Positions 1 through 64,000 of a DNA stretch of 64,000 nucleotides are shown here, in pieces (within the stretch, counting starts at the first letter, position 1; the number at the start of each line of letters is the position of its first letter). A program made the translations under genes and the position numbers. Origin of the DNA: an uncultured Bdellovibrionales bacterium (lineage in GTDB: Bacteria; Patescibacteriota; Minisyncoccia; Moranbacterales; GWC2-37-73); assembly GCA_964609855.1 (NCBI GenBank), contig CAZSTB010000001.1, forward strand, positions 119,170 through 183,169, read 5' to 3'. The notes beneath the pieces were generated by a model. That model did not search any database. It was given only the letters and a program-made list of their open reading frames with translations, and had not been told where the DNA came from.

Positions 1-960
1 CATTTAACCGAATTTTTAATCGGTTATCAAAATACTTGTATTGTGATTTCGCATGATGCTGACTTCTTGAATTCTTTTACGGACGGAGTTTTGTACCTGG
101 ATGTTTTTACGCGAAAAGTTGATCAATATCTAGGCGATTATTATGTGGTGGTTGCTGAAATCGCTGCGCGCATCGAAAAAGAAAAAATGAAAAATGCGCA
201 ATATGAAAAAGAAATTATTGCCAACAAGGAAAAGGCGAACTTTTTTGCGAATAAAGGAGGAAAAATGCGTCTTGTGGCGCGCCGCATGCGTGATAAAGCC
301 GAAGAAATGGAAGCTGCAAAGGTTGATGTGCGAAGAGAAGACCAGTCAATTAGAGGCTTTACGATTCCCACACAAGACGACCTTGTCGGTGATATCATTA
401 AAATCTCTGCTTTAACAGTGGTTATTAATCATCATCCATACCCGAAAGAGGTTAATGTTTCCCTGAAGAAAAATCAGCATCTGCTGCTGGCTGGGCCTAA
501 CGGAATCGGAAAAAGTACCCTATTGGAATCTATGGCAACCGGAAAAGCTGAGGGCGCAAAAATTTCTGAAAGTGTCCGGGTGGGATATTACCGTCAGGAT
601 TTTTCTACACTGAATTTTGAAGATACTGTATATGAATCTTTGGCTGGAGTAATGAACAGGACAGATGAGGAGAAATTACGTTCGGTGGCGTCAGGATTTT
701 TGATTGATCGCAAAATGATCAATTCGAAAATCGGCGTACTTTCTGAAGGACAAAAGGGCTTGGTTGCTTTTGCGCGCTTAGTGCTGCAAGAACCGGGACT
801 ACTGATTTTAGATGAACCCACTAATCACATAAACTTCCGCCATCTGCCGATTATTGCTCAGGCCTTGAGTAAATATGAAGGAGCGATGATATTGGTTTCC
901 CATGTTGCGGAATTCGTGGAGCAAATTCGCATTGATGAAATCTTGGACTTGGAAAAATAA
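1..960 (+). CDS. ABC-F family ATPase, 5'-truncated at window edge (C-terminal ABC domain present)
   Basis: Frame is open from nt 1. VISHD H-loop motif lies at the very start. A second Walker A (GPNGIGKST) and an LSEGQK...LILDEPTNH signature/Walker B follow. This is the tandem-ABC ABC-F architecture with no TM domain. Confidence 0.8.
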   Translation, partial: HLTEFLIGYQNTCIVISHDADFLNSFTDGVLYLDVFTRKVDQYLGDYYVVVAEIAARIEKEKMKNAQYEKEIIANKEKANFFANKGGKMRLVARRMRDKAEEMEAAKVDVRREDQSIRGFTIPTQDDLVGDIIKISALTVVINHHPYPKEVNVSLKKNQHLLLAGPNGIGKSTLLESMATGKAEGAKISESVRVGYYRQDFSTLNFEDTVYESLAGVMNRTDEEKLRSVASGFLIDRKMINSKIGVLSEGQKGLVAFARLVLQEPGLLILDEPTNHINFRHLPIIAQALSKYEGAMILVSHVAEFVEQIRIDEILDLEK

Positions 961-1046
961 TTTTTCAGCTCTCATCTTTCGACAAAGTGAAAGTGAAATT
1001 AAAAAACTGCAGATTTTGGGGAAATAAGAAAATTTATTGACCCTAT

Positions 1047-1076
1047 TGACAAAATCTCTGAAAGTGCTATTATTAA
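1047..1076 (+). promoter_or_regulatory. Candidate sigma70 promoter (TTGACA-16/17-TATTAT) for the cold-shock gene, leaving a ~95 nt 5'UTR
   Basis: ttgacaaaatctctgaaagtgctattatt upstream of csp. Long 5'UTRs are typical of csp genes. Confidence 0.35.
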
Positions 1077-1172
1077 AGGGCAAAAGTAGGACCTTCGCAA
1101 TAGAGTAGTCGAGCTTGTTTTAAAGCGCAGCCCACCCAACCCATGCATTTAACCAAACTTAGAAAATCTCAC

Positions 1173-1373
1173 ATGTCACAAGGAACAATCAAAAGATTGA
1201 CTGATCGTGGATTCGGATTCATTGCCCAAGAGGGTTCTGATAAGGATCTTTTCTTCCATGCCAAAGAACTGCAAAACGCAGAATTCAATGAAATGAAAGA
1301 AGGCGACCGTGTTGAATTCGAAGTTAGCGAAAGCCCGAAAGGACCTTGCGCTATCAACGTTTCACGCATCTAA
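1173..1373 (+). CDS. Cold-shock protein (CspA family, S1-like cold-shock domain)
   Basis: MSQGTIKRLTDRGFGFI...DLFFH carries the RNP1/RNP2 motifs. The internal Met at 1173 gives the typical ~66 aa length. The listed ORF begins at 1143. Confidence 0.9.
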   Translation: MSQGTIKRLTDRGFGFIAQEGSDKDLFFHAKELQNAEFNEMKEGDRVEFEVSESPKGPCAINVSRI

Positions 1374-1395
1374 TTATACTTCGTATAGTTTAGAG

Positions 1396-1436
1396 ATCTC
1401 AAAAACCCTCTTCGGAGGGTTTTTGTTTTGTTTTGA
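1396..1436 (+). terminator. Rho-independent terminator
   Basis: aaaaaccctcttcggagggtttttgttttgtttt: GC stem, loop and T-run directly after the csp stop. Confidence 0.6.
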
Positions 1437-1513
1437 TTGCAATTTATTGAAAATATGTATACAATTGGCAATCATGATATGATACCTATATTAAGCTGAA
1501 TCTGAATAAAAAT

Positions 1514-2602
1514 ATGGAATTTAAACAATTGGGTTGGGAAAAATATCGCGAAGCAGTGAAACTTGAAAGGGATTTCACTGAAAATGAAGTCGCGCGCGTT
1601 GCTATTGAGAACCGTGGCGGTTATTTGCTGTATTCGGTATTTGGGGAGCTGATAGGAATTGTTCAGGGAAAATTTATGCGAAGCGCGGTGAAAGAATCTG
1701 ATTATCCTAAGGTGGGTGATTGGGTATTAATGGAAAAGCTGCCAAGCGAACAAAAGGCTATCATTAAAGAAATATTACCGAGAATCACTAAGGTAAGCCG
1801 CAGGCGTGTGGCAAAAGATCGCAGTGCCAGCGATGATAAACAAGAGGAACAAATAATCGCGACCAATGTCGACATCGTCTTCATTGTGCAGGGACTTGAT
1901 GGCGACTTTAATGTTCCTAGGCTCGAGAGATATATTACCATGACAAAAGAAGGTGGTTGCAGGCCGATAGTCCTGTTGAATAAATGCGATGCAGTGACAG
2001 ATGGCGAAGAAAAAATGCAGCAGCTGCGTTTGTCACAAGAAAGCGTGGAGGCTTTTTTGGTAAGTGCAGTATCGGGCTATGGAATCGATCAGCTTCGAAA
2101 ATTCATCGAGCCAGGAACCTCGGTAGTTTTCGTAGGTTCTTCGGGTGTCGGAAAATCAACGCTATTGAACGCATTGGTGGGGATTGATTTGCAAAAGACA
2201 CAAGAAGTACGAATCGATGACAGCAGAGGGAGGCACACGACAACCAAGAGAGAATTATTTCTGTTGCCCCAGGGTGGAATACTTATAGACACACCCGGCA
2301 TGAGGGAGTTGGCACTGTGGGCGACACAGGACGCTGTGGTTGAGACTTTTCAGGACATGGAGCAACTCGCTGCTAACTGTAAATTTAATGACTGCGACCA
2401 CACGGTCAGTAATGGCTGCGCGATTTTGGCGGCCATTGAAAGTGGGGAAGTTTCCGAGGATAGATATCAGAGCTTCATAAAATTGCATGGAAATGTTTCA
2501 TCCGGAGATGGAAAAAGTAAAAAAAATGCTGCACTGGAAATGCGAACTTTGAAAAAGCAGATGCGCAAAGACGTTAATCGTTTCACGAAAAAGAAAAAAT
2601 GA
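1514..2602 (+). CDS. rsgA: Ribosome small-subunit-dependent GTPase A (RsgA/YjeQ)
   Basis: Circularly permuted GTPase order: NKCD (G4) comes before GSSGVGKSTLLNAL (G1) and DTPGMRE (G3). C-terminal zinc motif CKFNDCDHTVSNGC is present. Confidence 0.9.
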   Translation: MEFKQLGWEKYREAVKLERDFTENEVARVAIENRGGYLLYSVFGELIGIVQGKFMRSAVKESDYPKVGDWVLMEKLPSEQKAIIKEILPRITKVSRRRVAKDRSASDDKQEEQIIATNVDIVFIVQGLDGDFNVPRLERYITMTKEGGCRPIVLLNKCDAVTDGEEKMQQLRLSQESVEAFLVSAVSGYGIDQLRKFIEPGTSVVFVGSSGVGKSTLLNALVGIDLQKTQEVRIDDSRGRHTTTKRELFLLPQGGILIDTPGMRELALWATQDAVVETFQDMEQLAANCKFNDCDHTVSNGCAILAAIESGEVSEDRYQSFIKLHGNVSSGDGKSKKNAALEMRTLKKQMRKDVNRFTKKKK

Positions 2603-3012
2603 ACAAGAATAATTTAAGGGTCCTATTGAAGAAGCTTAACCGCCAAAATAAGAAAAAATTACTTGTGTTCAATGCTCCGAGAGAATTCCTATCAGTTTTG
2701 TGGGATATCGGACATGAGATAGAAGTGATTAGGTCATTGGGGAAAAATGAAAAAGTTGCCCTGGTGCTGACTTTTGTACGACAGGCAAAAGAAATTGAAA
2801 AATATGGTTCTCTAATAAATGATAGTGCGGAGACAGATGCAGTCATTTGGTTTGCTTTCCCAAAGAAGACCTCCAAGACTTACAAATCCAATATTGACGG
2901 AGAAAATGGTTGGGATGGATTGATTACTATGGGCTTTGAAAAAGCCGGAAGCATTTCCGTTGATAATGATTGGTCAGCGCTTCGCTTTAAAAAACTTCAA
3001 AAACGGCAATAA
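2599..3012 (+). CDS. Hypothetical protein (possibly DUF3052-like)
   Basis: ATGA overlap with the rsgA stop. Good coding frame. No motif recognised with certainty. Confidence 0.45.
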   Translation: MNKNNLRVLLKKLNRQNKKKLLVFNAPREFLSVLWDIGHEIEVIRSLGKNEKVALVLTFVRQAKEIEKYGSLINDSAETDAVIWFAFPKKTSKTYKSNIDGENGWDGLITMGFEKAGSISVDNDWSALRFKKLQKRQ

Positions 3013-3028
3013 GCCGTTTTTTTTATTT
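3001..3028 (+). terminator. Rho-independent terminator
   Basis: aaacggcaataagccgtttttttt overlaps the stop codon. Confidence 0.45.
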
Positions 3029-3084
3029 GTAATGAAAATTCTCAGACGGCGTATTAATGTATGTGATTTTCTAATGCAAGCAAT

Positions 3085-3498
3085 ATGGAAAAAATAATCA
3101 GGTCTGAGGATGAATGGCGAAAAATTCTTACACCCGAGCAGTTTCATGTTATGCGAGAAAAGGGCACGGAAATGGCATATTCATGCGCATGGAACGAGGA
3201 TAAACTTGAAAATGGAATTTTTCATTGTGCGGCTTGCGACTTGCCTCTGTTTTCAAGCGTCACGAAATTCGCATCAGGAACTGGCTGGCCTAGTTATTTT
3301 GCACCGCTTGAAAAAGAAAATATTGAAGAAAAAGAAGATTGGTCTTTGGGAGTTTTGCGCACTGAAGTCAGCTGCGCCCGTTGCGGCTCGCATTTGGGGC
3401 ATGTTTTTGAAGATGCCGCCGATACGCCGACAGGAAAAAGATATTGCATAAATTCCGTGGCGTTGAATTTTAAGTTTGAAAAGAATAATGAACAATGA
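3085..3498 (+). CDS. msrB: Peptide-methionine (R)-S-oxide reductase MsrB
   Basis: CAACDLPLF and CARCGSHLGHVF zinc CxxC pairs. GTGWPS catalytic region. Confidence 0.9.
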   Translation: MEKIIRSEDEWRKILTPEQFHVMREKGTEMAYSCAWNEDKLENGIFHCAACDLPLFSSVTKFASGTGWPSYFAPLEKENIEEKEDWSLGVLRTEVSCARCGSHLGHVFEDAADTPTGKRYCINSVALNFKFEKNNEQ

Positions 3499-4051
3499 TA
3501 ATCAAAAGAAAATTGAAAATTTTACGTTAGGCGGCGGGTGCTTTTGGTGCCTGCAGGCTATTTTTGAGCAGGTTCAAGGGGTAGAAAAAGTTATAGCGGG
3601 TTACAGTGGAGGAGTGGTTGCTAATCCAAATTATGAAGAGGTTTCCAGTGGCAAAACTGGATATGCTGAGGTTGTAAGGATTTATTATGATGCACAAAGC
3701 ATTTCCTTGGAGGATATTTTAAACATTTTTTTCAGTATTCATGACCCCACAACACTCAATAGGCAAGGTGCGGACGTTGGAACTCAGTATCGCTCAATAA
3801 TTTTATATGAAAATAAATTGGAGCATGATACGGCTGAGAAAGTAATGCTAAAATTAATTAATGAAAAAATTTTTGACGGCATGATTGTGACTGAACTTGC
3901 AGCGTTAGAAAATTTCTATCCAGCTGAAGAATATCATCAGCATTATTTTGAAAAAAACCCGACTGCGGCCTATTGCCAGTTAGTTGTTGCTCCAAAGGTT
4001 GCAAAATTCAGAAATGAATATCAAAAATTATTCAAGAAAAATTCCCTATGA
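3476..4051 (+). CDS. msrA: Peptide-methionine (S)-S-oxide reductase MsrA
   Basis: GGGCFWC active-site motif near the N-terminus. AGYSGG. Overlaps the msrB stop. Confidence 0.9.
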   Translation: MKRIMNNDNQKKIENFTLGGGCFWCLQAIFEQVQGVEKVIAGYSGGVVANPNYEEVSSGKTGYAEVVRIYYDAQSISLEDILNIFFSIHDPTTLNRQGADVGTQYRSIILYENKLEHDTAEKVMLKLINEKIFDGMIVTELAALENFYPAEEYHQHYFEKNPTAAYCQLVVAPKVAKFRNEYQKLFKKNSL

Positions 4052-4734
4052 AAAAGAAATATTTATTTTTTCTTTTTGGTATTTTGTTTTTGAGCTTTTT
4101 CATTATTTTTTACAGGAATTATTCTCCAGTAGCGCAGCAAATTCAAGAAAGCAAGCAAAGTCCAGCCGCGAAAAAAATAGAAAGTCAAGTGAATGAGAAT
4201 AATCTAGCGGTGCCTGGTCAGAATAAATCAGATGAATTTAAAATGCCTCTTGAAAAGACTTCGGAAAGAGTCACAAAGAAAGAATTCGGAAAATATGTAA
4301 CGCCCGAAAATTCTCCAGTCAGTCCGGAAAGATTCTCCGGATACCACACTGGTGTGGATTTCGAAATATTTCCCGGGGAAGAAAACGTTGAAATAAAAGT
4401 CTCTGCCATGTGCTCGGGAAAGTTGTTGGAGAAAAGATATGCTAGCGGATATGGCGGCGCGCTAGTTCAGTCTTGCCGGCTTAATAATGAGGACGTGACT
4501 GTAATTTATGGACATCTGGAGCTTGCCAGCATAGATAAAAAAATTGGTGACGATTTAAATGCTGGAGATCTTTTAGGAATTCTGGGCGATGGAAATAGCC
4601 AAGAAACAGATGGCGAACGTAAGCATTTACATCTTGGTATTCACAAAGGAAAAGATATAAATCTTTTGGGTTATGCAAAAAATCAAACTCAACTTTCGCA
4701 GTGGCACGATCCTTGTAAATGGGTTTGTGATTGA
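4048..4734 (+). CDS. M23 family metallopeptidase (LytM domain), membrane-anchored
   Basis: N-terminal TM segment. HTGVDF and GHLE...HLHLGIH zinc-binding motifs of peptidase M23. Confidence 0.75.
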   Translation: MKKKYLFFLFGILFLSFFIIFYRNYSPVAQQIQESKQSPAAKKIESQVNENNLAVPGQNKSDEFKMPLEKTSERVTKKEFGKYVTPENSPVSPERFSGYHTGVDFEIFPGEENVEIKVSAMCSGKLLEKRYASGYGGALVQSCRLNNEDVTVIYGHLELASIDKKIGDDLNAGDLLGILGDGNSQETDGERKHLHLGIHKGKDINLLGYAKNQTQLSQWHDPCKWVCD

Positions 4735-4805
4735 GTTTAAAGATAAAATTTCATAAACATTACTGCAAAATTATTAATCCATACTCATTAACATACGATA
4801 AAACC

Positions 4806-4834
4806 TTGACTTTTTCATTTTTATCCTGTATACT
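4806..4834 (+). promoter_or_regulatory. Strong sigma70-like promoter (TTGACT-17-TATACT) with no downstream ORF
   Basis: ttgactttttcatttttatcctgtatact. The next ~500 bp are palindrome-rich and have no convincing ORF. Confidence 0.45.
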
Positions 4835-4933
4835 ACTATGGTGCTAAAAAATAAAATAGTGATATTTTGCTGGGCCCGCAACAAATTTGAGTGGGCAAAT
4901 AAATATTTTATCTAATCAATAAGATATTTTTTT

Positions 4934-4996
4934 ATTGTCGAACGAAGTCGAGCGAAACGAAAATAAACTTTTCGTTTCCGAGCGAGTGATGACATC
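4934..4996. repeat. MITE-like inverted-repeat element, copy 1 (short form)
   Basis: attgtcgaacgaagtcgagcg...cgagcgagtgatgacatc. The termini match, in inverted orientation, the termini of the elements at 39627-39749 and 50724-50903. Confidence 0.5.
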
Positions 4997-5518
4997 AAAT
5001 AGGTTTAACCTGCCTGCCGGCAGGCAGGTACCTCGATGCTTGCGAGGGTTCGGGGCTTGCCCCAGGGTTAATACCTTTTATTTTCAAGCGACGCAAGTTG
5101 AAGTGATGAAATATTTCATCACTACTGATCAGTGCGGGGACGCATGAGCTTGAACAGCCTACTTTCCAGGGTGAGGAGAGTGAAAAATATTCTACTGTTA
5201 TTTTTAGGCCGAAACAAAACACCAATCGTTTACAAATAGCATTTATAAGTAAGCGAGCCATCATTAATATAGGACTTACGCGTTTATCATCAAATCTTTC
5301 GTTTTTTACGTCGGGTGGGATGGATTAGGATAATGAATGCGTGCGCCTTGAAAAAAATATGTCAAAATTTGAATTGCTTAAAAAGCTGGAATATTTAATC
5401 GCGTTTCAATCTAATTGTTTGCAGAGTGGGAACTGGGATGAATTCGACAAGATTGAAGATAGTATTAAGAAATTAGAAGTAAATATCCTTAAATCTATCG
5501 AATAAGAAATTTTGCTTT

Positions 5519-5935
5519 TCACTTGCGCCCTTTTCTTGAAGTGCAATATGCACATTTGCAGCCCATAGGTTTTATATAGGTATAAAAATACTCTTTGCCG
5601 TAATCATAACCAAGTTGTTCTCCAACCTCGATATTTCTCAGTGCAAAAATCAGTATCTGCTTTCTGCGAATTTGAACTTCACAGTTGGGCTGACATGAGT
5701 GATTGATGTAACGGCTCAAATTTTCGCGACCCTTGCCGTCAATGGCCCATTTGGAATCTATTTGGAATAAGTATTTTCCGCCTCTTAGCTCAGCTTCCTC
5801 GGTTGAAATCAGGTCGCCGGTATATTCAGAAACAAGTTTTCCTTGAGTGATTTTTTCTTTAGCAAAAAGTCCTAAACCGCTTGCAGAACGGCTTACTTGC
5901 ATTAAATTCGAATTTGTTAGTATGTATTTTGCCAT
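5519..5935 (-). CDS. SET-domain protein (putative lysine methyltransferase) with post-SET Cys cluster
   Basis: RYINHSCQPNC (NHSC SET signature), ELGEQLGYDY, and a C-terminal CKCAYC cysteine cluster. Confidence 0.8.
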   Translation of the reverse strand: MAKYILTNSNLMQVSRSASGLGLFAKEKITQGKLVSEYTGDLISTEEAELRGGKYLFQIDSKWAIDGKGRENLSRYINHSCQPNCEVQIRRKQILIFALRNIEVGEQLGYDYGKEYFYTYIKPMGCKCAYCTSRKGRK

Positions 5936-6071
5936 GATAGTTTATACAAACAACGCTCGAAAATTATTTTAGATTTAGATGGTCAAGATTGAATTTAGGT
6001 GCTAAAATATTTTCAAGTAATATTTAACGGCAGTTGCTTGAAAGTTGTTTTCCTAGCATGCATAAAAAATA

Positions 6072-6416
6072 ATGAAAATTGAAACTGAAGATGGTAAAAA
6101 AATTGAAGCTATTTTTAGGGTGCTAGAAATGCCTCAGAAAGAAATAGTTGAGCATATGGACAGGATCGGGGAAGCGTTGCTTATGGATGTTGTCGCTGAG
6201 GCCTTTGCGCAGAAAGATTTTTCTCCCGAGGAGGAACTCGCTAGCAAGGATGATTTAGCTAAATTCTTGTTGGAAAATTGCAGTGAGCAGGAAATAAAAG
6301 AATTTACCGCAATTGTTTTGCATGATGTGGTGGTTGAGTATTTTTCAAAAATGCTAAAAGAACTTCCGGATGAGAAAAGGGAAGAAATTGAAAGCATCTT
6401 AAACTCCATTGAATAA
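6072..6416 (+). CDS. Hypothetical acidic protein; 8 bp overlap suggests co-translation with the downstream sigma factor
   Basis: 114 aa, Glu/Asp-rich. No motif recognised. Confidence 0.45.
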   Translation: MKIETEDGKKIEAIFRVLEMPQKEIVEHMDRIGEALLMDVVAEAFAQKDFSPEEELASKDDLAKFLLENCSEQEIKEFTAIVLHDVVVEYFSKMLKELPDEKREEIESILNSIE

Positions 6417-6996
6417 GTTATCGAAAACTGATTCGGAACTGGTTGCTGATTATTTGGCGGGGGAAGAAGCTGTACTGGAGGAACTCGTTGAAAAATATCT
6501 CAAGCCACTTTATAATTTCGTCTACCAGCTTACGCATGATTCTGGTGCGGCTGAAGATATCGTGCAGGATGTATTTGTGAAAATGTGGAAAAATCTGGAT
6601 TCTTTCGATAGAGAAAAAAAATTCTCAACTTGGATTTTTGCGATAGCTAAGAATGCGGCATTGGATTGGTTGAAAAAGAAAAGAAGTTTTAGTTTTTCTT
6701 TTTTCTCGAGTGAGGCTGAAGCCAATGGGCTTGATGAAATTGAAGATGATTCCGCTTGGCATGGAAATGATCTATTAGAATTAATCGATAATAGAAAGGA
6801 TATAGAGAAATTACTGTCAACCATTTCTTCAGAAGCAAAGACAATTTTACTGCTTCATCAGGTGCATGGTTTTTCTTTGATGGAGGTTTCGCAAATCATG
6901 GGGCAATCTTCAAACACAACTAAAAGTAAGTATCGTAGAGCTATTTTGAATTTACGGAAGTTGGTAGGTGGCACTGCGCTGAAGACCTCGAAATAA
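6409..6996 (+). CDS. ECF-type RNA polymerase sigma-70 family factor
   Basis: Region 2 (DIVQDVFVKMWKNLDSFD...FSTWIFAIAKNAALDW) and region 4 HTH (LHQVHGFSLMEVSQIMGQSSNTTKSKYRRA). Confidence 0.85.
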   Translation: MNKLSKTDSELVADYLAGEEAVLEELVEKYLKPLYNFVYQLTHDSGAAEDIVQDVFVKMWKNLDSFDREKKFSTWIFAIAKNAALDWLKKKRSFSFSFFSSEAEANGLDEIEDDSAWHGNDLLELIDNRKDIEKLLSTISSEAKTILLLHQVHGFSLMEVSQIMGQSSNTTKSKYRRAILNLRKLVGGTALKTSK

Positions 6997-7103
6997 AAAG
7001 ATCAATCCCCTCGGATTGGTTTTTTATCGTCCAATGAAGTAAATGAAGTGGGTCCTAATCTTTTATTGCACCCAGACTGACAATTAATTCGTATTATAAA
7101 TAT

Positions 7104-7505
7104 ATGGAAAACAACTTGAATAAAATTTTTGCCCAAACGGAGCCTCCAAAACATTTGAAAGCTGCAGTTTTAAGGCAAATTAAGCTTGCTCAGACAAGAA
7201 AACTTCAGCGTGAGAAGCGTCTTTTTATGTTTGGTTTTTGCGCCAATGCGGCAATTTTTGCTTCTGCTATATTTATTTTTGGAAAACAATTGTTAGTTTC
7301 TGATTTTTGGAGCATTGCCTTGTTGGCTTTTACTGATTTCACTACAGTGGCTAGCTACTGGCAATCACTCGGAATGTCGCTGCTGGAAACATTTCCGGCA
7401 ATTTCGGTTGTAGGAATCTTGTTTCCGATATTCTTATTCCTATTCTTAGTGAGACAGTATGTTAATCAACATTTGAATAAGTTTACTCTAAAATTTTTAT
7501 ATTAA
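7104..7505 (+). CDS. Putative membrane anti-sigma factor (call rests on position and topology only)
   Basis: Directly downstream of the ECF sigma. Cytoplasmic N-terminal segment followed by hydrophobic helices. Confidence 0.35.
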   Translation: MENNLNKIFAQTEPPKHLKAAVLRQIKLAQTRKLQREKRLFMFGFCANAAIFASAIFIFGKQLLVSDFWSIALLAFTDFTTVASYWQSLGMSLLETFPAISVVGILFPIFLFLFLVRQYVNQHLNKFTLKFLY

Positions 7506-7506
7506 T

Positions 7507-7998
7507 ATGATGAAAAATATTGATCAAGTAGTTACTTCAAAATACTTTAAATTTATTTTATTTGGTCTGGGAGCAATAATTCTCTTGATAGCAGTCTTTT
7601 CCGCTGGGGTTAGGGTTGGTTTCAGGAAAGCCAGTTTTTCGAATGAATTTGGAGAAAATTATGAAAGAAATTTCATGGGTGGACCAAGAGGTCAAATGAT
7701 GGAAGGCCGGGGAAAATCCAATGGGCCAATGGGCGCATTCAGGGAATTTGAAGGGAGAGGCTTTCGTAATGCGCACGGAGTTGCTGGAAACATAATTTCA
7801 GTAAATGATGAAGTAATCATCATAAAAGATGGTGATAATAAAGAAAACACCGTAAGTATTACTGAAAAGACCCTAATTAAATCGCGCGGTGGCGATTTGG
7901 AAAAAAGCAGTCTCGAAAACGGTCAGCGTCTGGTTGTCGTGGGGAAGCCTGACAAAATGGGAACTATTGTGGCTGAGCTAATTAGGGTGTTTGAATAG
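7507..7998 (+). CDS. Membrane-anchored protein with a Gly/Arg-rich linker and a C-terminal beta-rich domain (paralog family A)
   Basis: N-terminal TM. C-terminal region aligns with 11291..11752 and 43641..44048 on a shared GxIISxx...IKxxDG...GQxxxVxGxxxxDGxIxAxxI pattern. Confidence 0.5.
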   Translation: MMKNIDQVVTSKYFKFILFGLGAIILLIAVFSAGVRVGFRKASFSNEFGENYERNFMGGPRGQMMEGRGKSNGPMGAFREFEGRGFRNAHGVAGNIISVNDEVIIIKDGDNKENTVSITEKTLIKSRGGDLEKSSLENGQRLVVVGKPDKMGTIVAELIRVFE

Positions 7999-9199
7999 AT
8001 TTAATAAAAAATTTAAAATAAAAGTTGCTATGAAAAAATGGAAGATTTTTGCCATCGTTGCATTATTAGGAGTCGTGATATATTACTGGTATAGTCAGAA
8101 AAATGATATTGCTAAGGCCATTCAATATAAAACAACTGTTGCGGAAAAGAGCAGTTTGACGACTTCAGTTTCTGCGAGCGGAAATGTCGTGGTTGACCAA
8201 TTGGCAACTGTTGATCCTACAATCACGGGAACAGTTGCAGATTTGGCGGTAAATGTTGGAGAAAATGTAAAAAGGGGGGCTCGGCTCTTTACTATTATCA
8301 ATGACGATCTTTCAGTAAGTAACAACAAATCAGTAGCATCTTTGCAGCAAGCTGAAAATTCAGTAGCCTCGGCGAAGCTTCAGGTGAAGCAGGCAAAAGA
8401 AGATTATGACCAGGCTAAAGATAATGACCAAAGCAGTTCCGACCAACGAAGGATACTTAAGGATAAAATTGCAATTGCTGAAAGAGGCGTACTTGCGGCA
8501 GAAAAAAATTATGCAGCCTCTTTGGCGGACTACAAAAACCAACTTTCAGATGGCGCCAAAAGAACTGTCACCGCACCAATTGATGGAACAGTCAGTGCGA
8601 TCAATATAAAAAACGGAGATGATCTGAGCCGTCTTGCATCGAGTAGTAGCTCCAATAGTGCTCCGATTATTATCGGAGATTTGAAAACTTTGAAAGCGCA
8701 GGTGGCGGTCAATGAAGTCGATATTTCTGATGTGGAAATAGGACAGAAAGTTATGTTAACTTTCAGCGCCATCGACGGACTTTCTCTGACAGGAAAAGTT
8801 GAAAAGATGGACGCGCTCGGAACGCTTTCGCAAGGAGTTGTGACATATAATGTGACAGTGGGTTTTGATGAGATTGACTCCCGAATAAAACCGCAGATGA
8901 GTGTTTCTGCTAAAATCATTACCGAGGTGAAGCAAAATATTGTGGTCGTGCCTAACGGCGCACTTAAAACCCAAGGTAATGCTATATATATTGAAGTTTT
9001 AAATATCCAAAAGCAGCCAGAGAAGCGAACCATAGAAATCGGCGCTGCCAATAATACGGAAACCGAAATAGTCAGTGGCATCGATATTGGAGATGCTGTG
9101 ATTACGCAGACCATTGATCCCAATATTAAGACAACTACTGCTTCCAGCGGCTCTAGTAGTGGTGTTAGAATTCCAGGGCTGGGCGGAGGAGTAAGATAA
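7991..9199 (+). CDS. Periplasmic adaptor subunit (HlyD/MacA-type membrane-fusion protein)
   Basis: N-terminal TM, coiled-coil hairpin region, beta-barrel/lipoyl segments. Placed upstream of the MacB-like ATPase and permease. Confidence 0.8.
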   Translation: MNRFNKKFKIKVAMKKWKIFAIVALLGVVIYYWYSQKNDIAKAIQYKTTVAEKSSLTTSVSASGNVVVDQLATVDPTITGTVADLAVNVGENVKRGARLFTIINDDLSVSNNKSVASLQQAENSVASAKLQVKQAKEDYDQAKDNDQSSSDQRRILKDKIAIAERGVLAAEKNYAASLADYKNQLSDGAKRTVTAPIDGTVSAINIKNGDDLSRLASSSSSNSAPIIIGDLKTLKAQVAVNEVDISDVEIGQKVMLTFSAIDGLSLTGKVEKMDALGTLSQGVVTYNVTVGFDEIDSRIKPQMSVSAKIITEVKQNIVVVPNGALKTQGNAIYIEVLNIQKQPEKRTIEIGAANNTETEIVSGIDIGDAVITQTIDPNIKTTTASSGSSSGVRIPGLGGGVR

Positions 9200-9269
9200 T
9201 TTCAATAATATAGCATATACAAAAGACAAACTAAACTTATTGTTTTTTTTGAATATTGACTATTGAATA

Positions 9270-9965
9270 TTGACAATGATTGAATGCAAAAATATAACTA
9301 AAATTTATCGAAGCGGAGACGTGGAAACGGTGGCGCTCAAGGACATATCTTTTTCAATTGAGAAAGGTGAGTTTGTCGCAATTATCGGACCTTCAGGATC
9401 TGGAAAATCGACGCTGATGCATATTTTGGGCGCTCTCGATACGCCGACTTCAGGAACTTATTTGCTGGATGGATTGAAAGTGTCATCGCTCGATGACGAT
9501 AAGTTGTCACAACTCAGAAGAGATAAAATCGGTTTCGTCTTTCAGTCTTTCAATCTCTTGCCACGGACTACGGTGATGAGAAATGTCATGTTGCCACTTC
9601 TGTATAGTGACACGACATTAAAGGAGAGAGAAGCGCGCGCCAGGTTATGTTTGAAATATGCGGGCATGGAAGAGAATAAATTTTTTAATCTTTCCAATCA
9701 GCTTTCTGGTGGGCAGATGCAACGTGTGGCTATTGCTCGTTCGCTAATAAATAATCCTGCGATCATTTTGGCTGATGAACCGACTGGAAATTTGGACACT
9801 AAAACTAGCAACATCGTCATGGAAGCCTTTCAAGAATTGAATAAAAAAGGTCACACCATTATATTAATCACACATGAACCGGAAATCGCCGCATTTGCGG
9901 ACCGGATTATCACAATTCGTGATGGATTGATTGAGAGCGATAAAATAATGAAAGATAAATCGTAA
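9270..9965 (+). CDS. ABC transporter ATP-binding protein (MacB/LolD type)
   Basis: GPSGSGKST Walker [16 protein letters not shown] signature, [11 protein letters not shown] Walker B. Confidence 0.9.
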
Positions 9966-9976
9966 AAGTTAGAAAT

Positions 9977-11194
9977 ATGATCTTAGATGATTTATTGAAA
10001 GAAACCTTTTGGTCTCTTTCTGCAAACAAAGTTCGCAGCGGACTTACTATTTTGGGAATCGTTATCGGAATTGCTTCCGTGATTACAATGGTTTCTATCG
10101 GACAAGGCGCTCAAAATTCCATTCAAAGTAGTATTCAGGCAATCGGGTCAAACCTTATTATTATCAGACCAGGGGCTCAGCGAAGCGGCGGAGTGAGTGG
10201 CGGGAGCGGAAGCGGGGAAACACTTACAGTTGAAGATGCAAATGCTATCAAAAATGTCGTTGAAAATGTTGTCGCAGTTGCTCCTGAGGATTCAAAACGT
10301 GCTCAAGTTACTGCCAAGGGTACAAACACAAACACTCAAATAGTTGGGACAGTAGCTGATTACGCGATTGTGCGGAGTATCGCAATGGAGTCAGGAATTT
10401 TTATCACTGAACAGGCGGTTAAGGGATTTTCCAAAGTTGCAGTACTGGGCTCAACGACGCGAAATGATTTGTTTGGAATAAATTCTGATCCAGTCGGCAA
10501 GATTATTCGCATTAAAAATGTAGATTTCGAGGTTATTGGAGTTACTGTTGCTAAGGGTGGCAGTGGTTTTACAAATCCTGATGACAGCATCTACATCCCA
10601 ATTTCCAGCTCGCAGCATTTTATTACTGGAAATACTTTCGTGTCTTCAATCAGCGCCGCGGCATCAGATCAAGGTTCAATGACTGCGGTGCAGGAAAGTA
10701 TTTCACAGCTGCTCTTGTCGCGCCATGGTTTTTCGGATCCTAAGCAAGCAGATTTCAATCTCATGAATCAAGCCGACATAATCGCCACAGCCTCAAGCAT
10801 CACGGGGACGTTTACGATTTTACTCTCCTCAATTGCTGGAATTTCACTACTGGTCGGAGGCATCGGAATCATGAATATGATGTTGACTACAGTGACGGAG
10901 CGAACCAGGGAGATTGGCTTGAGAAAAGCTGTGGGTATCAGGAAGATTTATATTAATTTGCAATTTTTATCCGAAGCAGTGGCACTGACGTTTCTTGGAG
11001 GACTGATAGGTGTTCTACTTGGATGGGGCGCTTCGCTGGCCGTGGCTAAATTTGCAAATATGGCGACTCAAATTTCATCCTCTTCGATCCTTTTGGCTTT
11101 CGGTGTGTCTGCTGGAGTCGGAATCATCTTCGGATTCTATCCTGCGCGCCGTGCTGCAAATTTAAGTCCCATGGAGGCGTTAAGATATGAGTAA
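9977..11194 (+). CDS. ABC transporter permease (FtsX/MacB family)
   Basis: MacB-like topology: N-terminal TM, large periplasmic domain, C-terminal 3-TM FtsX domain (GIGIMNMMLTTVTERTREIGLRKAVG). Confidence 0.85.
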   Translation: MILDDLLKETFWSLSANKVRSGLTILGIVIGIASVITMVSIGQGAQNSIQSSIQAIGSNLIIIRPGAQRSGGVSGGSGSGETLTVEDANAIKNVVENVVAVAPEDSKRAQVTAKGTNTNTQIVGTVADYAIVRSIAMESGIFITEQAVKGFSKVAVLGSTTRNDLFGINSDPVGKIIRIKNVDFEVIGVTVAKGGSGFTNPDDSIYIPISSSQHFITGNTFVSSISAAASDQGSMTAVQESISQLLLSRHGFSDPKQADFNLMNQADIIATASSITGTFTILLSSIAGISLLVGGIGIMNMMLTTVTERTREIGLRKAVGIRKIYINLQFLSEAVALTFLGGLIGVLLGWGASLAVAKFANMATQISSSSILLAFGVSAGVGIIFGFYPARRAANLSPMEALRYE

Positions 11195-11290
11195 ATAATT
11201 TCTAAGGTATATAAATTTCGTAAAATTATAAGGTTAAGCGGTGACTTTACGAAAATAATAATAATTTAAAATTTTAAAATTAAAAACATT

Positions 11291-11752
11291 ATGCAAAAGA
11301 GAAATATCGCAATCGGAGTAATTGTTTCATTGGTGCTTGTCGGTTTAAGTTTTTACGGCGGCATGCGATATCAAAATGCTAAGGATGGAAAATTGCAGAT
11401 TGTACCATCTGATAAATATTCCGGTAGCGACATTGGTGGGGGCGCCAATGTGAGGCAACGCATGTCAGGAAGTCAAAGTGGGCAAAGAACTTCGGGGATG
11501 CGACCTGGCGGAAATGGGGAAGATTTTGTCGGTGGGGAGATAATTTCAAAAGATGAAAATGGAATGACTTTGAAAGCTAAAGATGGTAGCTCAAAAATAA
11601 TTTTTTTCACTTCCTCTACAACTATTGATAAATCCGTAAATGTGCAAAGTGCGGAGCTGGAAATTGGCCAGCAGATTTCTGCCAATGGGAAAATTAGTCC
11701 CGATGGAAGTATGACAGCTCAAAATATTATAATCAGACCAAATTTAAAATAA
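11291..11752 (+). CDS. Membrane-anchored protein with a Gly-rich linker and a C-terminal beta-rich domain (paralog family A)
   Basis: See 7507..7998. Last gene of the ECF/MacAB cluster. Confidence 0.5.
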   Translation: MQKRNIAIGVIVSLVLVGLSFYGGMRYQNAKDGKLQIVPSDKYSGSDIGGGANVRQRMSGSQSGQRTSGMRPGGNGEDFVGGEIISKDENGMTLKAKDGSSKIIFFTSSTTIDKSVNVQSAELEIGQQISANGKISPDGSMTAQNIIIRPNLK

Positions 11753-11892
11753 GGTTTAGCTTGTTATATTATATTTCTGTATTCATTGTCGTATCTGACT
11801 GAAGTGGGAGAGAAGGCATTGTGTGTAGACGTTTGAAGTGAGGGCAGTTTAAGTTTGTGCGGCTTGTCGAGTAGTGAACATGCATAGTTAAG

Positions 11893-11927
11893 AAAAAGAC
11901 CCTTGAGGGTCTTTTTACTTAAGGGAA
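11893..11927 (+). terminator. Rho-independent terminator
   Basis: aaaaagacccttgagggtctttttact. Confidence 0.55.
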
Positions 11928-11991
11928 TTTTTATTTTTTTAAGTAGTATTATAGTTAGTTGTAAGTTAAGCTATTAAAATTTGAAAAAAAT

Positions 11992-12249
11992 ATGTACGGT
12001 TATGATTATCCGAATATGTGCGGAGTAATTGGAGGATTCGGCTTTGGGTGGATCTTTATGCTAATCTTTTGGGGCATAATTATTTGGGCAATTGTCGCGC
12101 TGGTGCAATATGCCACAGGCAGCGATTCGCATTGGAGTAAAAAAGAAAAAGAAGATGAGGCCGTGAGAATTTTAAAGGAGCGATATGCGCGCGGTGAGAT
12201 AAATAAGGAAGAATACGAAGAGCGCAAGAGCTTGCTTGACAGACGATAA
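11992..12249 (+). CDS. SHOCT-domain membrane protein
   Basis: TM helix followed by ILKERYARGEINKEEYEERK, the short C-terminal SHOCT motif. Confidence 0.7.
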   Translation: MYGYDYPNMCGVIGGFGFGWIFMLIFWGIIIWAIVALVQYATGSDSHWSKKEKEDEAVRILKERYARGEINKEEYEERKSLLDRR

Positions 12250-12275
12250 CTCCAAGATATTGGCAGTATAATATT

Positions 12276-12659
12276 ATGCAATGTGGTTTAAAGAAAAAAA
12301 GTAAGCTCACTTTTGCTGAGACTATATCCGTTGTAAAGAAAAGGTTGGCGGAAGAAGGTTTTCAGATAATTACGGAAAATAATGTGCGAGCAATCTTGAA
12401 AGATACGCTCGATATTGAATTTGAAAGTTACGTGCTGCTGGGAATTTTTAATCCATCACTTTCACACAGGGTTTTGCTCTCTCAAAAAGATGCGGGCGTA
12501 TTTTTGCCGCTGCAAATTGCTATTTATGAAGAATTCGGACATATTTGGATTTGCAGTGAATCTGCCAATGACTCCATGGGCGCTGCAACTAATCCATTAT
12601 TAGCGCAAATTGCCGGAGAGATGGATATTTTAATCGGGCGAGCGATAAATCGCATTTAG
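12276..12659 (+). CDS. DUF302 domain protein
   Basis: Length and conserved pattern (GFQI...NP...LPLQIAIYEE) fit DUF302. Confidence 0.6.
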   Translation: MQCGLKKKSKLTFAETISVVKKRLAEEGFQIITENNVRAILKDTLDIEFESYVLLGIFNPSLSHRVLLSQKDAGVFLPLQIAIYEEFGHIWICSESANDSMGAATNPLLAQIAGEMDILIGRAINRI

Positions 12660-12708
12660 TTTTGTGTTCCCGAAAGATATGCTAGATTATATATAGTCAT
12701 AACGAGAC

Positions 12709-12888
12709 ATGAAAAATATGGTTCCAAAATGGTTTATGTGGTTTTTGATATTAATAGGTTCTGCGGCGGGAGCTTATGCGCCAATGATTTGGGGTGTTGG
12801 TGGGTTCTCTTTTTCTTCGGTTATTTTTTCAGGGATAGGTGGATTTTTAGGCATTTGGATAGCGCTAAAGATAGGCAACTCCTTGTAA
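12709..12888 (+). CDS. Small hydrophobic membrane protein (59 aa), below the ORF-track cutoff
   Basis: Hand translation: MKNMVPKWFMWFLILIGSAAGAYAPMIWGVGGFSFSSVIFSGIGGFLGIWIALKIGNSL. Two predicted TM helices with Gly-zipper-like GxxxG motifs. Confidence 0.3.
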   Translation: MKNMVPKWFMWFLILIGSAAGAYAPMIWGVGGFSFSSVIFSGIGGFLGIWIALKIGNSL

Positions 12889-12904
12889 GGTAGTTATCAC
12901 AAAA

Positions 12905-14113
12905 ATGAAAAAACAAGCACTTCTTCAAAATGCACCCTTAGCTGATCGCATGCGACCTCAAACTCTTGAGGAATTTTTCGGTCAGGAGGAATTAGTCGGG
13001 GAGGGATCATTTTTAAGGAGTGCGATTGAAAATGACCGCGTGCCGTCGATGATTCTTTGGGGTCCTCCCGGTAGCGGTAAAACAACTTTAGCATCAATCA
13101 TCGCAGGAGAAACAAAATCAGAATTTATCCAAATCAGCGCAGTAACCAGTGGAATAAAAGAACTTCGAAAGGTTATTGCTCAGGCTCAGGAAAATGAATG
13201 GCAGAAAAAGAAGACAATTTTATTTGTAGACGAAATCCACCGCTGGAATAAATCCCAGCAGGATGCACTTTTACCTCATGTGGAACACGGTTTGGTGACT
13301 TTGATCGGAGCAACTACCGAGAATCCGAGCTTCGAAGTCAACAGCGCGCTTGTTTCGCGGACGCGCGTACTGGTTTTGAAAAAACTTGAAAGTGAAAATA
13401 TTGCAAAAATAATTACGCATGCTCTAAATGACAAGGAAAAAGGTTTGGGAAAAATGCAGATTGAAATTGAGGAGGAGATGATCAAGGAAATTTCTCTGCT
13501 TGCCAATGGAGATGCGCGCATGGCGCTCAATACTGTGGAGCTTGCAGCAAATCAGAGCAAAAAAATCACTCGCGAAGTCATCAAGCAAGTTATTCAGAAA
13601 TCCCATCTCTATTACGACAAAGGCGGGGAAGAACATTACAATATTATTTCAGCGCTGCATAAATCAATGCGCGGCGGGGACGAAAACGCAGCACTTTATT
13701 GGTTGGCCCGCATGCTTGAAGGTGGAGAGCAACCGACCTATATTGCAAGAAGACTACTGCGATTTGCATCAGAAGATGTCGGGATGGCTGACAGCTTCGC
13801 TTTGGTTTTAGCTAATAACGTGTTTGATGCTTGTCATAAAATCGGATATCCGGAATGCAGCGTCCATCTCGCTCAGCTCGTGGTCTATCTTTCGAAAGCT
13901 CCAAAAAGTGTGAAAACATATTTTGCTTACAATAAGGCCAAGAAAGATGTGGAGGAATATGGCAATCTCCCTGTTCCGATGCACATCAGAAATGCCCCAA
14001 CTAAATTAATGGAAAAATTAGGCTATGGTAAGGGTTATAAATATACGCCCGTTGAAGACAGTGGGGGGCAGGAATATTTGCCAAAGGAAATAAAGAATAG
14101 AAAATATTTGTGA
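12905..14113 (+). CDS. rarA: Replication-associated recombination protein A (RarA/MgsA AAA+ ATPase)
   Basis: ILWGPPGSGKTTLA Walker A, LFVDEIHRWNKSQQDALLPHVE Walker B/sensor region, C-terminal MgsA domain. Confidence 0.9.
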   Translation: MKKQALLQNAPLADRMRPQTLEEFFGQEELVGEGSFLRSAIENDRVPSMILWGPPGSGKTTLASIIAGETKSEFIQISAVTSGIKELRKVIAQAQENEWQKKKTILFVDEIHRWNKSQQDALLPHVEHGLVTLIGATTENPSFEVNSALVSRTRVLVLKKLESENIAKIITHALNDKEKGLGKMQIEIEEEMIKEISLLANGDARMALNTVELAANQSKKITREVIKQVIQKSHLYYDKGGEEHYNIISALHKSMRGGDENAALYWLARMLEGGEQPTYIARRLLRFASEDVGMADSFALVLANNVFDACHKIGYPECSVHLAQLVVYLSKAPKSVKTYFAYNKAKKDVEEYGNLPVPMHIRNAPTKLMEKLGYGKGYKYTPVEDSGGQEYLPKEIKNRKYL

Positions 14114-14126
14114 TATTAATAACACC

Positions 14127-14558
14127 ATGAAAAGAAACTCAATAAGATTTTTTCAGTTCATTATCGTGCTTATCGGAGTTGGAGCACTTTTCTTTCTGCT
14201 TTGGGAACCACAGATAGAAGGGAGAAACACGTATGCCACACAGTTCGAAATATATTTCAAAGATCCTTTCTTGGCTTATGTGTATTTTGCATCCATTCCG
14301 TTTTTTATCTTGCTTTTTCAAGCATTCAAGGTTTTGGGAGGCGGTGGAAAAAGTTCGCAAGATGCGGTGAATGCTTTGCGGAGGATAAAATACTGTGCAA
14401 TATCTATGATCGGTTTCGTCGCAATAGGAGAAGTGTTCATTATGCTTAATAATAGCGACGATCGAGCAGGCGGAGTTTTCATGGGCATTCTCGTCACTTT
14501 ATTTTCGATTGTAATAGCTGTTACCGCGGAGATGTTCGAAAAAAAATATCGCAAATAA
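14127..14558 (+). CDS. Hypothetical integral membrane protein (4 TM)
   Basis: Hydrophobic helices throughout; no motif recognised. Confidence 0.45.
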   Translation: MKRNSIRFFQFIIVLIGVGALFFLLWEPQIEGRNTYATQFEIYFKDPFLAYVYFASIPFFILLFQAFKVLGGGGKSSQDAVNALRRIKYCAISMIGFVAIGEVFIMLNNSDDRAGGVFMGILVTLFSIVIAVTAEMFEKKYRK

Positions 14559-14566
14559 GCTACTGC

Positions 14567-15013
14567 TCATTTACCGTTAAGCTTTACCATCATCAAGCTT
14601 GCTAAAATTGTGAGTAATGTTCCAAAACCAGCAACTGCCATTATCAAAATCACTGGCCAGGCAAGGGTTGTGGTGAAATATGCAAAACCCACAAATAGCG
14701 CAACCCATGCTCCGGTGCACCATGGACAATCCAAGAGATCATGCATGGATAATTTCAGACCACCGGTGGCTCCAGCGAATTGATCTCTTACGAAATCCAA
14801 AACCAGATCGTGCACCAAAAGTCTGGTTATCCTAAATGTTGCCAAGGTCAGCATGAAAAAATCAAACGTCGGAATGGAATGTGGAATCTTTCCATTGAAG
14901 CTGAGCGCCGTTAGCATCAGTAAAAAGATTGCTCCGTAAATAAGAGAAGTTATGAAATGCCAGAAATGCTGGTCTTTTTTGTTGCGCTCGTCCATAATTG
15001 TAATCGTTATCAT
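14567..15013 (-). CDS. DUF1360-like membrane protein (CPWC motif)
   Basis: DLLDCPWCTGAWVALFV motif inside a multi-TM protein. Confidence 0.5.
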   Translation of the reverse strand: MITITIMDERNKKDQHFWHFITSLIYGAIFLLMLTALSFNGKIPHSIPTFDFFMLTLATFRITRLLVHDLVLDFVRDQFAGATGGLKLSMHDLLDCPWCTGAWVALFVGFAYFTTTLAWPVILIMAVAGFGTLLTILASLMMVKLNGK

Positions 15014-15057
15014 TTAAGAGTAATACGTAGCAAGCGAAAAATAAATTCCAACAATAT

Positions 15058-15083
15058 TAAACCCCATTTTGCAGATGGGGTTT
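15058..15083 (-). terminator. Rho-independent terminator downstream of the RND pump gene
   Basis: aaaccccattttgcagatggggttt hairpin between convergently ordered minus-strand genes. Confidence 0.45.
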
Positions 15084-15131
15084 AATTAATTTCAACCTAA
15101 TTCCTAATTCCTAAATCCTGATGCCTAAAAA

Positions 15132-18100
15132 TTAGAACCTTTCGTTTTCATCTATAAATGTCATATATAAGGTGGGAACAATGAAGAGGGTGAAAAAGGA
15201 TGAAATGGAAAGACCGAAAATGACCGCGCTTCCCAGGGCTGTCCAGGTTTCATTGGAAAGTGTAATCGGAATGATGCCGGCAATTGTCACAATAGAAGTG
15301 ATAAAAATAGCTTCGAGTCTGGATTTTCCAGCGTCGATGATAGCTTCATTGAAAAGAATGCCAGTTTTGATATTGAGATTTATTTTGTCGATCAGGATGA
15401 TAGCATTTTTAACCACGATTCCAAAGAGAGCAAGGATTCCTATGAGCCCTGGGAAGCTCAAAGTTACCCCCAGAAGAGCCATTCCTAGGAAAACACCAAT
15501 AAGGGCCAGTGGCAAAGTTACGAGCACTATGATGGCTTTTTTGAACGAATTGAACTGTATCACAAGCGTTGAAATAATCAGGAGTGCTGCAATAGCCATG
15601 GCTCTGATAATAGAGAGAACTGACTCGGCATTCTGTTCATTTTCACCTCCAAAACTGATGACATATCCTTCAGGTAAAGAATAATTCTTGTGCATTTGGT
15701 CTTGGAATTTTTTGACAACTTCATTTGAATTAGTCGTACCGCTTACATCTGCTGTCAAAAGAACCGTCCTTTTCTGATCGATTCTGGAAATGGAATCGAC
15801 CGCAGGCGTGAGCTTGATTTGCGCCACATCCTTGATGAAAACAGGTTGCTTTTTATTATTAAGTATCTGAAGATTGGCGATGGCATCAAGCGTTGGAATG
15901 TTGTCACTTCCGAAGCGTGCCAGTACATCGATATCTTTGTTGTCGCGAATGACTGTGGTCACTGTAGTTCCAGAAATTGCAGTGCGCAAAATTGAGCCGA
16001 CTGCAGTTGCATTAAGATCATACATTTCCATTTTAAAATTATCCAAGGCAAATGTATATTCAGCTGGAGCATCTTTGAGGGAAATGTCGGAATTGATTGT
16101 GCCTTCAACTGCATCAATGATCGGTTTGAGATCGTTAGCGATCTTGTCCAAGGTCTGTAGATTTTCGCCGCTTATCTGAGCTTGAAAGGCGCTGCCTGAT
16201 GGCGGTCCTCCGCGGGGAGCGGAAACTGTAATAGTTGCATCTTGAATGTCAGAAAGTGCGCTTCTTATTTCATTTGCGATGTCGTAAGCTTTGACGGAGC
16301 GATTTTCAGTGGCTGTAAGCTTGATCGTGATAGCGGCAGTATTTGATTTGTTTGCGCCACCTCCGCCCATGCCTCCATTCGAGCCTGCATTACCGACGAT
16401 AGTTGAAAAGTTTTCTATATTTTCAATTTTCAGTAATCTGTTTTCAATTTCATTTGTGATTTTGTCGGTCTTATCCAAACTTAGTCCGACAGGACCGCGC
16501 AAGCTCACATAGAGCACATCTCCATCAGCAGCAGGGAAAAATTCCGACTTCACTACGCCAGTTATCGGCAGCGCAACTGCAAAAAGGAAGAGTGCGAGCG
16601 TTGAAAAAAGTGTAACCAGTCTTCTTTTTTTGGTACTCGTTGTCATTCTTAAATATTTTTCATAGACAGGTAGAATCTGATCAAAATGAATAATTCCGTG
16701 AATGAGCTTGCTAGCCAGTGTCGCGTCCTTTCGGTTTCCTTGAACAAGCAATTTTTGTTTGATAAGTTCATCGCTGTCCCATTCCTTTTCAGCTAAAGTG
16801 AAATTAGATTCCAACGTTATTTTGCCATTTGTGAAATACCAGAAAATCATCCAAGTAGTTATGGCGAAAGAAAAAGCTGCAAAAATATAACCGAGCGTTG
16901 AGTGTGCGGTTACTGATGATAAGCCTACCAGAAGAGTGGAGAATAGAATAAGCCAAAAGAATTTTTTGGTAAGTCTGATTCTTTCAAGCACAGCAGCCAG
17001 TGGATGATTGATCATTAAGGCGATTAACAGTGATGATACCAGTGTGACGGAAACAGTGATGGGAATTGATTTAATGAATTGTCCCATCATGCCCGAAGCC
17101 ATTAAGAGTGGCAAGAATGCCCAGACCGTTGCGAACGTTGTGGAAACTAAAACTACTTTGAAATCATTAAGCACAAGTAACACTGCTTCTTCCGGCGTAT
17201 ATTTCCCAGTTTTCATATACTGCTTGGTGGCGCTAACCACCACGATCGCGTCATCAACCAAAAGTCCAAGTGAAAGAAGTAGTGCAAAAATTGAAAGAAA
17301 ATTTAGCGACGTTCCCGTGGCCTGCATTACTCCAAACGTCACAAAGAAAACCAGGGGGATTGCAATTCCGGCCACGAAAGCTTCTTTTAGTCCGACGATT
17401 AAAAATAATATTCCAACCACCAAAATCAATGTCAACATGAAATCATGCGTCAATTGATCGAAATCTTTTCTAATTCTATCTGCTTGATTTACAGTGTCGT
17501 CATAGGCGATACCAGCTGGGAAAGTTTTGATCATCTCATCCATTTTCAGGTGAGCGCTGTCGACGCTGTCGATAATCGAGCCGCCTGTTCTCTTGACGAT
17601 TTGTAGGGTCACTGCGTTTTCTGGTGCATTTCCCGCAATAGAGAGACGGGAGTATAGAGTTTTTTCAATTGATTTTTCCTGCACTGCAGCAATATCTTTC
17701 AAAAAAACAACAGCACCTTGTTCGCTGTGAGTAATGGGAATTTCGCCTAATGTTTTGGCGTCGTAAAATCTTCCATCAGTTCTCACTGGGTAATTGAATT
17801 CACTCCCCTTGAAATTGCCGGCAGGAATTGCACGGTTGGCGAGTGCGATTGCGCTATTTGCTTGATCTGCTGAAATATTGAAAAGTGTTAATTTTTGCGG
17901 GTCATAAGCTACTTCGAATTCACTTTGGTCTCCTCCTGAAATATTCACCTCGCGAATTCCGGGAATTTTTTCAAGCTCATCTTGCATTTTTTCGGCATAC
18001 GTCCTCAATGTAAAACCATCATAGGGACCGACCAGTGCAAAGGTCACGATCGGCGTATCATCCAAAGAAATTTCGCGCACCTCGGGTTCATTTGCATCAG

Positions 18101-18542
18101 CTGGCAGATCTTGTTTGATGGCTGGCAGCTTGTCTCGCAATTTTCTTACGGAATCTTCGACATCCTGATCGGCTTCAAATTCAACGACGACTGTCGAAAA
18201 AGAGTTGGCAGAAGTAGAGGTTAATTTTTTGATACCAGTTATGCCGGAAACATTGGTCTCAATTTTTTTGGTCACCAATTCTTCCACATCAGAAGGAGAA
18301 GCGCCCGGATAAGCTGCGCTCACAATGGCTGTAGGAATTTTTACTTCAGGATTAGATTCAAGTGGGAGTTGTAGGAAAGAGTATATGCCCCAGCCTGAAA
18401 TTAAAATGATGAGCAGAACTACTACTCTAAAGTTTGAGACGAAAAAATTCAGCCAAGTATTTCTTAGTTCAGGTCTGAATTCAAGTTTTTCCAAATATGC
18501 GCCGTCACTCGAGGTGGCATGATTATTATTTTGAGTTTCCAT
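15132..18542 (-). CDS. RND superfamily efflux transporter permease (AcrB/HAE-type, 12 TM, two large periplasmic loops)
   Basis: 1136 aa with duplicated TM bundles and periplasmic domains. Sits with an adaptor and a MarR regulator. Confidence 0.85.
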   Translation of the reverse strand: METQNNNHATSSDGAYLEKLEFRPELRNTWLNFFVSNFRVVVLLIILISGWGIYSFLQLPLESNPEVKIPTAIVSAAYPGASPSDVEELVTKKIETNVSGITGIKKLTSTSANSFSTVVVEFEADQDVEDSVRKLRDKLPAIKQDLPADANEPEVREISLDDTPIVTFALVGPYDGFTLRTYAEKMQDELEKIPGIREVNISGGDQSEFEVAYDPQKLTLFNISADQANSAIALANRAIPAGNFKGSEFNYPVRTDGRFYDAKTLGEIPITHSEQGAVVFLKDIAAVQEKSIEKTLYSRLSIAGNAPENAVTLQIVKRTGGSIIDSVDSAHLKMDEMIKTFPAGIAYDDTVNQADRIRKDFDQLTHDFMLTLILVVGILFLIVGLKEAFVAGIAIPLVFFVTFGVMQATGTSLNFLSIFALLLSLGLLVDDAIVVVSATKQYMKTGKYTPEEAVLLVLNDFKVVLVSTTFATVWAFLPLLMASGMMGQFIKSIPITVSVTLVSSLLIALMINHPLAAVLERIRLTKKFFWLILFSTLLVGLSSVTAHSTLGYIFAAFSFAITTWMIFWYFTNGKITLESNFTLAEKEWDSDELIKQKLLVQGNRKDATLASKLIHGIIHFDQILPVYEKYLRMTTSTKKRRLVTLFSTLALFLFAVALPITGVVKSEFFPAADGDVLYVSLRGPVGLSLDKTDKITNEIENRLLKIENIENFSTIVGNAGSNGGMGGGGANKSNTAAITIKLTATENRSVKAYDIANEIRSALSDIQDATITVSAPRGGPPSGSAFQAQISGENLQTLDKIANDLKPIIDAVEGTINSDISLKDAPAEYTFALDNFKMEMYDLNATAVGSILRTAISGTTVTTVIRDNKDIDVLARFGSDNIPTLDAIANLQILNNKKQPVFIKDVAQIKLTPAVDSISRIDQKRTVLLTADVSGTTNSNEVVKKFQDQMHKNYSLPEGYVISFGGENEQNAESVLSIIRAMAIAALLIISTLVIQFNSFKKAIIVLVTLPLALIGVFLGMALLGVTLSFPGLIGILALFGIVVKNAIILIDKINLNIKTGILFNEAIIDAGKSRLEAIFITSIVTIAGIIPITLSNETWTALGSAVIFGLSISSFFTLFIVPTLYMTFIDENERF

Positions 18543-18591
18543 AAAGGTATCTTTAGTTATTCAGCTTGAGTTATCAGTAAGCTTTTGAAAA

Positions 18592-19698
18592 TTACTTTTT
18601 TAGCTCCACGGTTTCTCCGTCGCGAATTAATTTGTTTCCATCGACAATGATCTGAGTTTGATTAGGGATCGCCGCTGAAACCTCAGCCAATTCGCCGCTT
18701 ACATGCACCACGTCAACAAGAATTTTTTTAGCAACATTATTTTCTAAAACAAAAATATAACTTTCATTTTGACCTATGCCGATTGCGGACAGAGGTAGGA
18801 GGAGATTTTCAGGTTTTTCAACTGTCGCAATACTTTCAATGGTAACGGTAGCGATTGTTCCTGCTAGAAGAGGGGAGTCGGTAGTATTTTTCGGATAGGC
18901 TTCAATCAAAAAACGTTTCGTTATCGGGTCTGCAGCAGAAGCAATATTTCTTACCACTAAAGAATAAGCATTTCCATTGGCAGCAACGGCTGAAACTTCC
19001 TGTCCACGTGTAATTTTCTCTTTTTCAGTTTGATCGACATAGAACTTTACTTTCACATTGAATGATTTGCTGATACTGGCAATCAGTTGTCCGGCGGAAA
19101 CAGAATCCCCAATAGAAACGGCCTTGTTAGTGATGACACCAGAGATAGGACTAGTTATTAAGCGGTTATCCACATTTCCCTCAAGTCCCAAGGCTGCATT
19201 TTCAAATTGTAATTTGGCAATATCTTTCTGCGCCTTGGCGCTATCTTTCTGCGAGTTAGTAGCTTCGCTGGAATCTTTCAGGTTATCGTACAAATCTTTT
19301 GCTAATTCATAAGATTCCTTAGCCTGCTTGGCGGCAATTTCTGATTGCTGAACTTGCAGGCTTTTTAAACCCTGATCTCCAACTGCGATGTTTCCTGTGT
19401 CATCAATTTTTGCCAGAATAGAACCGGCCCTTACTGAATCTCCGATATTTGAGGGTGCGAAAGTGATAGTCCCGGAAGACTTGGCGGTAATTTTTATTTC
19501 CTGGTCGCCAACAATGCTGGCAGGATACTTTCTTGTCTGCGAAAACGTTTTTGTGTCAGAGGCAAGTTTTGCGGAGACTTTTGTGATTTTCTTTTCTGGT
19601 TGACTGGAATCTGTGGCGGCTTTTTGAGGTAGTCGCATCGCGATTATAAAGAGAGCTGCGATTGCTAGTGTAGATGCGATGATTTTTTTCTTGTTCAT
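18592..19698 (-). CDS. Efflux RND periplasmic adaptor subunit (HlyD family)
   Basis: Probable start is Met39 of the listed ORF (MNKKKIIASTLAIAALFII signal anchor), which removes the overlap with marR. Lipoyl/beta-barrel MFP domains present. Confidence 0.8.
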   Translation of the reverse strand: MNKKKIIASTLAIAALFIIAMRLPQKAATDSSQPEKKITKVSAKLASDTKTFSQTRKYPASIVGDQEIKITAKSSGTITFAPSNIGDSVRAGSILAKIDDTGNIAVGDQGLKSLQVQQSEIAAKQAKESYELAKDLYDNLKDSSEATNSQKDSAKAQKDIAKLQFENAALGLEGNVDNRLITSPISGVITNKAVSIGDSVSAGQLIASISKSFNVKVKFYVDQTEKEKITRGQEVSAVAANGNAYSLVVRNIASAADPITKRFLIEAYPKNTTDSPLLAGTIATVTIESIATVEKPENLLLPLSAIGIGQNESYIFVLENNVAKKILVDVVHVSGELAEVSAAIPNQTQIIVDGNKLIRDGETVELKK

Positions 19699-19735
19699 AA
19701 TTTCTTTACTGTAATTTATATTATTTGGCATCGAT

Positions 19736-20140
19736 TTAAAATCTAAATAGTTTTTCCAGTTCGCTTTCGCTGTTGTCCATGATGTCGTTAAGTTTTTGCA
19801 TGAACGCTTCATGCTGGGTTATTTCGTTTTTGCTTAATTTTTTCTCAACCGAAATTTTGGCCTTGGTCATGACTTTACGCATTTCTTTTAATTTCTTCTG
19901 ACCTTGGTCTGTAAGCAGCACTTTTACTTTACGTTTGTCTTTTTTGTCGGTTGCATAATCCCTCGTTATTAATCCTTCTTTTTCTAGAAAACTTAGCCGT
20001 TGGCTGATATTAGACTTGGTGGAATTGCTCAGCTCGATTATTTGACTTGGAGTCAATGATTTGTGATGAGAAAGCATACCCAAGATTTTCACGCTAGTTG
20101 AAGATAGCCCCATTGGGATAAAGATATATTTGTTGGCCAT
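19736..20140 (-). CDS. MarR family transcriptional regulator
   Basis: Winged HTH (LTPSQIIELSNSTKSNISQRLSFLEKEGLITR). Probable start at Met20 of the listed ORF. First gene of the MarR-adaptor-RND operon. Confidence 0.8.
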   Translation of the reverse strand: MANKYIFIPMGLSSTSVKILGMLSHHKSLTPSQIIELSNSTKSNISQRLSFLEKEGLITRDYATDKKDKRKVKVLLTDQGQKKLKEMRKVMTKAKISVEKKLSKNEITQHEAFMQKLNDIMDNSESELEKLFRF

Positions 20141-20261
20141 TGCTTCAATGCGATGCGCCAAACACACTATTGAGTGCAGGCTCGAATCGTTATGCATATT
20201 TGAGTGATTGTTAGATTGTTAACGTCTACATAGTTTATCAATAAACCATCTTTTGTCAAGG

Positions 20262-20423
20262 CACTAATCATTTAAACAGCTAATCATTCAAGCATTTAAA
20301 CAAATAAACATGTAAACATGTAAACACTTAATCATTTAAACATGTAAACATTCAAACATTCAAACATTCAAACATTCAAACAATATGAATCGCTGTTTAA
20401 ATGTTTACATGTTTAAATGATCA
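20262..20423. repeat. Iteron-like repeat block in the marR divergent promoter region
   Basis: taatcatttaaaca occurs twice, aacatgtaaaca three times, ttcaaaca four times in tandem. A 22-24 bp inverted repeat: taatcatttaaacatgtaaacatt (20329-20352) against aatgtttacatgtttaaatgatca (20399-20422). Confidence 0.6.
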
Positions 20424-20433
20424 TATGAAATGG

Positions 20434-20462
20434 TTGACTTTTTCCAAATTTGGGTGTATAAT
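20434..20462 (+). promoter_or_regulatory. Consensus sigma70 promoter (TTGACT-17-TATAAT)
   Basis: ttgactttttccaaatttgggtgtataat, immediately right of the repeat block. Confidence 0.5.
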
Positions 20463-20485
20463 AGATATAGTTGAATAGATAGAGT

Positions 20486-20509
20486 AAAAACGGGTGAAAG
20501 CCCGTTTTT
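20486..20509. terminator. Terminator-like hairpin with flanking A/T runs, about 25 nt downstream of the promoter (possible leader attenuator or bidirectional terminator)
   Basis: aaaaacgggtgaaagcccgttttt. A near-identical hairpin occurs at 38978-39002. Confidence 0.4.
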
Positions 20510-20596
20510 GCTTATTTTTCAAATTAATTTTAGCTTAACAAAGCCATTTAACCTTAAAAAGAGTTCGAAAGCGGGTGGTTAAATAGGTCAAAACAA

Positions 20597-21343
20597 ATGC
20601 GTAAAAAAGTAACAGCAAAAAAATCAAAAGCTTCAGTTAAGCCTAAAAAGGCTAAGACTATGCAAATGGTGAAAACTCAAAAAATCGCCAAGAAAGTTAA
20701 ACCTGCCAAGAAAGCTGTAGCAATAAGGAAAATTCGTAAGACTACGAAAGCGCTTTTCGCTTTAGGTAATTTAAATTCCTCGCATGCTAGAATTTTAATT
20801 TTATTGATCCTGATTATTTTTACTTTAACTTTCATGGTTGCATGGAGAATGCAAACTGATGATAATGATAATCTAAAAAATGCACAGATAAAGGTTGCCC
20901 AGGTTAAGCAGCAAACTCCCCTTGAAAAAGAAATTGCTGATATGGTGCAAGGTTATCCGATTGAAAAAATGATGCCATATATTTTGAAACAGGAGCCGAA
21001 GACCGCGATGTTTCTGGTGGCTATCGCTAAGAAAGAAAGTGCATGGGGAAAAAGGAAGCCGGTTTTAAATGGCGAAGATTGTTTCAATTATTGGGGCTTT
21101 CGTCTGAAAGCTGAACGAATGGGCTCAGGAGGTCATACTTGTTTTGACTCTCCAAAGCAAGCTGTTGAGAAAGTAGCTGAACGTATTGATCAGTTAGTCA
21201 AAGAAGAGGAAATCGATACGCCGTCTGACATGATCGTTTGGAAATGCGGTTATGGTTGTCAGGATAAACCCAAGACTATCAGTGAAAAAAAATGGATTAA
21301 TGATGTGGATTTCTATTACAGTGCGATGAATGAATATCTGTAA
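20597..21343 (+). CDS. Membrane-anchored GH73-like (ESxWG) putative peptidoglycan hydrolase with Lys-rich N-terminal tail (paralog family B)
   Basis: KAKK-rich N-terminus, one TM, then AIAKKESAWGKR...NYWGF...GSGGHTCF...WKCG. Paralogs at 48634 and 49871. Confidence 0.5.
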   Translation: MRKKVTAKKSKASVKPKKAKTMQMVKTQKIAKKVKPAKKAVAIRKIRKTTKALFALGNLNSSHARILILLILIIFTLTFMVAWRMQTDDNDNLKNAQIKVAQVKQQTPLEKEIADMVQGYPIEKMMPYILKQEPKTAMFLVAIAKKESAWGKRKPVLNGEDCFNYWGFRLKAERMGSGGHTCFDSPKQAVEKVAERIDQLVKEEEIDTPSDMIVWKCGYGCQDKPKTISEKKWINDVDFYYSAMNEYL

Positions 21344-21364
21344 AGATTCAATAGTGATATTTTC

Positions 21365-21389
21365 AAAAAAGGACTCCGGTCCTTTTTTG
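21365..21389 (+). terminator. Rho-independent terminator
   Basis: aaaaaaggactccggtccttttttg. Confidence 0.6.
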
Positions 21390-21477
21390 CTTCTTTTCAT
21401 TGTTTACATTTCTTTTTATCCATGTTATTGTCTTTTATTCTTTGAAAATTAAAAAACGATAAAGGGAGGAGAGCAGT

Positions 21478-22536
21478 ATGAGTGATATTACGCTTCTTGT
21501 GAATTTTTATCCGACTACCAGATGCAATGTGGGTTGTTCGCACTGCATTGATGATGCATGCATGAAAAACCCGATTGATCTTCCGATTGAATATGTTCAC
21601 TTGCTAAACAAGCAGCTCGAGAAGCATCAATACTATGCCCAATATTGCGCCACAGGGAATGGAGAACCATTGCTTCATCCGAAATTCAACGCGTTGATTG
21701 ATTCGTTGTTTTCTTATCGCAGAAATAAGGGCATGACTTTACTCACTGCTGGTTATAACAATAAGGAATTGGAAAAACGTGATAATTTCAGAAGGCTCCT
21801 GCAAAAGGATTATATCAGAAGAATTCAGCCACATTTGAGTTTCAATTTGTACTCGGATTTTCCTGAGCGGTGGGATGCTGTTTTGCCAGACATTATGAAC
21901 TGTGAAAGGGATTTCAGTGTTCTTGCAAATATTTGTTACAGTGTCAGTAATCGGCTGGAAACGTTGAAAAGTTTTGATGATATATTCCGACGATATGCAC
22001 TGAACAGTGGATATGGCGAAAATCTGAGAGCATTAATTTGTGGAGGAGGGAGTCAATTTTGTCTTCGAGCTGAGCCTTTAGTGGATAGCCATGGCTTCCC
22101 ATATCATGAAAGACAAATGCTTTTGCCTCAAAACTTCATCTACTTTCTGTCTGGAAAGCATGGAAGACGCTTTTTCGGAGTGCGACGTGCGCATATTGCC
22201 AAACAAGGAAGAGCGGCGCAATTGAGGGAGATTATTGCAGGAAAAGATTATTGCCCAGATTTCTTGAGTGAATTTAATCTCGAGCTTCATCTTAATCCGG
22301 ACGGATTTTGGTATGCCAATCACACTTGTCCTAAAATTCCGCAATTGTGCCTGGGTCATATCGAAAAAGATGATATTGACGTGATAGTGCGTAGAAAGTT
22401 TTTCTTTTGGAGATTTATAAATAGCGCACTTATCTTGGAACGTAGGAATTATGATCCAATGGAGCCTTGCGCCGCATGCCTCATGCTATGCAATGAGCAT
22501 GACGTTATGAGTGTTATCAGCGAAATTGCTGAATAG
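21478..22536 (+). CDS. Radical SAM enzyme with Cys-rich C-terminal (SPASM/twitch-like) extension
   Basis: CNVGCSHC (Cx3Cx2C) at residues 16-23. GNGEPLLHP SAM-binding motif. C-terminal cysteines CPKIPQLC...CAACLMLC. Confidence 0.7.
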   Translation: MSDITLLVNFYPTTRCNVGCSHCIDDACMKNPIDLPIEYVHLLNKQLEKHQYYAQYCATGNGEPLLHPKFNALIDSLFSYRRNKGMTLLTAGYNNKELEKRDNFRRLLQKDYIRRIQPHLSFNLYSDFPERWDAVLPDIMNCERDFSVLANICYSVSNRLETLKSFDDIFRRYALNSGYGENLRALICGGGSQFCLRAEPLVDSHGFPYHERQMLLPQNFIYFLSGKHGRRFFGVRRAHIAKQGRAAQLREIIAGKDYCPDFLSEFNLELHLNPDGFWYANHTCPKIPQLCLGHIEKDDIDVIVRRKFFFWRFINSALILERRNYDPMEPCAACLMLCNEHDVMSVISEIAE

Positions 22537-22540
22537 TTTC

Positions 22541-22571
22541 GATGCCGACTTGAAAAAGTCGGCATTTTTTT
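22541..22571 (+). terminator. Rho-independent terminator
   Basis: gatgccgacttgaaaaagtcggcattttttt overlaps the first 60 nt of the listed ORF 22511, which argues for a later true start. Confidence 0.6.
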
Positions 22572-22618
22572 ATAAAAAACAAAACTTAAAGGACTTTTTA
22601 CAATTTTTAATTTATGCT

Positions 22619-23047
22619 ATGATGGAAAAACGTTGCGGAGCAACACGGAAAGTAATAAATAAAACTAATAATAAAATTATGCAAAACATCCAAGACGTTT
22701 TCAATCATATTCGTGAGATGAAAAAAGAACAAAAAGATTTGCGCGATATGTATAAGGATGCGCTTGTGCAAGCCGATGAATATGAGGAAATTGTAGAAAA
22801 AATTACAGTTTTGCGTGAAAAGAAAAAAGAGATTGAAGCTCGTATCCAAGCTCAATTAGGAAGAGCTTACGAAAAACTGGAGGACTTGAAGCGTGAAGTT
22901 GATACCGAAAAAGAAATGATGAATGATATCGCAATCTCAACTTTGATGAAAGGGGAGACTGTTTTGGTGAAAGATGAATTTGATAACGACTATGAACCCA
23001 ACTGGAAAGTGGCTTTTAAAAAAGCTAACGGTGGAACTACGGTTTAG
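22619..23047 (+). CDS. Hypothetical coiled-coil protein (start uncertain; alternative Met at 22679)
   Basis: Charged heptad-like region EIVEKITVLREKKKEIEARIQAQLGRAYEKLEDLKREVD. The start was moved past the upstream terminator. Confidence 0.4.
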   Translation: MMEKRCGATRKVINKTNNKIMQNIQDVFNHIREMKKEQKDLRDMYKDALVQADEYEEIVEKITVLREKKKEIEARIQAQLGRAYEKLEDLKREVDTEKEMMNDIAISTLMKGETVLVKDEFDNDYEPNWKVAFKKANGGTTV

Positions 23048-23068
23048 TTTATATCCAAAAAAGCTCTT

Positions 23069-23099
23069 AAAAAATCTCGCATTTATGCGGGATTTTTTT
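23069..23099 (+). terminator. Rho-independent terminator
   Basis: aaaaaatctcgcatttatgcgggattttttt. Confidence 0.45.
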
Positions 23100-23175
23100 G
23101 TTGCCTAAAGAATAAGCAAAAAATCAAATTGTAATATTCGGTAGCTGAAAAGCTGATAACAATAAATATGAAGAT

Positions 23176-24141
23176 ATGAAAAATAATAATCGAGTAGCTT
23201 TAATCGGTAGCGGTTTCGTCGGTGAAGCGGCTGGCAGGGGCTTTCATGAAAAGGGAAATGACGTTTTCTTTTTCGATATAAATAAATTCGTAATAGCTGC
23301 TTTGCAACAAGCGGGATTTAAAGCCGACCATATTAGTAGGCTTGACGACACTTCTAGTTTTTTTGATTTTTTATTATTAAGTTTGCCGACTCCCACCATC
23401 GGCGGACACACCTCCCTCGAGTTTTTAAAAGTCGCTTTAACGGATGTGGGAAAATATTTAAAAGGTGCAAGCAACTATCCGGTTATTGTGGTTAGAAGCA
23501 CTGTTCCACCTGGCACAACTGAGGATTTGGTTATTTCTATTTTAGAAAAAAAATCCGGAAAAAAAATAGGCAGAGATTTCGGTGTTTGTATGAATCCGGA
23601 ATTTCTCAGGGAGGCAACAGCAAAAGAGGATTTTGCGAGACCATGGATAATCGTAATCGGAAGTAATGATGAAAGATCGCGCACACGTTTGCATGACTTG
23701 TATGCGCCTTTTAAGAGTCCGATTGTTCACATGTCCATTAAAGAAGCGGAAATGACAAAATATGTGCACAACCTTTTAAATGCCACCAAGATCTCTTTCT
23801 TCAACGAAATGAGGGCAGTGAATGAGATGATGGGAATCGATTCGGAACTTGAATTCAAAACAGTTGTAAAGAGCGCGGAAGCGATTTGGAATCCCGAATA
23901 CGGAACAAAAGATTTCGGACCTTTCGGAGGTTCATGTCTGCCGAAGGATACGAGCGGATTTTTTAGCTGGGTGAAAGATAGACACAAGATGGAACTCCCG
24001 GTTTTAAAGGGAACGATAGAAACTAATGAGTGGATGAAAAAAAACAAGACAGTTGAAGCTGAAAAAGGTGTTAAAAATTACCCTAAAATGCTTGGCGTTT
24101 TAAAAATCAAAAAACTGCATAAGAAAAAAATTAATATTTAA
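23176..24141 (+). CDS. Short UDP-glucose/GDP-mannose dehydrogenase family protein, lacking the C-terminal nucleotide-sugar-binding domain
   Basis: Rossmann IGSGFVGEAAG. Catalytic GFGGSCLPKD Cys motif. Only 321 aa, ending shortly after the central domain. Confidence 0.65.
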   Translation: MKNNNRVALIGSGFVGEAAGRGFHEKGNDVFFFDINKFVIAALQQAGFKADHISRLDDTSSFFDFLLLSLPTPTIGGHTSLEFLKVALTDVGKYLKGASNYPVIVVRSTVPPGTTEDLVISILEKKSGKKIGRDFGVCMNPEFLREATAKEDFARPWIIVIGSNDERSRTRLHDLYAPFKSPIVHMSIKEAEMTKYVHNLLNATKISFFNEMRAVNEMMGIDSELEFKTVVKSAEAIWNPEYGTKDFGPFGGSCLPKDTSGFFSWVKDRHKMELPVLKGTIETNEWMKKNKTVEAEKGVKNYPKMLGVLKIKKLHKKKINI

Positions 24142-24145
24142 AGGT

Positions 24146-26914
24146 ATGTACGAAGATTTTTTAAGATATTTGAATATTGTATGGTTTTTTGTGCCTTTGG
24201 GCGTAGTGGGAATTTGGAGGTGGTCAATCTGGCTCACAAAAAAGTTGGTAGCGGCATTTTATCGGATGCCATCGGGAGAAATTCTCAAAGCCACCTTGGC
24301 GATAATAACGCCGGTTTATAATGAAAATCCACAAATATTCAAATGCGCCTTGAATTCCTGGAAAATGAATGGATCGCCTGATGAGATTATTGCCGTAATA
24401 GATTTTACAGATGAGGCATGCATTGAAGTGTTTAAAAGTTTTGCAAGAAAAAATCTTAGCGCAAAACTTATCGTCACGAAACTGCCGGGCAAAAGACAAG
24501 CATTAGCGGATGGCATTAGAAATGCAAGCAGCGAATTTGTGGCGCTTGTTGATAGTGACACGCTCTGGATTGATCCAATCAGGGATAAACTGCTGGCGCC
24601 TTTTTCGGATAATTTAGTTGGTGGAGTTTCGCCGCGGCAAGATATTTATCAGCCCAATAGTTTGGCGAGAAAATTATTCCAACTGAATTTATATAATCGG
24701 TATTTCGTTGAGATGCCTTTTTTGGGAGCGGTTGGCGATGCCCTGACTTGCTTGTCTGGCAGAACTGCTGTTTATAGGAAGTCTGCGGTCGAAGATGTGC
24801 TTGACCGACTGGTTGAAGAAAAATTTTTAGGTACGCCGTCGGTAAGCGGCGACGATAAGACATTGACGAGATTGATTCAGCAGGCCGGATGGAAAGCGAA
24901 ATACTTACGCGAAGCAGTGGTTTATACGCCGGGATTTAAGCGTCTTACTCCTTTTCTGCAGCAGATTATTCGTTGGAGTCGAAACAGTTGGCGTAGCGAT
25001 CTGCAAACCGTCTTTGACGGCTGGGTCTGGAAAAACCATAAAGTTCTCGGTTTGTATATGCTCGATAGGTTCCTGCAACCGTTTACATTGCTTTTGTCGC
25101 CGGTTTATTTGGTAGTGGCCCTAAGCTCTGGATATTGGAGATTCGCAGTTATTCTTATTATCTGGTGGCTGTTTAGCAGATCGATAAAAGTTTTTGGTCA
25201 TTTGAAAAAGCATCCAAGAGATATCTTAATCATTACACAGTATGTGATATTCACATTTGTTTCAGCGCTGATAAAAATTTATGCCTTGATAACTATCATG
25301 CAGCAAGGGTGGATTACTCGTTGGGACAAGAGCCGCATGCGAAAAATATCACTGCCGCTTCAATCATTCGCTTATGCGTTCACAGCTTTAATTATCTTTG
25401 CTTATGTGGGCATGATTTTTACATATAGAAATGAATCAAATCAAACTCAAAATTTTGATAATATCGCAATTAAAAGCGTCATTGCGACCGGTCCGAGAGA
25501 ACTTTCCAATTCTCGGCTAGTTGCCATGAAGCAGGATATATTAGCGGGAAGCGTAAATGATTCCAACGGAATTTACGCCGTAAAGTCAGGTGATTTTTTG
25601 CTGCTCTTGAAAAACAAGTTCAATCTAGCTTCCATTGATTTTTTGAAAACTGCAGATAATGAACCAATTGTGAATCCTAATAATATTTCCGTCGGACAAA
25701 AAATCGCCATCCCGTCGAAAGAAATGCGAAATATTTTAAATGCGGATGAGCTTCGCAAAAAGTCATATCGCCCTGCGATAATATTTTATGACAGCGGCTT
25801 GGATACGATATTTATTAAAGGCAGCGGAAGTGTGGTTACACCAACCATAATCAATAAGGCGCTTGGACGAAATTCTTCACTGCAAAAAACAAGCGATGGG
25901 GAATGGCTTTTGAAATCCAATCTTTACATAGGAAAAAATGTTACCTTGGTAATTGATAAACAGGATACGAAATATTTAAAATTAAAAAGTGACAATGAAA
26001 AATTTATCTGGATTCGTTCGCAAAATGGAAACATTCTGATTTCAGATACGAAAGTAACATCTTGGAATGAAAAAACTCAGCAACCAGATGACGAGCATAT
26101 TGATGGTAGAAGTTACATAACGGCTAAATCCAGCGGACGAATGGATATAACTAATTCTGAAATCGGACATTTGGGATATGTGGGTCTGCCGAAAAGAGGA
26201 GGACCGTTTGGCGGCTCATATGGGTTGTCTTGGAAAATAACCAGCGGAAAATTCAAGGACAATTTACTGACAGGTTCAGTCATGAACAGTTCGATTCATG
26301 ATAATTATTTCGGAATCTACTCTTTCGGCGCAACTGGGATTCTAATAAAAAATAACGATGTATTTCATAATGTGGAATACGGAATCGACCCACATGATGA
26401 TTCCAATAATTTTTTGATTACAGAAAATAGGACATACGAAAATGGAAATCATGGCATTATTCTTTCCAAGCGGTGTGTTAATAACGAAATTACAAATAAT
26501 ATTTCTTATAATAACAAGCTGCACGGAATAATGCTTGATCGGGATTCTAATAATAATTATGTGATTGGGAATGAGGTTTATGGAAATATTGACGGGATAA
26601 CTGTTTTCGAATCCGAACGAAATTTCATATTTGAGAATAAAATTGCTGATAACAAGCAAGGCATTCGACTCAATGGTGGTTCGGAATTTAACTATATCGA
26701 AAAAAATAATATTAGGAATAATGAAACGGGCATGCATGTGTATGGCGGCTCGAATAATAACGTAGCACTTAATAACAGTATTGTATCGAATAAAATAGGC
26801 TTATCTATTCAAAATTCGAACGGGAATATTTTTTATGGCAACTTTAAGCCGCATGACAATGAAAAAGATGGACACATAAATGTTGAATTAATCAGAAATG
26901 AAATTAAATTATAA
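24146..26914 (+). CDS. Processive family-2 glycosyltransferase (HasA/NodC/chitin-synthase-like) fused to a LysM domain and a right-handed parallel beta-helix domain
   Basis: ITPVYNE, DSDT, LSGRTAVYRK, SGDDKTLTR and QQIIRWSRNSW (QxxRW) motifs. About 6 TM helices. LysM (YAVKSGDFLLLL...VGQKIAIP). More than 10 ~22-residue NxxxxN beta-helix coils (NNxIxxN...GIxL). Confidence 0.7.
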   Translation: MYEDFLRYLNIVWFFVPLGVVGIWRWSIWLTKKLVAAFYRMPSGEILKATLAIITPVYNENPQIFKCALNSWKMNGSPDEIIAVIDFTDEACIEVFKSFARKNLSAKLIVTKLPGKRQALADGIRNASSEFVALVDSDTLWIDPIRDKLLAPFSDNLVGGVSPRQDIYQPNSLARKLFQLNLYNRYFVEMPFLGAVGDALTCLSGRTAVYRKSAVEDVLDRLVEEKFLGTPSVSGDDKTLTRLIQQAGWKAKYLREAVVYTPGFKRLTPFLQQIIRWSRNSWRSDLQTVFDGWVWKNHKVLGLYMLDRFLQPFTLLLSPVYLVVALSSGYWRFAVILIIWWLFSRSIKVFGHLKKHPRDILIITQYVIFTFVSALIKIYALITIMQQGWITRWDKSRMRKISLPLQSFAYAFTALIIFAYVGMIFTYRNESNQTQNFDNIAIKSVIATGPRELSNSRLVAMKQDILAGSVNDSNGIYAVKSGDFLLLLKNKFNLASIDFLKTADNEPIVNPNNISVGQKIAIPSKEMRNILNADELRKKSYRPAIIFYDSGLDTIFIKGSGSVVTPTIINKALGRNSSLQKTSDGEWLLKSNLYIGKNVTLVIDKQDTKYLKLKSDNEKFIWIRSQNGNILISDTKVTSWNEKTQQPDDEHIDGRSYITAKSSGRMDITNSEIGHLGYVGLPKRGGPFGGSYGLSWKITSGKFKDNLLTGSVMNSSIHDNYFGIYSFGATGILIKNNDVFHNVEYGIDPHDDSNNFLITENRTYENGNHGIILSKRCVNNEITNNISYNNKLHGIMLDRDSNNNYVIGNEVYGNIDGITVFESERNFIFENKIADNKQGIRLNGGSEFNYIEKNNIRNNETGMHVYGGSNNNVALNNSIVSNKIGLSIQNSNGNIFYGNFKPHDNEKDGHINVELIRNEIKL

Positions 26915-28184
26915 AAAAATTATAATATTTTTGATGCTTATACTCTTGGCAACATTTTTTCTGTCAAAGTTTTTTAGAAATGGTGAAGGCGCGGAAGCAA
27001 CTATACTTGTAGATGACACGGATGATGTTAAAGGTCTAGGTTATTCAGGTCAACAAAAAATCGTGCAAGATTCTAACGGAAATTTCTTCGTAACCTACAG
27101 AAAAAAATATCAGGGCAGGTATGAAATATTTGTTGCTAGAATATATTTGAAAGACCAAAATTGGAAAGTATCAGGTACAGAAAAACCGGTAGCATTGGTA
27201 GGGTCAAAAGCTGATCAGCGTGTGCCTTCAATCAATATTGGTACCGACGGAGTCTTGTATGTGGTTTGGTACGGAAGCGATGCGAATGAAAAAAACCAGG
27301 TAAATAATCGACAGATAAAGTTTGTAAAGTCTGCTGATAGAGGAAATACCTGGTCGTCAGCAAAAAACATTTCCCATGTTGACGGCTATGAGAGCAGTCA
27401 AGCTTATTGGCAGGAACATCCGTATATTTTAGTCGGCAAGAATAATAATTTATATGTAACTTGGGAAGGAAAGGACCGCGAAAATTCCAATCAACAAATA
27501 AAATTTTCAAAGTCAACTGATGGAGGTGAATCGTGGTCAGACTGGAAAAATATTTCTCCGGCAAAAGATAATACGCAATCGCGACCAACGCTCGTAATTG
27601 ATAGCAGTAAAAGATTACATTTATTTTTCTACTCTTCCCAATTAAATCAGCAAGATAACCAACAAATTAATTATTCCTGGTCTGATGATGGAGGCGATTC
27701 CTGGAGCCCATTTGTGGCTCTTTCCCCAGAGGATGTTGATGCGCGGCATGTAACTGCAGCAGGGATATCTGACAGCGTGCATATTGCTTGGCGGCAATGG
27801 GATTTAAAAGGAGAAGCTAGAATAATGTATAAAAAACTAAGTAAGGGAAATTGGCAAGCTGCAGAGATAGTTAGTAATGATGGAGAAAATCAATTTTTCC
27901 CTTCGATATCTGCAGGTAGTGTTGGAAATGTAGTTATTGGTTGGATGGAAACAGAAGATTCATTCAGTTTGCCTAGGGAGGATCCTGATAGTGGAAAAAT
28001 ATACGCAGCAGTTTTACGCGGAAATTCATTCGGCAAGCGAATAAAAATTGCAACTGATGGAGAAAATTTATACGCCAATTTCCCTCAGAATAATGAAAAT
28101 AAGCATTTTACACCTTTAATTTTTGAGTCGGCAGCTTCTTCTGCTGGCGGATATAGCATAATTTTTAAATACTTAAAATTGTAG
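26898..28184 (+). CDS. BNR/Asp-box repeat beta-propeller protein (sialidase-like fold), N-terminally anchored
   Basis: Asp-box repeats SADRGNTWS, STDGGESWS, SDDGGDSWS. 17 bp overlap with the upstream synthase gene. Confidence 0.7.
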   Translation: MKLNYKKIIIFLMLILLATFFLSKFFRNGEGAEATILVDDTDDVKGLGYSGQQKIVQDSNGNFFVTYRKKYQGRYEIFVARIYLKDQNWKVSGTEKPVALVGSKADQRVPSINIGTDGVLYVVWYGSDANEKNQVNNRQIKFVKSADRGNTWSSAKNISHVDGYESSQAYWQEHPYILVGKNNNLYVTWEGKDRENSNQQIKFSKSTDGGESWSDWKNISPAKDNTQSRPTLVIDSSKRLHLFFYSSQLNQQDNQQINYSWSDDGGDSWSPFVALSPEDVDARHVTAAGISDSVHIAWRQWDLKGEARIMYKKLSKGNWQAAEIVSNDGENQFFPSISAGSVGNVVIGWMETEDSFSLPREDPDSGKIYAAVLRGNSFGKRIKIATDGENLYANFPQNNENKHFTPLIFESAASSAGGYSIIFKYLKL

Positions 28185-28231
28185 CCTTAAAGCTTTGCAA
28201 AAATGCGCATTAGTTGGTATAGTGTTCAGAT

Positions 28232-29206
28232 ATGAAAAAGAATTTTTGGGAAAATTTAAAGCGACCCTTTTTTGTGCTGGCGCCAATGGCTGACGTGACT
28301 GATTTTGCGCAGCGTCAGATGTTGGCTAAGTATGGGAAGCCTGATGTGACTTATACCGAATTTGTCAGCGCTGACGGGCTGGCAAATGAAAAGGGCAGAG
28401 AAGTTTTAATCAAAGATCTTCGCTTCAAGAAAAACGAGCATCCGATTGTAGCTCAAATTTTTGGCGCCAGGCCTGAGAATATCAAAATATCGGCGCGTAT
28501 CATTGCAGAGCTGGGTTTCGACGGAGTAGAAATAAACATGGGATGTCCGGACAAGAACGTTATTAAACAAGGCGCCGGAGCGGCGCTGATGAAAAATCCA
28601 GAGCTTGCGCGGGAACTTATCAGAGCAGCTAAAGAAGGCGCAGGAGAAATTCCCGTTTCAGTGAAAACTCGTATAGGCTTCAACAAAAATGAAATTGAAA
28701 CTTGGCTACCGGAACTTTTAGCGGAAAAGCCCGCGGTCATCACTATTCATGGTCGCACCAAAAAAGAGATGTCCGAAGTTGATGCTCATTGGGATGTGAT
28801 TGCCAGAGCTGTCCAAATCGCTCAAGGCAGCGGAGTTTTAGTGATAGGGAACGGCGATGTGAAAAATCTGGATGATGGGAGAAAAAAAGCTGAGCAGTCA
28901 GGAGTCGATGGGATTATGGTTGGACGCGCAATCTTTGGTGATCCTTGGTTTTTCAATACTGGTTTTGAAATTGAAAATATTCCGCTTGAAGAAAGATTCG
29001 CGGCGATGGTTGAGCACACGAAACTTTTTGAAAAAGAAATTTCTAATCTTAACATCAAAGGCTTTCATGTGATGAAAAAACATTTCAAAGCCTATGTCAG
29101 CGGTTTCGATGGTGCCAAAGAATTGAGAGCAAAATTAATGGAAACTGAAAATAGCTCACAGGTGAAAAAAATTATTGCCGAGTACTTTAAGGGTTTTACC
29201 GACTAG
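28232..29206 (+). CDS. tRNA-dihydrouridine synthase (Dus family)
   Basis: FVLAPMADVTDFAQRQ, INMGCP TIM-barrel FMN site, catalytic Cys region. Confidence 0.85.
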   Translation: MKKNFWENLKRPFFVLAPMADVTDFAQRQMLAKYGKPDVTYTEFVSADGLANEKGREVLIKDLRFKKNEHPIVAQIFGARPENIKISARIIAELGFDGVEINMGCPDKNVIKQGAGAALMKNPELARELIRAAKEGAGEIPVSVKTRIGFNKNEIETWLPELLAEKPAVITIHGRTKKEMSEVDAHWDVIARAVQIAQGSGVLVIGNGDVKNLDDGRKKAEQSGVDGIMVGRAIFGDPWFFNTGFEIENIPLEERFAAMVEHTKLFEKEISNLNIKGFHVMKKHFKAYVSGFDGAKELRAKLMETENSSQVKKIIAEYFKGFTD

Positions 29207-29266
29207 TTTTTTCTTCCCTATGTTAGATATGCTATAATTAAGGAGTCATATTTGTAATATAATATT

Positions 29267-29734
29267 ATGGATGAAAAAGAGTACCAACTTGAGATAGTGT
29301 CGCAACTGGAAAAAAATGAAGTTGCGTTGAGTGAGCTTTACGCACTATACCAAAGTAAGTTTCCGACTCGCAGAGAATTCTGGCAAGGCTTAGTTGATGA
29401 TGAGCAAAGTCATGCGCAGTGGATCAGGACGCTTAAGAGAAAAATCGAAGAAGGTGAAGTCAATATTAAAGAGCATCGCTTCAATATAGACATAATTAAT
29501 GATTTCAATAAGGAGGTTAAACAAAAGGAGCTTGAAATCAATCAAAATAATATTCCCTTGATTGAGGCGCTTGCAAACGCAGTAAAATTTGAACAAACCC
29601 TGATTGAAAGACGATTTTTTGAAGTATTTAAAGATGATTCACCTGAATTGGAAATGCTTTTGCTGGCACTGGAATATTCCACAAAAAATCATTTTGCAGC
29701 AATTCAAAAAGCCTATAATGCGGAAAATATCTAA
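29267..29734 (+). CDS. Hypothetical helical protein
   Basis: 155 aa; no motif recognised. Confidence 0.4.
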   Translation: MDEKEYQLEIVSQLEKNEVALSELYALYQSKFPTRREFWQGLVDDEQSHAQWIRTLKRKIEEGEVNIKEHRFNIDIINDFNKEVKQKELEINQNNIPLIEALANAVKFEQTLIERRFFEVFKDDSPELEMLLLALEYSTKNHFAAIQKAYNAENI

Positions 29735-29753
29735 GTACTTTTTTGAAAAAAAT

Positions 29754-30101
29754 ATGCGAACAATTACACATTGGCTTTTATCAGCAATTGCGATAATGAT
29801 TACGGCTTATTTTTTGCCGGGAATTATTGTTGAGGGATTTCTCACTGCGCTTGTTGTGGCGGTGGTTTTGGGATTCTTTAATGTGATCATCAAGCCCATT
29901 TTGATAGTGCTGACTTTGCCGATAAATATTCTTACGCTAGGTTTATTTACATTTGTAATTAACGCTGGACTGGTCAAGCTCACCAGCAATCTTGTGGATG
30001 GATTCGCTGTGACATCATTTTGGTGGGCGCTGCTTTTCAGTTTGATACTTTCTTTAGTGAGTGGAATCTTGAACCGCTTTGAGCCAAGTGGAAAAAACTA
30101 A
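29754..30101 (+). CDS. Small 4-TM membrane protein (holin superfamily IV / YvlD-DUF360-like)
   Basis: Start moved to an internal Met after the upstream stop. Characteristic IKPILIVLTLPINILTLGLFTFVINA pattern. Confidence 0.55.
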   Translation: MRTITHWLLSAIAIMITAYFLPGIIVEGFLTALVVAVVLGFFNVIIKPILIVLTLPINILTLGLFTFVINAGLVKLTSNLVDGFAVTSFWWALLFSLILSLVSGILNRFEPSGKN

Positions 30102-30114
30102 ATTCCAAAAAATC

Positions 30115-30152
30115 AAAAGGGCGCCGAATGTTTCGGTGCCCCATTTTTTTTT
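30115..30152. terminator. Bidirectional terminator between convergent genes
   Basis: aaaagggcgccgaatgtttcggtgccccattttttttt. Confidence 0.55.
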
Positions 30153-30604
30153 CACTCTTTGAAATTGAGCGTTTTGTAGACATGTTTCAGAAGCTTCTCT
30201 CTCCAGTTGATCTGGCAAGGATTGGAAAAAAGCAGTTCAAGCGCGGTTTCCATCATGGAAAAGTAGTGAAAATAATCCTCATGCGCGGCGGTTTCTTTGC
30301 TGTGAATTATCGCGTAGCGAATTACGATGTGTGCCTGACGCTCTCTTTCACATACATTTTTGTGAGAAATTTTTTCAGTCTGAATGTGACCAATTTTTTC
30401 AAAGCAATCAGCTGAAACATATTCAATGGCTTGACGAACGCCGTCGATGGCGACATTGTCATTTTCTAAAATCGATTCTGCAAGATACTTTGCGATTCTG
30501 AGTATTATCAATGAGCGCATTTTTGAGGTCAGCGGCTTTTTCATGCTTAAAAAATGTGACTGTATCTCGCTGATAAGTCTTATTGCTAGCTTGTCCTTTT
30601 GCAT
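30152..30604 (-). CDS. Hypothetical protein, co-oriented downstream of obg
   Basis: 150 aa; no motif recognised. Confidence 0.4.
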   Translation of the reverse strand: MQKDKLAIRLISEIQSHFLSMKKPLTSKMRSLIILRIAKYLAESILENDNVAIDGVRQAIEYVSADCFEKIGHIQTEKISHKNVCERERQAHIVIRYAIIHSKETAAHEDYFHYFSMMETALELLFSNPCQINWREKLLKHVYKTLNFKE

Positions 30605-30641
30605 GGTTCCCTCCTTTTTAAAGTGCGATAGATTTTTTAAC

Positions 30642-31604
30642 CTATTTTTCCTTATCTAACTCGTTTAAAATATTTTTAACTTTCTGGAGTTCATCCCAGT
30701 TGTGGATGGAAATCGGAATTGCTTTCTTGTTGATTTTTTTAGCTTCTTTTAATTTTTCTTTTAAAATTTCCGGGGTAACGGTGTCTGAACGTGAGACTAG
30801 AATATATTCCGGTTTTTCTAACAATGTTGGATTGAAAGCGCCAAGCTCAGCGCGAATAGTTTTGTAATCAGCGGTAATGTCTTCACTGTCAGCGGCCAAG
30901 AAATGAAAAATAATCTTTGTTCGCTCGACGTGTTTCAAGAATTTGATTCCCAAGCCTTTGCCGTCGGACGCACCTTCAATCAATCCAGGAATGTCAGCTA
31001 GGATAAGACTGTAATAAACGCCGAGATTAGGTTCAAGGGTGGTAAATTGATAGTTGGCAACTTTTACGTTGGCGTTGGTAAGTTCATTTAGCAGCGAAGA
31101 TTTACCAAGATTTGGAAGTCCGACAAAGCCGATATCCGCTATCATTTTCAGTTCAAGTCGAAGTTCAAATGCCTGTCCCGGTTTACCTTCCTCGAATTCT
31201 TTCGGAGTTGTATTTTTCGAACCACGGAACTGAAAGTTTCCGCGACCTCCGCGTCCTCCTTTGGCAATCAAAATTTCCTCTCCAACTTTGGTGATTTCTT
31301 GAGATTCTCCAGTAGTAAGATTGTTGATCACTGTCCCAACGGGAATTTTGATGATTTCATCTTTTGCATCAGGACCATCACAAAATTGGCCTTTGCCCTC
31401 GCGCCCGTTTTCAGCATTAACTTGTTTTCTGAAACGAAATTGATTGAGGGCATTAAGATCGGAGACGCCTTTAAAGATAACGCTTCCTCCTCGTCCGCCA
31501 CTTCCGCCAGCTGGTCCAAGACTCATCAGGTTCTTGTTGAAAGCCACGCAGCCCTTGCCTCCGTTTCCAGCTGAAACTTCAATTTTAATATCATCTATGA
31601 GCAT
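30642..31604 (-). CDS. obg: GTPase Obg/CgtA
   Basis: Gly-rich Obg fold (DEAKIxVKAGNGGKG, GPAGGSGGRGGSVIF). G domain GLPNLGKSSLLN. Start assigned to Met16 of the listed ORF (MLIDDIKIEV). Confidence 0.9.
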   Translation of the reverse strand: MLIDDIKIEVSAGNGGKGCVAFNKNLMSLGPAGGSGGRGGSVIFKGVSDLNALNQFRFRKQVNAENGREGKGQFCDGPDAKDEIIKIPVGTVINNLTTGESQEITKVGEEILIAKGGRGGRGNFQFRGSKNTTPKEFEEGKPGQAFELRLELKMIADIGFVGLPNLGKSSLLNELTNANVKVANYQFTTLEPNLGVYYSLILADIPGLIEGASDGKGLGIKFLKHVERTKIIFHFLAADSEDITADYKTIRAELGAFNPTLLEKPEYILVSRSDTVTPEILKEKLKEAKKINKKAIPISIHNWDELQKVKNILNELDKEK

Positions 31605-31791
31605 AAATTTGTATATCGTATTTAGTATATTGTATCTTGTATGGAACACGCATATATTTCCAATAACGCAGTATAGCCTAATATGTAAAAAATATCAAGC
31701 CTACGAGTATATGTCACTTAATTGATTAAATATACATTAAATATACATTAATCTCTTGCTATTTCTAATATAATGTGTCATTATGTAATTT

Positions 31792-33063
31792 ATGAAAAAA
31801 TTAATCGAAGAACAATTTGACGTGGTAGTGATTGGGGCTGGGCCAGCTGGAATGATGGCTGCCTTTAGAGCTGCACAAAAAGGAGCGCGCGTTGCCTTGG
31901 TTGATAAGAAAGAAGAGCCTGGAAAAAAGCTTTTAATGGCAGGTGGGGGGCGCTGCAATCTAACGCAGGATGAAAATGATTTAATGGAACTGGCTTTAAA
32001 ATATGGCAAGCATGGAAGATTTTTGCTTAGCTCTTTTAAGGCATTCAGGCCTAGTGCAGTGCGGGAATTTTTTGCAGGTCGCGGAGTGCCAACAAAGGTT
32101 GAAAAAAATGGACGCGTGTTTCCTGAAAGTGATAAAGCTGAAGATGTGCTGAGAGCTTTAATCCAAGGAATGAAAGAAAACGGCATCACTTTTTTATACA
32201 AAGCACATGTTACAGATTTGGTCGTTGAGGAGGGAAAAATTGTTAAAATAGTCCTCAAGAAACGCGAACTTTTTCCACGAAATGTGATTATCGCCACTGG
32301 CGGGAAATCTTATCCAGCCACCGGTTCAACGGGGGAAGGATATGATTGGGCTAAGGAGTTGGGTCATAACATTATTAATACCCAGCCAGCACTCGTGCCA
32401 ATCCAAGTTAGGGAAGATTGGGTAGGGGAGCTTCAAGGCGTAAGCGTAGGAAGCGCTAAACTTTCTGTTTTTCAAAATAACAAAAAACAATTTTCAGATA
32501 GCGGAGATTTGATGTTCGCGCATTTTGGACTAAGCGGTCCTTTGGCCTTGAATATGAGCAGGCAAATAAGCAAGATTGCGGAAGACAGCGACATTAAATT
32601 GTTGCTTGATCTTAAGCCATACCTGACACCTGAGCAGCTTGACGAAATTGTGCGTGCAGACTTTGAACGCAATGCTGATAAGAAGCTGGCAAATTGCTTG
32701 GCTGATGTCTTTTCGCCAAAACTTTTAGATTTTCTCTTGCGCTATTCCGGTCTTGATTTAGAAAAGCATGCCGCTAAAATTAGTCGCAAAGAAAGACATA
32801 TCCTTGTAAACTTATTCAAAAATTTGGAAATGAATTTTGAAAGTCTGTTTGGCTTTGAGCGCGCGATGGTTACGAGCGGCGGAGTTGATATCAAAGAGAT
32901 TGAATCAAAAACTATGCGTTCAAAAATCGTAAATAATCTTTTTTTTGCCGGGGAAATCATCGATGTTGATGGCCCGACTGGCGGATTTAATCTCCAGCTT
33001 TGTTGGAGCACTGGATTTTTAGCTGGAGATAATGCAGCTAAGAATTCGAAATTTAGAATTTGA
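31792..33063 (+). CDS. HI0933/YhiN-family FAD-dependent oxidoreductase (BaiN-like flavoprotein)
   Basis: VVVIGAGPAGMMAA FAD motif, GGGRCNLT, C-terminal GEIIDVDGPTGGFNLQ. Confidence 0.8.
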   Translation: MKKLIEEQFDVVVIGAGPAGMMAAFRAAQKGARVALVDKKEEPGKKLLMAGGGRCNLTQDENDLMELALKYGKHGRFLLSSFKAFRPSAVREFFAGRGVPTKVEKNGRVFPESDKAEDVLRALIQGMKENGITFLYKAHVTDLVVEEGKIVKIVLKKRELFPRNVIIATGGKSYPATGSTGEGYDWAKELGHNIINTQPALVPIQVREDWVGELQGVSVGSAKLSVFQNNKKQFSDSGDLMFAHFGLSGPLALNMSRQISKIAEDSDIKLLLDLKPYLTPEQLDEIVRADFERNADKKLANCLADVFSPKLLDFLLRYSGLDLEKHAAKISRKERHILVNLFKNLEMNFESLFGFERAMVTSGGVDIKEIESKTMRSKIVNNLFFAGEIIDVDGPTGGFNLQLCWSTGFLAGDNAAKNSKFRI

Positions 33064-33248
33064 AATAAGATTTAAATTCCAAGATATTTAAAGTCTTGAA
33101 GAATTTAAGCATTGAAATTGAAAAATAAAACATAAAGAAAGAATGTTCCGCAATACGCGGTTTTTTGGTTTGTGCTTCAATATTATTGTGCTATATTAAA
33201 GTTGATGAAATTAAATCAATAAGGATAAAATATTTTGCGTAAAGATTT

Positions 33249-34031
33249 ATGAAAAATACTGTTTGGTTGAAAATTTTCATGTTTATGTTCTTGATAATAC
33301 CATTTTTATCTCATGCTGGAAGTTGTAAGAAACCAAGTAGATCTTCTGATTGGGGAGCCTGTTCTGATAACTTCAAAAAAGCCGAAGATTTTTGTGATTC
33401 CAAAAATGCGCAATATAATCTCAGTGAATGTGACAAATGCTGTGGATACTTTGAAAATGTTTCTTGTGGAAAACCAAGTGAGTGTAAGATTTTAAAAAAT
33501 CCTCCAAAAACAACAGTTTCCATTCCGATTGTCAATGAGTCCAACGCAGTTGAAAATACATCTTCTGGCGAAGTAAGGCAAGAAATTCAATTAGAAAAGC
33601 AAAAAATTGAAGAAGATCAAAGGAGACAGGAGGAGTTGAAAAAAATTGAAGAAGAAAAACGATTGCAAGGGGAAAAAAATATCGCGGCTAAGCAAAAAAT
33701 TGAAAATATAAAAGTTGAGATAGATAATTTGATTAAGGAGCAAGATAGTACGATATTATTCGTGGAAAGCAGATCTGAAATAAAAAGATTTTTTCTTGGC
33801 GAGGATTATAAAAATATTGGTCAATTGAGAAGTGCATTGGTTAAAAATGACGCGCAAATAAGAAAACTCCAGCTATTATTACAGGAATCGCAATTTGAAG
33901 AAATAACAGTTGTTGTTCAGCAAGAATTGGAACAACTTTTGAATCAACAGTCAAAAATGAGTGAAACAATCGAGAGAAATAAAAGCACTTTTAGTTTGCT
34001 TGGTTGGTTTGTGAAAATATTAAGCAATTAG
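33249..34031 (+). CDS. Hypothetical secreted protein with Cys-rich N-domain and coiled-coil C-terminus
   Basis: Signal peptide, 8 cysteines in the first 90 aa, then charged heptad repeats. Confidence 0.45.
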   Translation: MKNTVWLKIFMFMFLIIPFLSHAGSCKKPSRSSDWGACSDNFKKAEDFCDSKNAQYNLSECDKCCGYFENVSCGKPSECKILKNPPKTTVSIPIVNESNAVENTSSGEVRQEIQLEKQKIEEDQRRQEELKKIEEEKRLQGEKNIAAKQKIENIKVEIDNLIKEQDSTILFVESRSEIKRFFLGEDYKNIGQLRSALVKNDAQIRKLQLLLQESQFEEITVVVQQELEQLLNQQSKMSETIERNKSTFSLLGWFVKILSN

Positions 34032-34081
34032 TTTTGTGCCTGATAAATTGAATGAAGTAATTAACAGGTGCTGATGGGTTT

Positions 34082-34852
34082 ATGCTCATAAGGATTGTAA
34101 ATAAAAAAATTTTTTCTATTTTTATAATAACTACACTCATAATAGTGGGTTGTATTATCTTTGGCTTGTATTCTTTATTTTTAAATTTTCAAAATGATTC
34201 AAAATTAAATATTCAAAATTCTTTTTCTGCAACCGAAACTAATTCTTCTCAAAATAATCAAGAAAGTGTGAAACAAGGAGACTTACTGCAAGAACCTGCT
34301 AAAGGTCAGTCTGAAAGTGTAACTGAGGATTTGACGGAAAAGGACGAAACCGTTATTGAGGTAATTGAATATGTTAACCAAAAATATGGATATGCGGTGT
34401 ATTTTCCTAGAAAATGGCACATTAATACTGATTCTTCCGAGAATCCTTTTCGAGAAATTGATCTGAATGAGAAGGAAAAATTCATGGTGAGTGGCCAAAC
34501 TTTCTGGTCAAATTACCAAGATATAAATAAATTTACACCGTCGGACAAACCTGATGATTTTCGCCTGCTTAGTCTTGCTGTTTATAAAAAAGATTCTTTG
34601 AAAGCTATTGAGGAATTCGCATCAGCGGCTGGATTTTATATCGAAGGCGATACGCAAAAAATACCTTTTTCAGCAAAGGATGCATCGGGGATTGAATTTT
34701 TGACACCTGGAATGTCAAAGGAAAATCCAAAAATACATATCATTTTTCAAAGGGAGGATATTTTCTATGTATTCACGCTAGCATTTACAAATTCCGATCC
34801 CGAAGTGATATCTGATATGGAAAGGATAGCAAAAGGATTAAAATTGATGTGA
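34082..34852 (+). CDS. Hypothetical membrane-anchored protein
   Basis: N-terminal TM, Ser/Gln-rich linker, globular C-terminal domain. Confidence 0.45.
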   Translation: MLIRIVNKKIFSIFIITTLIIVGCIIFGLYSLFLNFQNDSKLNIQNSFSATETNSSQNNQESVKQGDLLQEPAKGQSESVTEDLTEKDETVIEVIEYVNQKYGYAVYFPRKWHINTDSSENPFREIDLNEKEKFMVSGQTFWSNYQDINKFTPSDKPDDFRLLSLAVYKKDSLKAIEEFASAAGFYIEGDTQKIPFSAKDASGIEFLTPGMSKENPKIHIIFQREDIFYVFTLAFTNSDPEVISDMERIAKGLKLM

Positions 34853-34930
34853 TCGTATCAATATTAATTTCTTGTATTTTTTGATTAAAGTATTATAATT
34901 GAATCAATAATAAATTTAATAAAATAAAAA

Positions 34931-35509
34931 ATGAAAACAACAAAGAAATTGCTTGTTGTCGTATCAGTCTTGACTGTTTTAGTAGGCATTTCTGGAACGG
35001 CTTCTGCAAAAAGTTCTTGGGAAGACTTCTTTACGAGGGATGAGGCGAAAACCATTAAAAATATGGTTAAGGAGAGTATTATTCATGAATTTGAAAATCC
35101 TGATGGTGATTGGAAGAAGTTGATATCATCTAAAATGATTAAGAATGGTGCAATTGACGCAGAAAAAGTTGGGGATGAAATTGTAAAACAAAAAATATTT
35201 TCAGCTACTGCACCAAATAGCGCTGCTGGTGCAGATTTCTCTGTTTGTGATTCTGTGGACACGGATGAATGTTCATATTATGATGATGTAACAATTCCTG
35301 AAATAGATGTATCTAAAGCAGTTGATGCTTATGTTATATATGAAGTTGATGACGCAAATTGGAAATCGGATACTGGATTTGGTGTTACGTATCAATTTAT
35401 GAATAATATAAAGATTCGCAGCGGTCATGTCTATGTTCCTTATGGACATGGAGATAACGGTGTTTATGATGGAACTTTTACAGACTATAGGGTTATCGTG
35501 AACTACTAA
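34931..35509 (+). CDS. Hypothetical secreted protein
   Basis: Signal peptide ending ASA-KS. Confidence 0.45.
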   Translation: MKTTKKLLVVVSVLTVLVGISGTASAKSSWEDFFTRDEAKTIKNMVKESIIHEFENPDGDWKKLISSKMIKNGAIDAEKVGDEIVKQKIFSATAPNSAAGADFSVCDSVDTDECSYYDDVTIPEIDVSKAVDAYVIYEVDDANWKSDTGFGVTYQFMNNIKIRSGHVYVPYGHGDNGVYDGTFTDYRVIVNY

Positions 35510-35529
35510 TACAGAAAATCATTCAAAAA

Positions 35530-35555
35530 GAAGCCTAAAATAAAGGCTTCTTTTT
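35530..35555 (+). terminator. Rho-independent terminator
   Basis: aagcctaaaataaaggcttcttttt. Confidence 0.55.
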
Positions 35556-35625
35556 GTTTTGATTGAAATTTTTGTTTTTAACCCAAAAGTTTCAATACAT
35601 TGCGTTCATAGCAGTTCTGGTTGAC

Positions 35626-35654
35626 TATTTGGTGAAAATACTATATGCTAGAAT
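35626..35654 (+). promoter_or_regulatory. Candidate sigma70 promoter (TTGACT-17-TATGCT) upstream of the RRM gene
   Basis: ttgactatttggtgaaaatactatatgct, followed by a ~90 nt leader. Confidence 0.35.
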
Positions 35655-35747
35655 CAATTGTAAGTGTCTTACTGGTTTTGCCTTTTTGTGGCTAAAATTA
35701 AGAGAGGAGGTCGCCTTACAAAGTAATAAGTTCACAAATGCAAAACT

Positions 35748-36068
35748 ATGGCAACAAAACTCTATGTAGGTGGTCTTCCTTATTCAACTTCGGAAGATGC
35801 AATGCGAGATCTTTTTGCTCAAGCAGGAAGCGTTACCTCAGCAACGATCATCATGGATAAAATGACTGGTCGCAGCAAAGGTTTCGGATTCGTTGAAATG
35901 TCTTCTGACGAAGAAGCACAAGCAGCAATCGAAATGTTTGACAAAAAAGAGTACGAAGGACGTACTTTGACTGTAAATGAAGCTCGTCCAATGGAAGCTC
36001 GTCCTCCAAGACGTGATTTCAATGGTGGTGGTAACCGCGGTGGTTACGGAAGCCGAAACAACTACTAG
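35748..36068 (+). CDS. Glycine-rich RNA-binding protein with RRM (RNP-1/RNP-2) domain
   Basis: KLYVGGLPY (RNP-2), KGFGFVEM (RNP-1), C-terminal GGGNRGGYG tail. Confidence 0.85.
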   Translation: MATKLYVGGLPYSTSEDAMRDLFAQAGSVTSATIIMDKMTGRSKGFGFVEMSSDEEAQAAIEMFDKKEYEGRTLTVNEARPMEARPPRRDFNGGGNRGGYGSRNNY

Positions 36069-36088
36069 TTAATAGTCGTTGAGTCAAC

Positions 36089-36119
36089 AAAAAAAGAGGC
36101 AGTGATGCCTCTTTTTTTG
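36089..36119 (+). terminator. Rho-independent terminator
   Basis: aaaaaagaggcagtgatgcctcttttttt. Confidence 0.6.
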
Positions 36120-36338
36120 TTGTGTAATTTTTTTATTCCCGTAGAAGTGGAAATCCATTTACTGTATTTTGAATCATATTTGTATGCTTGTTATAAGGTC
36201 TGATTGGGATATCTTTCTTTCGGACAAGATAACGATAATGCGGGCTTAACCTTGCTTGGGTGTTTTATGCTGCTGAATATTGAAATTGCAAATACAAATA
36301 GACCCACATCCAGCAGGGTGCTATAATGACAACATGAA

Positions 36339-36536
36339 ATGATGTTAATGATTTATTTTTGCTGGTTTATGTCTGAGAATGAAACAACTGAAAAATATAA
36401 AAAAGCCTGGGAAAAATTTCAGGAAAAGATGGCCTCATTGAAAAAGAGACGCCATGAAATTTTGGCGCGCATTTCTGAGAAGTTGGATAGGCAACATATC
36501 GAAAAACTAAGAAAAAAATTAGAAGATCATGTATAA
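36339..36536 (+). CDS. Small hypothetical protein, overlaps downstream gene by 8 bp (ATGTATAA)
   Basis: 65 aa charged helical ORF, translationally coupled with 36529. Confidence 0.3.
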   Translation: MMLMIYFCWFMSENETTEKYKKAWEKFQEKMASLKKRRHEILARISEKLDRQHIEKLRKKLEDHV

Positions 36537-38451
36537 AGAACCATCATCAATTGAAACTACAGAAAGACAAGAGGCTCATGAAAAGCATGAAGCTCCGCGA
36601 AGCGTTGAAAAATCTGCTGCGGAAATTGGTGAGCAAATGATAGAGCAAGCAGGAAAAGAAGTTGCTGATTTTCAACAAGAAGGAATTGCTGAACTTGCTC
36701 TAGTCGAGGCACGGGCTGAGAAAGAGGGGCTTTCTATTGATGGCGCAGACAAAGAAGAATTGCAAGGACTAGGCAAAGAAGTAATTATTGCAAAAGAAGA
36801 ATTGGTTGCTGAAATTATGCCTCCATTAATTCCTAATATACCGCCTCCATTACCACAAGAATATCTGCAGAGGTTTTTAGTAACTCCACCTCCATTACCT
36901 AATACGCCCCCGCCACTTCCAGCGGAATATTTAAGCACTATACTGCCGTATTTACCAAGTACGCCTCCGCCTTTGCCTGAGGAGTATTTGCGTAGCACCC
37001 CACCTCCATTGCCAAATATGCCACCACCCTTGCCAGAAATGTCAACAAAAATTCAACAAGAAGAAGAAAAAAGCTCCACCATGAAAGAACGAGTCATTGA
37101 AAATCCTGAATTGTTGAGCGAAAAAGAAGCTTCAAAAAAATTACTTTCAGAAGAACGTATAAAACTTGCACAAGAAATTCGCGAACAAAGAAACGCTCAA
37201 GGCAGCAGGCTTTCTAGAATGAAAAATGTTCTTGAAACTGGACAAGAAAAATTAGAAGGAGAACAAGGCGACAAACAATTTGGAAGACTTTCGCAGTTGC
37301 AAAGCGCTGAAGCTAATTTGATGGCGGAAAGAATTTCTTCTGAAGAATTGAGCGAGCAAGATGCTGGTACAGAGAAAGAAAACATGAATCAGCTTATTGA
37401 AAATAGTGAAAAATTAAAATCAGTAAAGGAAAAAATAAAAGAGCATTACGAAAAGGCTGGTGAGATTTCAAGAGAAAGATTTGAAACCATTCAAAAAAGT
37501 GTAGAACAAACGGCTTTGAGAAATGGAGTATTTTTTGTGCATACAATACAGGAAAGTTCTCTTAAAAGACATAATGAACTCTCGAATGTTGCAAGTGAGG
37601 CAACATATGAAGATGATACCGACATTCTTCTTTCGCTGGAGCCAACGATATCTGCATCATCAATTTTTTCAGGAAAGTCAGAAGAAGGAAAAGTAAGTGG
37701 ATTATGGAGTGATACAGGCGGATTTATATTGGGTGGCGGCGATATTCAATATGCGGACAGAAATGATGCTGATTCTGTAAGTGAAGGAATAAAAAAACGA
37801 ACGATAGTTGGTGGTCCCAATAAGCAATCGATTGAAGATATTGATAAAGTAGTTTCAAAACGTGGAGAAATGGAATCCATGATTAAGGAGCGTGATGGTG
37901 TGAAAATGCAAGAGCAGGGTTCTGTTTATAATGAATTTATAATAAATAATCCTAAGGTTTTTGGATATTATCAGCCAGTTGGAATTGAGGAAGACGAGCT
38001 TTTTGCAGACGGTAAGTATTATGCTGGGGATATAAGTACCAAAACTGACTACGAAGAATTGACTTATATAAAAAGCAGACTTGAAAAATTTAAAACAAGA
38101 CCCGATCTTGTTTCTTCATTCACCATGGAAACTCCAGAACTGTATCAAGAAAAATTATCAGCGTTTCAAGCAAAGATAGCTCGTTTTAAAGAAAGATTTG
38201 AAAAAATGGCTGCGCGAGGTAATTCTCTGTATATAATGACACCAGACAAGAGCATGCATGAATATAATGGAGTAAATGAGGATGGTTCTGTAAACATGGG
38301 AAAACAATTGACACCAGAGGAAGTTGCTACTGGGCGCGCAGGTTTGTCAACTGAAAAGCGTAAAGAGCTTGGCGAAAAAGTTCTTGAGAAAAAAGTGTTT
38401 AAGAAGCAAGAAACCGCTGAAGAAGCAAGACAAATTATAAATAATTTATAA
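36529..38451 (+). CDS. Large acidic hypothetical protein with five tandem PPPLPxEYL proline-rich repeats
   Basis: IPNIPPPLPQEYL / TPPPLPNTPPPLPAEYL / STPPPLPEEYL / TPPPLPNMPPPLPEM. The rest is coiled-coil and charged. Confidence 0.6.
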   Translation: MYKEPSSIETTERQEAHEKHEAPRSVEKSAAEIGEQMIEQAGKEVADFQQEGIAELALVEARAEKEGLSIDGADKEELQGLGKEVIIAKEELVAEIMPPLIPNIPPPLPQEYLQRFLVTPPPLPNTPPPLPAEYLSTILPYLPSTPPPLPEEYLRSTPPPLPNMPPPLPEMSTKIQQEEEKSSTMKERVIENPELLSEKEASKKLLSEERIKLAQEIREQRNAQGSRLSRMKNVLETGQEKLEGEQGDKQFGRLSQLQSAEANLMAERISSEELSEQDAGTEKENMNQLIENSEKLKSVKEKIKEHYEKAGEISRERFETIQKSVEQTALRNGVFFVHTIQESSLKRHNELSNVASEATYEDDTDILLSLEPTISASSIFSGKSEEGKVSGLWSDTGGFILGGGDIQYADRNDADSVSEGIKKRTIVGGPNKQSIEDIDKVVSKRGEMESMIKERDGVKMQEQGSVYNEFIINNPKVFGYYQPVGIEEDELFADGKYYAGDISTKTDYEELTYIKSRLEKFKTRPDLVSSFTMETPELYQEKLSAFQAKIARFKERFEKMAARGNSLYIMTPDKSMHEYNGVNEDGSVNMGKQLTPEEVATGRAGLSTEKRKELGEKVLEKKVFKKQETAEEARQIINNL

Positions 38452-38551
38452 TCAAATTTTTGAAGATAGCTAATAGCATTATTCTTGCAGTGTTCTTCCC
38501 GGTTATGTTTTCATGCTTCTGTTTTATTTTCCCCTCACCACAAAGTTAACA

Positions 38552-38776
38552 ATGATTAATCTATTGGAAACAAGAGGTTTGCTGATTATGCTCGGTGGTT
38601 TTCTATGGGCAGTTGTATTTGGATTGCTATCATTCAAAAAAGAATATTTTTTAGCGATCAGCTTCATAGGATGGGGAATATCTTTTGTCGGCAATGATAT
38701 TGACAGTCGACAAACAGTCGATGTCAATGAGAATCTTTGTAGCGAGCCAAGAAATGACTTGGGGCACGGAAAATAG
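38552..38776 (+). CDS. Possible small 2-TM membrane protein (weak)
   Basis: MINLLETRGLLIMLGGFLWAVVFGLLSF...; short with no homology signal. Confidence 0.2.
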   Translation: MINLLETRGLLIMLGGFLWAVVFGLLSFKKEYFLAISFIGWGISFVGNDIDSRQTVDVNENLCSEPRNDLGHGK

Positions 38777-38977
38777 TGAGGGCACAATTACATGCAAGAC
38801 TGGCGCCAATGCGGGAGTTTATCCCAGTATTTGTAATTAAATACTTATAGCTGTGAAGCAGAATTAATTGGTTAATGAATAGAATTAAAAATAAAAACAG
38901 GCATTGGACAAGAGTCAAAAAACATGCTACAATTAATGTATGCTTGATATGCGGGATTTTTCCCGGAAAAATAAGTA

Positions 38978-39002
38978 AAGACGGGTGAAGCCCGTCTTTT
39001 TT
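38978..39002. terminator. Terminator-like hairpin (paralog of the 20486 hairpin)
   Basis: aaagacgggtgaagcccgtctttttt. Confidence 0.4.
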
Positions 39003-39044
39003 GTGGTAAATATTTAAATTTGGTAGTTTAAAAGGCTTAAATTT

Positions 39045-39602
39045 ATGGAAGAAATCTATAAAACTAAAAAAATATTAAGTGCGGTTGCCAAAAACACCAG
39101 TCTGGGGCGCTTTTTAGGCACTGAAAAAAGCAAGAATGCAGTTTTAGGGGTAATGAATAAGCAGCATATAACAGTGGACCCTGGCAAACTTTCAGGTAGC
39201 AAGAAAGCTGCTTTTTTGAGAGCGGTATCGGATACGCACGTGTTTGGCGCTACCGCTAAGAAAGCTTTCGGCAGCGTTTACGGAAAAAATAAGGAGCAGG
39301 CTGAAAAGCAGCCTGCGGCAGCGGGAAATTCCAGGCAGGAAATTTATGATAAAATTATGAGTAAGAAAAATGGCTTTATGGAAAGAAAAGCTCTTGCTGA
39401 AAATAAAACTTCCAGTGGACCGGCTCGCGAAAAATCAAAAGTTTTGGATTTCCGAGTTAGTGGAATGAATATCAGAGAAGCTGACGGATTACTTGCGAAA
39501 GCGCAGGATAATCGGCATCCAATATATGACACCGGACATGGCATGGGAGCAGGAAATGAAAAAGAGGATAGGATTGCTCGTCTGAAAAATATTCAGTCCT
39601 GA
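39045..39602 (+). CDS. Hypothetical Lys/Ala-rich protein
   Basis: 185 aa, low complexity; no motif recognised. Confidence 0.35.
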   Translation: MEEIYKTKKILSAVAKNTSLGRFLGTEKSKNAVLGVMNKQHITVDPGKLSGSKKAAFLRAVSDTHVFGATAKKAFGSVYGKNKEQAEKQPAAAGNSRQEIYDKIMSKKNGFMERKALAENKTSSGPAREKSKVLDFRVSGMNIREADGLLAKAQDNRHPIYDTGHGMGAGNEKEDRIARLKNIQS

Positions 39603-39626
39603 GAATAAAAGGGGCCATACCTTTTT

Positions 39627-39749
39627 GATGTCATTACTCGCTCGGAAATGGAAACATGCCTTACATATTTCTGCGTTCACTCGGAAAAGAAAAAAAGTAT
39701 AGTTTCTGTTTGAAAATTAATTTCCATTTCGCTCACTTCGCTCGACAAT
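39627..39749. repeat. MITE-like inverted-repeat element, copy 2
   Basis: gatgtcattactcgctcggaaatggaaa...tttccatttcgctcacttcgctcgacaat. Termini are reverse complements of the copy-1 termini. Contains an internal long palindrome. Confidence 0.5.
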
Positions 39750-39781
39750 AAAAATAGGAACCCGCGCTTTGCATCGGATTC

Positions 39782-40108
39782 CTAAAATTCAATTGTGATT
39801 CCCATTTTTTCCAGTACCTTTTTTGTTTGGGGGTCGGAAGCTATCTTCCAACTCGCCGTCGTGACAAGTTTTTCCAGAGAAGGAAATTTTTTTCGTAAGC
39901 TGGGGTTGTCGTATACCAGATTACTAAGGTCGGTTACGAAAGCGTTTAAACTTTCAATTATGCCGTTTCTTTGACTTTCACTGGATTGGTCAAAAATTTT
40001 GCATAGCCTGAAAATTTCGGCTGCTAGGTGAAAGGCGTTCTCTTTGAAACCTTGAAGTTTCTTTGGCGAAATTCTTTGACTGGTGGGATATCTGTATTTG
40101 ATTGTCAA
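39782..40108 (-). CDS. Hypothetical protein
   Basis: 108 aa; no motif recognised. Confidence 0.4.
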   Translation of the reverse strand: MTIKYRYPTSQRISPKKLQGFKENAFHLAAEIFRLCKIFDQSSESQRNGIIESLNAFVTDLSNLVYDNPSLRKKFPSLEKLVTTASWKIASDPQTKKVLEKMGITIEF

Positions 40109-40223
40109 TGTTCTCCTCCTTTTTTGGTAGATATAACTTTCCGGATATTTTAGTATAAAATTAGCGACTTGTCAACATAAGCATTGCTTCCAGTTGTAAT
40201 AATATTATAAATGCGCTAGGATA

Positions 40224-40802
40224 GTGATTATGAATATCATCAAAACAGCACAATTTGTAAAGGGAATCGTAGGCTCTGATTCCATTTTAAAAGAGAAAAT
40301 TCCCCAAATTGCTTTTGTGGGGCGCTCTAATGTGGGAAAATCCAGTGTAATCAATGCGCTTACGGGAACAAAAGGATTAGCGATCTCTTCTTCAACTCCA
40401 GGGCGCACCTTGCAGCTGAATTTCTTCTTGGTTAACGAAAAAGCATATTTCGTCGATCTTCCCGGTTATGGCTATGCTAAGACTTCGCTTAAACAGGCGG
40501 AAAAAATGCGTAGGATGATCATGTGGTATCTTGAGCAAAACGAGCATCGTCCGGATATGGTCGTGCTTATTATCGATGGAAATGTCGGTCCTAAAAAATT
40601 CGATACGGAAATGATGGAATTGCTGACTGAAAATGGCTATAAAGTTGTTGTAGTAGCCAATAAGATGGATAAAGTGAAGGCAAGCGAAATGGTCAAGAAA
40701 AAAAGAATGATCGTGGAGCTTTTGGACAGTGAAAATATCGTTTATTTTTCCACAAAAACAAAAGCAGGAAAAGAAGAGCTGCTAGAAAAGATCTTAGGAT
40801 AA
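40224..40802 (+). CDS. engB: Ribosome-biogenesis GTP-binding protein EngB/YihA/YsxC
   Basis: IAFVGRSNVGKSSVINALTG (G1), DLPGYG (G3), NKMDK (G4). Confidence 0.9.
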   Translation: MIMNIIKTAQFVKGIVGSDSILKEKIPQIAFVGRSNVGKSSVINALTGTKGLAISSSTPGRTLQLNFFLVNEKAYFVDLPGYGYAKTSLKQAEKMRRMIMWYLEQNEHRPDMVVLIIDGNVGPKKFDTEMMELLTENGYKVVVVANKMDKVKASEMVKKKRMIVELLDSENIVYFSTKTKAGKEELLEKILG

Positions 40803-40818
40803 GAAAACTCAATTAGTG

Positions 40819-40848
40819 AAAACTCCAATCTTCAGGTTGGAGTTTTTT
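40819..40848 (+). terminator. Rho-independent terminator
   Basis: aaaactccaatcttcaggttggagtttttt; lies inside the 5' part of listed ORF 40816. Confidence 0.55.
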
Positions 40849-40962
40849 GTTTGTCTTAAGAAAGTTATTGCCCGGCGCCGCTTTTTTTACCTTGAAATAC
40901 TGAAAAAACCGGTCTGTATTAATTTTAGGAATAACCCAGAGTCAGTTAAAAAAATTCTAATT

Positions 40963-41223
40963 ATGAAAAGATGGAGTGAAATCGCGTTGGATTTTATCCA
41001 AGCCGCTCAAGGCGGGGTGAATTTGGTTATTAAGCAGCAAAGAAAAAAGTTTCTAAAAAAGCTCATCGCACTGGCTGTAATTTTTTTGGGAGCTATATTG
41101 CTGCTTAGCGGCATCGCAGGTTTTTTGGGCGAGATGCTGAACGGTAAAAATTGGTCTGGATATTTGCTGGTGGGAATATTGCTGATAATAAGCGGATTTT
41201 TCGTCTCAAAACTTAAAGATTAA
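40963..41223 (+). CDS. Small 2-TM membrane protein (holin-X/phage-shock-like topology)
   Basis: True start is an internal Met downstream of the engB terminator. KKLIALAVIFLGAILLLSGIAGFLG...LLVGILLIISGFFV. Confidence 0.4.
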   Translation: MKRWSEIALDFIQAAQGGVNLVIKQQRKKFLKKLIALAVIFLGAILLLSGIAGFLGEMLNGKNWSGYLLVGILLIISGFFVSKLKD

Positions 41224-41237
41224 ATAATTTTAAAAAT

Positions 41238-41486
41238 ATGAACAAGGAAAAAATGAAAAAAGAATTAGTAAAGATGCTGGATCAATTGGAAGATGATGCC
41301 GGCGAGCTTAAGGATTCGGTTCAGGAGAGTTTGCAGGAGGCTAGGGAAAAAGCGCAGGAAGCTCGAGATAAAGCCAACCGCTATGTCAGGGAAAATCCAG
41401 AAAAATCAGTGCTGGCTGCAGTCGGACTAGGCCTTTTTGTAGGCATTGTTTTGACGATGATGAAGAAGCACAAGTGCGACAGATGA
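41238..41486 (+). CDS. DUF883 (ElaB/YqjD/YgaM-like) C-tail-anchored protein
   Basis: Charged helical N-terminus plus C-terminal TM (SVLAAVGLGLFVGIVL). Confidence 0.6.
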   Translation: MNKEKMKKELVKMLDQLEDDAGELKDSVQESLQEAREKAQEARDKANRYVRENPEKSVLAAVGLGLFVGIVLTMMKKHKCDR

Positions 41487-41579
41487 TAGGGCGGTTAAAG
41501 CAAATCAGAGGTTAAATTTCGAATGTTTTATGAGTAAAATGAAAAAATGCGATTGTCCTTTTAAATAAGGGGATATTTC

Positions 41580-41608
41580 TTGACAATGTTCTTATTTCCT
41601 GCTATATT
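41580..41608 (+). promoter_or_regulatory. Consensus sigma70 promoter (TTGACA-17-TATATT) followed by a short hairpin+T-run in the typA leader
   Basis: ttgacaatgttcttatttcctgctatatt. Hairpin actgcctggcggcagttttttt at 41629-41651. Confidence 0.4.
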
Positions 41609-41751
41609 TGTATGGCTTTGGAAGTCTTACTGCCTGGCGGCAGTTTTTTTAATTTAGTTCGCAAAGTTGGCAGTGTTCGTCAGGTTCATCAAGTGCATAT
41701 TTTATTTGCTTGATAAACTTGAAGAACTTGAAAACTTTAACTCAAAAACCT

Positions 41752-43542
41752 ATGGAAATCAGAAACATTGCAATCATCGCCCATGTGGATCATGGCAAAA
41801 CAACTTTGACTGACGCAATCATGCGCCAGACTGGAATGGTGGAAGAGGGAATAAGTATGGATAATAACGCGCTTGAACAAGAACGCGGGATTACGATTTA
41901 CGCTAAAAATACTTCTATCTTTTATCGTGACACTAAAATTAACATCGTAGACACTCCTGGTCATGCCGACTTCGGCTCTGAAGTGGAGCGCGTGCTTCGT
42001 TCAATCGACAGCGTGCTTTTGATTGTGGATGCACAAGAAGGACCGATGCCTCAGACACGTTTTGTTTTGAAAAAATCTTTAGAGCTTGGCTTGAAACCGA
42101 TCGTGGTGATCAATAAAATCGACAAGCCTGCTGCTGATCCAGATTTGGTTCAGGAGCAAGTGTACGAGCTTTTCATGGATTTGGGAGCAACTGACGAACA
42201 ACTTGATTTCACAACCATGTATGCAATCGGACGCGAAGGAATTGCAAAAGAGCATCTTTCTGATGAATCTTCAAACCTCGAGCCGCTTTTGGATATGATT
42301 TTGCTAAAAGTAAAGCCTGCCAAGGCTGATGCGACTGCTGAACTTCGTATGCAACCTTTCAATCTTGGGTATGACAATTTCTTAGGACGCTTGGCTGTTG
42401 GTCGCATTCATGAGGGAACTATCAAGATGGGAGCAACCTACCTTTTGAAAAAGACTGACGGAACTTCTGAGAAGTCTCGTGTGACCAAACTTTATACTTT
42501 CCGCGGAACTGTGAGGGAAGAAGTTCAAGAAGCTTATGCGGGAGATATTGTGATGGTTGCTGGTTTTCCAAAGATTGATATTGGAGAAACTATTTGTGAA
42601 AACGAAGCGCAGGAAGCTTTGCCTGCTATCACAATTGACGAACCTACTATATCACTTCAATTCATGGTTAATGATTCTCCATTTTGCGGACGTGAAGGAA
42701 AATTTGTGACTTCAAAACAAATTAAAGAACGATTGGAGAAAGAATTGGAAGTAAACGTTGGACTTAATGTTGATTTTTCTACTTCTGAATACTTCACGGT
42801 TTATGGTCGCGGAGAACTTCACATTGCGGTGCTTTTGGAAAATATGCGTCGCGAAGGTTTTGAAATGCAAGTTTCGCAGCCACACGTTATTATTAAAGAC
42901 ATTGACGGTGTGAAATCGGAACCATTTGAAGAAGCTACAATCGATGTTCCTTCTGAACTTGCTGGATCTGTAATCGAAAGCATGGGAAAGCGTAAGGGTT
43001 TGATGACCGATATGCATGTGCACGGAAGCCAGACCAGACTCTTGTTTGAAGTTCCGACTCGTGGAATTTTAGGATTCCGAGGACAATTCGTGGTTGACAC
43101 TAAAGGAGAGGGAATTTTCTCATCACGTGTGATTGGCTTTAAGCCTTACGTTGGAGAAATTAAAAGACGTTCTGTTGGATCAATGATTTCTAATGGAACC
43201 GGAAAAGCTCTTGGATTCTCACTTGCAAATCTTCAAGACCGCGGCGTGCTATATATTGCTGCTGCTACGGAAGTTTATGAGGGGCAGGTTATTGGTAATG
43301 TTACTAAGGGAGAAGAAATGACAGTAAATCCTTTGAAAGGTAAGCAACTTACTAATATGCGCTCTTCAGGAACTGACGATGCGATTCATCTTGTTCCTCC
43401 ATACACAATTTCAATCGAAAGAGGTTTGGAAGTTATTAATGATGATGAATATCTTGAAGTTACGCCAGAATCAGTACGTCTACGAAAACAATACCTGAAA
43501 GAAGGAGACCGAACTAAAGCCGGAAGAAAACCTAAAAAATAG
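41752..43542 (+). CDS. typA: Translational GTPase TypA/BipA
   Basis: IRNIAIIAHVDHGKTTL, DTPGHADF, NKIDK. EF-G-like domains. Start assigned to Met15 of the listed ORF. Confidence 0.9.
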   Translation: MEIRNIAIIAHVDHGKTTLTDAIMRQTGMVEEGISMDNNALEQERGITIYAKNTSIFYRDTKINIVDTPGHADFGSEVERVLRSIDSVLLIVDAQEGPMPQTRFVLKKSLELGLKPIVVINKIDKPAADPDLVQEQVYELFMDLGATDEQLDFTTMYAIGREGIAKEHLSDESSNLEPLLDMILLKVKPAKADATAELRMQPFNLGYDNFLGRLAVGRIHEGTIKMGATYLLKKTDGTSEKSRVTKLYTFRGTVREEVQEAYAGDIVMVAGFPKIDIGETICENEAQEALPAITIDEPTISLQFMVNDSPFCGREGKFVTSKQIKERLEKELEVNVGLNVDFSTSEYFTVYGRGELHIAVLLENMRREGFEMQVSQPHVIIKDIDGVKSEPFEEATIDVPSELAGSVIESMGKRKGLMTDMHVHGSQTRLLFEVPTRGILGFRGQFVVDTKGEGIFSSRVIGFKPYVGEIKRRSVGSMISNGTGKALGFSLANLQDRGVLYIAAATEVYEGQVIGNVTKGEEMTVNPLKGKQLTNMRSSGTDDAIHLVPPYTISIERGLEVINDDEYLEVTPESVRLRKQYLKEGDRTKAGRKPKK

Positions 43543-43564
43543 TATTGCTATAAAAACAGACGAT

Positions 43565-43598
43565 AAAAAATCCCGATGAAAATCGGGATTTTTTTTAT
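43565..43598 (+). terminator. Rho-independent terminator
   Basis: aaaaaatcccgatgaaaatcgggatttttttt. Confidence 0.6.
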
Positions 43599-43640
43599 CT
43601 TAGTTAAGGCATTTTACATTAAACGCGGTGGGACTTCAGT

Positions 43641-44048
43641 TTATCTGTTGGAAATATTTCTGATGGTTTTTGCGCTGATAACGCCATCTGAGGTTGTTCC
43701 AAAAACTTTTACCCTGTCACCAATTTTAATGTCCGACAGTGTAATATTATTCCAAGCCCCATCAAGTAGGCGAGTTTCGGCAGAAATACGCGCACTGAAA
43801 TGCTTAGATTTATTTTCAATGGTTATAAAATTTTCAGAAATTACGCTGACGGTTCCAATAGCAAAGCCGCGGGTATGCGAAATTCTTTCACTTTTTAAAT
43901 TTTTTACCCTCACTATGCGTTCTTGATGGGAGCGCTGAATGCGGGCTGTGGTATCATTTCCAGCATTTGCCCTAAGCGTGAAGCTGGAAGCTCCAATGGC
44001 GAATGCTAAACCTGAAATGGCTAAAGCCTTGCGTACATTTTTTTTCAT
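43641..44048 (-). CDS. Secreted beta-rich small protein (paralog family A, third member)
   Basis: Signal peptide (AFAIGASSFTLRANA). C-terminal alignment with 7507 and 11291 (GxxVxVxGxxxxDGxIxAxxI). Confidence 0.5.
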   Translation of the reverse strand: MKKNVRKALAISGLAFAIGASSFTLRANAGNDTTARIQRSHQERIVRVKNLKSERISHTRGFAIGTVSVISENFITIENKSKHFSARISAETRLLDGAWNNITLSDIKIGDRVKVFGTTSDGVISAKTIRNISNR

Positions 44049-44294
44049 ATTTTTATCTTTGTAAAATGGAAAAGTTAGAAGTAAAATTCAAGAGGAAACT
44101 CTATGTTCGATTTTAAGTTTCTAGTTTTCTTTTGCACGCAGAAAATTAAAATTTTATCCGCACAAGAATTTATACGCGTCCGCTTTCAATTGTTTTCATT
44201 TTTTATGCTCGATTTGATACGGGGGAGATAACAAAGTATTGATTATTTGGCTACTATCAGCTAGAATATTGTATGTGTACAGATTATCTTTTTT

Positions 44295-44753
44295 TTGAAA
44301 AAGTGTATGGAATTTAAAGAAGCTTATGCAAAAATAAAATTGTGGCAGATTGCATTTATTGTTGTGGCATTAATGTTGATTTGCGGACTGTATTTTTTTG
44401 GACTTGATCCCTCAAAAAAAATGTTGGAAAGGCGAAATGCTCAGCGGCGCAACGACGTGACGAATATTTTAAATGCTGTTTACAGATACAATGAAGACCA
44501 TAAGGATGCTAACCTCGAAGGCCTTACCGAAGTTCCGAAAATAATTTGTCGCACTGCGGCGAAATCTTGCGATGGCATGGTTGATATTTCACCTGTGATC
44601 GCTAATGAAAAATATCTTCTGTCCGAGGTTCCTATTGATGTAAATGAAAAAGCTGGAAATGCTTCCGGTTATCTTATTTATAAATCAAAAAAAGGCAGAA
44701 TTAGTGTAGAAGCGGTAAACGCTGAGAATGCGAAAATAATTTTGAGCAAGTAA
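44295..44753 (+). CDS. Hypothetical membrane-anchored protein with a pilin-like N-terminal helix (non-canonical, no GFTLIE site)
   Basis: TM helix then ERRNAQRRNDVTNILNAVYRY resembles the pilin alpha1 helix. The prepilin peptidase motif is absent. Confidence 0.3.
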   Translation: MKKCMEFKEAYAKIKLWQIAFIVVALMLICGLYFFGLDPSKKMLERRNAQRRNDVTNILNAVYRYNEDHKDANLEGLTEVPKIICRTAAKSCDGMVDISPVIANEKYLLSEVPIDVNEKAGNASGYLIYKSKKGRISVEAVNAENAKIILSK

Positions 44754-44770
44754 AAAGTAAAGAAAAATTA

Positions 44771-45385
44771 GTGTTTGATTTAAATTTTCACGACATGGCT
44801 TTCATCGCTGGTTCCATTAAAGGTGGTTCTTATTTTGCTATATTTCTGCTTTCAATATTTATCAGCTACGTAATACCCTTGCCTGAAGTAGTGCTACTTC
44901 TTTTGATTGGGCATATCTTAAGAACTACGGGGATAAACCCGCAAATTACAATTCTTGCCTGCACTGCGGGAATAATATTAGGAGACAACATTCTTTACCG
45001 CTTAAGTTTTTTTGGCAATAAATACGTAGAAAGATTCAAGCACAAAATGCGTAAACACGCACTTATTAGATACGAGAATTTGGTTGAGGATAATATTGGT
45101 AAGACAATTTACTTTTTAAGATTCGTTACTGGCGTGCGATTTTTTGGGCCGGTTATTTCAGGAACTTTGGGAATTTCATGGAAAAAGTTCTTCTTTTATA
45201 ACGCTATTGCCACAATTATCCATAGCATGTTCTTCCTGTTGTTAGGATATTATTACCGAGGCGGCATTGTAATACTTATTACGGAAGTGGAAATTGTTCG
45301 AAATATCCTATTATTTTCTTCAGCTGTAATAGTTGGTGGGCTTATTGGTATCTTTTCTAAGCAGAATAAGATATCTAATAAATAG
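44771..45385 (+). CDS. DedA/TVP38-family membrane protein
   Basis: RFVTGVRFFGPVISGTLGISWKKFFFYNAIATIIHSMFFLLLGY matches the DedA core. Confidence 0.55.
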   Translation: MFDLNFHDMAFIAGSIKGGSYFAIFLLSIFISYVIPLPEVVLLLLIGHILRTTGINPQITILACTAGIILGDNILYRLSFFGNKYVERFKHKMRKHALIRYENLVEDNIGKTIYFLRFVTGVRFFGPVISGTLGISWKKFFFYNAIATIIHSMFFLLLGYYYRGGIVILITEVEIVRNILLFSSAVIVGGLIGIFSKQNKISNK

Positions 45386-45400
45386 TTGAAGGTGATTTGA

Positions 45401-46123
45401 TTAAAAATATTTTTTTACGCTGACAAAATCTTCAGCGATTGCCGGGTGGCAGACAAATTCAATTGTTCCAGCTGGAAGATTATCCAGAAAATTGTCCATA
45501 TCTCTGATCCAGTCAATACTGACAAGCGATTTACTTGAAACATTTGAAGAAGCGGAGAATTTCTTTTTATTTAATATTCTCAGGAGGTGTAAAATCTTGG
45601 ATATCAGTGATGTACTGATGCTGATCCCACTTTCACCGATGCGGATGTATGGAATGGAATATTGCTCCGCTATTTTAAGGGCAAGCTTGAAAAATGGCGG
45701 AAAGAAGTGCACATGCTCATGGGAATTAATGCCGTCAGGATTTCTACCCACTAGCTTATTGAACATTTCAATTTGCTCGCACCAGTCACGTTGAACTTTA
45801 CTGGTGGAAAATTTTCTGGAGACATAGCTCCATAAAAAGGTGAGACCCCTTACAAGGACATTTTTTGGCAAAGCGGTCTGCGCTGGAAATTCATGCTTGA
45901 TATCCAGATGGATATCTAACTTAACCCCACTTTTCAATAACTGGTCGAGCTCGTTTGGTGTGATATTTCCATGCACCATTACCCCAACCCTATCAATTTT
46001 TCCTAGTGAAATAAGATGCAGAATATTCCTATTGGCGCGAGAGCTGAGTCCAAAATCATCTGCTGTTACGATTAAGCGCTGTCTGTCCATTCTGTAAAAT
46101 TCCATAACTTTTGAAGAATTCAT
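45401..46123 (-). CDS. YdjC/ChbG-family carbohydrate deacetylase
   Basis: LIVTADDFGLS...N.NILHLISLGKIDRVGVMVHG N-terminal signature. His-rich metal site (HEHVHFF). Confidence 0.7.
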   Translation of the reverse strand: MNSSKVMEFYRMDRQRLIVTADDFGLSSRANRNILHLISLGKIDRVGVMVHGNITPNELDQLLKSGVKLDIHLDIKHEFPAQTALPKNVLVRGLTFLWSYVSRKFSTSKVQRDWCEQIEMFNKLVGRNPDGINSHEHVHFFPPFFKLALKIAEQYSIPYIRIGESGISISTSLISKILHLLRILNKKKFSASSNVSSKSLVSIDWIRDMDNFLDNLPAGTIEFVCHPAIAEDFVSVKKYF

Positions 46124-46171
46124 TATGTATGATATTATAATCTTAACAAATTAACCAAGAAACACAAACAT

Positions 46172-47263
46172 ATGGCTCTTAGATCTACTTCAAAAGCTAC
46201 AATGCAACTTAAGAACTATAATGTGCATTTTTTCTTCGTGCTTCTGGTGGGAATCAGCCTGGCATCTTTTTTCATTTTCAAGCCTTTCTTGATTGCGATT
46301 TTGCTCGCTGCAATTTTTGCCGTAATTTTTCAGCGTCCCTATGAAATGTTTCTTAAGGTTACTGGTGATAGAAAAAAAATCAGCGCATTTTTAACATCGT
46401 TGGTAGGGATAATTCTATTCATCGGCTTGTTTTTTTCCATTCTGGGGCTCATTGCAAATGAAGCGTCAAATTTCTACCGAGATATTGCATCTGAGGGAAA
46501 CATTTATCAGAAATATATTGATCCGCTTGTTGCCAATATAAACAACAATAAGCTGTTGAAATCTTTGGGTATCGATAATTTGATAAACAAAGAATCAATA
46601 AATAATTCACTCAGTCAGTTGGGTCAAAGTTCTTTGGCTATCCTGCAGAAAACTTACCAGGGTGTGGCACATTTCCTTTTCCTTTCAGTTGTAATGTTTT
46701 TCACTTTATATTACTTTCTTGCTGGGGGGCGCGATCTTGTAAGGAAGATAATGTATCTAAGTCCATTAAAAGATGAATACGAAAGAATTCTGATTGAAAG
46801 ATTCATCTCAATAAGTAGGGCTACGATAAAAGGTACATTGGTTGTTGGTATTGTGCAGGGAACAATTGGTGGATTGACTCTTGCCCTGGTGGGTGTGCCA
46901 TCAGCCGTTGTGTGGGGAATTGTTATGGTTTTCTTATCGCTTATTCCGATGGTTGGTACTAGCATTGTTTGGTTTCCTGCTGGCATCATGATGCTGCTAC
47001 TGGGTAATATTTGGCAAGGAGTCGTTATTTTAGCAGTCGGCTTTGGAATCATTTCAATTATTGATAATTTCCTAAGGCCGGAATTGGTTGGTAAGGATAC
47101 TCAAATGCATCCCCTGATCGTATTTTTTGCAACGCTTGGTGGAATCAGTCTCTTTGGCTTTCTCGGATTTATTATAGGGCCAATCGTAGTGGCTTTATTT
47201 TTGGCGCTTTGGGATATTTATGCAATAGAATTTAAGGGACAACTTAAGAAATACAATGCATAG
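46172..47263 (+). CDS. AI-2E family transporter (UPF0118/PerM/YhhT-like)
   Basis: 8-TM topology with the conserved C-terminal GxxxFGxxGxxxGP region. Confidence 0.75.
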   Translation: MALRSTSKATMQLKNYNVHFFFVLLVGISLASFFIFKPFLIAILLAAIFAVIFQRPYEMFLKVTGDRKKISAFLTSLVGIILFIGLFFSILGLIANEASNFYRDIASEGNIYQKYIDPLVANINNNKLLKSLGIDNLINKESINNSLSQLGQSSLAILQKTYQGVAHFLFLSVVMFFTLYYFLAGGRDLVRKIMYLSPLKDEYERILIERFISISRATIKGTLVVGIVQGTIGGLTLALVGVPSAVVWGIVMVFLSLIPMVGTSIVWFPAGIMMLLLGNIWQGVVILAVGFGIISIIDNFLRPELVGKDTQMHPLIVFFATLGGISLFGFLGFIIGPIVVALFLALWDIYAIEFKGQLKKYNA

Positions 47264-48142
47264 TTGATGATGTTGATTGATTATTACCAAAATATTCCCC
47301 GATATCTTGATCCGATCGCTTTTGCGGTCGGTTCTTTTTCTGTACGTTGGTACGCATTATCATACATGGTTGGTTTCCTTGTGGTTTATTTGGTTTTGCT
47401 AAGGAGAATTGAGAGAGGTGAGTTTGCGCATTTAATTAAAGTTTCAAATTTAAAATTTAAAATTAAAAATGAGATAGTCGGAAATGCGACTAAGGATATT
47501 TTAAGTGATTTCTTTTTGCTAGCTTTCTTTGCCGCATTAATTGGTGGGCGCTTAGGGTACGTGATTTTTTATAATTTTTCTTTTTACGCAAGCAATCCTT
47601 TGGCGATAATTTCACCATATGTGGGCGGAGAATATGTCGGAATTTACGGGATGAGTTACCATGGCGCCTTGTTGGCAATAATAATTTCAAGTTGGTTTTT
47701 TTTACGGGCCAAGAAAATCCCTTTTTTACCCTGGGCAGATTTTGTTTCATTGGCAATTCCGTTGGGATATTTCTTTGGAAGGATAGGAAATTTTTTAAAT
47801 GGAGAACTGTATGGAAAAATCACGACATCGCAATGGGGAATGTATTTCTCCACTAATGAATTAAGACACCCGTCCCAATTATATGAGGCAATCCTGGAAG
47901 GGTTATTGCTTTTTATCCTTTTGCGAGGTTGTGAAAAAAGGAAAATGCCAAGTGGGAGTATTTTCTCTCTATATTTTATTGCATATGGAACAATGAGAAT
48001 CGTAGTTGAATTTTTCAGGGAGCCTGATTCGCAAGTAGGTCTACTATTCAACATTTTAACTTTAGGACAATTATTATCGATACTTATGATAATTATGGGC
48101 ATCATTTCCATTTCCAGAATATTTGTTTTTAAAAAAGAATAA
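47264..48142 (+). CDS. lgt: Prolipoprotein diacylglyceryl transferase
   Basis: Lgt signature FFGRIGNFLNGELYGK. Multi-TM. Start abuts the upstream stop. Confidence 0.85.
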   Translation: MMMLIDYYQNIPRYLDPIAFAVGSFSVRWYALSYMVGFLVVYLVLLRRIERGEFAHLIKVSNLKFKIKNEIVGNATKDILSDFFLLAFFAALIGGRLGYVIFYNFSFYASNPLAIISPYVGGEYVGIYGMSYHGALLAIIISSWFFLRAKKIPFLPWADFVSLAIPLGYFFGRIGNFLNGELYGKITTSQWGMYFSTNELRHPSQLYEAILEGLLLFILLRGCEKRKMPSGSIFSLYFIAYGTMRIVVEFFREPDSQVGLLFNILTLGQLLSILMIIMGIISISRIFVFKKE

Positions 48143-48191
48143 AATATGTTATACTTTTAAAAGCAAATCGCATATAAAGTTTTAAAAAAAT

Positions 48192-48593
48192 ATGAACAAA
48201 AAAATATTCAGTTCAATTTTAATAGTTGCTGTTTTTATTATTGTTGTGTTTATGGTTCGAGAAGATCAGCAGCCTGAAAATGAAGCTGCGACAATTCTTC
48301 TAGCGAAAGGCGGGGAGGCAAATTCAGACATTCATTATTTTTATGGACAGGAATGCTCGCACAGTAAAAATGTTGAAAAATTCATTAGTGAAAATAAGGT
48401 AGAGGAAAAAATTTTTATTACGAAAAAAGAGGTCTGGCATAATACTGAAAATGAATCTGATATGCAGATAAAAGCCATGGGTTGTGGACTTAGCAGTGAT
48501 AAGGTTGGGGTTCCGTTTCTATTTGCAAGAGGTAAGTGTTATGTTGGTGAAATAGAGGTTAAAAAATTCCTTCAAATGGAAATTGGCTTGTAA
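48192..48593 (+). CDS. Hypothetical membrane-anchored protein (possible thioredoxin-like fold, single Cys)
   Basis: N-terminal TM. YFYGQECSHSKNVEKFI is weak evidence only. Confidence 0.3.
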   Translation: MNKKIFSSILIVAVFIIVVFMVREDQQPENEAATILLAKGGEANSDIHYFYGQECSHSKNVEKFISENKVEEKIFITKKEVWHNTENESDMQIKAMGCGLSSDKVGVPFLFARGKCYVGEIEVKKFLQMEIGL

Positions 48594-48633
48594 ATGCCAT
48601 GAGGCACAAGACTATAAGAATTAAGGGTTTTAA

Positions 48634-49650
48634 ATGAAACAAAAACAAAAATCATTAGATATAAGCAAGGCTAGGGTGGTCCAGGATGAATCAAATTATG
48701 ATGCTCGATCTGTTAAATCGGTACTTTTTTCGCGAGGAAAAAAGACCGAAACATTTTTCACGGAAGATTCTCGTTTATATGTGACTCCTCGCGAACAAAT
48801 ATTGATTAGAAAAGGAATAAATCTTGATAGAGGTACTAGGCAATGGGATAGTCTTAGTTCGCGGATTGTTTCTCGTTTCGTTTATCAAAAACCAATGGGA
48901 ACAAGTATTCTCCTTAGGCACTTGGAAAATCGTTATTCGATTCTCAATGCTTCAATTGATGAAGCTTCGCAGGGATTTGCTGATTATTTCTCCGTTGTAC
49001 GACTTTGGAATCTTTCAATAGTCGGCTCAATTTTATTTGGTATGGTGACGATGACCTTCATATATCGTTATCTGGGACAAGGTGCAGCAGCTGACCAGCT
49101 CAATGCTCCTGAGGTTTCACAGGAACTTATTCAGGCAGAAAAGGTTTTAGGAGCAGATGTCAGTAGTAATGACGCAGTAGAATTTACCAAGCAGATAATG
49201 CAAATACAGGAGGAAAATGATCAGAAAAAATTTGAAAAAGAATTAAAAGAAATGGTTAAAGGTCACCCGATTGAAAAGATGGTTCCTTATATTATCAAAA
49301 AGGATCGCATAACAGCAGCCTTCATTGTGGCAATTGCTAGAAAAGAGAGTAATTGGGGCAAGCGTCGACCAGTGCTGAATGGTCAGGATTGCTATAATTA
49401 TTGGGGTTATCGCGGTCAGAGAAAATTAATGGGTTCAGGTGGACATACGTGTTTTAATAGTCCTCAAGATGCAGTCGATACTATTGCCAAAAGACTCGAC
49501 ACTTTGATCAAGAAAGATGGTCGCAATACACCCTCAGAAATGGTCATTTGGAAATGCGGCTCAAACTGTTCTGTAACCGGTGGTCAGGCTGCGGCTAATA
49601 AGTGGATCAGTGATGTTGAAGGAATTTTTGAGCAATTAAATATTGATTAA
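48634..49650 (+). CDS. Membrane-anchored GH73-like (ESxWG) putative peptidoglycan hydrolase (paralog family B)
   Basis: AIARKESNWGKR...NYWGY...GSGGHTCF...WKCG. Long N-terminal extension with a TM segment. Confidence 0.5.
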   Translation: MKQKQKSLDISKARVVQDESNYDARSVKSVLFSRGKKTETFFTEDSRLYVTPREQILIRKGINLDRGTRQWDSLSSRIVSRFVYQKPMGTSILLRHLENRYSILNASIDEASQGFADYFSVVRLWNLSIVGSILFGMVTMTFIYRYLGQGAAADQLNAPEVSQELIQAEKVLGADVSSNDAVEFTKQIMQIQEENDQKKFEKELKEMVKGHPIEKMVPYIIKKDRITAAFIVAIARKESNWGKRRPVLNGQDCYNYWGYRGQRKLMGSGGHTCFNSPQDAVDTIAKRLDTLIKKDGRNTPSEMVIWKCGSNCSVTGGQAAANKWISDVEGIFEQLNID

Positions 49651-49687
49651 ATAAGCCCGAAAACTACCTAGCTTCTTAAAAAGCCCA

Positions 49688-49713
49688 TTTTTATGGGCTT
49701 TTTAAATTATGGT
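49688..49713 (+). terminator. Rho-independent terminator
   Basis: aaaaagcccatttttatgggcttttt. Confidence 0.6.
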
Positions 49714-49870
49714 TAAAAAATACCCGCATTATTGCTGAAATAAATCTAAACTGGCTATGTATAAACTGTGGATAAGTAGCTTGACCCGGGAGGCTGTTGT
49801 TGGTAGCATTGAATCTGTGTCTCTGGTGGGAAAACTGCCTAAGGACAGAATAAAATTTTAAACTTAAACT

Positions 49871-50617
49871 ATGAGTGACCCTTTACCCTTGGGGAAAACG
49901 TACAAATTAAAGACCCTTAAATTAATTAAACGATTTATGGGCGCCCTAAGAAATCTCAATTTTCTATCTGTAGCGGTCGTAGTGATAATTTTTGGCTTAA
50001 TGCTGCGCATTAATGACGTACAGTCAGCTGCCAGGGCTAAGGCTGAGCAGGATCTGCCTGATAAGAAAATTGAAGAAATGGTCAATAAAAGTGCTTTATT
50101 TCAAGAAAGCTACCTATTTGACAGCTCTGCTGAAACTATTGAGCAACTAAATGAGAATAATAAGACCGTTTTAAAACGGGATATTGTAAAAGATGGCTCA
50201 AATGAGCTATTTTCCAAGAAATTACAGGAAATTGTGGGTGATGCGCCTATCTCTGAAATGGTGCCATTTATCTCAAAAAGAGACGAAAAAGTTGCGGCTT
50301 TTTTGGTGGGCATTGCTAAAAAGGAGAGTAGCTGGGGACAACACGCACCTAGTCAAAACGGTAGAAATTGTCATAACTATTGGGGATATAAAGGTTCAGG
50401 CAGTTTGGGAACAGGAATGGGATATGCTTGTTTTGCAAGTGCTGAGGAGGCTGTAGAAGTTGTAGGAAATAGAATTGAGGTTTTGATAAATAAGAAAAGA
50501 GACACTCCATCTCGCATGGTCGATACCTGGAAATGTGGTACAACCTGTAAAGGTGATCCGGGAGCTCCAAGTTGGGTAGCAACTGTTGCGCTATATTTTG
50601 AAAAAATTACAAGTTAG
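49871..50617 (+). CDS. Membrane-anchored GH73-like (ESxWG) putative peptidoglycan hydrolase (paralog family B)
   Basis: GIAKKESSWGQH...NYWGY...WKCGTTC. Tandem with 48634. Confidence 0.5.
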   Translation: MSDPLPLGKTYKLKTLKLIKRFMGALRNLNFLSVAVVVIIFGLMLRINDVQSAARAKAEQDLPDKKIEEMVNKSALFQESYLFDSSAETIEQLNENNKTVLKRDIVKDGSNELFSKKLQEIVGDAPISEMVPFISKRDEKVAAFLVGIAKKESSWGQHAPSQNGRNCHNYWGYKGSGSLGTGMGYACFASAEEAVEVVGNRIEVLINKKRDTPSRMVDTWKCGTTCKGDPGAPSWVATVALYFEKITS

Positions 50618-50650
50618 ATAGCGGCGGCGATTTTACGCCAGTTCTCGAAA

Positions 50651-50677
50651 AGTCCTGCAGATGCAGGGCTTTTTTTG
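50651..50677 (+). terminator. Rho-independent terminator
   Basis: agtcctgcagatgcagggcttttttt. Confidence 0.6.
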
Positions 50678-50699
50678 TTTGGCTACAATTTTCGGCTCT

Positions 50700-50905
50700 C
50701 TGTCATTTTGTGTGCAATTCCTGTGTCATTCCGAGCGAAGTGAGTCGACCAAGGGGAGATGAGCGCAGTTGAGGAATCTGAGTTAAATAATTTTTAAAAT
50801 CTGGCATTGAATGCGGATCCCTGCGCCATCGCTAAAGCTAAAGGCGGCACGCGGTCGGCTACATTTCTCCGCTATCGCGTCGTCATTTTGCTCGGGATGA
50901 CAAAT
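50700..50905. repeat. MITE-like element, copy 3 (~180 bp, terminal inverted repeats tgtcattccgagcg / gctcgggatgaca)
   Basis: TIRs at 50724-50737 and 50891-50903. Left end is shared with copy 2 (gtcattactcgctcgg) and, inverted, with the copy-1 end. Confidence 0.5.
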
Positions 50906-51190
50906 AACAAATAGTTATGGTGCAAATTGTTGTTCTTTTCTTTTGCTAAGGTGTGATTTGAACTTAGCCACCACTCTGGTTAATATAGAGTCCATTTTTC
51001 TTTAAAAGAAGATTTTAGTGTATAATGAAGTTAATATAATTCTTAATTTTAAATTTAAATTTTTTTTAAGTAATTTTTAATGATAAAGGGTAATTTGCAG
51101 AATTTAAAAAGCTCAGGAACTTGCACTTGAATATTTACATCTTATTTCATTTCAAATTTAAAAATTTAAAAATTTAAAATTTAATCAGTA

Positions 51191-52132
51191 ATGTCTTGGA
51201 TTTTTTTAGCTACAACTTCATACTTCTTTGGGGCATTAACGATTATCTTGGATAAGTATCTTTTACGTTCGGAAAAAATTTCCTCCCCCCCTATTTATGC
51301 CTTTTATGTTGGTCTAGCTGGGATGGGCGTGCTTGCATTTTCACCGCTAGCTTTTTTTTATCCTCAATTTGCATTGAAAATCATTTCTGGATATGAATTT
51401 TTGCTGGCGCTTGTCTCAGGTATCTTATTTTTGGCATCTATAACCGCGATGTATTTTGCGATTAAAAAATCTGAAGCCAGTAGGGTCACGCCTGTTGTTT
51501 ATTCAATTATCCCCCTGGTAACCCTCTCATTGTCTTGGATTATGGGTACGGAGATTTTTTCCGGGCAAAATATTTTCGGTATCGCACTTCTGATCGCAGG
51601 TGGCTTGCTTGTTTCTTTTGACTTGCCGCTTAAGCTAAAAAAGAAAAAATTCTTTGCAGGTTTTTATCTTTCTATTTTTTCTGGAATTCTAATGGGAATC
51701 TCGCTTCTTACGCTCAAGGAGATTTATCTACACCAAAGTTTTTTTAATGGTTTTGTCTGGTCACGTGGCGGAGCTTTGATTGGGTCCTTATTATTACTTC
51801 TGCACCCCTTGTGGCGCAAGGGGATAAGCAAGAGTTTTACTCACGCGCATAAAAATAAGCAAGAAAATCTTAAAACTGGAGGATTATTCGCTCTCAATAA
51901 ACTCTTGGGCGGTTCAAGCTCGGCCTTGATAAATCTTGCAATTGGTGCTGGCAGCGTCACACTGATTAGCTCCCTGATATCGATTCAATATGTTTTTGTT
52001 TTAATCATCGCAATTTTAGCAGGAAGACGGCTGCCACATATTTTTGAAGAAAGAATGCATTTTTGGGATTGGGCACAGAAAGTCATGGCCATTTTTATTA
52101 TAGCAGTCGGCATGTTCTACATTTTTAAATAA
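51191..52132 (+). CDS. EamA/DMT-family transporter (10 TM)
   Basis: Duplicated 5-TM EamA halves. Confidence 0.65.
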   Translation: MSWIFLATTSYFFGALTIILDKYLLRSEKISSPPIYAFYVGLAGMGVLAFSPLAFFYPQFALKIISGYEFLLALVSGILFLASITAMYFAIKKSEASRVTPVVYSIIPLVTLSLSWIMGTEIFSGQNIFGIALLIAGGLLVSFDLPLKLKKKKFFAGFYLSIFSGILMGISLLTLKEIYLHQSFFNGFVWSRGGALIGSLLLLLHPLWRKGISKSFTHAHKNKQENLKTGGLFALNKLLGGSSSALINLAIGAGSVTLISSLISIQYVFVLIIAILAGRRLPHIFEERMHFWDWAQKVMAIFIIAVGMFYIFK

Positions 52133-53203
52133 ATGTACTCTAAATCTAAATCTAAATCTAAAATAATTATGGATCCAAGTAAAAAGCTGGCTGATTTTGG
52201 AAAAAAAACCATGCAAATCCTACTATACATTTTCGGAAGCCTTTTAGTGCTGGTGATTATTTTTTTTATCTGGATTAATTTACCAGTAAGCGCTAGAAAA
52301 GAGAATGTCAAAGTCGGTGTTACCTTCTCGAATATTTATGCTGAGCAAATCGGACTTGATTGGCGTCAGGTATATCTTGCTATGCTTAGTGAGCTTAATA
52401 TTAAGGATATCAGACTTCCGGTTTATTGGGATCGAGTGGAGACGGGTCCTGGCCAGTATGATTTTACAGATTTGGATTGGCAACTGCAGCAAGCTCAAGC
52501 GCATGGAGCAAGGGTGATTCTAGTTATTGGCGAAAAAGTTCCAAGATGGCCGGAATGCTATGTTCCTAAATGGGTAGGAGTCGATGAAAAAGATCTTACT
52601 GGAAAATTATTGGCCTTTGAAGTTGAAGTGATAAACAGGTATAAGGATGGACATCCGGAGATAATTCATTGGCAGGTTGAAAACGAGCCATTTTTAGGAT
52701 TTGGAATCTGCGGTGAAGTTGATCCGGCAAGACTTGATGCTGAAATTGCTCAAACGCGCAGACTTGATTCATCTCGTTCTATAATAGTTACTGATAGTGG
52801 GGAACTTAGTCTTTGGATAAAGGCAGCTTCGCGAGCTGACATCTTTGGTACTACTATGTATCGCGAAGTTTACAGCGCGGAAATGGGTCACTGGCGTTAT
52901 CCTATTGGGCCAAATTTTTTCAAGGCCAAACAGTTGTTGATTAGAATTTTTGCAAAACAAAAAAATGCGATTGTAATTGAACTTCAAGGTGAGCCATGGG
53001 TAAAGGGATGGACTGTGGATGCACCTGTTGATGTTCAGCTTGCTTCAATGAACTCTTCCATTCTTATGGATAATGTGGAATTTGCCAAAAAAACAGGAAT
53101 GGACGAAATCTATGTTTGGGGCGTCGAGTGGTGGTATTGGATGAAAACAAATCAAAATAACGCGACACTTTGGGAGACTGCAAAGAGTTTTAATGAAAAA
53201 TAA
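52133..53203 (+). CDS. Membrane-anchored glycoside hydrolase, clan GH-A TIM-barrel (family not assignable by eye)
   Basis: VENEP catalytic acid/base motif. W..VE..PG.YDF..LD pattern common to GH-A (GH5/GH42-like). N-terminus contains an SKSKSKSK tandem (tctaaa repeated four times). Confidence 0.5.
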   Translation: MYSKSKSKSKIIMDPSKKLADFGKKTMQILLYIFGSLLVLVIIFFIWINLPVSARKENVKVGVTFSNIYAEQIGLDWRQVYLAMLSELNIKDIRLPVYWDRVETGPGQYDFTDLDWQLQQAQAHGARVILVIGEKVPRWPECYVPKWVGVDEKDLTGKLLAFEVEVINRYKDGHPEIIHWQVENEPFLGFGICGEVDPARLDAEIAQTRRLDSSRSIIVTDSGELSLWIKAASRADIFGTTMYREVYSAEMGHWRYPIGPNFFKAKQLLIRIFAKQKNAIVIELQGEPWVKGWTVDAPVDVQLASMNSSILMDNVEFAKKTGMDEIYVWGVEWWYWMKTNQNNATLWETAKSFNEK

Positions 53204-53245
53204 AATCCCTGTAAATTTCGACCAAATCGGCAAGACAAATACGAA

Positions 53246-54394
53246 ATGCAAGCATACATTCCTCATAGAAATAAAAAGCACTCGTGGCGGACAGCAATCT
53301 TTGTTGTTTTTATGGTGCTTATTTCTGCGGCGGTGACATATTCCGTGAAAGCATATTCTCAAAATCTTAAAACCGTGGCGACACTTGAAAAGTCATTAGT
53401 TGATGAATTCACTTCTGGTTTAGTTTTGAATTTTTCAATTCCCGTTAATCAAGCTAGCGTTGAAAAAAAATTGACTTTAATGCCCACACAAAAAATCATT
53501 ATGCGGTGGGAGAATAGCAGTCGGCTTATAATTTTGCCTGTAGAGAGTTGGAGAAATCAAGTAGAATACAGAATAAATCTGGAGGGGGAGAATATCTTTT
53601 TTCAAAGTTTTACGCAAGAATTAAATTTTAAGACACGCTCTTTTCCAATGATCCAGGAAACTTTCCCGCAAGACGGCCAAAGAGACGTTTCGGTAGATAT
53701 CGAGCAACCTATAAAAATAAAGTTCAATGCTTCTCTGGAAGATTTCAATGTGAATTTTAAGGTAAATCCTCGCACTTCATTGACTTGGCAATTAAATGAA
53801 GAAAAAACCGAGGTGAGCTTATTGGCTACTGATGACTTTTCTTGGGACACGCAATATTCAATAGCTGTAATGATCAAGCATAAAAAGCAGACAGATAATG
53901 AATATGTGAAAACGAAGCAAATAACTTTCCGCACGGCGAAAAAGCCTCAACTTGAAGCTTGGGAGTCTAATCCCTTGCTTCGAGTAGAGCAGGCAAAGAA
54001 GTTTGCAGTCGCAAGAATTAAAGCTGGAAAATATATTGATATTGATCTAGTTCATCAAGTGATGGTAATTTTTGAAGATGGAAAAGCGCTCGATTCCTTT
54101 ATGATTTCTTCGGGAAAAAAAGGGATGGAAACTCCACAAGGTGAATTTTCAATTCAAAACAAGCACCCTCGTGCATGGTCCAGGAAGTATGCTCTTTTTA
54201 TGCCTAATTGGATGGCGATAGTTCCCTCTGGGGAATATGGTATCCATGAACTTCCAGAGTGGCCAGGCGGGTATAAGGAGGGCGCAGATCATCTTGGCAA
54301 GCCAGTCTCGCATGGTTGTGTGCGACTTGGTGAGGATAGTGCTGAAAAAGTATATGCCTGGACTGAAACTGGAACACCGGTCGTGATTCACTAA
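53246..54394 (+). CDS. L,D-transpeptidase (YkuD domain) with N-terminal Ig-like domains
   Basis: C-terminal catalytic SHGCVRL motif. Membrane anchor. Confidence 0.8.
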   Translation: MQAYIPHRNKKHSWRTAIFVVFMVLISAAVTYSVKAYSQNLKTVATLEKSLVDEFTSGLVLNFSIPVNQASVEKKLTLMPTQKIIMRWENSSRLIILPVESWRNQVEYRINLEGENIFFQSFTQELNFKTRSFPMIQETFPQDGQRDVSVDIEQPIKIKFNASLEDFNVNFKVNPRTSLTWQLNEEKTEVSLLATDDFSWDTQYSIAVMIKHKKQTDNEYVKTKQITFRTAKKPQLEAWESNPLLRVEQAKKFAVARIKAGKYIDIDLVHQVMVIFEDGKALDSFMISSGKKGMETPQGEFSIQNKHPRAWSRKYALFMPNWMAIVPSGEYGIHELPEWPGGYKEGADHLGKPVSHGCVRLGEDSAEKVYAWTETGTPVVIH

Positions 54395-54525
54395 TGGATA
54401 TATTTTTGCTATAATGAAAGAAGAATGTAGACTTTTTCTATGGGCGTCATTGTTTTTGCTGAAAAGCAAATTTGGGAGATAGGAATTTTCATTGCATTTT
54501 TCTTCACTAAAAATAAAATATAAAA

Positions 54526-56169
54526 ATGAAAAATTTTAAAAAGAATAGTTTTGTTTTTTTTGGCATTATTTTTTTTACAGCTGCAAGCGTATTTATTGCT
54601 ACGAATCTTCTTGCGCAAACCCAAGCTGGAATTGATTTTGATACTACAGCTTCTGCTTCGGTTTGCGGTAGTGCTAATGGCGGTGCGTTTAGTGAGCCTC
54701 CAAAGGCTGAAACATTATGTTTGAACGGAACAGCTAAGCCTGATATTCCAGGCTTTGCTAATAATCAATGGCTTTGGTATTGTTCAAATGCGATTGCAAC
54801 GGTTAAATGCGGAGCAAGCTTTTTAATCCCAGCTTCCAAGCAAATAATCAATGGTGCCTGCGGCTTAAATAGTAGTGATGCTGTGAGGATAGCGCCAAGT
54901 GGCGCAGCTCTTTGTGCTGCCGGAACCAGTGGCGAGGTAAAAACTACTTCAGAAGGTTGGAGCTGGTTTTGTTTGGGCGCGAACGGTGGAGATAATGCAC
55001 AGTGTCAGATAAAGAAAAGTGTAACGATTACGCAGGTTGTTACAAACGGAGAGTGCGGAGCTTCAAATGGTAAAACTTTTTCAACGGCTCCTGCGAGTGG
55101 ACTTTGTTTGAGAGGAGCTGCTACGAATGTTTTAAATATAGGTGATAAATGGAATTGGAAATGCGAGGGAATAAATGGAGGTGCGGTTGCAAATTGTGCC
55201 GCTGGTAAGACAGCTTCCATAACATCATCTACGACAAATCCAAGTACTGCAACTTCCAAGACGGAAACCACGCCTACATATCAATCAGGCTCCTTTACGC
55301 AAAGTAGTCCAGTTGTGGAAGAAAAAAATATCTCCGAAGAGCAAGTTTCCGCGTCTACATCCAATGTTGTCAAAGAAGATGTTGGAGAAGTTATTTGTGG
55401 CGCAGCAAACGGCTGGTCATTTGAAAATGTTCCATCCGACAACACTTTTTGCATGAATGGATTCATGACTGATTTTAAAACGCTTAGTAATGGCTGGGCA
55501 TGGAAATGTACAGTTTCTGGTAAAGAAGTTCAATGTGGGGCAGGAAAAACGGCACAGTTGCAGAATTTTTCAAGGGAGATTTCAGTTCAGCAGCAGCAAG
55601 TCAGTCAAAAAATAATATTAGAAAGTTTGGAAAAAGTTCAGCCTGCGGTACCTGAAGTGCGCGATGGAAAATCTTTTGAAAGTCCTAAGCAAGCAGGGGA
55701 GATTGATTGGGAACTTAAAGTGGAGCATGTCGGGATGGTGGAGCAGGCGGGCGCTAAGAAAGTTGCGCTTGTTGGAAAGGCGCAGCCGGAAACTTTCATC
55801 ACTATTTTTGTGTATAGCGAAGATCCTGTAGTGATCACTGTTAAAGCAGATAAGGATGGAAACTGGCATTACGCTCTAGATAAAGAGTTAGCGGATGGGG
55901 AACATGAGGTTTATGTTGCGGTTACCGATGAGGAGGGAAAAGTAATGAAGAAAAGTGAACCGCTTGCATTTGTTAAGACGGCACAAGCAGCTACTGCCAT
56001 TGCTAGCGAGAGAATTGGTAATATCGAAAATAATAAATCACCATTGCAACGAGCTGGACAAAGTTTTTTAGCGGTAGGAGTTGTCATTATAATGGTGTTT
56101 TTCGCACTAGCTCTGACATTGATTGGCGTTTTAACTCATAAGCATAACGGAGATGAAGAAATTTCTTAA
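54526..56169 (+). CDS. Surface protein with four tandem ~55 aa 4-Cys modules, Ser/Thr-rich linker, Ig-like domain and C-terminal TM anchor
   Basis: Signal peptide. Repeats CG(S/A)xNGxxF...P...LC..G...............W.W.C.G.NGG....C occur four times. Final TM VGVVIIMVFFALALTLIGVL. Confidence 0.6.
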   Translation: MKNFKKNSFVFFGIIFFTAASVFIATNLLAQTQAGIDFDTTASASVCGSANGGAFSEPPKAETLCLNGTAKPDIPGFANNQWLWYCSNAIATVKCGASFLIPASKQIINGACGLNSSDAVRIAPSGAALCAAGTSGEVKTTSEGWSWFCLGANGGDNAQCQIKKSVTITQVVTNGECGASNGKTFSTAPASGLCLRGAATNVLNIGDKWNWKCEGINGGAVANCAAGKTASITSSTTNPSTATSKTETTPTYQSGSFTQSSPVVEEKNISEEQVSASTSNVVKEDVGEVICGAANGWSFENVPSDNTFCMNGFMTDFKTLSNGWAWKCTVSGKEVQCGAGKTAQLQNFSREISVQQQQVSQKIILESLEKVQPAVPEVRDGKSFESPKQAGEIDWELKVEHVGMVEQAGAKKVALVGKAQPETFITIFVYSEDPVVITVKADKDGNWHYALDKELADGEHEVYVAVTDEEGKVMKKSEPLAFVKTAQAATAIASERIGNIENNKSPLQRAGQSFLAVGVVIIMVFFALALTLIGVLTHKHNGDEEIS

Positions 56170-57529
56170 AAGAGGCATTGAATTTGTTAGCAAGAATCCC
56201 ACCATTATATCTTCACTGATACTTATTTTTGTTGTTGTTTCCGCAATTTTTTTGAATTCTTTTTTTACATTAAACAAATTTCAGGAAAATTTAGATACAA
56301 CTCTTAGGACAAAAGCAGTTTTAGCTGAGAATGTTTTAGGAATTGCGGCCGATAAATATTTTTCAGATATCAAAAATAATGCGCCTGAGCTGGAAACAAA
56401 AATAAATGCCATTCGTCAACAAAGTTCTGAAGTTTCAGAAATAACGATTTATGTTTTTAATGATGAGAAAAAAGATTTTGTGCCGCTTATCTCTACTGAA
56501 CATAATGAAAACAATCCAACTTCTTCTGAGACGGATTTGGTTGCGCAAAATGCGCGCAAATTTGCAGGATCAGTGAATGACGCTTTTGCATATGTGAGTA
56601 ATTTCGAAGGAGAGCGTTTTTGGAATGTAGTTAAGGCGCTGCGGTTGCCTGACGGGAATGTTGCAGGAATTTTATCAATGAAATTTTCTTTAGCTAAATC
56701 GGATGAATTAGTAAGAGAAACGATCCTGCGGGTTTATGCACTTTCGGTTGGCGCTGTAATTGTGGTACTACTTTTGATGTTGAATCATATCAGACTTTTT
56801 ACTTTTGAAATTAAAGCAAAAAAACTGGAAGAGATTGATAAAATGAAAGATGATTTCATTTCTATGGCTTCCCATGAGCTTAAAAGTCCGTTAACGGCAA
56901 TCAGCGGATATACGGATTTACTTGTGGATACAATTTCCTGTGAATCCGAAAAAGCAGTTGCACTGCAGCAACGGAAATATTTAGATAACATAAATATTTC
57001 CGTAGATAGGCTTAAGACATTGGTGGAAGATTTATTGGTGGTTTCCAGAATCGAACAAAATAGGTTGCCTGTTGAATGTGTGAACATGAACGCTACAAAT
57101 ATTGCTGGACAAATTATTGATGAAATGAAAGTTACCTCAGATCAGAAAGGGCTATTGCTTAAAAAATCTCTATCCGAGGTTTCGAATGTCTTGGCTGACC
57201 CTGAACGAGTTAAACAGATCATGGTAAACCTACTTAGTAATGCGATAAAATACACTGAAAAAGGTACAGTGGAAATTATTTCAAAGGAGGATGCGGAAGC
57301 GGTTTATATAACCGTCGCTGACACAGGCATGGGTATTTCGGCAGAAAATATGCAACAGCTTTTTTCCAAGTTCTATCGCGTGAAAAACTCCCAGACAATG
57401 CAAATTTCCGGAACTGGACTTGGTCTTTGGATTGCGCGTGAAATTGCCCAAAAGATGGGCGGAAATCTTACTGTGGAGAGTATTGAAGGCGTGGGGTCGC
57501 ATTTCACCCTTAAATTGAAAAAAAATTAA
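56153..57529 (+). CDS. Sensor histidine kinase (2 TM with extracytoplasmic sensor; HisKA + HATPase_c), no cognate response regulator in window
   Basis: H-box SHELKSPLTAISGY. N box LLSNAIKYT, G1 DTGMGI, G2 GTGLGLWIA. 17 bp overlap with the upstream gene. Confidence 0.85.
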   Translation: MKKFLKRGIEFVSKNPTIISSLILIFVVVSAIFLNSFFTLNKFQENLDTTLRTKAVLAENVLGIAADKYFSDIKNNAPELETKINAIRQQSSEVSEITIYVFNDEKKDFVPLISTEHNENNPTSSETDLVAQNARKFAGSVNDAFAYVSNFEGERFWNVVKALRLPDGNVAGILSMKFSLAKSDELVRETILRVYALSVGAVIVVLLLMLNHIRLFTFEIKAKKLEEIDKMKDDFISMASHELKSPLTAISGYTDLLVDTISCESEKAVALQQRKYLDNINISVDRLKTLVEDLLVVSRIEQNRLPVECVNMNATNIAGQIIDEMKVTSDQKGLLLKKSLSEVSNVLADPERVKQIMVNLLSNAIKYTEKGTVEIISKEDAEAVYITVADTGMGISAENMQQLFSKFYRVKNSQTMQISGTGLGLWIAREIAQKMGGNLTVESIEGVGSHFTLKLKKN

Positions 57530-57633
57530 ACGCGATACGAAACTACGAATTCATTCGAATATGACGAATGGAATGCAAGAATCTAAATTTGTAGATTCGC
57601 AATAATTTGTAGATTCGAATCGGTTAGATATTT

Positions 57634-58344
57634 ATGAATAAACAACAAAAAATAGCAATCTTTGATATTGATGGAACAATTTTTCGCAAAAATCTACAGT
57701 TTGAACTGATTAATGAAATGTCATGGATGGATATTTTTCCGCGCAAAGTCAGAGACCAAATCGTCACCTTATACACGAACTGGATTGAGCATAAGGGTAC
57801 ATATGAGCAATATAGGGCAGGGCTGGTGGATTTATATGAGAAATATATTTGCGGTTGTAGGCTTACTGATGTGCAGCGAGCCAGTAAGGCTGTTGTTTCC
57901 TTTCATCAAGATAGGACTTATGTTTTTGCAGAAAAGATTATTTCCAAGCTTAGAAAAGAGGGCTATCATTTGATTGCGATTTCTGGTTCGCCGATTGAAA
58001 TTGTACGCGAATATGACGTTAAGCATCTTAAATTCGATGCTGTCTTTGGCAGCGTATACGACATCGATGCCAAAGGAAAGTATACCGGCAAGACTGATTA
58101 CGAACCAGTGCAGCATAAGGGCGCTCTTGTAAAGCAATATGTTTACGAGCATGATTTAACGCTTGAAGACTCTTACGGCATGGGTGATACTGAATCTGAT
58201 GCTAGTTTTTTGGAGCTTGTGGCTAATCCGATTGCTTTCAATCCTAACGAGAATCTTAGAGCAATTGCAGAAGCCAAGGGATGGAGAATAGTTGTGGAAA
58301 AGAAAGATGTCATTTATGATATGACTAGCTGCGTATTAATATGA
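57634..58344 (+). CDS. HAD-superfamily hydrolase (HAD-IB/phosphoserine-phosphatase-like)
   Basis: IFDIDGTIF motif I, ISGS motif II, GDTESD motif IV. Confidence 0.75.
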   Translation: MNKQQKIAIFDIDGTIFRKNLQFELINEMSWMDIFPRKVRDQIVTLYTNWIEHKGTYEQYRAGLVDLYEKYICGCRLTDVQRASKAVVSFHQDRTYVFAEKIISKLRKEGYHLIAISGSPIEIVREYDVKHLKFDAVFGSVYDIDAKGKYTGKTDYEPVQHKGALVKQYVYEHDLTLEDSYGMGDTESDASFLELVANPIAFNPNENLRAIAEAKGWRIVVEKKDVIYDMTSCVLI

Positions 58345-58778
58345 AAATAATGCAATAATATGACACTCAACGAATTCCTTGAAAAGAAAATTATTAAAAG
58401 ATTCCTTTGGCTTTGGTTGCCAATCCATGCATTTCGGCGTCTCACTAAGGAGATTAAGAATAAATGAGTCAGGTTTAAGTTGCAATAAGTTTATTGGCAT
58501 GCGTGAGAATCTTACGCGAAAATATTGGTAGTTATCATTGTTTCTTACCGTTGATGATTTTATCCTTAGATTGGATCACTAAATTTATTGCACTGGAGGC
58601 TTTAAAAAACTTGGCAGAACTTCTAATATTAGCTAGTTGCTAAGATTATCCTGAGAAAAAAAGAATATACAACAATCCTATTACTTGTGGGTCATATTGC
58701 TTATTGAGAGTCATGGAATTTTAAAAAAATTCTGAAATATGCTATAATCTAAAAAGTTAGTTTGGCTTAAGATTATAA

Positions 58779-60035
58779 GTGAAAAATATGTTAGGCAAAA
58801 TAAAAAATTTCTTCAAAGACCATTATCACATCCTTTTCAAATCTGCAGCAGTCAATCACTTGCGTATTCAGGAAATCTTGAAAAGCCCTGATGGGACATA
58901 TAATCTGACTGTAAAGTTCGGATCATATTCCGAGCTTAAAAAATATCAGCGAAAAATGAGAAGGCTCACGATCAGTCTTTCTTCAGCAGTGGCGATGGTT
59001 GTCGTGGCTCTTGTTGTTGCGCCCTATGTCATGAATCCAAACAGATCAAGCGCTTCAAATTTTTTGTGGACGCAGAATTCCTGGACCACACAATCTAACG
59101 CTGCCAAAACTTATCCTTCTAATGGAGGGGTTGAATATGTTTCAAAAACTACCAACATTGATTTGACTGGCGGAAAAATAGCCATGGCAACTCCAACCGT
59201 GGCGAGTACGGGTGATTCGAGTTATTCAACTGCACCGGACGGATTTTATCTGGATGGCAGCGCCCGCGTTTTGAAAAAAGTTCAAGGTGCGACATGTGGA
59301 GGTGTTGGAGAATGTAAATCAGGACTTTGCACAAATGGAACTTGTTGCAATGATGCTTGCTGCGGAGTTTCTTCCATTACGGATAATCGCGATACTAATA
59401 ATCCGACTTATGAAACTGTCGCACTTGGAACACAATGTTGGCTGAAAAGAAATTTGAATGTAGGAACGATGATAGGTTCGAAATTAGCTGACAATGTGAC
59501 CTATCAAAATCAAGCAAACAACTCCATTGTTGAAAAATATTGCTTTAATTATGTCAAACAAGGGGATGCAACTCAAATAGCTACGGGAAACAGTAATTGC
59601 GCATCGTACGGAGGACTTTATCAATGGCCCGAGGCAAACGCTTTGTCTGCCAGTTGCATTTCGACAAGTTGCGCTGTGCCAAGTCCGAATCAGGGGATCT
59701 GTCCCGCTGGTTGGCATGTTCCGACGGATGCGGAAATTAAAACTTTGGAAATGCATTTTGGTATGTCTCAGACAGATGCTGATGGAACTGGTTGGCGAGG
59801 AACGGTGTCTGCCTCATTTAGGACTGGGCTTAATATTTTATCTGCAGCTGGGTATTTCAGCCAGTCAAGCATGGCTTTTTCTAATAATGGTGGTACGAAT
59901 ACAGGGTTAGCAACCGCTACTGAAAATAGCACAACTACTGCATGGTATCGCGAGCTTAATAGCTCTCTTGCCGGTATACAACGTGGTATTCCATCAAAAA
60001 TATCAGCGTATCCATTAAGGTGTGTCAAGAATTAG
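58779..60035 (+). CDS. Secreted protein with Cys-rich segment and C-terminal FISUMP-type domain (Fibrobacter succinogenes major paralogous domain, TIGR02145-like)
   Basis: CPAGWHVPTDAEIKTLE and terminal YPLRCVKN fit the FISUMP signature. CGGVGECKSGLCTNGTCCNDACCG cluster. N-terminal TM/signal. Confidence 0.55.
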   Translation: MKNMLGKIKNFFKDHYHILFKSAAVNHLRIQEILKSPDGTYNLTVKFGSYSELKKYQRKMRRLTISLSSAVAMVVVALVVAPYVMNPNRSSASNFLWTQNSWTTQSNAAKTYPSNGGVEYVSKTTNIDLTGGKIAMATPTVASTGDSSYSTAPDGFYLDGSARVLKKVQGATCGGVGECKSGLCTNGTCCNDACCGVSSITDNRDTNNPTYETVALGTQCWLKRNLNVGTMIGSKLADNVTYQNQANNSIVEKYCFNYVKQGDATQIATGNSNCASYGGLYQWPEANALSASCISTSCAVPSPNQGICPAGWHVPTDAEIKTLEMHFGMSQTDADGTGWRGTVSASFRTGLNILSAAGYFSQSSMAFSNNGGTNTGLATATENSTTTAWYRELNSSLAGIQRGIPSKISAYPLRCVKN

Positions 60036-60054
60036 AGTAATAAGAATAAAAAAT

Positions 60055-60294
60055 ATGTCTAAAAAAATAAAAAACATTTTATCTCTTTCTGTCCTGGTCT
60101 TTGTCGTCGGTTTTGTTGGCGCATTTTTGGGAAAAAGTTTTGAAAAAACCAAACTTGGTCAAAAACTGGAAAAAACCTTTGGCATCAAAAGTGAAAACAA
60201 ATCCGTTGAGACTGCTCAGGCCACAAGTTGCATCGAGCAAGCACAAGAAGAAGACAACAGCGTGATGTTTGTGGGGTGCAATGGGATATTTTAG
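60055..60294 (+). CDS. Small membrane-anchored hypothetical protein
   Basis: MSKKIKNILSLSVLVFVVGFVGAFLG...; internal Met start chosen. Confidence 0.3.
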   Translation: MSKKIKNILSLSVLVFVVGFVGAFLGKSFEKTKLGQKLEKTFGIKSENKSVETAQATSCIEQAQEEDNSVMFVGCNGIF

Positions 60295-60295
60295 G

Positions 60296-60356
60296 GGAAA
60301 TTTCTAATTTTCAATTTTCAATTTCTAAACAATTTCCAATTCATAAATTTTCAATT
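60296..60356. repeat. Left arm of ~55 bp imperfect inverted repeat (TTTTCAATT-motif rich) flanking the four-helix-bundle gene
   Basis: tctaattttcaattttcaatttctaaacaatttccaattcataaattttcaattgc; reverse complement of 60699-60764. Confidence 0.55.
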
Positions 60357-60358
60357 GC

Positions 60359-60715
60359 ATGAATTATGATTTAGAAAATAGAACAAGAAAATTCAGTAAA
60401 GAAATTATTGGATTCTTAAAGCGTTTGAAGAAAGATGATATCAATAAAAGTATGGTTTCTCAGCTAGTAAGGTCTGCAACTAGTGTGGGAGCTAACTATT
60501 GCGAGGCAAATGGTGCAAGCTCCAAGAAAGACTTCAAAAACAAAATATTTATCTGCAGAAAAGAAATTCAGGAAACTAAATACTGGCTTGAACTCATAGC
60601 TGAATCGAATGATGAAGAAAAGGAAAATCTGAAAATTCTTTGGAAAGAAGCTCATGAGCTGACATTAATTTTTAATAAGATATCCTCAACCCTAAATAGT
60701 GAATTGAAAAATTGA
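60359..60715 (+). CDS. Four-helix-bundle protein (TIGR02436 / 23S rRNA intervening-sequence protein family; bAvd-like)
   Basis: QLVRSATSVGANYCEANGASSKKDFKNKIFICRKEIQETKYWLELI matches the family core (QLxRSxxSIgaNIAEG...F..k..ia.kE..ET.yWL.l). Confidence 0.7.
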   Translation: MNYDLENRTRKFSKEIIGFLKRLKKDDINKSMVSQLVRSATSVGANYCEANGASSKKDFKNKIFICRKEIQETKYWLELIAESNDEEKENLKILWKEAHELTLIFNKISSTLNSELKN

Positions 60716-60764
60716 AAATTGATCTATTGTTTGAAAATTGAAAATTAGAAATTGAAAATTAACA
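60699..60764. repeat. Right arm of the inverted repeat; overlaps the stop codon of the four-helix-bundle gene
   Basis: gaattgaaaaattgaaaattgatctattgtttgaaaattgaaaattagaaattgaaaattaac. Confidence 0.55.
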
Positions 60765-60812
60765 AACAGGTTCTCCCTGTTTTTTTATATAAAGTTCCCT
60801 TATAATGAGTCT

Positions 60813-61544
60813 ATGCTCAAGATAAACAATCTCCACGTGAAATACAGAGGCGCAAATACTCCCTCCATCCAGGATGTTTCTTTTGAGGTGGAGAAGGGGG
60901 ATCGAGTTGCAATTTTGGGGCCGTCGGGATGCGGGAAGAGCACGACGTTGAATGCTATCGCGGGACTTTTGGATGAAAAAAATGTTGAAATTAAGGGAGA
61001 AATAAAATGGAATGATATGGAAAAAACTGAGCTCGGCTCCGGAGAGCCCCCTGTTATCCGTATGGTTTTTCAAGAAGCCACACTGCTTCCCTGGAGGACG
61101 GTTGAGAAAAATATCGCTTTCGGTTTGGAAATCAAGAAACTGCCAAAAAATGAAATCAAAAGCAGGGTAGCAGAAATGCTCAGAGTCGTAGGGCTTTTGG
61201 AAAATGCTAAGAGTTATCCGCATGAGCTTTCGGTCGGCATGCAGCAACGGGTGAATTTTGCTCGCGCCCTCGTTTGTGAACCGGAGCTGCTTTTGATGGA
61301 TGAACCATTTTCCGCGTTGGATGTGGAAACCAAGAAAAAACTGCAAGAAGAATTTTCAAGAATCATCAATGAAAAGAAAATGACAACGATTTTCGTGACT
61401 CACAATATCCAAGAAGCGCTTTCCATGTCGGACAATGTCATAACTTTTTCCGCCGCTCCAGCTGTAGTTGAAAACATTTTTGCCAGTACAGCTATTTTTG
61501 GGGGTGATGAGTGTGTTATAAATTTTGAACAATATGAAGGATAA
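60813..61544 (+). CDS. ABC transporter ATP-binding protein (NitT/TauT family)
   Basis: GPSGCGKST, LSVGMQQRVNFARAL, LLMDEPFSALD. Confidence 0.85.
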   Translation: MLKINNLHVKYRGANTPSIQDVSFEVEKGDRVAILGPSGCGKSTTLNAIAGLLDEKNVEIKGEIKWNDMEKTELGSGEPPVIRMVFQEATLLPWRTVEKNIAFGLEIKKLPKNEIKSRVAEMLRVVGLLENAKSYPHELSVGMQQRVNFARALVCEPELLLMDEPFSALDVETKKKLQEEFSRIINEKKMTTIFVTHNIQEALSMSDNVITFSAAPAVVENIFASTAIFGGDECVINFEQYEG

Positions 61545-62298
61545 ATTAATTGAATTTTTTAGTAGGTATGTGCACAGCATACTATCCCTAGCTTTTTTTA
61601 TGTTGGCGTGGCAGGCGCTCATACCATTTTTTGAAAAAGAGCTTTTTTTTAGTACTCCACTGAATATCTTGCATGAAGGGTTTGAACTTATTGTGTCTGG
61701 TTATTTAGCCCCACATCTGATGTTTAGCTTGGGGATGCTGCTGGTTGGTTTTTTGGCGGCACTTATTCTAGGTATAATCTCAGGTATTATTCTTGGTTTG
61801 CACACATGGCTACGTAGCTTTTTAAATCCATATGTGTATCTCCTGAATACTACTCCACTTATCGCAATCATGCCGCTGCTTATCATATGGTTTGGGATAG
61901 GAATTTCTTCCAAAATTTTTATAGTATTTCTTATGGCTTTTGTGCCTATCTTGATCAGTACTATTGAGGGTGTTAAGAATGTTGACGCGTCCAGGATTTC
62001 CATGGCTCGTTCTTTTGGGGCTGGAACGTTTGAGATAATAAAATCTGTTATGTTTTTAGATGCGCTGCCATTTATTATTTCGGGAGCTAGAATTGCGATT
62101 GGTCGGTCATTGATCGGGCTGGTTTTGTCGGAAGCATTTGGTAGTGGAAAGGGTATAGGATATCTCGTTTCTTTTTATGGAATAACGTTTCAGACAAGTA
62201 GGCTTATGTTTATGGTGTTTTTATTTTTTTTCTTAGCATTTGTTGCAAATATGACAGTTTTTGCTTTGGAGAAAAAGATGTTAAGATATAGAAATTAA
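61525..62298 (+). CDS. ABC transporter permease (NitT/TauT family, BPD_transp_1)
   Basis: 6 TM with EAA-like loop (ARSFGAGTFEIIKSVMFLDALP). Confidence 0.8.
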   Translation: MNNMKDKLIEFFSRYVHSILSLAFFMLAWQALIPFFEKELFFSTPLNILHEGFELIVSGYLAPHLMFSLGMLLVGFLAALILGIISGIILGLHTWLRSFLNPYVYLLNTTPLIAIMPLLIIWFGIGISSKIFIVFLMAFVPILISTIEGVKNVDASRISMARSFGAGTFEIIKSVMFLDALPFIISGARIAIGRSLIGLVLSEAFGSGKGIGYLVSFYGITFQTSRLMFMVFLFFFLAFVANMTVFALEKKMLRYRN

Positions 62299-62316
62299 TT
62301 TCAATCAAACTTTCTC

Positions 62317-63303
62317 ATGAAAAAGATAATCTTAATTGTAGTTTTCTTTGTTACTATAAGCTCCGGAATATTTTTTTTGATTTATAATCAAAAGGAAAAG
62401 AAGAATAGTGTGAAAGTTTCAGATAATAAACTTACGATGGTGATTCCCAGGAGTGTGCAAGAGGCAAATTTTTTGTTTGATTTTGCTAATGATAATGGAT
62501 ATTTTGAAAAAGAGGCTCTTCAAGTTGAGCGAGTATATGCAGAACAAAATACTTTTCAAATGTTTATTGCCGGGGGAGCGGACGTGTATTCCGCAGGGGC
62601 AAACAGCGCTGTCATTGCTTATATGAATGGTCAAGAACCTCGAATAATTGCAAGACTAGTGGGGCTTTATAGCACGTATGCCTTAGGAAGGTTTCCTAAG
62701 GACGAAATATCTTCAGTGAAACGCGTAGGCGTTGCAAGTCAGACAAGCGAACTTGTTCCTCAGGCCAAGGATATGCTTGCTCAGATGGGAGCCGATTTGA
62801 ATTTGATTGAGATGATTTCTTTTCCAGATGATAGCCCACGCTTTGCAGCTTTCGAAAGAGGCGATTTGGATTTTGTGGTTCTTAATTCGCCGAGTCTTAT
62901 GGAAAAGATTGATATTAATAAATATCACTTTTTTAAATATGAAGATTTTGAGCAATCTCTTCCTTATGATAAATTCCTGATAACCACTGACGCAGCTATA
63001 CAGGAAAAGGAATCGCAATTGCAAAAACTTGTCTTTGCTTACCGCAAAGCTCTCCTCTATATAGATGGGCATCCCGAGGAAGTTCGCAGATATCTGATTG
63101 AAAAGCATAGCTTTTCAGAAGATAAGGCTAAAAAGTATTACGGTTCGTTTGAATTGGCACACCAAGAGAAAAATGTCATACCGGAAATAAACAAGTTGTC
63201 TCCCTTGATGGAGCAGGTTTCTGCGGACATTAAATTTAAGGAGAAAAGGGCATTGAGTGGCATTATCTATGAAGAATTTGCCAAGAAAGAAATGGCTTTG
63301 TGA
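62317..63303 (+). CDS. ABC substrate-binding protein (NMT1/THI5-like, SsuA/TauA/ThiY family), membrane-anchored
   Basis: N-terminal TM anchor then a periplasmic-binding fold typical of nitrate/sulfonate/HMP binders. Completes the three-gene importer. Confidence 0.7.
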   Translation: MKKIILIVVFFVTISSGIFFLIYNQKEKKNSVKVSDNKLTMVIPRSVQEANFLFDFANDNGYFEKEALQVERVYAEQNTFQMFIAGGADVYSAGANSAVIAYMNGQEPRIIARLVGLYSTYALGRFPKDEISSVKRVGVASQTSELVPQAKDMLAQMGADLNLIEMISFPDDSPRFAAFERGDLDFVVLNSPSLMEKIDINKYHFFKYEDFEQSLPYDKFLITTDAAIQEKESQLQKLVFAYRKALLYIDGHPEEVRRYLIEKHSFSEDKAKKYYGSFELAHQEKNVIPEINKLSPLMEQVSADIKFKEKRALSGIIYEEFAKKEMAL

Positions 63304-63348
63304 AAATAATTTGTTCAGCTTGTGATATAAGATAGCCAACTTTTTTGG

Positions 63349-64000
63349 TTATTTTATATGTGAAATGATGTTCTTGCTTTTAGCTCCCAATGGCCAAGTG
63401 TCTACGAAAGTTATTTCAAGCGGTAGGAAGATATTTTTCGAAATAAAATCTGACAAGGTCATTTTTCCGGAGAGTTGAAGGGAGTTGCTGATCTTTTCTT
63501 TAAGAATTTGTAATAGGAGCTCATCTTTTTTTGAGTTTTCGAATTCTTTTTTCAATTTAAGGTGTAGCTCTAATTGTGGGTAAGGTTTTCCATTGATGGA
63601 TTTTTCTATGATATGTAATTGGAACCGAGGCTCTGCGACATCAGTTATTTTTGCTATTGCTTTCGCAACCAATTCTGAATATATGATCGCGCCATGTGTT
63701 TTTAATGCATCAAATCCCATTCTCCCTTCGATTGAGAAAAAGATATCATTTCCGCATGGACATAGTTTTCGATTTAGAGAGCCGGCATCACTCAGCTTGT
63801 AGCGGATTAAGGGAAAAGGTTTTTTCTTAAGGTCGGTGTGAATCATTTCCCCAACTTCTTTGAATGGGGTGAGATTACCTTCTTCATCAACTATTTCAAT
63901 AAGCTCCACTTGTTTGTCTATATGAAAAATACCAGGCCCTTCATTCTTGGTTAAATTTTGACATCTGAAATGGCGTGATCCTCCGCCTATTTCAGAATTT
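63349..64000 (-). CDS. Phenylacetate-CoA ligase (PaaK)/coenzyme F390 synthetase-family adenylate-forming enzyme, C-terminal part only (5' end beyond window)
   Basis: Minus-strand frame is open to nt 64000. C-terminal domain pattern PLIRYKLSDAGSL...CPCG...IEGRMGFDALKTHGAIIY fits the PaaK C-terminal domain. Confidence 0.6.
   Translation of the reverse strand, partial: NSEIGGGSRHFRCQNLTKNEGPGIFHIDKQVELIEIVDEEGNLTPFKEVGEMIHTDLKKKPFPLIRYKLSDAGSLNRKLCPCGNDIFFSIEGRMGFDALKTHGAIIYSELVAKAIAKITDVAEPRFQLHIIEKSINGKPYPQLELHLKLKKEFENSKKDELLLQILKEKISNSLQLSGKMTLSDFISKNIFLPLEITFVDTWPLGAKSKNIISHIK

Follow-up and report, generated by a model that had tools for sequence, protein, structure and literature searches.

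The window, as we call the whole 64-kb stretch of DNA analysed here, comes from a candidate-phyla (Moranbacteria-like) bacterium and carries a locus that is probably an exporter of the YknXYZ/Spr0693-95 type, controlled by an ECF sigma factor, an anti-sigma factor and perhaps a co-sensor. Most likely, the sigma factor switches on a MacB-family pump together with three small membrane proteins (mem133, pa1 and pa2) via a promoter located just after the sigma gene. This reading starts from the observed gene families and folds, the synteny, the position and specificity of a promoter motif and the modular distribution of the genes.

Gene Content and Organization of the Locus

ORF listing recovered all eight open reading frames of the block on the + strand, with the order and co-orientation that the sequence-only reading had described (Table 1). 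Its picture of minimal spacing with several start/stop overlaps applies only in part: some of the gaps, which in gene order measure -8, 107, 1, -8, 70 or 76, 11 and 96 nt, are small, but those of 107, 70/76 and 96 nt are not, and there is a single robust overlap, which rests on a TTG start. The true start of the adaptor is likely ATG 8030, the choice of gene callers, which makes the called protein 389 aa long, with YknX-type Pfam matches, and the pa1/adaptor gap +31 instead of -8; the ATPase likely starts at ATG 9276 (229 aa). Since the genes of the first 14.5 kb of the window are almost all encoded on the + strand, the co-orientation of the block is weak evidence, and what speaks against chance comes from synteny in other species, not from the window.

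Table 1. Features of the exporter locus and its flanks, in window positions.
Feature	Position	Strand	Basis
Acidic 114-aa protein	6072..6416	+	ORF; no family; non-conserved neighbour of the sigma gene
ECF (group IV) sigma-70 family sigma factor, 195 aa	6409..6996	+	Sigma70_r2, Sigma70_r4_2, TIGR02937
Terminator-like hairpin with A-run and U-run flanks, directly 3' of the sigma stop codon	6996..7025	+	RNA fold
Bipartite ECF-type promoter motif	7066..7096	+	Dyad and PWM conservation
mem133, 133-aa membrane protein, new family, candidate anti-sigma factor	7104..7505	+	Position
pa1, 163 aa, single-pass membrane-anchored OB-fold protein, DUF5666-like	7507..7998	+	
Membrane-fusion (periplasmic adaptor) protein, MacA/YknX type, N-terminal TM anchor	7991..9199	+	
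ABC ATPase, MacB/LolD/YknY type	9270..9965	+	ABC_tran, NCBIfam
MacB-type permease	9977..11194	+	MacB_PCD, FtsX, PDB matches
pa2, 153 aa, second membrane-anchored DUF5666/OB-fold protein	11291..11752	+	Homology to pa1
Intrinsic-terminator-like hairpin with U-run	11888..11922	+	RNA fold

Synteny and Modularity

Comparison of 80 species-representative related loci revealed a conserved core order of sigma factor, mem133, pa1, adaptor, ATPase and permease in essentially all loci with enough flank, with one exception (L076), and three contigs from an exact-protein look-up displayed the same order. The sigma gene lies directly upstream in 75 of the 80 loci, the adaptor is adjacent in 78, and pa2 directly follows the permease in 37 of 72. 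Thus, the conserved co-directional cassette of a sigma factor, a membrane protein, a paralog-A protein (the name first given to pa1 and pa2) and an HlyD/ABC/FtsX exporter, as postulated from the window, was recovered, and the individual family assignments stood as well, being backed by profile matches. The eight genes did not hold together as one unit: the acidic gene, originally counted as part of the module, is present in none of the 80 loci, and neither are the SHOCT and DUF302 neighbours conserved across them. The acidic protein matches no Pfam or NCBIfam family and has homologues in only 15 clusters among 1.84 billion representatives, the closest of which (45% identity) is encoded in an unrelated context, where ribonucleotide reductase/FKBP genes lie on one side, phosphoribosyltransferase genes on the other and no sigma gene is nearby.

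Sampling anchored on pa1 is biased toward pa1 and its neighbours, which a permease-anchored sample partly corrects. Of 36 permease-anchored loci with full flanks, 15 carry the whole trio of sigma factor, mem133 and pa1 and 21 carry none of it; pa1 and mem133 never occur without the sigma factor in this sample, while pa2 occurs without the trio in five loci. L076 retains the trio and has no pump within 10 kb, and elsewhere the trio is replaced by a two-component system (L125) or by another ECF sigma factor (L088). This distribution points to two modules, a regulatory one (sigma factor, mem133, pa1) and an effector one (adaptor, ATPase, permease, pa2), the latter with pa2 as a variable accessory. 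The expected co-conservation of the paralog-A genes with a MacAB-like exporter was evident across loci, and the paralogs are not scattered. Because pa1 goes with the sigma factor and mem133 and pa2 with the pump, the earlier picture of two cargo proteins bracketing the exporter is unlikely.

Sigma Factor, Promoter Motif and Transcription Units

The sigma factor matches Sigma70_r2 (6e-22, residues 26-92) and Sigma70_r4_2 (3.6e-8, residues 131-179) of Pfam as well as TIGR02937 of NCBIfam (107.7 bits, cut-off 42.9), and shows the ECF architecture, consisting of sigma-2 and sigma-4 domains alone, without region 1.1 or 3. Its closest solved structure is that of B. subtilis SigW (2e-18); the scores for the named B. 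subtilis equivalogs (SigW, SigY, SigM and SigX) are all far below the cut-offs, with 96.8 versus 209 for SigW and 95.5 versus 194 for SigY. ECF sigma factors are mostly autoregulated, and the target promoter usually lies upstream of their own operon. Here, the motif described below is found upstream of the sigma gene in two loci only (L031 and L058) and otherwise downstream, and the sigma factor appears to be mostly non-autoregulated, as judged from these motif positions.

In about 70 of 77 species, a motif with the consensus TGC[AG]YCY-N16-TCGTAnTA is situated between the sigma and mem133 genes. In the window it comprises a -35 element TTGCACC (7066-7072), a 16-nt spacer and a -10 element TCGTATTA (7089-7096), the CGTA of which, matching the -10 of the SigW class, ends 10 nt upstream of ATG 7104. 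Of 69 upstream regions, 31 contain the dyad TGCA-N19-CGTA versus a shuffled maximum of 7, an at least 4-fold enrichment over the best shuffled dyad, and a PWM locates the motif upstream of the mem133 gene in about 68 of 70 loci. Its specificity is high: the PWM found a single site in the 64-kb window (29.3 bits versus a shuffled maximum of 19.1), about 70 sites upstream of the mem133 gene and about six elsewhere in 1.36 Mb of related loci, and, in an independent metagenome set, sites in 14 of 20 trio loci and in none of 60 others. The promoter had been expected before 7507 or 7991 with an AAC-rich -35; it precedes 7104 instead, and its -35 is TGCAYC-like. The proposal of an ECF-controlled exporter as such gained support, as a conserved ECF-type promoter ties the sigma factor to the exporter operon, and we infer that the cassette sigma factor recognises this motif.

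The CGTA lies 8-10 nt from the mem133 start codon in 36 of 56 loci. Because the -10 is so close to ATG 7104, the mRNA would probably be leaderless; a missing leader is less diagnostic here, since Shine-Dalgarno-like motifs are rare (5 of 48 window gene starts checked). The 107-nt gap between the sigma and mem133 genes contains both the promoter motif and a terminator-like hairpin (-13.3 kcal/mol, z -3.85 vs shuffles). This hairpin is not conserved across loci: in 35 of 56, the -35 starts at most 7 nt past the sigma stop codon, and in 26 of these inside the sigma ORF. In the window, the hairpin and its U-run probably split what had been regarded as one block of eight genes into two transcription units, the first of which probably joins the acidic gene to the sigma gene. 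RNA folding gave no significant structure in the permease-pa2 interval, and the hairpin downstream of pa2 (-16.4 kcal/mol, z -3.9) is likely the end of the exporter operon.

The Small Membrane Proteins

Neither the window protein mem133 nor any of its 54 family members matches a Pfam or NCBIfam family, and no PDB profile match was found, so that the alignment to an unrelated characterised family, named at the outset as a finding that would speak against the module, did not appear in these profiles. By these searches, mem133 represents a new protein family. Class I anti-sigma domains comprise about 60-90 aa in three or four helices, often with an HxxxCxxC motif. The segment of mem133 preceding TM1 is shorter, with about 40 residues, its N-terminus carries no HxxxCxxC or other Cys/His motif, and no sequence or fold similarity to known anti-sigma domains was detected, including zf-HC2 and RskA; mem133 does not belong to this class. 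In mem133, a conserved cytoplasmic helix at the N-terminus (P14, L18, I26) leads into membrane helices. In functional terms, its gene is adjacent to the sigma gene and strictly co-occurs with it, and this position makes mem133 a candidate anti-sigma factor.

The suspected homology of pa1 and pa2 was confirmed by BLASTP (28% identity over 68 aa, E 1e-4) and by profile-profile comparison of the two families (98.2% probability, E 4e-14). In both proteins, a disordered Gly-rich linker connects an anchor at the N-terminus to a small globular domain; their hydrophobic segment spans 22-24 residues and, by reading of the sequence, has no lipobox or signal-peptidase site. In pa1, the structure is that of a TM anchor plus an OB fold, i.e., a five-stranded closed beta-barrel. 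Instead of the free secreted beta-rich proteins first envisaged, pa1 and pa2 are N-terminally membrane-anchored OB-fold proteins. Against DUF5666 (PF18914), pa1 and pa2 themselves score 22.0 and 16.7 bits, below the gathering threshold of 27 bits; many homologues carry precomputed PF18914 matches, and 32 of 33 pa2 family members match DUF5666 at E <=0.01 (best 2.2e-7). Conservation of pa1 is highest just outside the membrane, where an invariant juxtamembrane motif is found.

The Exporter

The adaptor matches HlyD_D23 (1.5e-18) and HlyD_3 of Pfam and TIGR01730 (RND_mfp, 109 bits, cut-off 94.9), with ZneB (5.7e-16) and MacA (1.7e-14) as PDB matches. The ATPase is assigned by ABC_tran (3.3e-34), the best NCBIfam match being the N-terminal half of MacB (1.3e-76), and its translation displays an intact Walker A (GPSGSGKST), signature (LSGGQ), Walker B (ILADEP) and H-loop. 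For the permease, which shows 53-87% identity among cassette orthologues, MacB_PCD (6.9e-46, residues 21-244) and FtsX (7e-20, residues 285-398) were found, together with PDB matches to MacB (5gko, 2.5e-64, residues 8-403) and S. pneumoniae Spr0695 (5xu1_M, 3.3e-40). It has the build expected in MacB-type (type VII) ABC transporters: of its four TM helices, TM1 and TM2 enclose a large extracytoplasmic core domain, and an FtsX domain forms the C-terminus. No TolC outer-membrane exit duct was matched among the locus genes scanned with Pfam and NCBIfam; the monoderm homologues YknXYZ and Spr0693-95 have no TolC duct either (PMC4887032, PMC5768738).

Proposed Mechanism and Alternative Explanations

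We propose that the sigma gene is transcribed separately, here with the unrelated acidic gene, and that transcription largely ends at the post-sigma hairpin. The sigma factor-RNA polymerase complex would then recognise TTGCACC-N16-TCGTATTA and produce a (nearly) leaderless mRNA, starting at or just before ATG 7104, that covers mem133, pa1, adaptor, ATPase, permease and pa2, with its 3' end at the hairpin 11888-11922. Most likely, mem133 acts as the membrane anti-sigma factor, holding the sigma factor by its conserved N-terminal cytoplasmic helix, which is amphipathic. Because mem133 has almost no extracytoplasmic domain, pa1, which does not occur apart from the sigma factor and mem133, is probably an obligatory co-regulator or sensor. 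Induction would be self-limiting, since the anti-sigma gene is the first in the sigma-dependent operon. The pump is pictured as a monoderm-type MacAB-like assembly resembling YknXYZ and Spr0693-0695, in which permease and ATPase are each dimeric and the adaptor forms a TM-anchored funnel; by mechanotransmission it may drive a harmful peptide or amphiphile off the membrane's outer face and through the wall, with pa2 as an optional OB-fold accessory. Weighing against this scheme are the dissimilarity of mem133 to known anti-sigma domains, its short segment ahead of TM1 and the rarity of the motif upstream of the sigma gene.

It is also conceivable, if unlikely, that mem133 and pa1 belong to the pump itself, as structural or assembly subunits comparable to YknW, with the sigma factor being controlled otherwise or acting only as a dedicated, constitutively active promoter-recognition factor. 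Both genes lie ahead of the adaptor in the sigma-dependent operon that also encodes the pump, mem133 is unlike known anti-sigma domains, the invariant juxtamembrane motif of pa1 could dock on the adaptor or permease, and YknXYZ activity does need an extra membrane protein (PMC4887032). However, the 21 of 36 permease-anchored loci whose pump does without mem133 and pa1 include close relatives at 55-63% identity, the two proteins never occur without the sigma factor, L076 carries all three with no pump within 10 kb, and neither mem133 nor pa1 matches the Yip1 family.

LolCDE extracts lipoproteins from the membrane, and in a similar way pa1 and pa2 might be cargo, pulled from the membrane and passed on to the cell surface or a host cell, which we consider improbable. 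Their anchor-linker-domain build would suit such a route, pa2 occurs only directly after the permease, and the substrates of MacB-family machines are handled at the outer face of the membrane (PMC5985334). Against this, many close pump homologues are accompanied by neither pa1 nor pa2, pa1 persists without a pump in L076, its conservation peak just outside the membrane suits a resident better than a released protein, and the hydrophobic segments of 22-24 residues offer no lipobox or signal-peptidase site. Hardly credible at all is a meaningless adjacency of ordinary leading-strand neighbours beside a chance promoter-like sequence. The uninformative co-orientation within the first 14.5 kb and the non-conserved acidic, SHOCT and DUF302 neighbours would fit it, but the order is kept in 80 species representatives at protein identities of 22-43% (mem133) to about 50% (pa1), and the motif stands at one fixed position and is absent elsewhere. 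For the six core genes, chance adjacency was rejected on the basis of this conserved synteny and position-specific motif.

Comparison with Known Systems

The sigma-controlled exporter proposed here resembles YknWXYZ of B. subtilis, in which an ECF sigma factor likewise controls a monoderm MacAB-like pump (TM-anchored YknX adaptor, separate YknY ATPase and 4-TM YknZ permease with an extracytoplasmic domain), and the first gene of the operon encodes an additional small membrane component. The yknWXYZ operon is SigW-dependent (PMC3210768) and protects against the SDP toxin, and YknW, its fourth membrane component, modulates YknWXYZ assembly (PMC4887032). SigW as the closest solved sigma structure and the YknX-type Pfam matches of the adaptor add to this likeness. 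In contrast, the sigma gene of our locus lies directly upstream of the operon and appears dedicated to it, with one site in 64 kb; the -35 is TGCAYC instead of TGAAAC; our permease is matched only weakly by the YknZ domain (4e-6); and the extra components are a new 133-aa family and OB-fold/DUF5666 proteins unrelated to YknW (Yip1), as neither the 54 members of the mem133 family nor pa1 match Yip1.

Spr0693-0694-0695 of S. pneumoniae, also composed of adaptor, ATPase and permease, is a solved Gram-positive MacAB-like pump with a proposed role in antibiotic and antimicrobial peptide resistance (PMC5768738). That operon is not described as including an ECF sigma factor, mem133 or OB-fold genes, and the MacB permease halves of E. 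coli and Acinetobacter are closer to our permease (2.5e-64) than is Spr0695.

In the sigY-yxlCDEFG cluster (ECF31) of B. subtilis, two small membrane proteins and then an ABC transporter are encoded after the sigma gene. This transporter is of the ABC-2 type, whereas our locus encodes a MacB type with an adaptor. Further differences are that our sigma factor scores below the SigY equivalog cut-off and is mostly non-autoregulated, and that no similarity to characterised families was detectable for mem133 and pa1. SigY needs both YxlC (+1) and YxlD (+2), with an ABC transporter in the same cluster (PMC7826278), and thus provides a precedent for joint regulation by mem133 and pa1. For the OB-fold proteins themselves, the CcmE haem chaperone and the BOF family (YgiW/YdeI/YobA), which are membrane-anchored or periplasmic, are among the closest known systems.

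Gene content and conservation of the cassette

The block encodes an ECF sigma factor, a 133-aa membrane protein of a new family (mem133), a membrane-anchored OB-fold/DUF5666-like protein (pa1), the adaptor, ATPase and permease of a MacB-type pump, and a second OB-fold/DUF5666-like protein (pa2). Together with an acidic 114-aa protein (acid114) at its start, these make up the eight plus-strand ORFs that the sequence-only reading had grouped, and all eight were confirmed with their coordinates. The homology proposed for pa1 and pa2 was also borne out (BLASTP E 1e-4; HHalign 98.2%), and BLASTP of both against all six-frame ORFs revealed no further copy in the window. The spacing, described earlier as minimal, is looser than claimed, with gaps of -8, 107, 1, -8 or +31, 70 or 76, 11, and 96 nt (gene callers place the starts of adaptor and ATPase at 8030 and 9276), and co-orientation weighs little because nearly all genes in the first 14.5 kb lie on the plus strand.

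Features of the locus, in window positions
Feature	Position	Strand	Evidence
acid114 gene	6072-6416	+	no Pfam or NCBIfam match
ECF sigma factor gene	6409-6996	+	Sigma70_r2 6e-22; r4_2 3.6e-8; TIGR02937 107.7 bits (cut-off 42.9)
Hairpin with U-run after sigma gene	6996-7025		z -3.85
Bipartite promoter motif	7066-7096		-35 TTGCACC; -10 TCGTATTA; dyad and PWM
mem133 gene	7104-7505	+	no Pfam or NCBIfam match
pa1 gene	7507-7998	+	weak DUF5666 match
Membrane-fusion adaptor gene	7991-9199	+	HlyD_D23 1.5e-18; TIGR01730 109 (cut-off 94.9); PDB matches MacA, ZneB
MacB/LolD-type ATPase gene	9270-9965	+	ABC_tran 3.3e-34
MacB-type permease gene	9977-11194	+	MacB_PCD 6.9e-46; FtsX 7e-20; PDB MacB 2.5e-64, Spr0695 3.3e-40
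pa2 gene	11291-11752	+	weak DUF5666 match
Hairpin with U-run after pa2	11888-11922		z -3.9

Scanning GTDB with one genome per species yielded 80 loci, and in essentially all of those with enough flank the order sigma-mem133-pa1-adaptor-ATPase-permease was constant; the sole exception, L076, keeps the first three genes (the trio) and has no pump within 10 kb. In 37 of 72 loci, pa2 comes directly after the permease gene; no other conserved gene was found downstream of the permease in this set. For pa1 there are 281 homologues of about 50% identity, the named ones coming from Patescibacteria, mostly Moranbacteria. The observation stands and conservation of the cassette is strong; its earlier interpretation as an envelope-stress-controlled export module is correct in outline.

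Its first gene has to be taken out, however: acid114, previously counted as a member, was found in none of the 80 loci and belongs to a rare family (15 clusters) whose closest homologue stands in an unrelated gene context. It is a neighbour of the cassette, not a component, and its absence from relatives together with that unrelated context also led us to reject a role as a cytoplasmic sigma regulator. A link to metal resistance, prompted by Met-rich linkers and by Nramp, P-type ATPase, CsoR, SHOCT and DUF302 neighbours, was set aside, these neighbours not being conserved; DUF302 occurs near the cassette in 0 and SHOCT in 3 of the 80 loci.

Promoter motif and probable transcription units

The promoter had been expected before 7507 or 7991, where we detected neither a dyad above background nor a PWM match; a conserved motif instead precedes the mem133 gene. 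There, the dyad TGCA-N19-CGTA is present in 31 of 69 regions (shuffled maximum, 7), and its PWM-refined form, TGC[AG]YCY-N16-TCGTAnTA, in about 68 of 70 loci. The copy in the window is the single PWM site in 64 kb, scoring 29.3 bits (shuffled maximum, 19.1), and throughout 1.36 Mb of related loci some 70 sites lie upstream of mem133 and only about six elsewhere. Two of these off-position sites, in L031 and L058, precede the sigma gene, as autoregulation would have it, and three precede a conserved gene for a 273-aa alpha/beta hydrolase. The latter sites (L009:13243(-), L032:19316(-) and L033:9582(-)) score 24.6-26.1 bits and lie about 80 nt upstream of the hydrolase gene, which is possibly a second regulon member; the window holds no such hydrolase-associated site. 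Since neither a Gibbs sampler nor a dyad search revealed a conserved motif upstream of the sigma gene, autoregulation was rejected as a general rule.

The promoter lies close to its gene: of 56 loci, 36 have CGTA ending 8-10 nt ahead of the start codon, and in 35 the -35 element begins at most 7 nt past the sigma stop codon, lying inside the sigma ORF itself in 26 of these. From this geometry, the transcript should be leaderless or nearly so. Leaderless mRNAs may be common in this genome, as Shine-Dalgarno-like motifs were seen at only five of the 48 window gene starts checked, and TATAAT sequences abut start codons; in two examples (12259-12278 and 29250-29269), 4-5 nt separate the box from the ATG, at 12276 for the DUF302 gene and at 29267 for another gene. 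The hairpins after the sigma gene and after pa2 suggest two transcription units, and an Rfam scan found no riboswitch or other RNA family in the window. In L051 and L053, an insertion of 1.3-1.7 kb separates the sigma gene from the mem133 promoter, the motif still standing directly 5' of mem133; one ORF of the insertion begins MLDTTFEKLGLKREHSDVYLALLQGG and looks like a helix-turn-helix (TrmB-like) regulator.

A putative regulatory and a pump module

A second, permease-anchored scan of metagenomes gave 80 loci of 41-68% identity, 36 of them with full flanks. Ten of the latter carry the trio and pa2, five only the trio, five only pa2, and 16 neither, and in this set the sigma factor is present wherever mem133 or pa1 occurs. 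The trio accompanies 16 of 25 close permease relatives (at least 55% identity) and none of ten distant ones. In these independent data, the genome-trained PWM recognised 14 of 20 trio loci versus 0 of 60 others. This modular distribution and the restriction of the motif to trio loci assign pa1 to the regulator and pa2 to the pump. The earlier picture of two secreted copies bracketing the exporter needs correction.

Other regulators can stand in where the trio is missing. In L125 (2503-4222), genes for a response regulator and a probable histidine kinase, recognised by eye from their N-terminal sequences, stand ahead of those for adaptor, ATPase, permease and pa2, and in L088 (2428-4322) a different ECF sigma factor, a membrane protein of 250 aa and a secreted one of 149 aa replace the trio. 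An extra pa2-like gene lies between pa1 and the adaptor in L120 (4190).

Structural features of mem133 and pa1

A profile search collected 252 unnamed relatives of mem133 with 123-169 aa; a single-sequence search of a 5.8-billion-protein set matched only mem133 itself. Searches against Pfam, NCBIfam, PDB sequences and PDB folds gave nothing specific, also when 54 members or a profile served as query. Its AF2 model (pLDDT 87) shows N-terminal helices at 2-11 and 16-65, with P14, L18 and I26 conserved on one face, that run into TM1; conserved short helices follow at 66-98 (S66, F68, W69, D78, SLLETFP), and then a final TM helix. In the model of pa1, a long transmembrane and juxtamembrane helix (12-57) bears an invariant FSxxFGxNYERNF motif and is followed by a disordered Gly/Met/Arg-rich linker and a confident barrel (92-162). 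The architecture of pa2 is the same, and literature on DUF5666 offers incidental mentions only.

Proposed mechanism

The best-supported reading of the locus is a MacAB-like exporter of monoderm type controlled by a sigma/anti-sigma pair, possibly with a co-sensor. The sigma factor would be produced independently of the pump operon and held at the membrane by mem133, the putative anti-sigma factor, probably with pa1. An envelope signal would free it, and the freed sigma factor would then transcribe its putative target, a leaderless operon encoding the pump and its own inhibitor. Precedents are the SigW-dependent yknWXYZ (PMC3210768, PMC4887032), Spr0693-0695 (PMC5768738), and SigY with YxlC and YxlD (PMC7826278).

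Two other assignments were weighed, namely that mem133 and pa1 are subunits of the pump, and that pa1 and pa2 are its cargo. Both are disfavoured, as the modular distribution speaks against either. Going beyond the regulated exporter, the trio might constitute a hitherto undescribed ECF signalling module of Patescibacteria with three components. Here mem133 would represent a new minimal anti-sigma class, with a domain of about 40 aa before TM1 and no sensor domain, and would depend for its function on a membrane-anchored OB-fold protein as sensor; the sigma factor would not be autoregulated, the target operon would open with the leaderless anti-sigma cistron, and the whole would be a portable regulator coupled to a MacB-type pump, pump-free in one genome (L076). 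We consider this reading tentative and rather unlikely.

Significance and genomic surroundings

Candidate-phyla-radiation bacteria have tiny genomes, and to our knowledge few regulatory circuits have been described in them. A dedicated cassette of sigma factor, promoter and pump that many Moranbacteria species have retained is thus probably important for cell survival, for example against membrane-active compounds of hosts or competitors. The novelty lies in two uncharacterised families associated with an ECF sigma factor, in the sigma factor's mostly lacking autoregulation, in its predicted, probably leaderless target operon, and in a -35 element that lacks the usual AAC. The main text of the ECF classification paper mentions neither MacB, FtsX nor CPR groups. 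Our understanding of ECF signalling and MacB pumps is unchanged by the finding, which yields a concrete, testable regulon of one promoter motif and one operon, a specific proposed role for mem133 and the NYERNF-motif OB-fold proteins, and, for use in synthetic biology, a clean candidate for an orthogonal sigma/promoter pair.

Upstream of the block, a divergent SET-domain protein gene lies at 5519-5935 (-), with homologous genes recurring near the cassette elsewhere, for instance in L046, L076 and two more loci. Further upstream and outside the cassette, two ORFs overlapping by 4 nt (3476-4734, +) have translations that look like methionine sulfoxide reductase A and an M23-type peptidase. Beyond the hairpin after pa2, genes for a membrane protein with a SHOCT domain (85 aa) and for the DUF302 protein (127 aa) occupy 11992-12659 (+). 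In what is presumably a single-membrane bacterium, a gene for a 1136-aa RND-type transporter (ACR_tran) is located at 15132-18542 (-).

Follow-up and report, generated by a model that had tools for sequence, protein, structure and literature searches.

Glycoside hydrolase family 73 (GH73; PF01832), which includes FlgJ, LytB, AtlA, Auto and the C. difficile endolysin Ecd09610, has an invariant general-acid Glu on a central helix, Glu184 in Salmonella FlgJ, while its second carboxylate has been elusive and the hairpin carboxylate is not universal in the family (PMC4752226). Two described systems place peptidoglycan-cleaving enzymes at the membrane. SagB of Staphylococcus aureus is a membrane-anchored glucosaminidase; it has a single transmembrane (TM) helix and a catalytic Glu, it cleaves nascent strands, and a housekeeping role has been proposed for it on glycan strands that are nascent or newly made (10.1101/2020.05.21.109470). 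It works with SpdC, an eight-TM, polytopic, CAAX-protease-like partner that forms a substrate path. The membrane-bound glycosidases MltG and MpgA cleave nascent strands at a fixed distance from the lipid anchor (10.1101/2021.03.06.434200).

Here we describe three genes, in a 64,000-nucleotide stretch of DNA (the window) from a member of the Moranbacteria (candidate phyla radiation, CPR), whose products resemble SagB and SagA in having one TM helix at the N terminus and, after it, an extracytoplasmic domain of glucosaminidase type (10.1101/2020.05.21.109470). The predicted structures and the gene context lead us to favor, with moderate confidence, a reading of all three as type-II (N-in, C-out) membrane-tethered housekeeping glycosidases of peptidoglycan glycan strands. 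They differ from SagB in that the latter is a bona fide PF01832 member, and no SpdC-like partner was found among the immediate neighbors of the three genes. The available portion of the SagB report likewise makes no mention of a Lys-rich tail or a four-Cys signature such as this family has (10.1101/2020.05.21.109470). The family is lineage specific and unannotated in databases but does not amount to a system of a new kind.

Three tethered proteins with a common domain

All three open reading frames were confirmed on the + strand, to which all coordinates refer: paralogue 1 (20597..21343, 248 aa), paralogue 2 (48634..49650, 338 aa) and paralogue 3 (49871..50617, 248 aa), belonging to orthogroups 1, 2 and 3, respectively. 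Each consists of a basic cytoplasmic N terminus, one TM helix, a flexible linker and a lysozyme-superfamily domain of about 140 aa. In paralogue 1, a Lys-rich cytoplasmic tail (residues 1-63; 20597..20785) is followed by the TM signal-anchor (residues 64-85; 20786..20851), the linker and the predicted GH73-like domain (residues 104-248; 20906..21340). Paralogue 2 has a 124-aa N-terminal cytoplasmic region, a TM segment at residues 125-143 (49006-49062) and the domain at 49216-49647, and paralogue 3 has a short basic N terminus, a TM segment at residues 29-47 (49955-50011), a disordered linker and the domain at 50195-50614. An N-terminal TM anchor had been claimed for all three proteins in a first-pass annotation of this DNA, and this holds: a single TM segment was found in each (best 19-residue Kyte-Doolittle means of 2.68, 1.62 and 2.40 for proteins 1, 2 and 3), and long N-terminal helices are predicted at residues 61-89 of protein 1 and 31-61 of protein 3. 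Terminator-like hairpins lie 3' of all three genes (21364-21389, 49676..49705 and 50647-50674), in agreement with the claim that each has its own terminator.

The C-terminal domain is indeed common to the three proteins, at a length of 140 to 145 aa and not the approximately 130 aa first given. Over this domain, proteins 2 and 3 are 52% and 39% identical to protein 1, and a domain HMM run against the 64-kb window finds exactly three copies, which are the three open reading frames. On sequence grounds, a chance origin of the shared domain is ruled out, as hundreds of homologues keep it. The motifs by which the domain was recognized are likewise real, though their spelling needed correction. The ES motif reads AIAKKESAWG, AIARKESNWG and GIAKKESSWG in proteins 1, 2 and 3; NYWG(F/Y) follows in all three; the third motif is GSGGHTCF in proteins 1 and 2 and GMGYACF in protein 3; and WKCG is the last motif in all. 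The Trp of ESxWG is not invariant, varying across 55 homologues with ESSFG in many orthogroup-3 members, and the family form is K-E-S-x-(W/F)-G, in which the Glu is invariant.

Predicted fold, candidate active site and relation to GH73

The first-pass annotation had left it to be checked whether the domain is lysozyme-like, and the structure models indicate that it is. The model of protein 1 has pLDDT values above 90 over most of residues 105-248, and that of paralogue 3 (domain pLDDT mostly above 90) has the same secondary-structure order and topology. Both predict the GH73 arrangement of an alpha-helical lobe with a central helix set against a beta-lobe or hairpin across a groove. The top three Foldseek matches to the domain model were GH73 enzymes, the best being Sphingomonas FlgJ; GH23 transglycosylases were almost as near structurally, the likeness to these being at the superfamily level only.

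In a profile alignment to FlgJ (hhalign; probability 74%, E = 2.7e-5, 54 columns), E147 of protein 1 falls on the Glu of ALESGWG, NYWG has YNLFG as its counterpart, and the post-hairpin segments CFxSPxEAV (this family) and YSSYxEAL (FlgJ) coincide. Two proposals of the earlier annotation are thereby borne out, namely that the ES Glu corresponds to the GH73 catalytic Glu and that NYWG corresponds to the GH73 NxxFGI segment (YNxFG in FlgJ). The order of elements is also that of GH73: the central-helix Glu in (A/K)ES(x)WG, N-(Y/x)-(W/F)-G about 16 residues past it, and then a post-hairpin helix with aromatic-x-S-x-x-E-A.

Searches with curated profiles gave weaker signals. Weak matches to PF01832 came from 27 of 64 sequences at full length and from 15 of 28 restricted to the domain, and the best whole-protein E-values in the family were 0.0098 and 0.003. 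For the three window proteins the scores were 15.2 bits, 13.5 bits and no match (E = 0.036 for paralogue 2 and 0.12 for paralogue 3), and no family member reached the Pfam gathering cut-off of 30.2 bits. Family profiles built from 3, 64 and 28 sequences found nothing significant among PDB chains, the matches to hemagglutinin, calmodulin and serpin being noise; FlgJ appeared at E = 0.41, from the 3-sequence profile only. NCBIfam and PHROGs searches gave no usable match. The hhalign alignment to FlgJ ends before the G-Y-A-T-D-P-x-Y motif, which is invariant in the FlgJ alignment. The family has WKCGxxC in this region, where YATDPxY stays unaligned; the Gly-Tyr of the WKCG-Y-GC found in orthogroup 1 might correspond to YATDP, but in orthogroups 2 and 3 the residue in place of the Tyr is Ser, Thr, Arg or Lys.

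The models describe the domain as a very divergent lysozyme-type (GH73-like) fold whose nearest solved relatives are GH73 beta-N-acetylglucosaminidases, and the family falls outside GH73 by the curated Pfam criterion. The original description of the proteins as GH73-like stands as regards the fold and the alignment of the Glu; it does not extend to membership in GH73, given the subthreshold Pfam scores, the deletion of the hairpin Glu and the unaligned YATDP. Further departures from GH73 are that the domain always lies C-terminal to a TM anchor and that the family occurs essentially in a single CPR lineage. The label "muramidase" was the wrong default: because members of GH73 are N-acetylglucosaminidases, with GH23 transglycosylases nearly as close in structure, the fold does not fix bond specificity.

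The proximity of GH23 raises the alternative that these proteins are lytic transglycosylases, in which a single Glu would promote attack by the MurNAc C6-OH and leave 1,6-anhydroMurNAc ends, rather than hydrolyzing the strand. As in the GH23 family-1 enzymes Slt70, Cj0843c and MltE, the central helix would carry a catalytic E-S dyad, and there would be only one catalytic Glu; one invariant carboxylate only is also what GH23 and goose-type enzymes have, and hhalign finds a local match to the Slt70 catalytic motif AIARQESAW. That match, however, spans 17 columns at a probability of 2.6%, against 54 columns and 74% for FlgJ, and MltE gives no match. Pfam SLT reached E ≤ 1 in none of the 28 domain sequences, as opposed to 15 of 28 for PF01832, and the GLMQ and AYNxG motifs of GH23 family 1 are absent. 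We therefore regard transglycosylase activity as unlikely.

The candidate general acid is Glu147 in paralogue 1 (21035-21037), Glu238 in paralogue 2 (49345-49347) and Glu152 in paralogue 3 (50324-50326), located at the C-terminal end of the central helix (predicted helix 134-151 in protein 1). It is invariant in the 64-, 55- and 28-sequence alignments and is the sole invariant acidic residue of the family. Unlike FlgJ (Glu223), Auto (Glu156) and TM0633, the family is without the long beta-hairpin that bears a second carboxylate: an 18-residue gap relative to FlgJ in the hhalign alignment removes the TTEYENG... hairpin segment containing Glu223, and the family alignment holds no second invariant carboxylate. 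An acidic residue at position 173 is confined to sequences of the H180 type (GS[GNS]GH), of which 21 of 23 have it; the exceptions include paralogue 2 of the window, which has Lys. Since the FlgJ-type hairpin Glu is deleted and no second carboxylate is conserved, catalysis would probably be substrate assisted or proceed via a water molecule, with orthogroup 1 keeping the extra D/E at position 173.

The domain also has four invariant Cys that set it apart from GH73, in paralogue 1 Cys162 (21080-82), Cys182 (21140-42), Cys217 (21245-47) and Cys221 (21257-59). These would make two disulfides or a metal site and so staple the shortened beta-lobe and the WKCGxxC loop. The family shows the extent to which the GH73 core can shrink, with the hairpin Glu lost and four Cys gained, and this bears on the unresolved mechanism of GH73.

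Gene context, distribution and likely substrate

Paralogues 2 and 3 lie in a conserved cluster with the order AI-2E, Lgt, (thioredoxin-like), orthogroup 2, orthogroup 3, EamA and GH42-like. Lgt is present in 27 of 32 such tandem loci, and a CxxC thioredoxin-like protein occupies the indicated position in 16 of the 32. In the window, the latter is a membrane-anchored, thioredoxin-fold-like protein encoded directly upstream of paralogue 2 (48192..48593); it has no Pfam match, and it has CSHS where its orthologues have C(P/S)HC, with the alignment showing CxxC and GVPF motifs. It possibly handles the thiol-disulfides of the four-Cys domains and may thus service them. A YkuD L,D-transpeptidase gene 2.6 kb downstream adds to the envelope context of the tandem cluster. 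The adjoining Lgt had suggested that the three proteins might be lipoproteins, a reading we rejected because the four domain positions account for every Cys in them.

Membrane tethering and this envelope-biogenesis cluster together point to action on the wall of the cell itself. The short tether would confine the enzymes to that wall, where they would act on glycan strands by trimming, releasing or separating them, in the manner of SagB and of MltG/MpgA-type enzymes, the latter being of a separate, YceG-type family. Judged from tethering and gene context only, the cell's own peptidoglycan is what the three enzymes most likely cut.

The earlier annotation had instead suggested predatory or episymbiotic lysins, for which we found no positive evidence. 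On that account, the proteins would be displayed or released at a contact site to breach a host wall or harvest muropeptides. Moranbacteria do fall within the CPR, a group whose members in culture are episymbionts (PMC12102498), several paralogues are maintained, and the small-residue stretch VQSAARAKA after the hydrophobic segment of paralogue 3 could be a signal-peptidase site. However, an N-terminal anchor and a short or disordered tether are present in all three proteins, which have no cell-wall-binding or secretion-system domains. Their neighbors are envelope-biogenesis genes such as Lgt, not secretion or pilus genes, and no effector-immunity pairing is seen. A host-directed role accordingly seems improbable.

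It is less probable still, and in our view very unlikely, that the domain cuts another beta-1,4-linked glycan (chitin, chitosan, mannan or a surface polysaccharide) or is a noncatalytic glycan-binding module. A UDP-glucose dehydrogenase gene and a GT2 gene with a beta-helix lie near gene 1, and the tandem pair has a GH42-like gene close by, as such a substrate might lead one to expect. Yet the polysaccharide genes beside gene 1 are an insertion without counterpart in other genomes, the best structural signal and all recurrent sequence signals are to peptidoglycan-active GH73, and the invariant Glu at the catalytic position speaks against a module that only binds.

The family of putative wall glycosidases is small and isolated in sequence, with 313 representatives among 1.84 billion proteins, and it is essentially confined to Moranbacteria. 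Every named protein among the relatives listed is a "hypothetical protein," and none of those listed has a precomputed Pfam domain. The identification fills an annotation gap by placing putative GH73-like wall glycosidases in the cell-envelope inventory of a major CPR lineage whose machinery for growth and division is still little understood. In other genomes, too, members of all three orthogroups share contigs. As ancient positional orthogroups found across Moranbacteria, the three copies diverged long ago, and "expanded family," as they had been called, misleads by implying local expansion; they would be nonredundant.

The earlier remark that holin and phage genes are lacking beside the three genes is correct, the adjoining genes being chromosomal envelope and housekeeping genes. 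A phage origin of the family was rejected: tblastn against 50,697 phage records returned nothing relevant, BFVD gave no match at E ≤ 1e-3, and no PHROGs lysin family was matched.

The tail and 5' leader of orthogroup 1

The eukaryotic H1 C-terminal tail, chlamydial Hc1 and the FtsN cytoplasmic tail are polybasic tails that offer leads for comparison with paralogue 1. Residues 1-63 of this protein contain 19 Lys, 3 Arg and no Asp or Glu (net charge +22). Lys-richness had been reported as KAKKxK repeats; the richness is evident, but a strict repeat is not. What is kept in the aligned orthogroup-1-type homologues is composition, with lengths of 25 to 126 aa and net charges of +1 to +44, and a conserved tail of this kind is limited to orthogroup 1. 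Like the tails of polybasic nucleoid and division proteins, it is of low complexity, rich in K/A/P/T, free of acidic residues and cytoplasmic, and it drifts in length and sequence. It differs from them in being joined to an extracytoplasmic wall hydrolase and in that homology to such families is undetectable: no Pfam or NCBIfam match to H1, Hc1 or AlgP-type families was found even at E ≤ 10. The tail is thus "histone-H1-like," as first described, in composition alone. Its partner could be nucleic acid, anionic lipid or a division protein.

A conserved 124-aa protein encoded downstream of orthogroup 1 was considered as a partner or immunity protein and set down as mere synteny. It is acidic and coiled-coil-like and has no hydrophobic leader, and so appears to be cytoplasmic; at 85 to 92% identity, its conservation far exceeds that of the hydrolase, and a radical-SAM gene separates it from gene 1 in the window. 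Co-regulation of gene 1 by MarR is possible in the window, but MarR/RND adjacency occurs in only about 9 to 10 of 54 single-copy loci and so does not define the locus. The nearest PF04020 "holin_4_2"-like membrane protein is encoded 8.4 kb downstream of gene 1, as part of a conserved chromosomal synteny.

Upstream, gene 1 has a sigma-70-type promoter (20434..20462; TTGACT, 17 nt, TATAAT, with TGGGTG upstream) that agrees with the consensus at 11 of 12 positions, and in 21 aligned loci the -35 and extended -10 boxes lie at constant spacing upstream of orthogroup-1 genes. A terminator-like 5' leader hairpin follows (20469..20522), composed of AAUAGAUAGAG, then AAACGGG-UGAAAG-CCCGUUU, and then a U-rich tail. 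No Rfam family was found at gathering score in the whole window, the hairpin is absent from Rfam, and permissive matches in the leader region were set aside as miRNA-type noise on AT-rich repeats. Orthogroup 1 would be transcribed through this conserved hairpin, which probably holds expression low or conditional.

Taken further, these features could describe an orphan glycoside hydrolase family specific to Moranbacteria (a minimal GH73-like core with a truncated hairpin and two disulfides or a Cys4 metal site), in which the orthogroup-1 tail couples wall cleavage to the nucleoid, RNA or divisome and an undescribed 5' leader acts as an attenuator or mRNA-control hairpin, the whole forming a lineage-specific autolysis control circuit in ultra-small cells. 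We offer this composite picture as a speculative one that is rather doubtful as a whole. The cluster of Lgt, CxxC protein and two hydrolases, the polycationic tail and the leader hairpin are in any case handles on autolysin control in ultra-small uncultivated bacteria.

The hairpin occurs once in the window, against zero expected by chance, and folds at -23.4 kcal/mol (z = -7.2). Among 27 distinct aligned sequences, pairing holds in 81.7% of cells, and both sides have changed at 10 pairs; none of 500 shuffles reached the observed value on four of five measures, and 5 of 500 did so for cells changed on both sides. The slide control has its peak at 0. In metagenomes, each of the 17 matches to the hairpin core lies directly 5' of a family gene.

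Fold and placement of the family

The proteins encoded at 20597-21343, 48634-49650, and 49871-50617 (proteins 1, 2, and 3; 248, 338, and 248 aa) are best placed in a new branch of the GH73-like lysozyme superfamily, isolated in sequence and specific to Moranbacteria. All three open reading frames called in the first-pass annotation are present, on the + strand, and a terminator-like hairpin lies 3' of each, in line with the individual terminators it had proposed. Their common C-terminal domain spans about 140-145 aa, with protein 2 being 52% and protein 3 being 39% identical to protein 1 across it, and an HMM of the domain finds exactly three copies in the window, which has a GC fraction of about 0.35-0.41. 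Hydropathy places one strongly hydrophobic segment N-terminal to the domain in each protein, and this segment is a long helix in both structure models (proteins 1 and 3), which bears out the transmembrane (TM) anchor seen on first reading. The membrane-anchored architecture is fixed in the family: a basic N-terminus, one TM helix, a linker, and a lysozyme-like domain.

No curated family model recognises these proteins. The sole recurrent weak match is to PF01832 (27 of 64 full-length and 15 of 28 domain-only sequences; best E 0.003), and the window proteins score 15.2 bits, 13.5 bits, and no match against its cut-off of 30.2 bits; the SLT family matched 0 of the 28 domain-only sequences. In profile-profile comparison, 34 columns of the family align when E. 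coli FlgJ alone is the target (E = 3.5e-4), and 54 columns when a 22-sequence FlgJ profile is used (probability 74%, E = 2.7e-5). Here Glu147, in protein 1 numbering, falls on the Glu of FlgJ ALESGWG, as had been supposed from the motif; that residue, Glu184 in Salmonella FlgJ, is the invariant general acid (PMC4752226). The NYWG segment, whose resemblance to GH73 had also been pointed out, aligns to FlgJ YNLFG, and the post-lobe CFxSPxEAV aligns to YSSYxEAL. Unlike GH73 enzymes of the FlgJ/Auto type, the family stays below the curated threshold, lacks one hallmark element, and seems to lack a second: the FlgJ hairpin segment TTEYENG, bearing the second catalytic Glu, lies opposite an 18-residue gap, so that this Glu is lost, and the C-terminal GYATDPxY motif of FlgJ is outside the 54-column alignment. 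The GH23 signal is weaker than the GH73 signal in these sequence comparisons, with Slt70 matching over only 17 columns at its catalytic helix AIARQESAW (probability 2.6%) and MltE giving no match. Family sequence profiles gave no significant match to PDB chains.

An AlphaFold2 model of protein 1, built from a 64-sequence alignment, has a mean pLDDT of 80.8, with residues 105-248 mostly >90, and its top Foldseek match in the PDB is Sphingomonas FlgJ (GH73, E = 4.8e-3). The model of protein 3, the most divergent paralogue, arranges its helices and beta-lobe in the same order (domain pLDDT mostly >90; linker residues 72-102 disordered). Structure prediction, the check named in the first-pass annotation, and the match to FlgJ therefore place the domain in a lysozyme-type fold, with GH73 as the best match, and not in a non-lysozyme fold.

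Across 55 sequences covering the orthogroups, the invariant residues include P121, M125, K146, E147, S148, G151, P155, G159, C162, and N164-Y165-W166-G167 in the first half and C182, F183, W215, K216, G218, C221, and W233 in the second. E147 is the only acidic residue among them. Each of proteins 1-3 has exactly four cysteines, all at equivalent positions of the domain, and these are invariant in the family apart from C217, which a single sequence lacks. The ESxWG motif originally named survives in part, since K-E-S and G are invariant and the Trp is frequently Phe in orthogroup 3; the family signatures are KES-x-(W/F)-G, C-x-NYWG, C-F, and WKCG-x-x-C. Two sequence types can be told apart. The first (orthogroup 1 plus the window's paralogue 2) has His at position 180, Asp at 161 in 22 of 23 sequences, Asp or Glu at 173 in 21 of 23, and a variable position 224; the orthogroup-3 type has Tyr, Thr, Gly, and an invariant Asp at these respective positions. 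Of the two first-type sequences that lack an acidic residue at 173, one is paralogue 2 of the window, with Lys there.

Distribution and gene neighbourhoods

Across 1.84 billion representative proteins, exhaustive profile searching returned just 313 matches at E <= 1e-3, 235 of them at E <= 1e-30, and did not spill over into the very large GH73 family; the domain is at or near the C-terminus in 150 of the 150 matches listed. Scanning one genome per GTDB species revealed at least 556 loci encoding the family, with titles that are overwhelmingly Moranbacteria, Moraniibacteriota, or Patescibacteria, and the closest protein relatives of the window are labelled Candidatus Moranbacteria, Moraniibacteriota, or Patescibacteria; the DNA is accordingly assigned to a CPR bacterium in the Moranbacteria lineage. 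A literature search of incomplete coverage found no paper describing the family. Many co-assembly MAGs titled 'uncultured Bdellovibrionales' and one titled 'Micavibrio sp.' also carry family genes (L009, L019, L027, and L030 of our numbered loci, among others). The Bdellovibrionales-titled MAGs have domains 52-88% identical to the query, several share the synteny, and at least one (L009) has the leader element described below; the bins are probably Patescibacteria under a wrong taxonomic title.

The three copies belong to distinct orthogroups and do not reflect a local expansion. In other genomes, long contigs (e.g., 297, 211, and 181 kb) carry relatives of both paralogue 1 and paralogue 3, and the downstream genes, of the window's paralogue 3 type, cluster apart from the remaining family genes; the notion of an expanded family is accordingly dropped. 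Of 86 fetched loci, 32 have two or three family genes side by side in one orientation, the long gene preceding the short one in all but one. These tandem genes lie within a conserved co-directional cluster that runs, in order, AI-2E transporter (22/32), Lgt (27/32), membrane-anchored thioredoxin-fold-like protein (16/32), long and short hydrolase (32/32 each), EamA transporter (20/32), and GH42-like protein (16/32). In the window, the small thioredoxin-fold-like gene upstream of paralogue 2 (48192-48593) has no Pfam match and reads CSHS at the CxxC site; its orthologues (n=18) have C(P/S)HC and also a GVPF motif, and the window copy is a monothiol form of this conserved extracytoplasmic CxxC protein. 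A YkuD L,D-transpeptidase lies 2.6 kb downstream of the window's pair.

Orthogroup 1 has a separate, looser synteny, with MgsA and an efflux operon upstream and a 124-aa protein, Dus, a PF04020 membrane protein, and Obg downstream. The window's efflux operon (15132-20197, - strand) encodes MarR, a membrane-fusion protein (MFP), and a 1136-aa RND (AcrB-type) pump and is divergent from gene 1. This RND operon adjoins orthogroup 1 in some relatives; others have an MFP and a MacB ABC pump instead. Between the divergent starts of the MarR gene and gene 1, the intergenic DNA at 20249-20428 holds an array with 8-bp periodicity, comprising ~15 direct units (CATNTAAA / TAAACATn) and then 3-4 inverted units, with one arm pair of 28 nt being 96% complementary; it may be an operator array of the MarR-type regulator. 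Downstream, a block of a radical-SAM gene and polysaccharide genes (21478-28184; UDP-glucose dehydrogenase, GT2 with beta-helix, BNR protein) interrupts the conserved order of orthogroup 1, 124-aa gene, and Dus/PF04020/Obg. The 124-aa protein (22679-23047) is acidic and looks coiled-coil from its sequence. Its gene is directly downstream of orthogroup 1 in other genomes, and it is 85-92% identical between genomes where the hydrolase orthologues are only ~55-60% identical.

Proposed mode of action

GH73 is the nearest structural neighbour, and the putative mode of action is GH73-like. The proteins would lie N-in and C-out, and the invariant Glu would protonate a beta-1,4 bond of the peptidoglycan glycan strand. 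Because no second carboxylate is universal, catalysis would be substrate-assisted or water-mediated. The bond cut could be either GlcNAc-MurNAc or MurNAc-GlcNAc, by hydrolysis or transglycosylation, and with nearest relatives in GH73 the label 'muramidase' is not retained. The four cysteines may be joined in disulfides or bind a metal, and the neighbouring CxxC protein may service them.

The tether would restrict these enzymes to the cell's own wall, which argues for a possible housekeeping role in glycan-strand trimming or release, or in daughter-cell separation, and speaks against predatory lysins. Such a role can be likened to that of membrane-anchored SagB (10.1101/2020.05.21.109470) and of the membrane-bound MltG/MpgA enzymes (10.1101/2021.03.06.434200). 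The absence of phage genes noted earlier extends to relatives: none was found in 50,697 phage records, no PHROGs lysin family matched, and a viral structure library gave no significant match. Overall, the fold and catalytic motif of the first-pass annotation stand; 'muramidase', 'H1-like', 'expanded', and 'predatory' do not.

The orthogroup-1 tail and leader

The least ordinary elements of the family are a polycationic tail and a conserved leader hairpin. Residues 1-63 of protein 1 contain 19 Lys, 3 Arg, and zero acidic residues. Among aligned orthogroup-1-type homologues, the pre-TM segment varies from 25 to 126 aa, with 18-52% Lys+Arg and a net charge of +1 to +44, and the distance from TM helix to ES motif is fixed at 56-65 residues. 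Within this one orthogroup the tail is thus conserved in composition, as is typical of disordered regions that have a function. It matches no histone-like family in Pfam or NCBIfam, leaving the H1 likeness one of composition only, and by the positive-inside rule it is predicted to be cytoplasmic.

Gene 1 has a strong promoter (20434-20462, +) and a terminator-like hairpin (20482-20513, +), both 5' of its start codon at 20597. The unit comprises a -35 box TTGACTTTT, a 17-nt spacer, TGGGTGTATAAT, a ~11-nt spacer, AATAGATAGAG, the hairpin AAACGGG-TGAAAG-CCCGTTTTTGC, and a T-rich tail. It occurs once in the window (20434-20522) and is nearly base-for-base identical 5' of orthogroup-1 genes in >20 genomes (including some among loci L002-L027 and L088-L104), the catalytic domains of which are only ~56-88% identical to the window's. 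An unbiased search for the exact pattern in 241 million metagenome records returned 17 matches, each immediately 5' of a family gene.

When folded, the leader RNA forms an extended hairpin (-23.4 kcal/mol, z = -7.2). Over 27 distinct sequences, one of which supplied the structure and in which the core stem barely varies, 81.7% of cells are paired, with many one-sided changes that keep pairing (A-U/G-U, U-G/C-G) and some two-sided ones. None of 500 shuffles reaches the observed value on four of five measures, and 5 of 500 do so for cells changed on both sides; a slide control is highest at register 0. In several genomes only ~20 nt separate the hairpin from the start codon, which leaves no space for another promoter, so transcription of the mRNA must continue through the hairpin. 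The element is absent from Rfam and is read as a candidate cis-acting leader, either an attenuator or an element that acts on mRNA stability or translation.

In the window, 38906-39003 holds a promoter-like site (TTGGAC ... TACAAT, by eye) and then two hairpins, the second of which, AAAGACGGGTGAAGCCCGTCTTTTTT, resembles the leader hairpin and stands a short way 5' of an unrelated 185-aa gene starting at 39045. L008 has a similar hairpin (8202-8219). In this lineage, CGGG-UGAA(A)G-CCCG hairpins close to a promoter may serve regulation more widely. Elsewhere in the window, 36529-38451 encodes a 640-aa protein with repeated proline-rich units (TPPPLPxEYL; PPPLP ~six times) that, in translation, recall eukaryotic polyproline ligand motifs.

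Follow-up and report, generated by a model that had tools for sequence, protein, structure and literature searches.

Bacteria of the CPR (Patescibacteria) rely on host cells, and the locus described here raises the question of what a 640-aa protein of such a bacterium does with a proline-rich segment in which the core PPPLP recurs: whether the segment imitates a ligand of a eukaryotic host protein, holds two parts of the protein apart, or docks the protein onto a bacterial partner. Having compared the gene, which lies in a 64-kb stretch of DNA (the whole stretch analysed, hereafter the window), with its relatives, we give a probability of about one in two to the following proposal: the product of the gene is a soluble protein from a modular CPR family (Parcubacteria/Moranbacteria-type), whose proline motif would serve in docking, which would be linked with the T4SS of these bacteria, and whose C-terminal domain would resemble the ADP-ribosyltransferases (ART).

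The gene and its neighbourhood

The 640-aa ORF of the original prediction is exact in position, strand and size, and its acidic character is borne out, the computed net charge of the protein being -34 and its pI 4.89. The features of the locus, in coordinates of the window, are the following:

36085-36122, before the promoter-like site: strong terminator belonging to the RRM gene upstream
36299..36327, + strand: promoter-like site TAGACC-17-TATAAT with an upstream TG, a consensus match only, preceding the small ORF
36369..36536, + strand: small basic partner ORF, predicted helical, about 55 aa from M11, pI 9.7
36529-36536, + strand: 8-nt overlap ATGTATAA, in which the 640-aa ORF has its start codon, within the end of the small ORF
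36529..38451, + strand: 640-aa ORF including the stop codon, with homologs
36529..36816, + strand: acidic N-terminal module (N-module), predicted helical, residues 1-96, pI 4.4, net charge -14
36817..37044, + strand: proline-motif array, residues 97-172, with four units and six PPPLP cores
37045..37518, + strand: conserved helix MKERVIENPELLSEKEASKKLLSEERIKLAQEIREQR and charged, proline-poor stretch, residues 173-330, from family consensus and composition
37519..38448, + strand: globular alpha/beta C-terminal domain (C-domain), residues 331-640, from the AlphaFold2 model
38552..38776, + strand: 74-aa small membrane ORF, between the 640-aa gene and the next terminator
38977..38999, + strand: bidirectional terminator-like hairpin, the first such + strand site 3' of the gene

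The protein has 62 homologs at E<=1e-14, all of them from CPR metagenome bins, and an identical copy is carried by an independent assembly (L001, SRR446575); between these two assemblies, the window and L001, the copy number of the proline array does not vary. Promoter-like sites are not more frequent in the region than in shuffles. The 74-aa membrane ORF may be co-transcribed with the 640-aa gene, but its membership is doubtful, because it is not conserved beside the homologs. The neighbours of the gene in the window are housekeeping genes.

The proline-motif array

The repeats had been described as five tandem copies of PPPLPxEYL; they are real, but their count has to be corrected, since there are six exact PPPLP cores (first residues 105, 120, 127, 146, 158 and 165), only three of which are followed by the xEYL tail. 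Two further cores, PPLIP and LPYLP, are degenerate. The true repeat is a degenerate bipartite unit, xPP(P)LxPN-xPPPLPxEYL, which is 19-22 aa long and occurs four times in a region that is 38% proline. So many cores are far from what chance would give: when the protein was shuffled 100,000 times, PPPLP occurred at all in 60 of the shuffles, and at most once in any of them.

At the DNA level, where a visible tandem repeat had been claimed, a gapless direct-repeat search finds four copies of the unit:

36817-36856, + strand: first DNA copy
36883-36922, + strand: second DNA copy
36940-36979, + strand: third DNA copy
36997-37036, + strand: fourth DNA copy

The copies are spaced by 66, 57 and 57 nt, but they are merely 63-78% identical to one another, and Tandem Repeats Finder calls no array in the region, so that the repeat becomes visible only by the gapless search. 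As the same PPPLP is, in addition, written with different codons from copy to copy, the array is an ancient duplication that has been maintained at the protein level, rather than a recent slippage array.

Architecture of the family

The family to which the protein belongs comprises 517 sequence clusters, is confined to the CPR and has no Pfam or NCBIfam model; searches of Pfam, NCBIfam, PHROGs and PADLOC with the protein, its small partner and several relatives returned nothing above threshold. No relatives were found in viral contigs, plasmids or phages, and an origin in mobile elements has been discarded. The layout of the family, for which architectures were counted in 199 sampled proteins, is an acidic N-module, a linker slot, a coiled coil and the C-domain; the slot is occupied by proline motifs, by zinc ribbons or by a beta domain of about 75 aa, or is empty. 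The N-module is joined to the C-domain in 43 of the 199 proteins and to another C-terminal domain in 6, while a proline array comes first in 17 and a membrane anchor is present in 6. These six, with multi-pass anchors whose topology is ambiguous from hydropathy and charge, are the only ones with a hydrophobic segment in the first 200 residues.

The comparison shows a constant core of the conserved helix, the predicted coiled coil and the enzyme-like C-domain, and it shows that the N-terminal "address" is swapped even between close relatives, among a membrane anchor, the N-module with its small protein, and a proline array: the C-domain of the window protein is 87% identical to that of P0003 (proline-array type), 80% to that of P0002 (N-module type), and 74% and 70% to those of P0005 and P0008, respectively, both of which are membrane-anchored. 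The helix MKERVIENPELLSEKEASKKLLSEERIKLAQEIREQR is kept in the close family, and many distant relatives open with the related sequence FSKEHSQEERDxLAxEIRxKR; the charged stretch that follows the helix is taken to be a coiled coil.

The motif across the family

Across the relatives the motif can be written as PPP-[LFIM]-[PT]-x-E-[YF] (in short, PPPh[PT]xE[YF]); it occurs in the linker slot in 0-11 copies per protein, with 111 sites in 40 of the 199 proteins, spread over three architectures. Of the 103 unique sites, 59% have E at +6 and 46% have Y/F at +7; T, V or L is kept at -1, and a second flavour carries W..SG upstream. In 208 kb of CPR DNA translated in six frames, the full motif with its E-[YF] tail is restricted to genes of the family. 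As for the conservation of the repeats in orthologs, which the original prediction had treated as decisive, they are absent from many (e.g. P0002, in spite of its similar C-domain) and recur in others; since most members (159/199) have no proline motif, it is dispensable for the core function.

Such variability would suit a passive spacer, i.e. a stiff polyproline-II rod that has no specific partner and keeps the N-terminal module at a set distance from the coiled-coil/catalytic part. The proline content of the array, the range of copy numbers, the readiness of the slot to accept other inserts or nothing, and the order of the membrane-anchored relatives (anchor, coiled coil, proline-rich stretch, globular domain), which is that of TonB and VirB10, all agree with a spacer. 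We nevertheless regard it as improbable, because a rod would not call for the conserved residues that flank the PPP core, nor for identical residues encoded by different codons, which point to selection on the sequence; moreover, the motif is found at the very N-terminus of P0037-P0049 and P0084, at the very C-terminus of P0016 (which ends in ...VPPPLP) and also at an extreme terminus of P0017, where there is nothing to space. On account of the conserved E-[YF] tail and of this terminal placement, the motif looks like a family-specific short linear docking motif, and not like filler or a pure spacer; its docking function is what we infer.

The partner to which it would dock had been sought among eukaryotic proteins, on the ground that PPPLP runs mimic ligands of profilin, EVH1, SH3 or WW domains and would act on a protein of a eukaryotic host. 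Ligands of EVH1 follow the consensus [FWYL]PPPP, those of SH3 domains PxxP with a basic anchor, and those of group I WW domains PPxY. The motif of the window protein, [ITM]PPPLPxEYL, fits none of these patterns: it has three prolines, an acidic flank and two residues between the last proline and the tyrosine, no aromatic residue ahead of the prolines (there is no FPPPP) and no basic anchor, its conserved tail being acidic-aromatic instead. What it shares with the eukaryotic patterns are the bare strings PPLP, the core of group II WW ligands, and PxxP, the core of SH3 ligands. A relative, P0057, gives a weak match to FH1 (E 0.0046; 17.2 bits, below the 40-bit cut-off), but the window protein has no match to Pfam Drf_FH1 even at E<=1. 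The motif is furthermore limited to a single bacterial family that is linked with a bacterial T4SS cluster, and the 640-aa protein carries no secretion signal, inspection of its N-terminus agreeing with the earlier statement that a signal peptide is absent. In the paper on the T4SS, the hosts of co-cultured Patescibacteria are reported as bacteria or archaea (PMC12102498). Mimicry of a eukaryotic ligand is accordingly a most improbable reading, and the claim of a eukaryotic-like ligand is not supported.

The N-module and its coupled small ORF

In place of a eukaryotic ligand, a docking motif for a bacterial partner is the reading that we pursue, and the second element that may contribute to the placement of the protein is its N-module, together with the small ORF that precedes it. 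The mechanical start of the small ORF is at 36339, but homology favours M11, at 36369, as the most likely start; its core is KYKxAWEKFQEKMxSLKKRRxEILxRISEKLDxQHIxKLRKKL. The predicted translational coupling of the small ORF with the 640-aa ORF is confirmed, as judged from their 8-nt overlap, and the arrangement is kept at every N-module locus examined: a tightly coupled basic ORF of about 50 aa lies ahead of the N-module at 14/14 loci, the junction being again an overlap of 8 nt in L002, a direct abutment in L004 and a gap of 1 nt in L006. An HMM built from 13 small ORFs has 17 matches in 259 kb translated in six frames, each of them directly upstream of an N-module gene; small ORF and N-module thus stand in a one-to-one relation, 17 of each, with none elsewhere. 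A narrow scan with the N-module alignment gave five loci each in the genome and the metagenome collections. Word-indexed searches of proteins, made with the N-module alignment and with the repeat region by itself, gave no hits, probably owing to composition filters.

The charges of the pair are complementary, the small ORF having a pI of 9.7 and the N-module one of 4.4. Neither resembles anything in Pfam, NCBIfam, PHROGs or PADLOC beyond sub-threshold coiled-coil noise. The membrane-anchored relatives of the T4SS clusters share KxWEK with the small ORF, and a helix like that of the small ORF was considered after their anchor; the small-ORF HMM finds none.

At least four C-terminal domains, unrelated to one another, are found behind the N-module: the main C-domain, an ART-like domain of the P0061 type, a domain with HEILH (L008) and a domain with HG...C (L016); the readings of the last two as HExxH and caspase-like enzymes go by motifs only, with no support from Pfam. 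The small ORF varies together with the N-module across these unrelated domains, and for this reason we rejected the idea that it protects against the C-domain as an antitoxin or immunity protein.

The C-terminal domain

The remainder of the protein had been described as a Glu/Lys-rich coiled coil, which is wrong for half of it: residues 331-640 are modelled by AlphaFold2 as a globular alpha/beta domain with a pLDDT of 94 and a pTM of 0.91. Its invariant residues are R331, H338 (strand 1, FFVHT), S352, E371-P372, S375/S377 (strand 2, ISASS), R424 and N468-E469 (where a long strand begins). At about residues 503-562 (38035-38214) the domain takes in a helical hairpin, which is variable. H338, S375/S377 and E469 do not vary among 48 sequences, and in the model they fall in strands that follow one another, in an order and at distances that would suit an [H/R]-S-E triad; their spacing is comparable to that of R65/S97/E220 in CteC. 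The C-domain would thus probably have the ADP-ribosyltransferase fold and act as an NAD-using transferase.

The searches in sequence and structure databases speak against this assignment and leave it weak: in 20 members no ART family of Pfam is matched even at E<=10, Foldseek gives no match of the C-domain in the PDB, and sequence-profile searches of the PDB with the C-domain and the P0061-type domain return just low-complexity or coiled-coil noise. A common origin of the two best-sampled C-terminal domains of the family was rejected, the probability given by hhalign being 0.3%. A peptidoglycan hydrolase of the VirB1 type, which the position of relatives after virB4 had suggested, was rejected as well: there is no match to a lysozyme, amidase or NlpC/P60 fold, and the soluble members have no Sec-type hydrophobic N-terminus.

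The original prediction is therefore kept in part. As an observation, the ORF, its acidity and the coupling stand, whereas the motif count and the extent of the coiled coil do not; as an interpretation, it was right about a binding element and a coupled small ORF and wrong about the eukaryotic-like ligand, and it had missed the enzyme-like C-domain.

A proposed link with the T4SS

Four relatives, P0008, P0012, P0079 and P0161, which are anchored in the membrane and share with the window protein both proline motifs and the C-domain, are encoded directly downstream of a gene for a VirB4-like ATPase; they are 4/4 of the membrane-anchored members with flanking sequence. The order of the clusters is PrgI, TraC-like, VirB4, the family member and further genes, with a T4SS pilin gene downstream where the contig reaches, and two of the virB4 clusters adjoin yidC-rnpA-dnaA. 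This layout agrees with the MPF-FATA-like T4SS of the Patescibacteria (Quinonero-Coronel et al. 2025, PMC12102498), for which the passages on the T4SS give PrgI/VirB3, TrsD/TraC-like, VirB4 and VirB2-like pilins, in a cluster that can adjoin dnaA. According to the same passages, the T4SS-like cluster is widespread and chromosomal in the CPR, its genes are indispensable to the epibiotic growth of one cultured Saccharimonadia strain, and the machine has apparently been co-opted for a role other than conjugation (PMC12102498); the family studied here is not described in them. We came across no paper in which a protein substrate of this T4SS is named, or in which it is explained what the machine moves.

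For the window protein the link is one of paralogy only, because its gene is near no T4SS gene; tblastn with T4SS proteins finds none in the 64-kb window. The family matches no VirB1, VirB6 or VirB8 model of Pfam, and homology to the VirB1/PrgK hydrolase, VirB6/TrbL, VirB8 or VirB10 was not found.

Under the reading that we prefer, the proline array would be an extended polyproline-II tether and would at the same time offer multivalent docking to a bacterial partner that is conserved, most plausibly a component of the T4SS-like machine on its cytoplasmic face, or a client of that machine; together with the pair of N-module and small protein, the array would bring the catalytic domain to the machine. 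As the soluble members have no Sec-type hydrophobic N-terminal segment, we infer that the 640-aa protein works on the cytoplasmic side or is passed to the T4SS.

The latter possibility leads to a different reading, in which the protein is a translocated effector: the N-module would act as a secretion signal for the T4SS of the Patescibacteria and its small basic partner as the chaperone, the variable C-terminal domains would be polymorphic effector or toxin enzymes delivered into a host bacterium or archaeon, and the proline motifs are proposed to dock on the host target or on the coupling ATPase. Polymorphic toxins pair a module for trafficking at the N-terminus with a toxin part at the C-terminus that varies, LXG toxins have small helical partner proteins, and the T4SS effectors of Xanthomonas share a recognition domain. 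The architecture seen here is parallel to that of polymorphic toxins, in that one constant N-module is found on at least four unrelated C-terminal domains and the partner ORF accompanies the N-module rather than the C-domain; the lack of a Sec signal and the relatives encoded within the T4SS cluster are also in favour. Several findings stand against it: no immunity-like gene is conserved downstream, where unrelated housekeeping genes lie instead, the searches reveal no known domain for trafficking, the window has no T4SS genes, and two of the supposed toxin domains, the HExxH and caspase-like ones, go unsupported by Pfam. We consider delivery as an effector unlikely, and somewhat more doubtful still its specific form, in which the N-module and the partner of about 50 aa are a new T4SS targeting device and the family of the window protein is the first from which effectors of this system are proposed. 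If this form were true, polymorphic enzymes, at least two types of them ART-like, would be delivered to the host cell by the T4SS of the Patescibacteria, and the PPPh[PT]xE[YF] array would be a multivalent handle that docks the effectors on the machine or on the host target.

In either case, an unannotated family is now tied to the T4SS cluster of the Patescibacteria and supplies testable candidates for accessory factors or effectors of the machine; three interchangeable devices (membrane anchor, acidic module with partner, motif array) would bring an enzyme-like domain to its site of action, and the defined peptide motif is a possible bait for the partner. Were the array a mere spacer and the proteins cytoplasmic housekeeping enzymes, the result would be a modest annotation of a lineage-specific family.

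Comparison with known systems

The C-domain differs from CteC (8ux2), a transferase of the R-S-E type, in having His in place of Arg at the first position of the putative triad, joined with S-x-S, and it has no sequence-profile similarity to any ART family. For the P0061-type domain, the ART comparators are Tpt1/KptA, PARP, DarT and TccC3.

With the tethers of TonB and VirB10 and with the ligands of FH1 and ActA, the array shares its composition and its likely polyproline-II conformation, and with TonB and VirB10 the membrane-anchored relatives also share the order of their parts; unlike all of these, the family has a defined motif, whose acidic-aromatic tail is conserved and whose placement varies and includes the termini.

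Like polymorphic toxins, the family combines a terminal module that stays constant with an enzymatic C-terminal domain that varies; a small helical protein is encoded immediately ahead of it, and a Sec signal is lacking. It differs from them in its acidic N-module, which matches no LXG or WXG100 profile, and in its downstream genes, which vary by locus (rubrerythrin, tRNA synthetase, transporters, transposase) and include no immunity gene.

With respect to the T4SS of the Patescibacteria, finally, the window gene stands apart as a soluble paralog among housekeeping genes, but its membrane-anchored relatives, with the same C-domain and with proline motifs, are encoded right after virB4.

Architecture and proline array of the window protein

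The predicted ORF of 640 residues is present on the + strand at 36529-38451, with its length exact, and its product is arranged as follows:

Residues 1-96: N-module, acidic and helical, pI 4.4
Residues 97-172: proline array, 38% proline
Residues 173-330: strongly conserved helix (MKERVIENPELLSEKEASKKLLSEERIKLAQEIREQR), then a charged, nearly proline-free stretch
Residues 331-640: C-domain, mixed alpha/beta, AlphaFold2 pLDDT 94, pTM 0.91

The charged stretch within residues 173-330 is taken, from its composition, to be a putative coiled coil. The original prediction had extended the coiled coil to the whole protein outside the proline repeats, which does not hold for residues 331-640, modelled by AlphaFold2 with a 48-sequence alignment as an alpha/beta domain instead. 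The invariant residues of the C-domain are R331, H338, S352, E371, P372, S375, S377, R424, N468 and E469, while a helical hairpin at residues ~503-562 is absent from shorter homologs.

The proline-rich stretch is real, but the count of five PPPLPxEYL motifs is not: the stretch has six exact PPPLP cores (first residues 105, 120, 127, 146, 158 and 165), three of them followed by xEYL, and two degenerate cores (PPLIP and LPYLP) are also present; the true repeat unit is bipartite, 19-22 residues long and occurs in four copies. More than one PPPLP was obtained in none of 100,000 shuffles of the protein. The proposed tandem repeat in the DNA was found as copies at 36817, 36883, 36940 and 36997 (spacing 66, 57 and 57 nt), but these have diverged to 63-78% identity, no array is called in the region by Tandem Repeats Finder, and the codons for identical PPPLP peptides vary from copy to copy; the array is therefore old and maintained by protein-level selection, and a slippage-prone tract is ruled out. 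The suggested comparison of repeat number between strains gives no difference, the sole other assembly with the gene (locus L001, SRR446575) being identical across 5,760 nt. The homolog P0004 shares 27 of its first 29 residues with the window protein and carries eight PPPxP cores. The original observation is thus real and imprecise.

The proline motif across the family

The 40 family proteins that carry the motif contain 111 PPP[LIVMF][PT] sites. Of the 103 that are unique, 59% have E at position +6 and 46% have Y or F at position +7; position -1 is usually T, V, L or M. The motif has two flavours: TPPPLPxEY[LIV], in N-module proteins including the window protein, and W[DNS]PxSG[LV]PPP[FLM]TPE[YF]G, in membrane-anchored and proline-array proteins. 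It is located at the extreme N-terminus in homologs P0037-P0049 and P0084, and at the extreme C-terminus in P0016 (which ends in VPPPLP) and P0017; together with its E-[YF] tail, it is confined to family genes in the six-frame translation of 208 kb.

Because specific flanks are kept, copies multiply and free-end positions are allowed, the proline stretch behaves like a putative short linear docking motif, and it is probably an extended tether as well. The main conservative rival, in which the array is a pure spacer, we regard as improbable. The reading as a eukaryotic-like ligand of profilin, EVH1, SH3 or WW domains is unsupported, since the FH1 profile has no match in the window protein, the residues around the motif do not fit EVH1, SH3 or WW group I ligands, and the motif is restricted to one bacterial family, itself linked to a bacterial secretion cluster.

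The family and its exchangeable parts

The first database search returned 62 relatives, all from metagenome bins of CPR bacteria (Parcubacteria, Paceibacterota, Moraniibacteriota, Kaiserbacteria). When the trimmed C-domain was used for an exhaustive HMM search, 517 clusters were recovered at E<=1e-3, of which 359 also pass E<=1e-10. Viral contigs, plasmids and phages yielded no relatives, and the C-domain has no match in Pfam, NCBIfam, PHROGs or PADLOC in the tested proteins.

Over 199 collected family proteins, the N-module occurs in 49 (43 with the main C-domain and six with a different one), a bare proline-motif array opens 17, and a multi-pass membrane anchor opens six; of the remainder, 104 begin in other ways and 23 are fragments or consist of the C-domain alone. 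Judged by C-domain identities, these classes are interleaved and the N-terminal addresses swappable: the window C-domain is 87% identical to that of P0003 (a proline-array protein), 80% to P0002 (an N-module protein), and 74% and 70% to P0005 and P0008 (membrane-anchored). Between address and coiled coil lies a slot that is either empty or occupied by proline motifs, by a single zinc ribbon or a pair of them, or by a ~75-residue beta insert (NFEGSVIVK...GYALR). In P0002 and at loci L010, L012 and L015, this insert (conserved sequence ANIVG..NFEGSVIVK..GR.xGYALRK..G..EGN.I.YmKDGS.G..YQ.HE) replaces the proline array. Many distant members open directly with FSKEHSQEERDxLAxEIRxKR, a stretch that resembles the window protein's conserved helix (residues ~195-220). 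DUF4116 (PF13475) repeats follow the C-domain in many relatives (P0004, P0015, P0021-P0054), and not in the window protein.

The small upstream ORF and the transcription unit

The predicted coupling was confirmed: the small upstream ORF overlaps the start codon of the 640-residue ORF by 8 nt (ATGTATAA). The surroundings of the pair are:

35748-36122: 106-residue glycine-rich RNA-binding protein of RRM/RNP-1 type, identified by eye (MATKLYVGGLPYS...KGFGFVEM)
36085-36122: very strong terminator after the RRM gene, 17-bp stem
36299-36327: promoter-like site downstream of that terminator
36369: most likely start (M11) of the small ORF, by comparison with homologous loci
38977-38999, + strand: next terminator
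39045-39602: 185-residue ORF past the operon terminator, also called in the independent assembly L001, with no Pfam or NCBIfam match

With a pI of 9.7, the small protein is basic, in contrast to the acidic N-module. Two HMMs, one from 13 small ORFs and one from the N-module, searched against the six-frame translation of 259 kb of fetched DNA, gave 17 matches each, every one in an adjacent pair (14 distinct loci), with no unpaired small ORF or N-module. As the pair is kept even beside wholly different C-terminal domains, the small protein would be a partner of the N-module and not of the catalytic end. At locus L016, the small ORF (3397-3501) has an in-frame stop (MSEETEKINQARKKF*DKMASL...), for which a pseudogene, misassembly or recoding may account; the N-module gene downstream (3498-5456) is intact.

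Elsewhere in the window, the GC skew is positive in all 2-kb bins and the + strand holds most long ORFs, which fits one leading-strand replichore segment; ARAGORN finds no tRNA or tmRNA genes. Three successive + strand ORFs at 33249-35509 (260, 256 and 192 residues) have hydrophobic N-termini, the first being Cys-rich and then coiled-coil-like; they have no convincing Pfam match, and may be surface proteins of an episymbiont-type organism. At 24146-28184, the gene of a 922-residue protein (family-2 glycosyltransferase with a C-terminal, NosD-like right-handed beta-helix) overlaps the start of a gene for a 428-residue BNR-repeat protein.

Site of action and link with type IV secretion

In all four membrane-anchored relatives with fetchable flanks (P0008, P0012, P0079 and P0161), the family gene is located directly 3' of a VirB4-like ATPase gene, in the order PrgI, TraC-like, VirB4, family member, with a type IV secretion system (T4SS) pilin gene farther downstream in three; the P0161 gene overlaps virB4 by 20 nt. 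Directly after the membrane-anchored member, a small gene pair (L019, 3336-3853; L020, 6403-6920) is inserted into the T4SS cluster, one gene of the pair having a weak ParE_toxin match. No T4SS genes were found within the 64-kb window, where the neighbours are housekeeping genes (Obg, Dus, BipA, EngB, Lgt), so the link of the window gene runs through close paralogs.

The secretion signal is indeed not evident: in a simple hydrophobicity screen of the first 200 residues of family proteins, hydrophobic segments occur only in the six membrane-anchored forms, which argues that the C-domain would fold in the cytoplasm. It would then either act in that compartment, on the cytoplasmic side of the T4SS, or leave by non-Sec export. 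A translocated polymorphic effector we consider doubtful: no conserved gene was found after family members, so the immunity partner expected of interbacterial toxins appears to be absent. At a probability of roughly 0.5, we favour a soluble T4SS-associated enzyme, whose array would act as a tether and docking motif specific to the family, and whose N-module would bind the coupled small protein.

The C-domain and comparison with known systems

Foldseek gives no match for the C-domain, and no ADP-ribosyltransferase (ART) family in Pfam matches it, even at E<=10. The second type of C-terminal domain found with the N-module (P0061 type) is unrelated to it by hhalign; its model (pLDDT 78) matches several ART-superfamily structures, which indirectly supports an ART reading of the main C-domain. 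Two further N-module proteins have other C-terminal regions: one (L008, 4001-5263) has a hydrophobic segment and an HExxH-like HEILH string, and the other (L016, 3498-5456) a caspase/CHAT-like His-Gly...Cys pattern (LILGGHG...FVSCSTG); both look like protease signatures, and neither region has Pfam, PHROGs or PADLOC support.

The clusters of the membrane-anchored relatives are the chromosomal MPF-FATA-like T4SS of Patescibacteria (PMC12102498), for which relaxases are reported as usually absent and VirB1 and VirB8 as mostly undetected; the part of its description covered here has no mention of the window protein's family. That system is located near dnaA, and likewise the P0008 and P0161 clusters adjoin yidC-rnpA-dnaA. 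In the C-domain model, H338 is located in strand 1 (FFVHT), S375/S377 in strand 2 (ISASS), one helix later, and E469 where a long strand begins. With similar spacing and in the same order, these positions would correspond to R65, S97 and E220 of the R-S-E type ART CteC (PMC10810742). Together with the negative Foldseek and Pfam results, this puts an ART-like transferase at about even odds.
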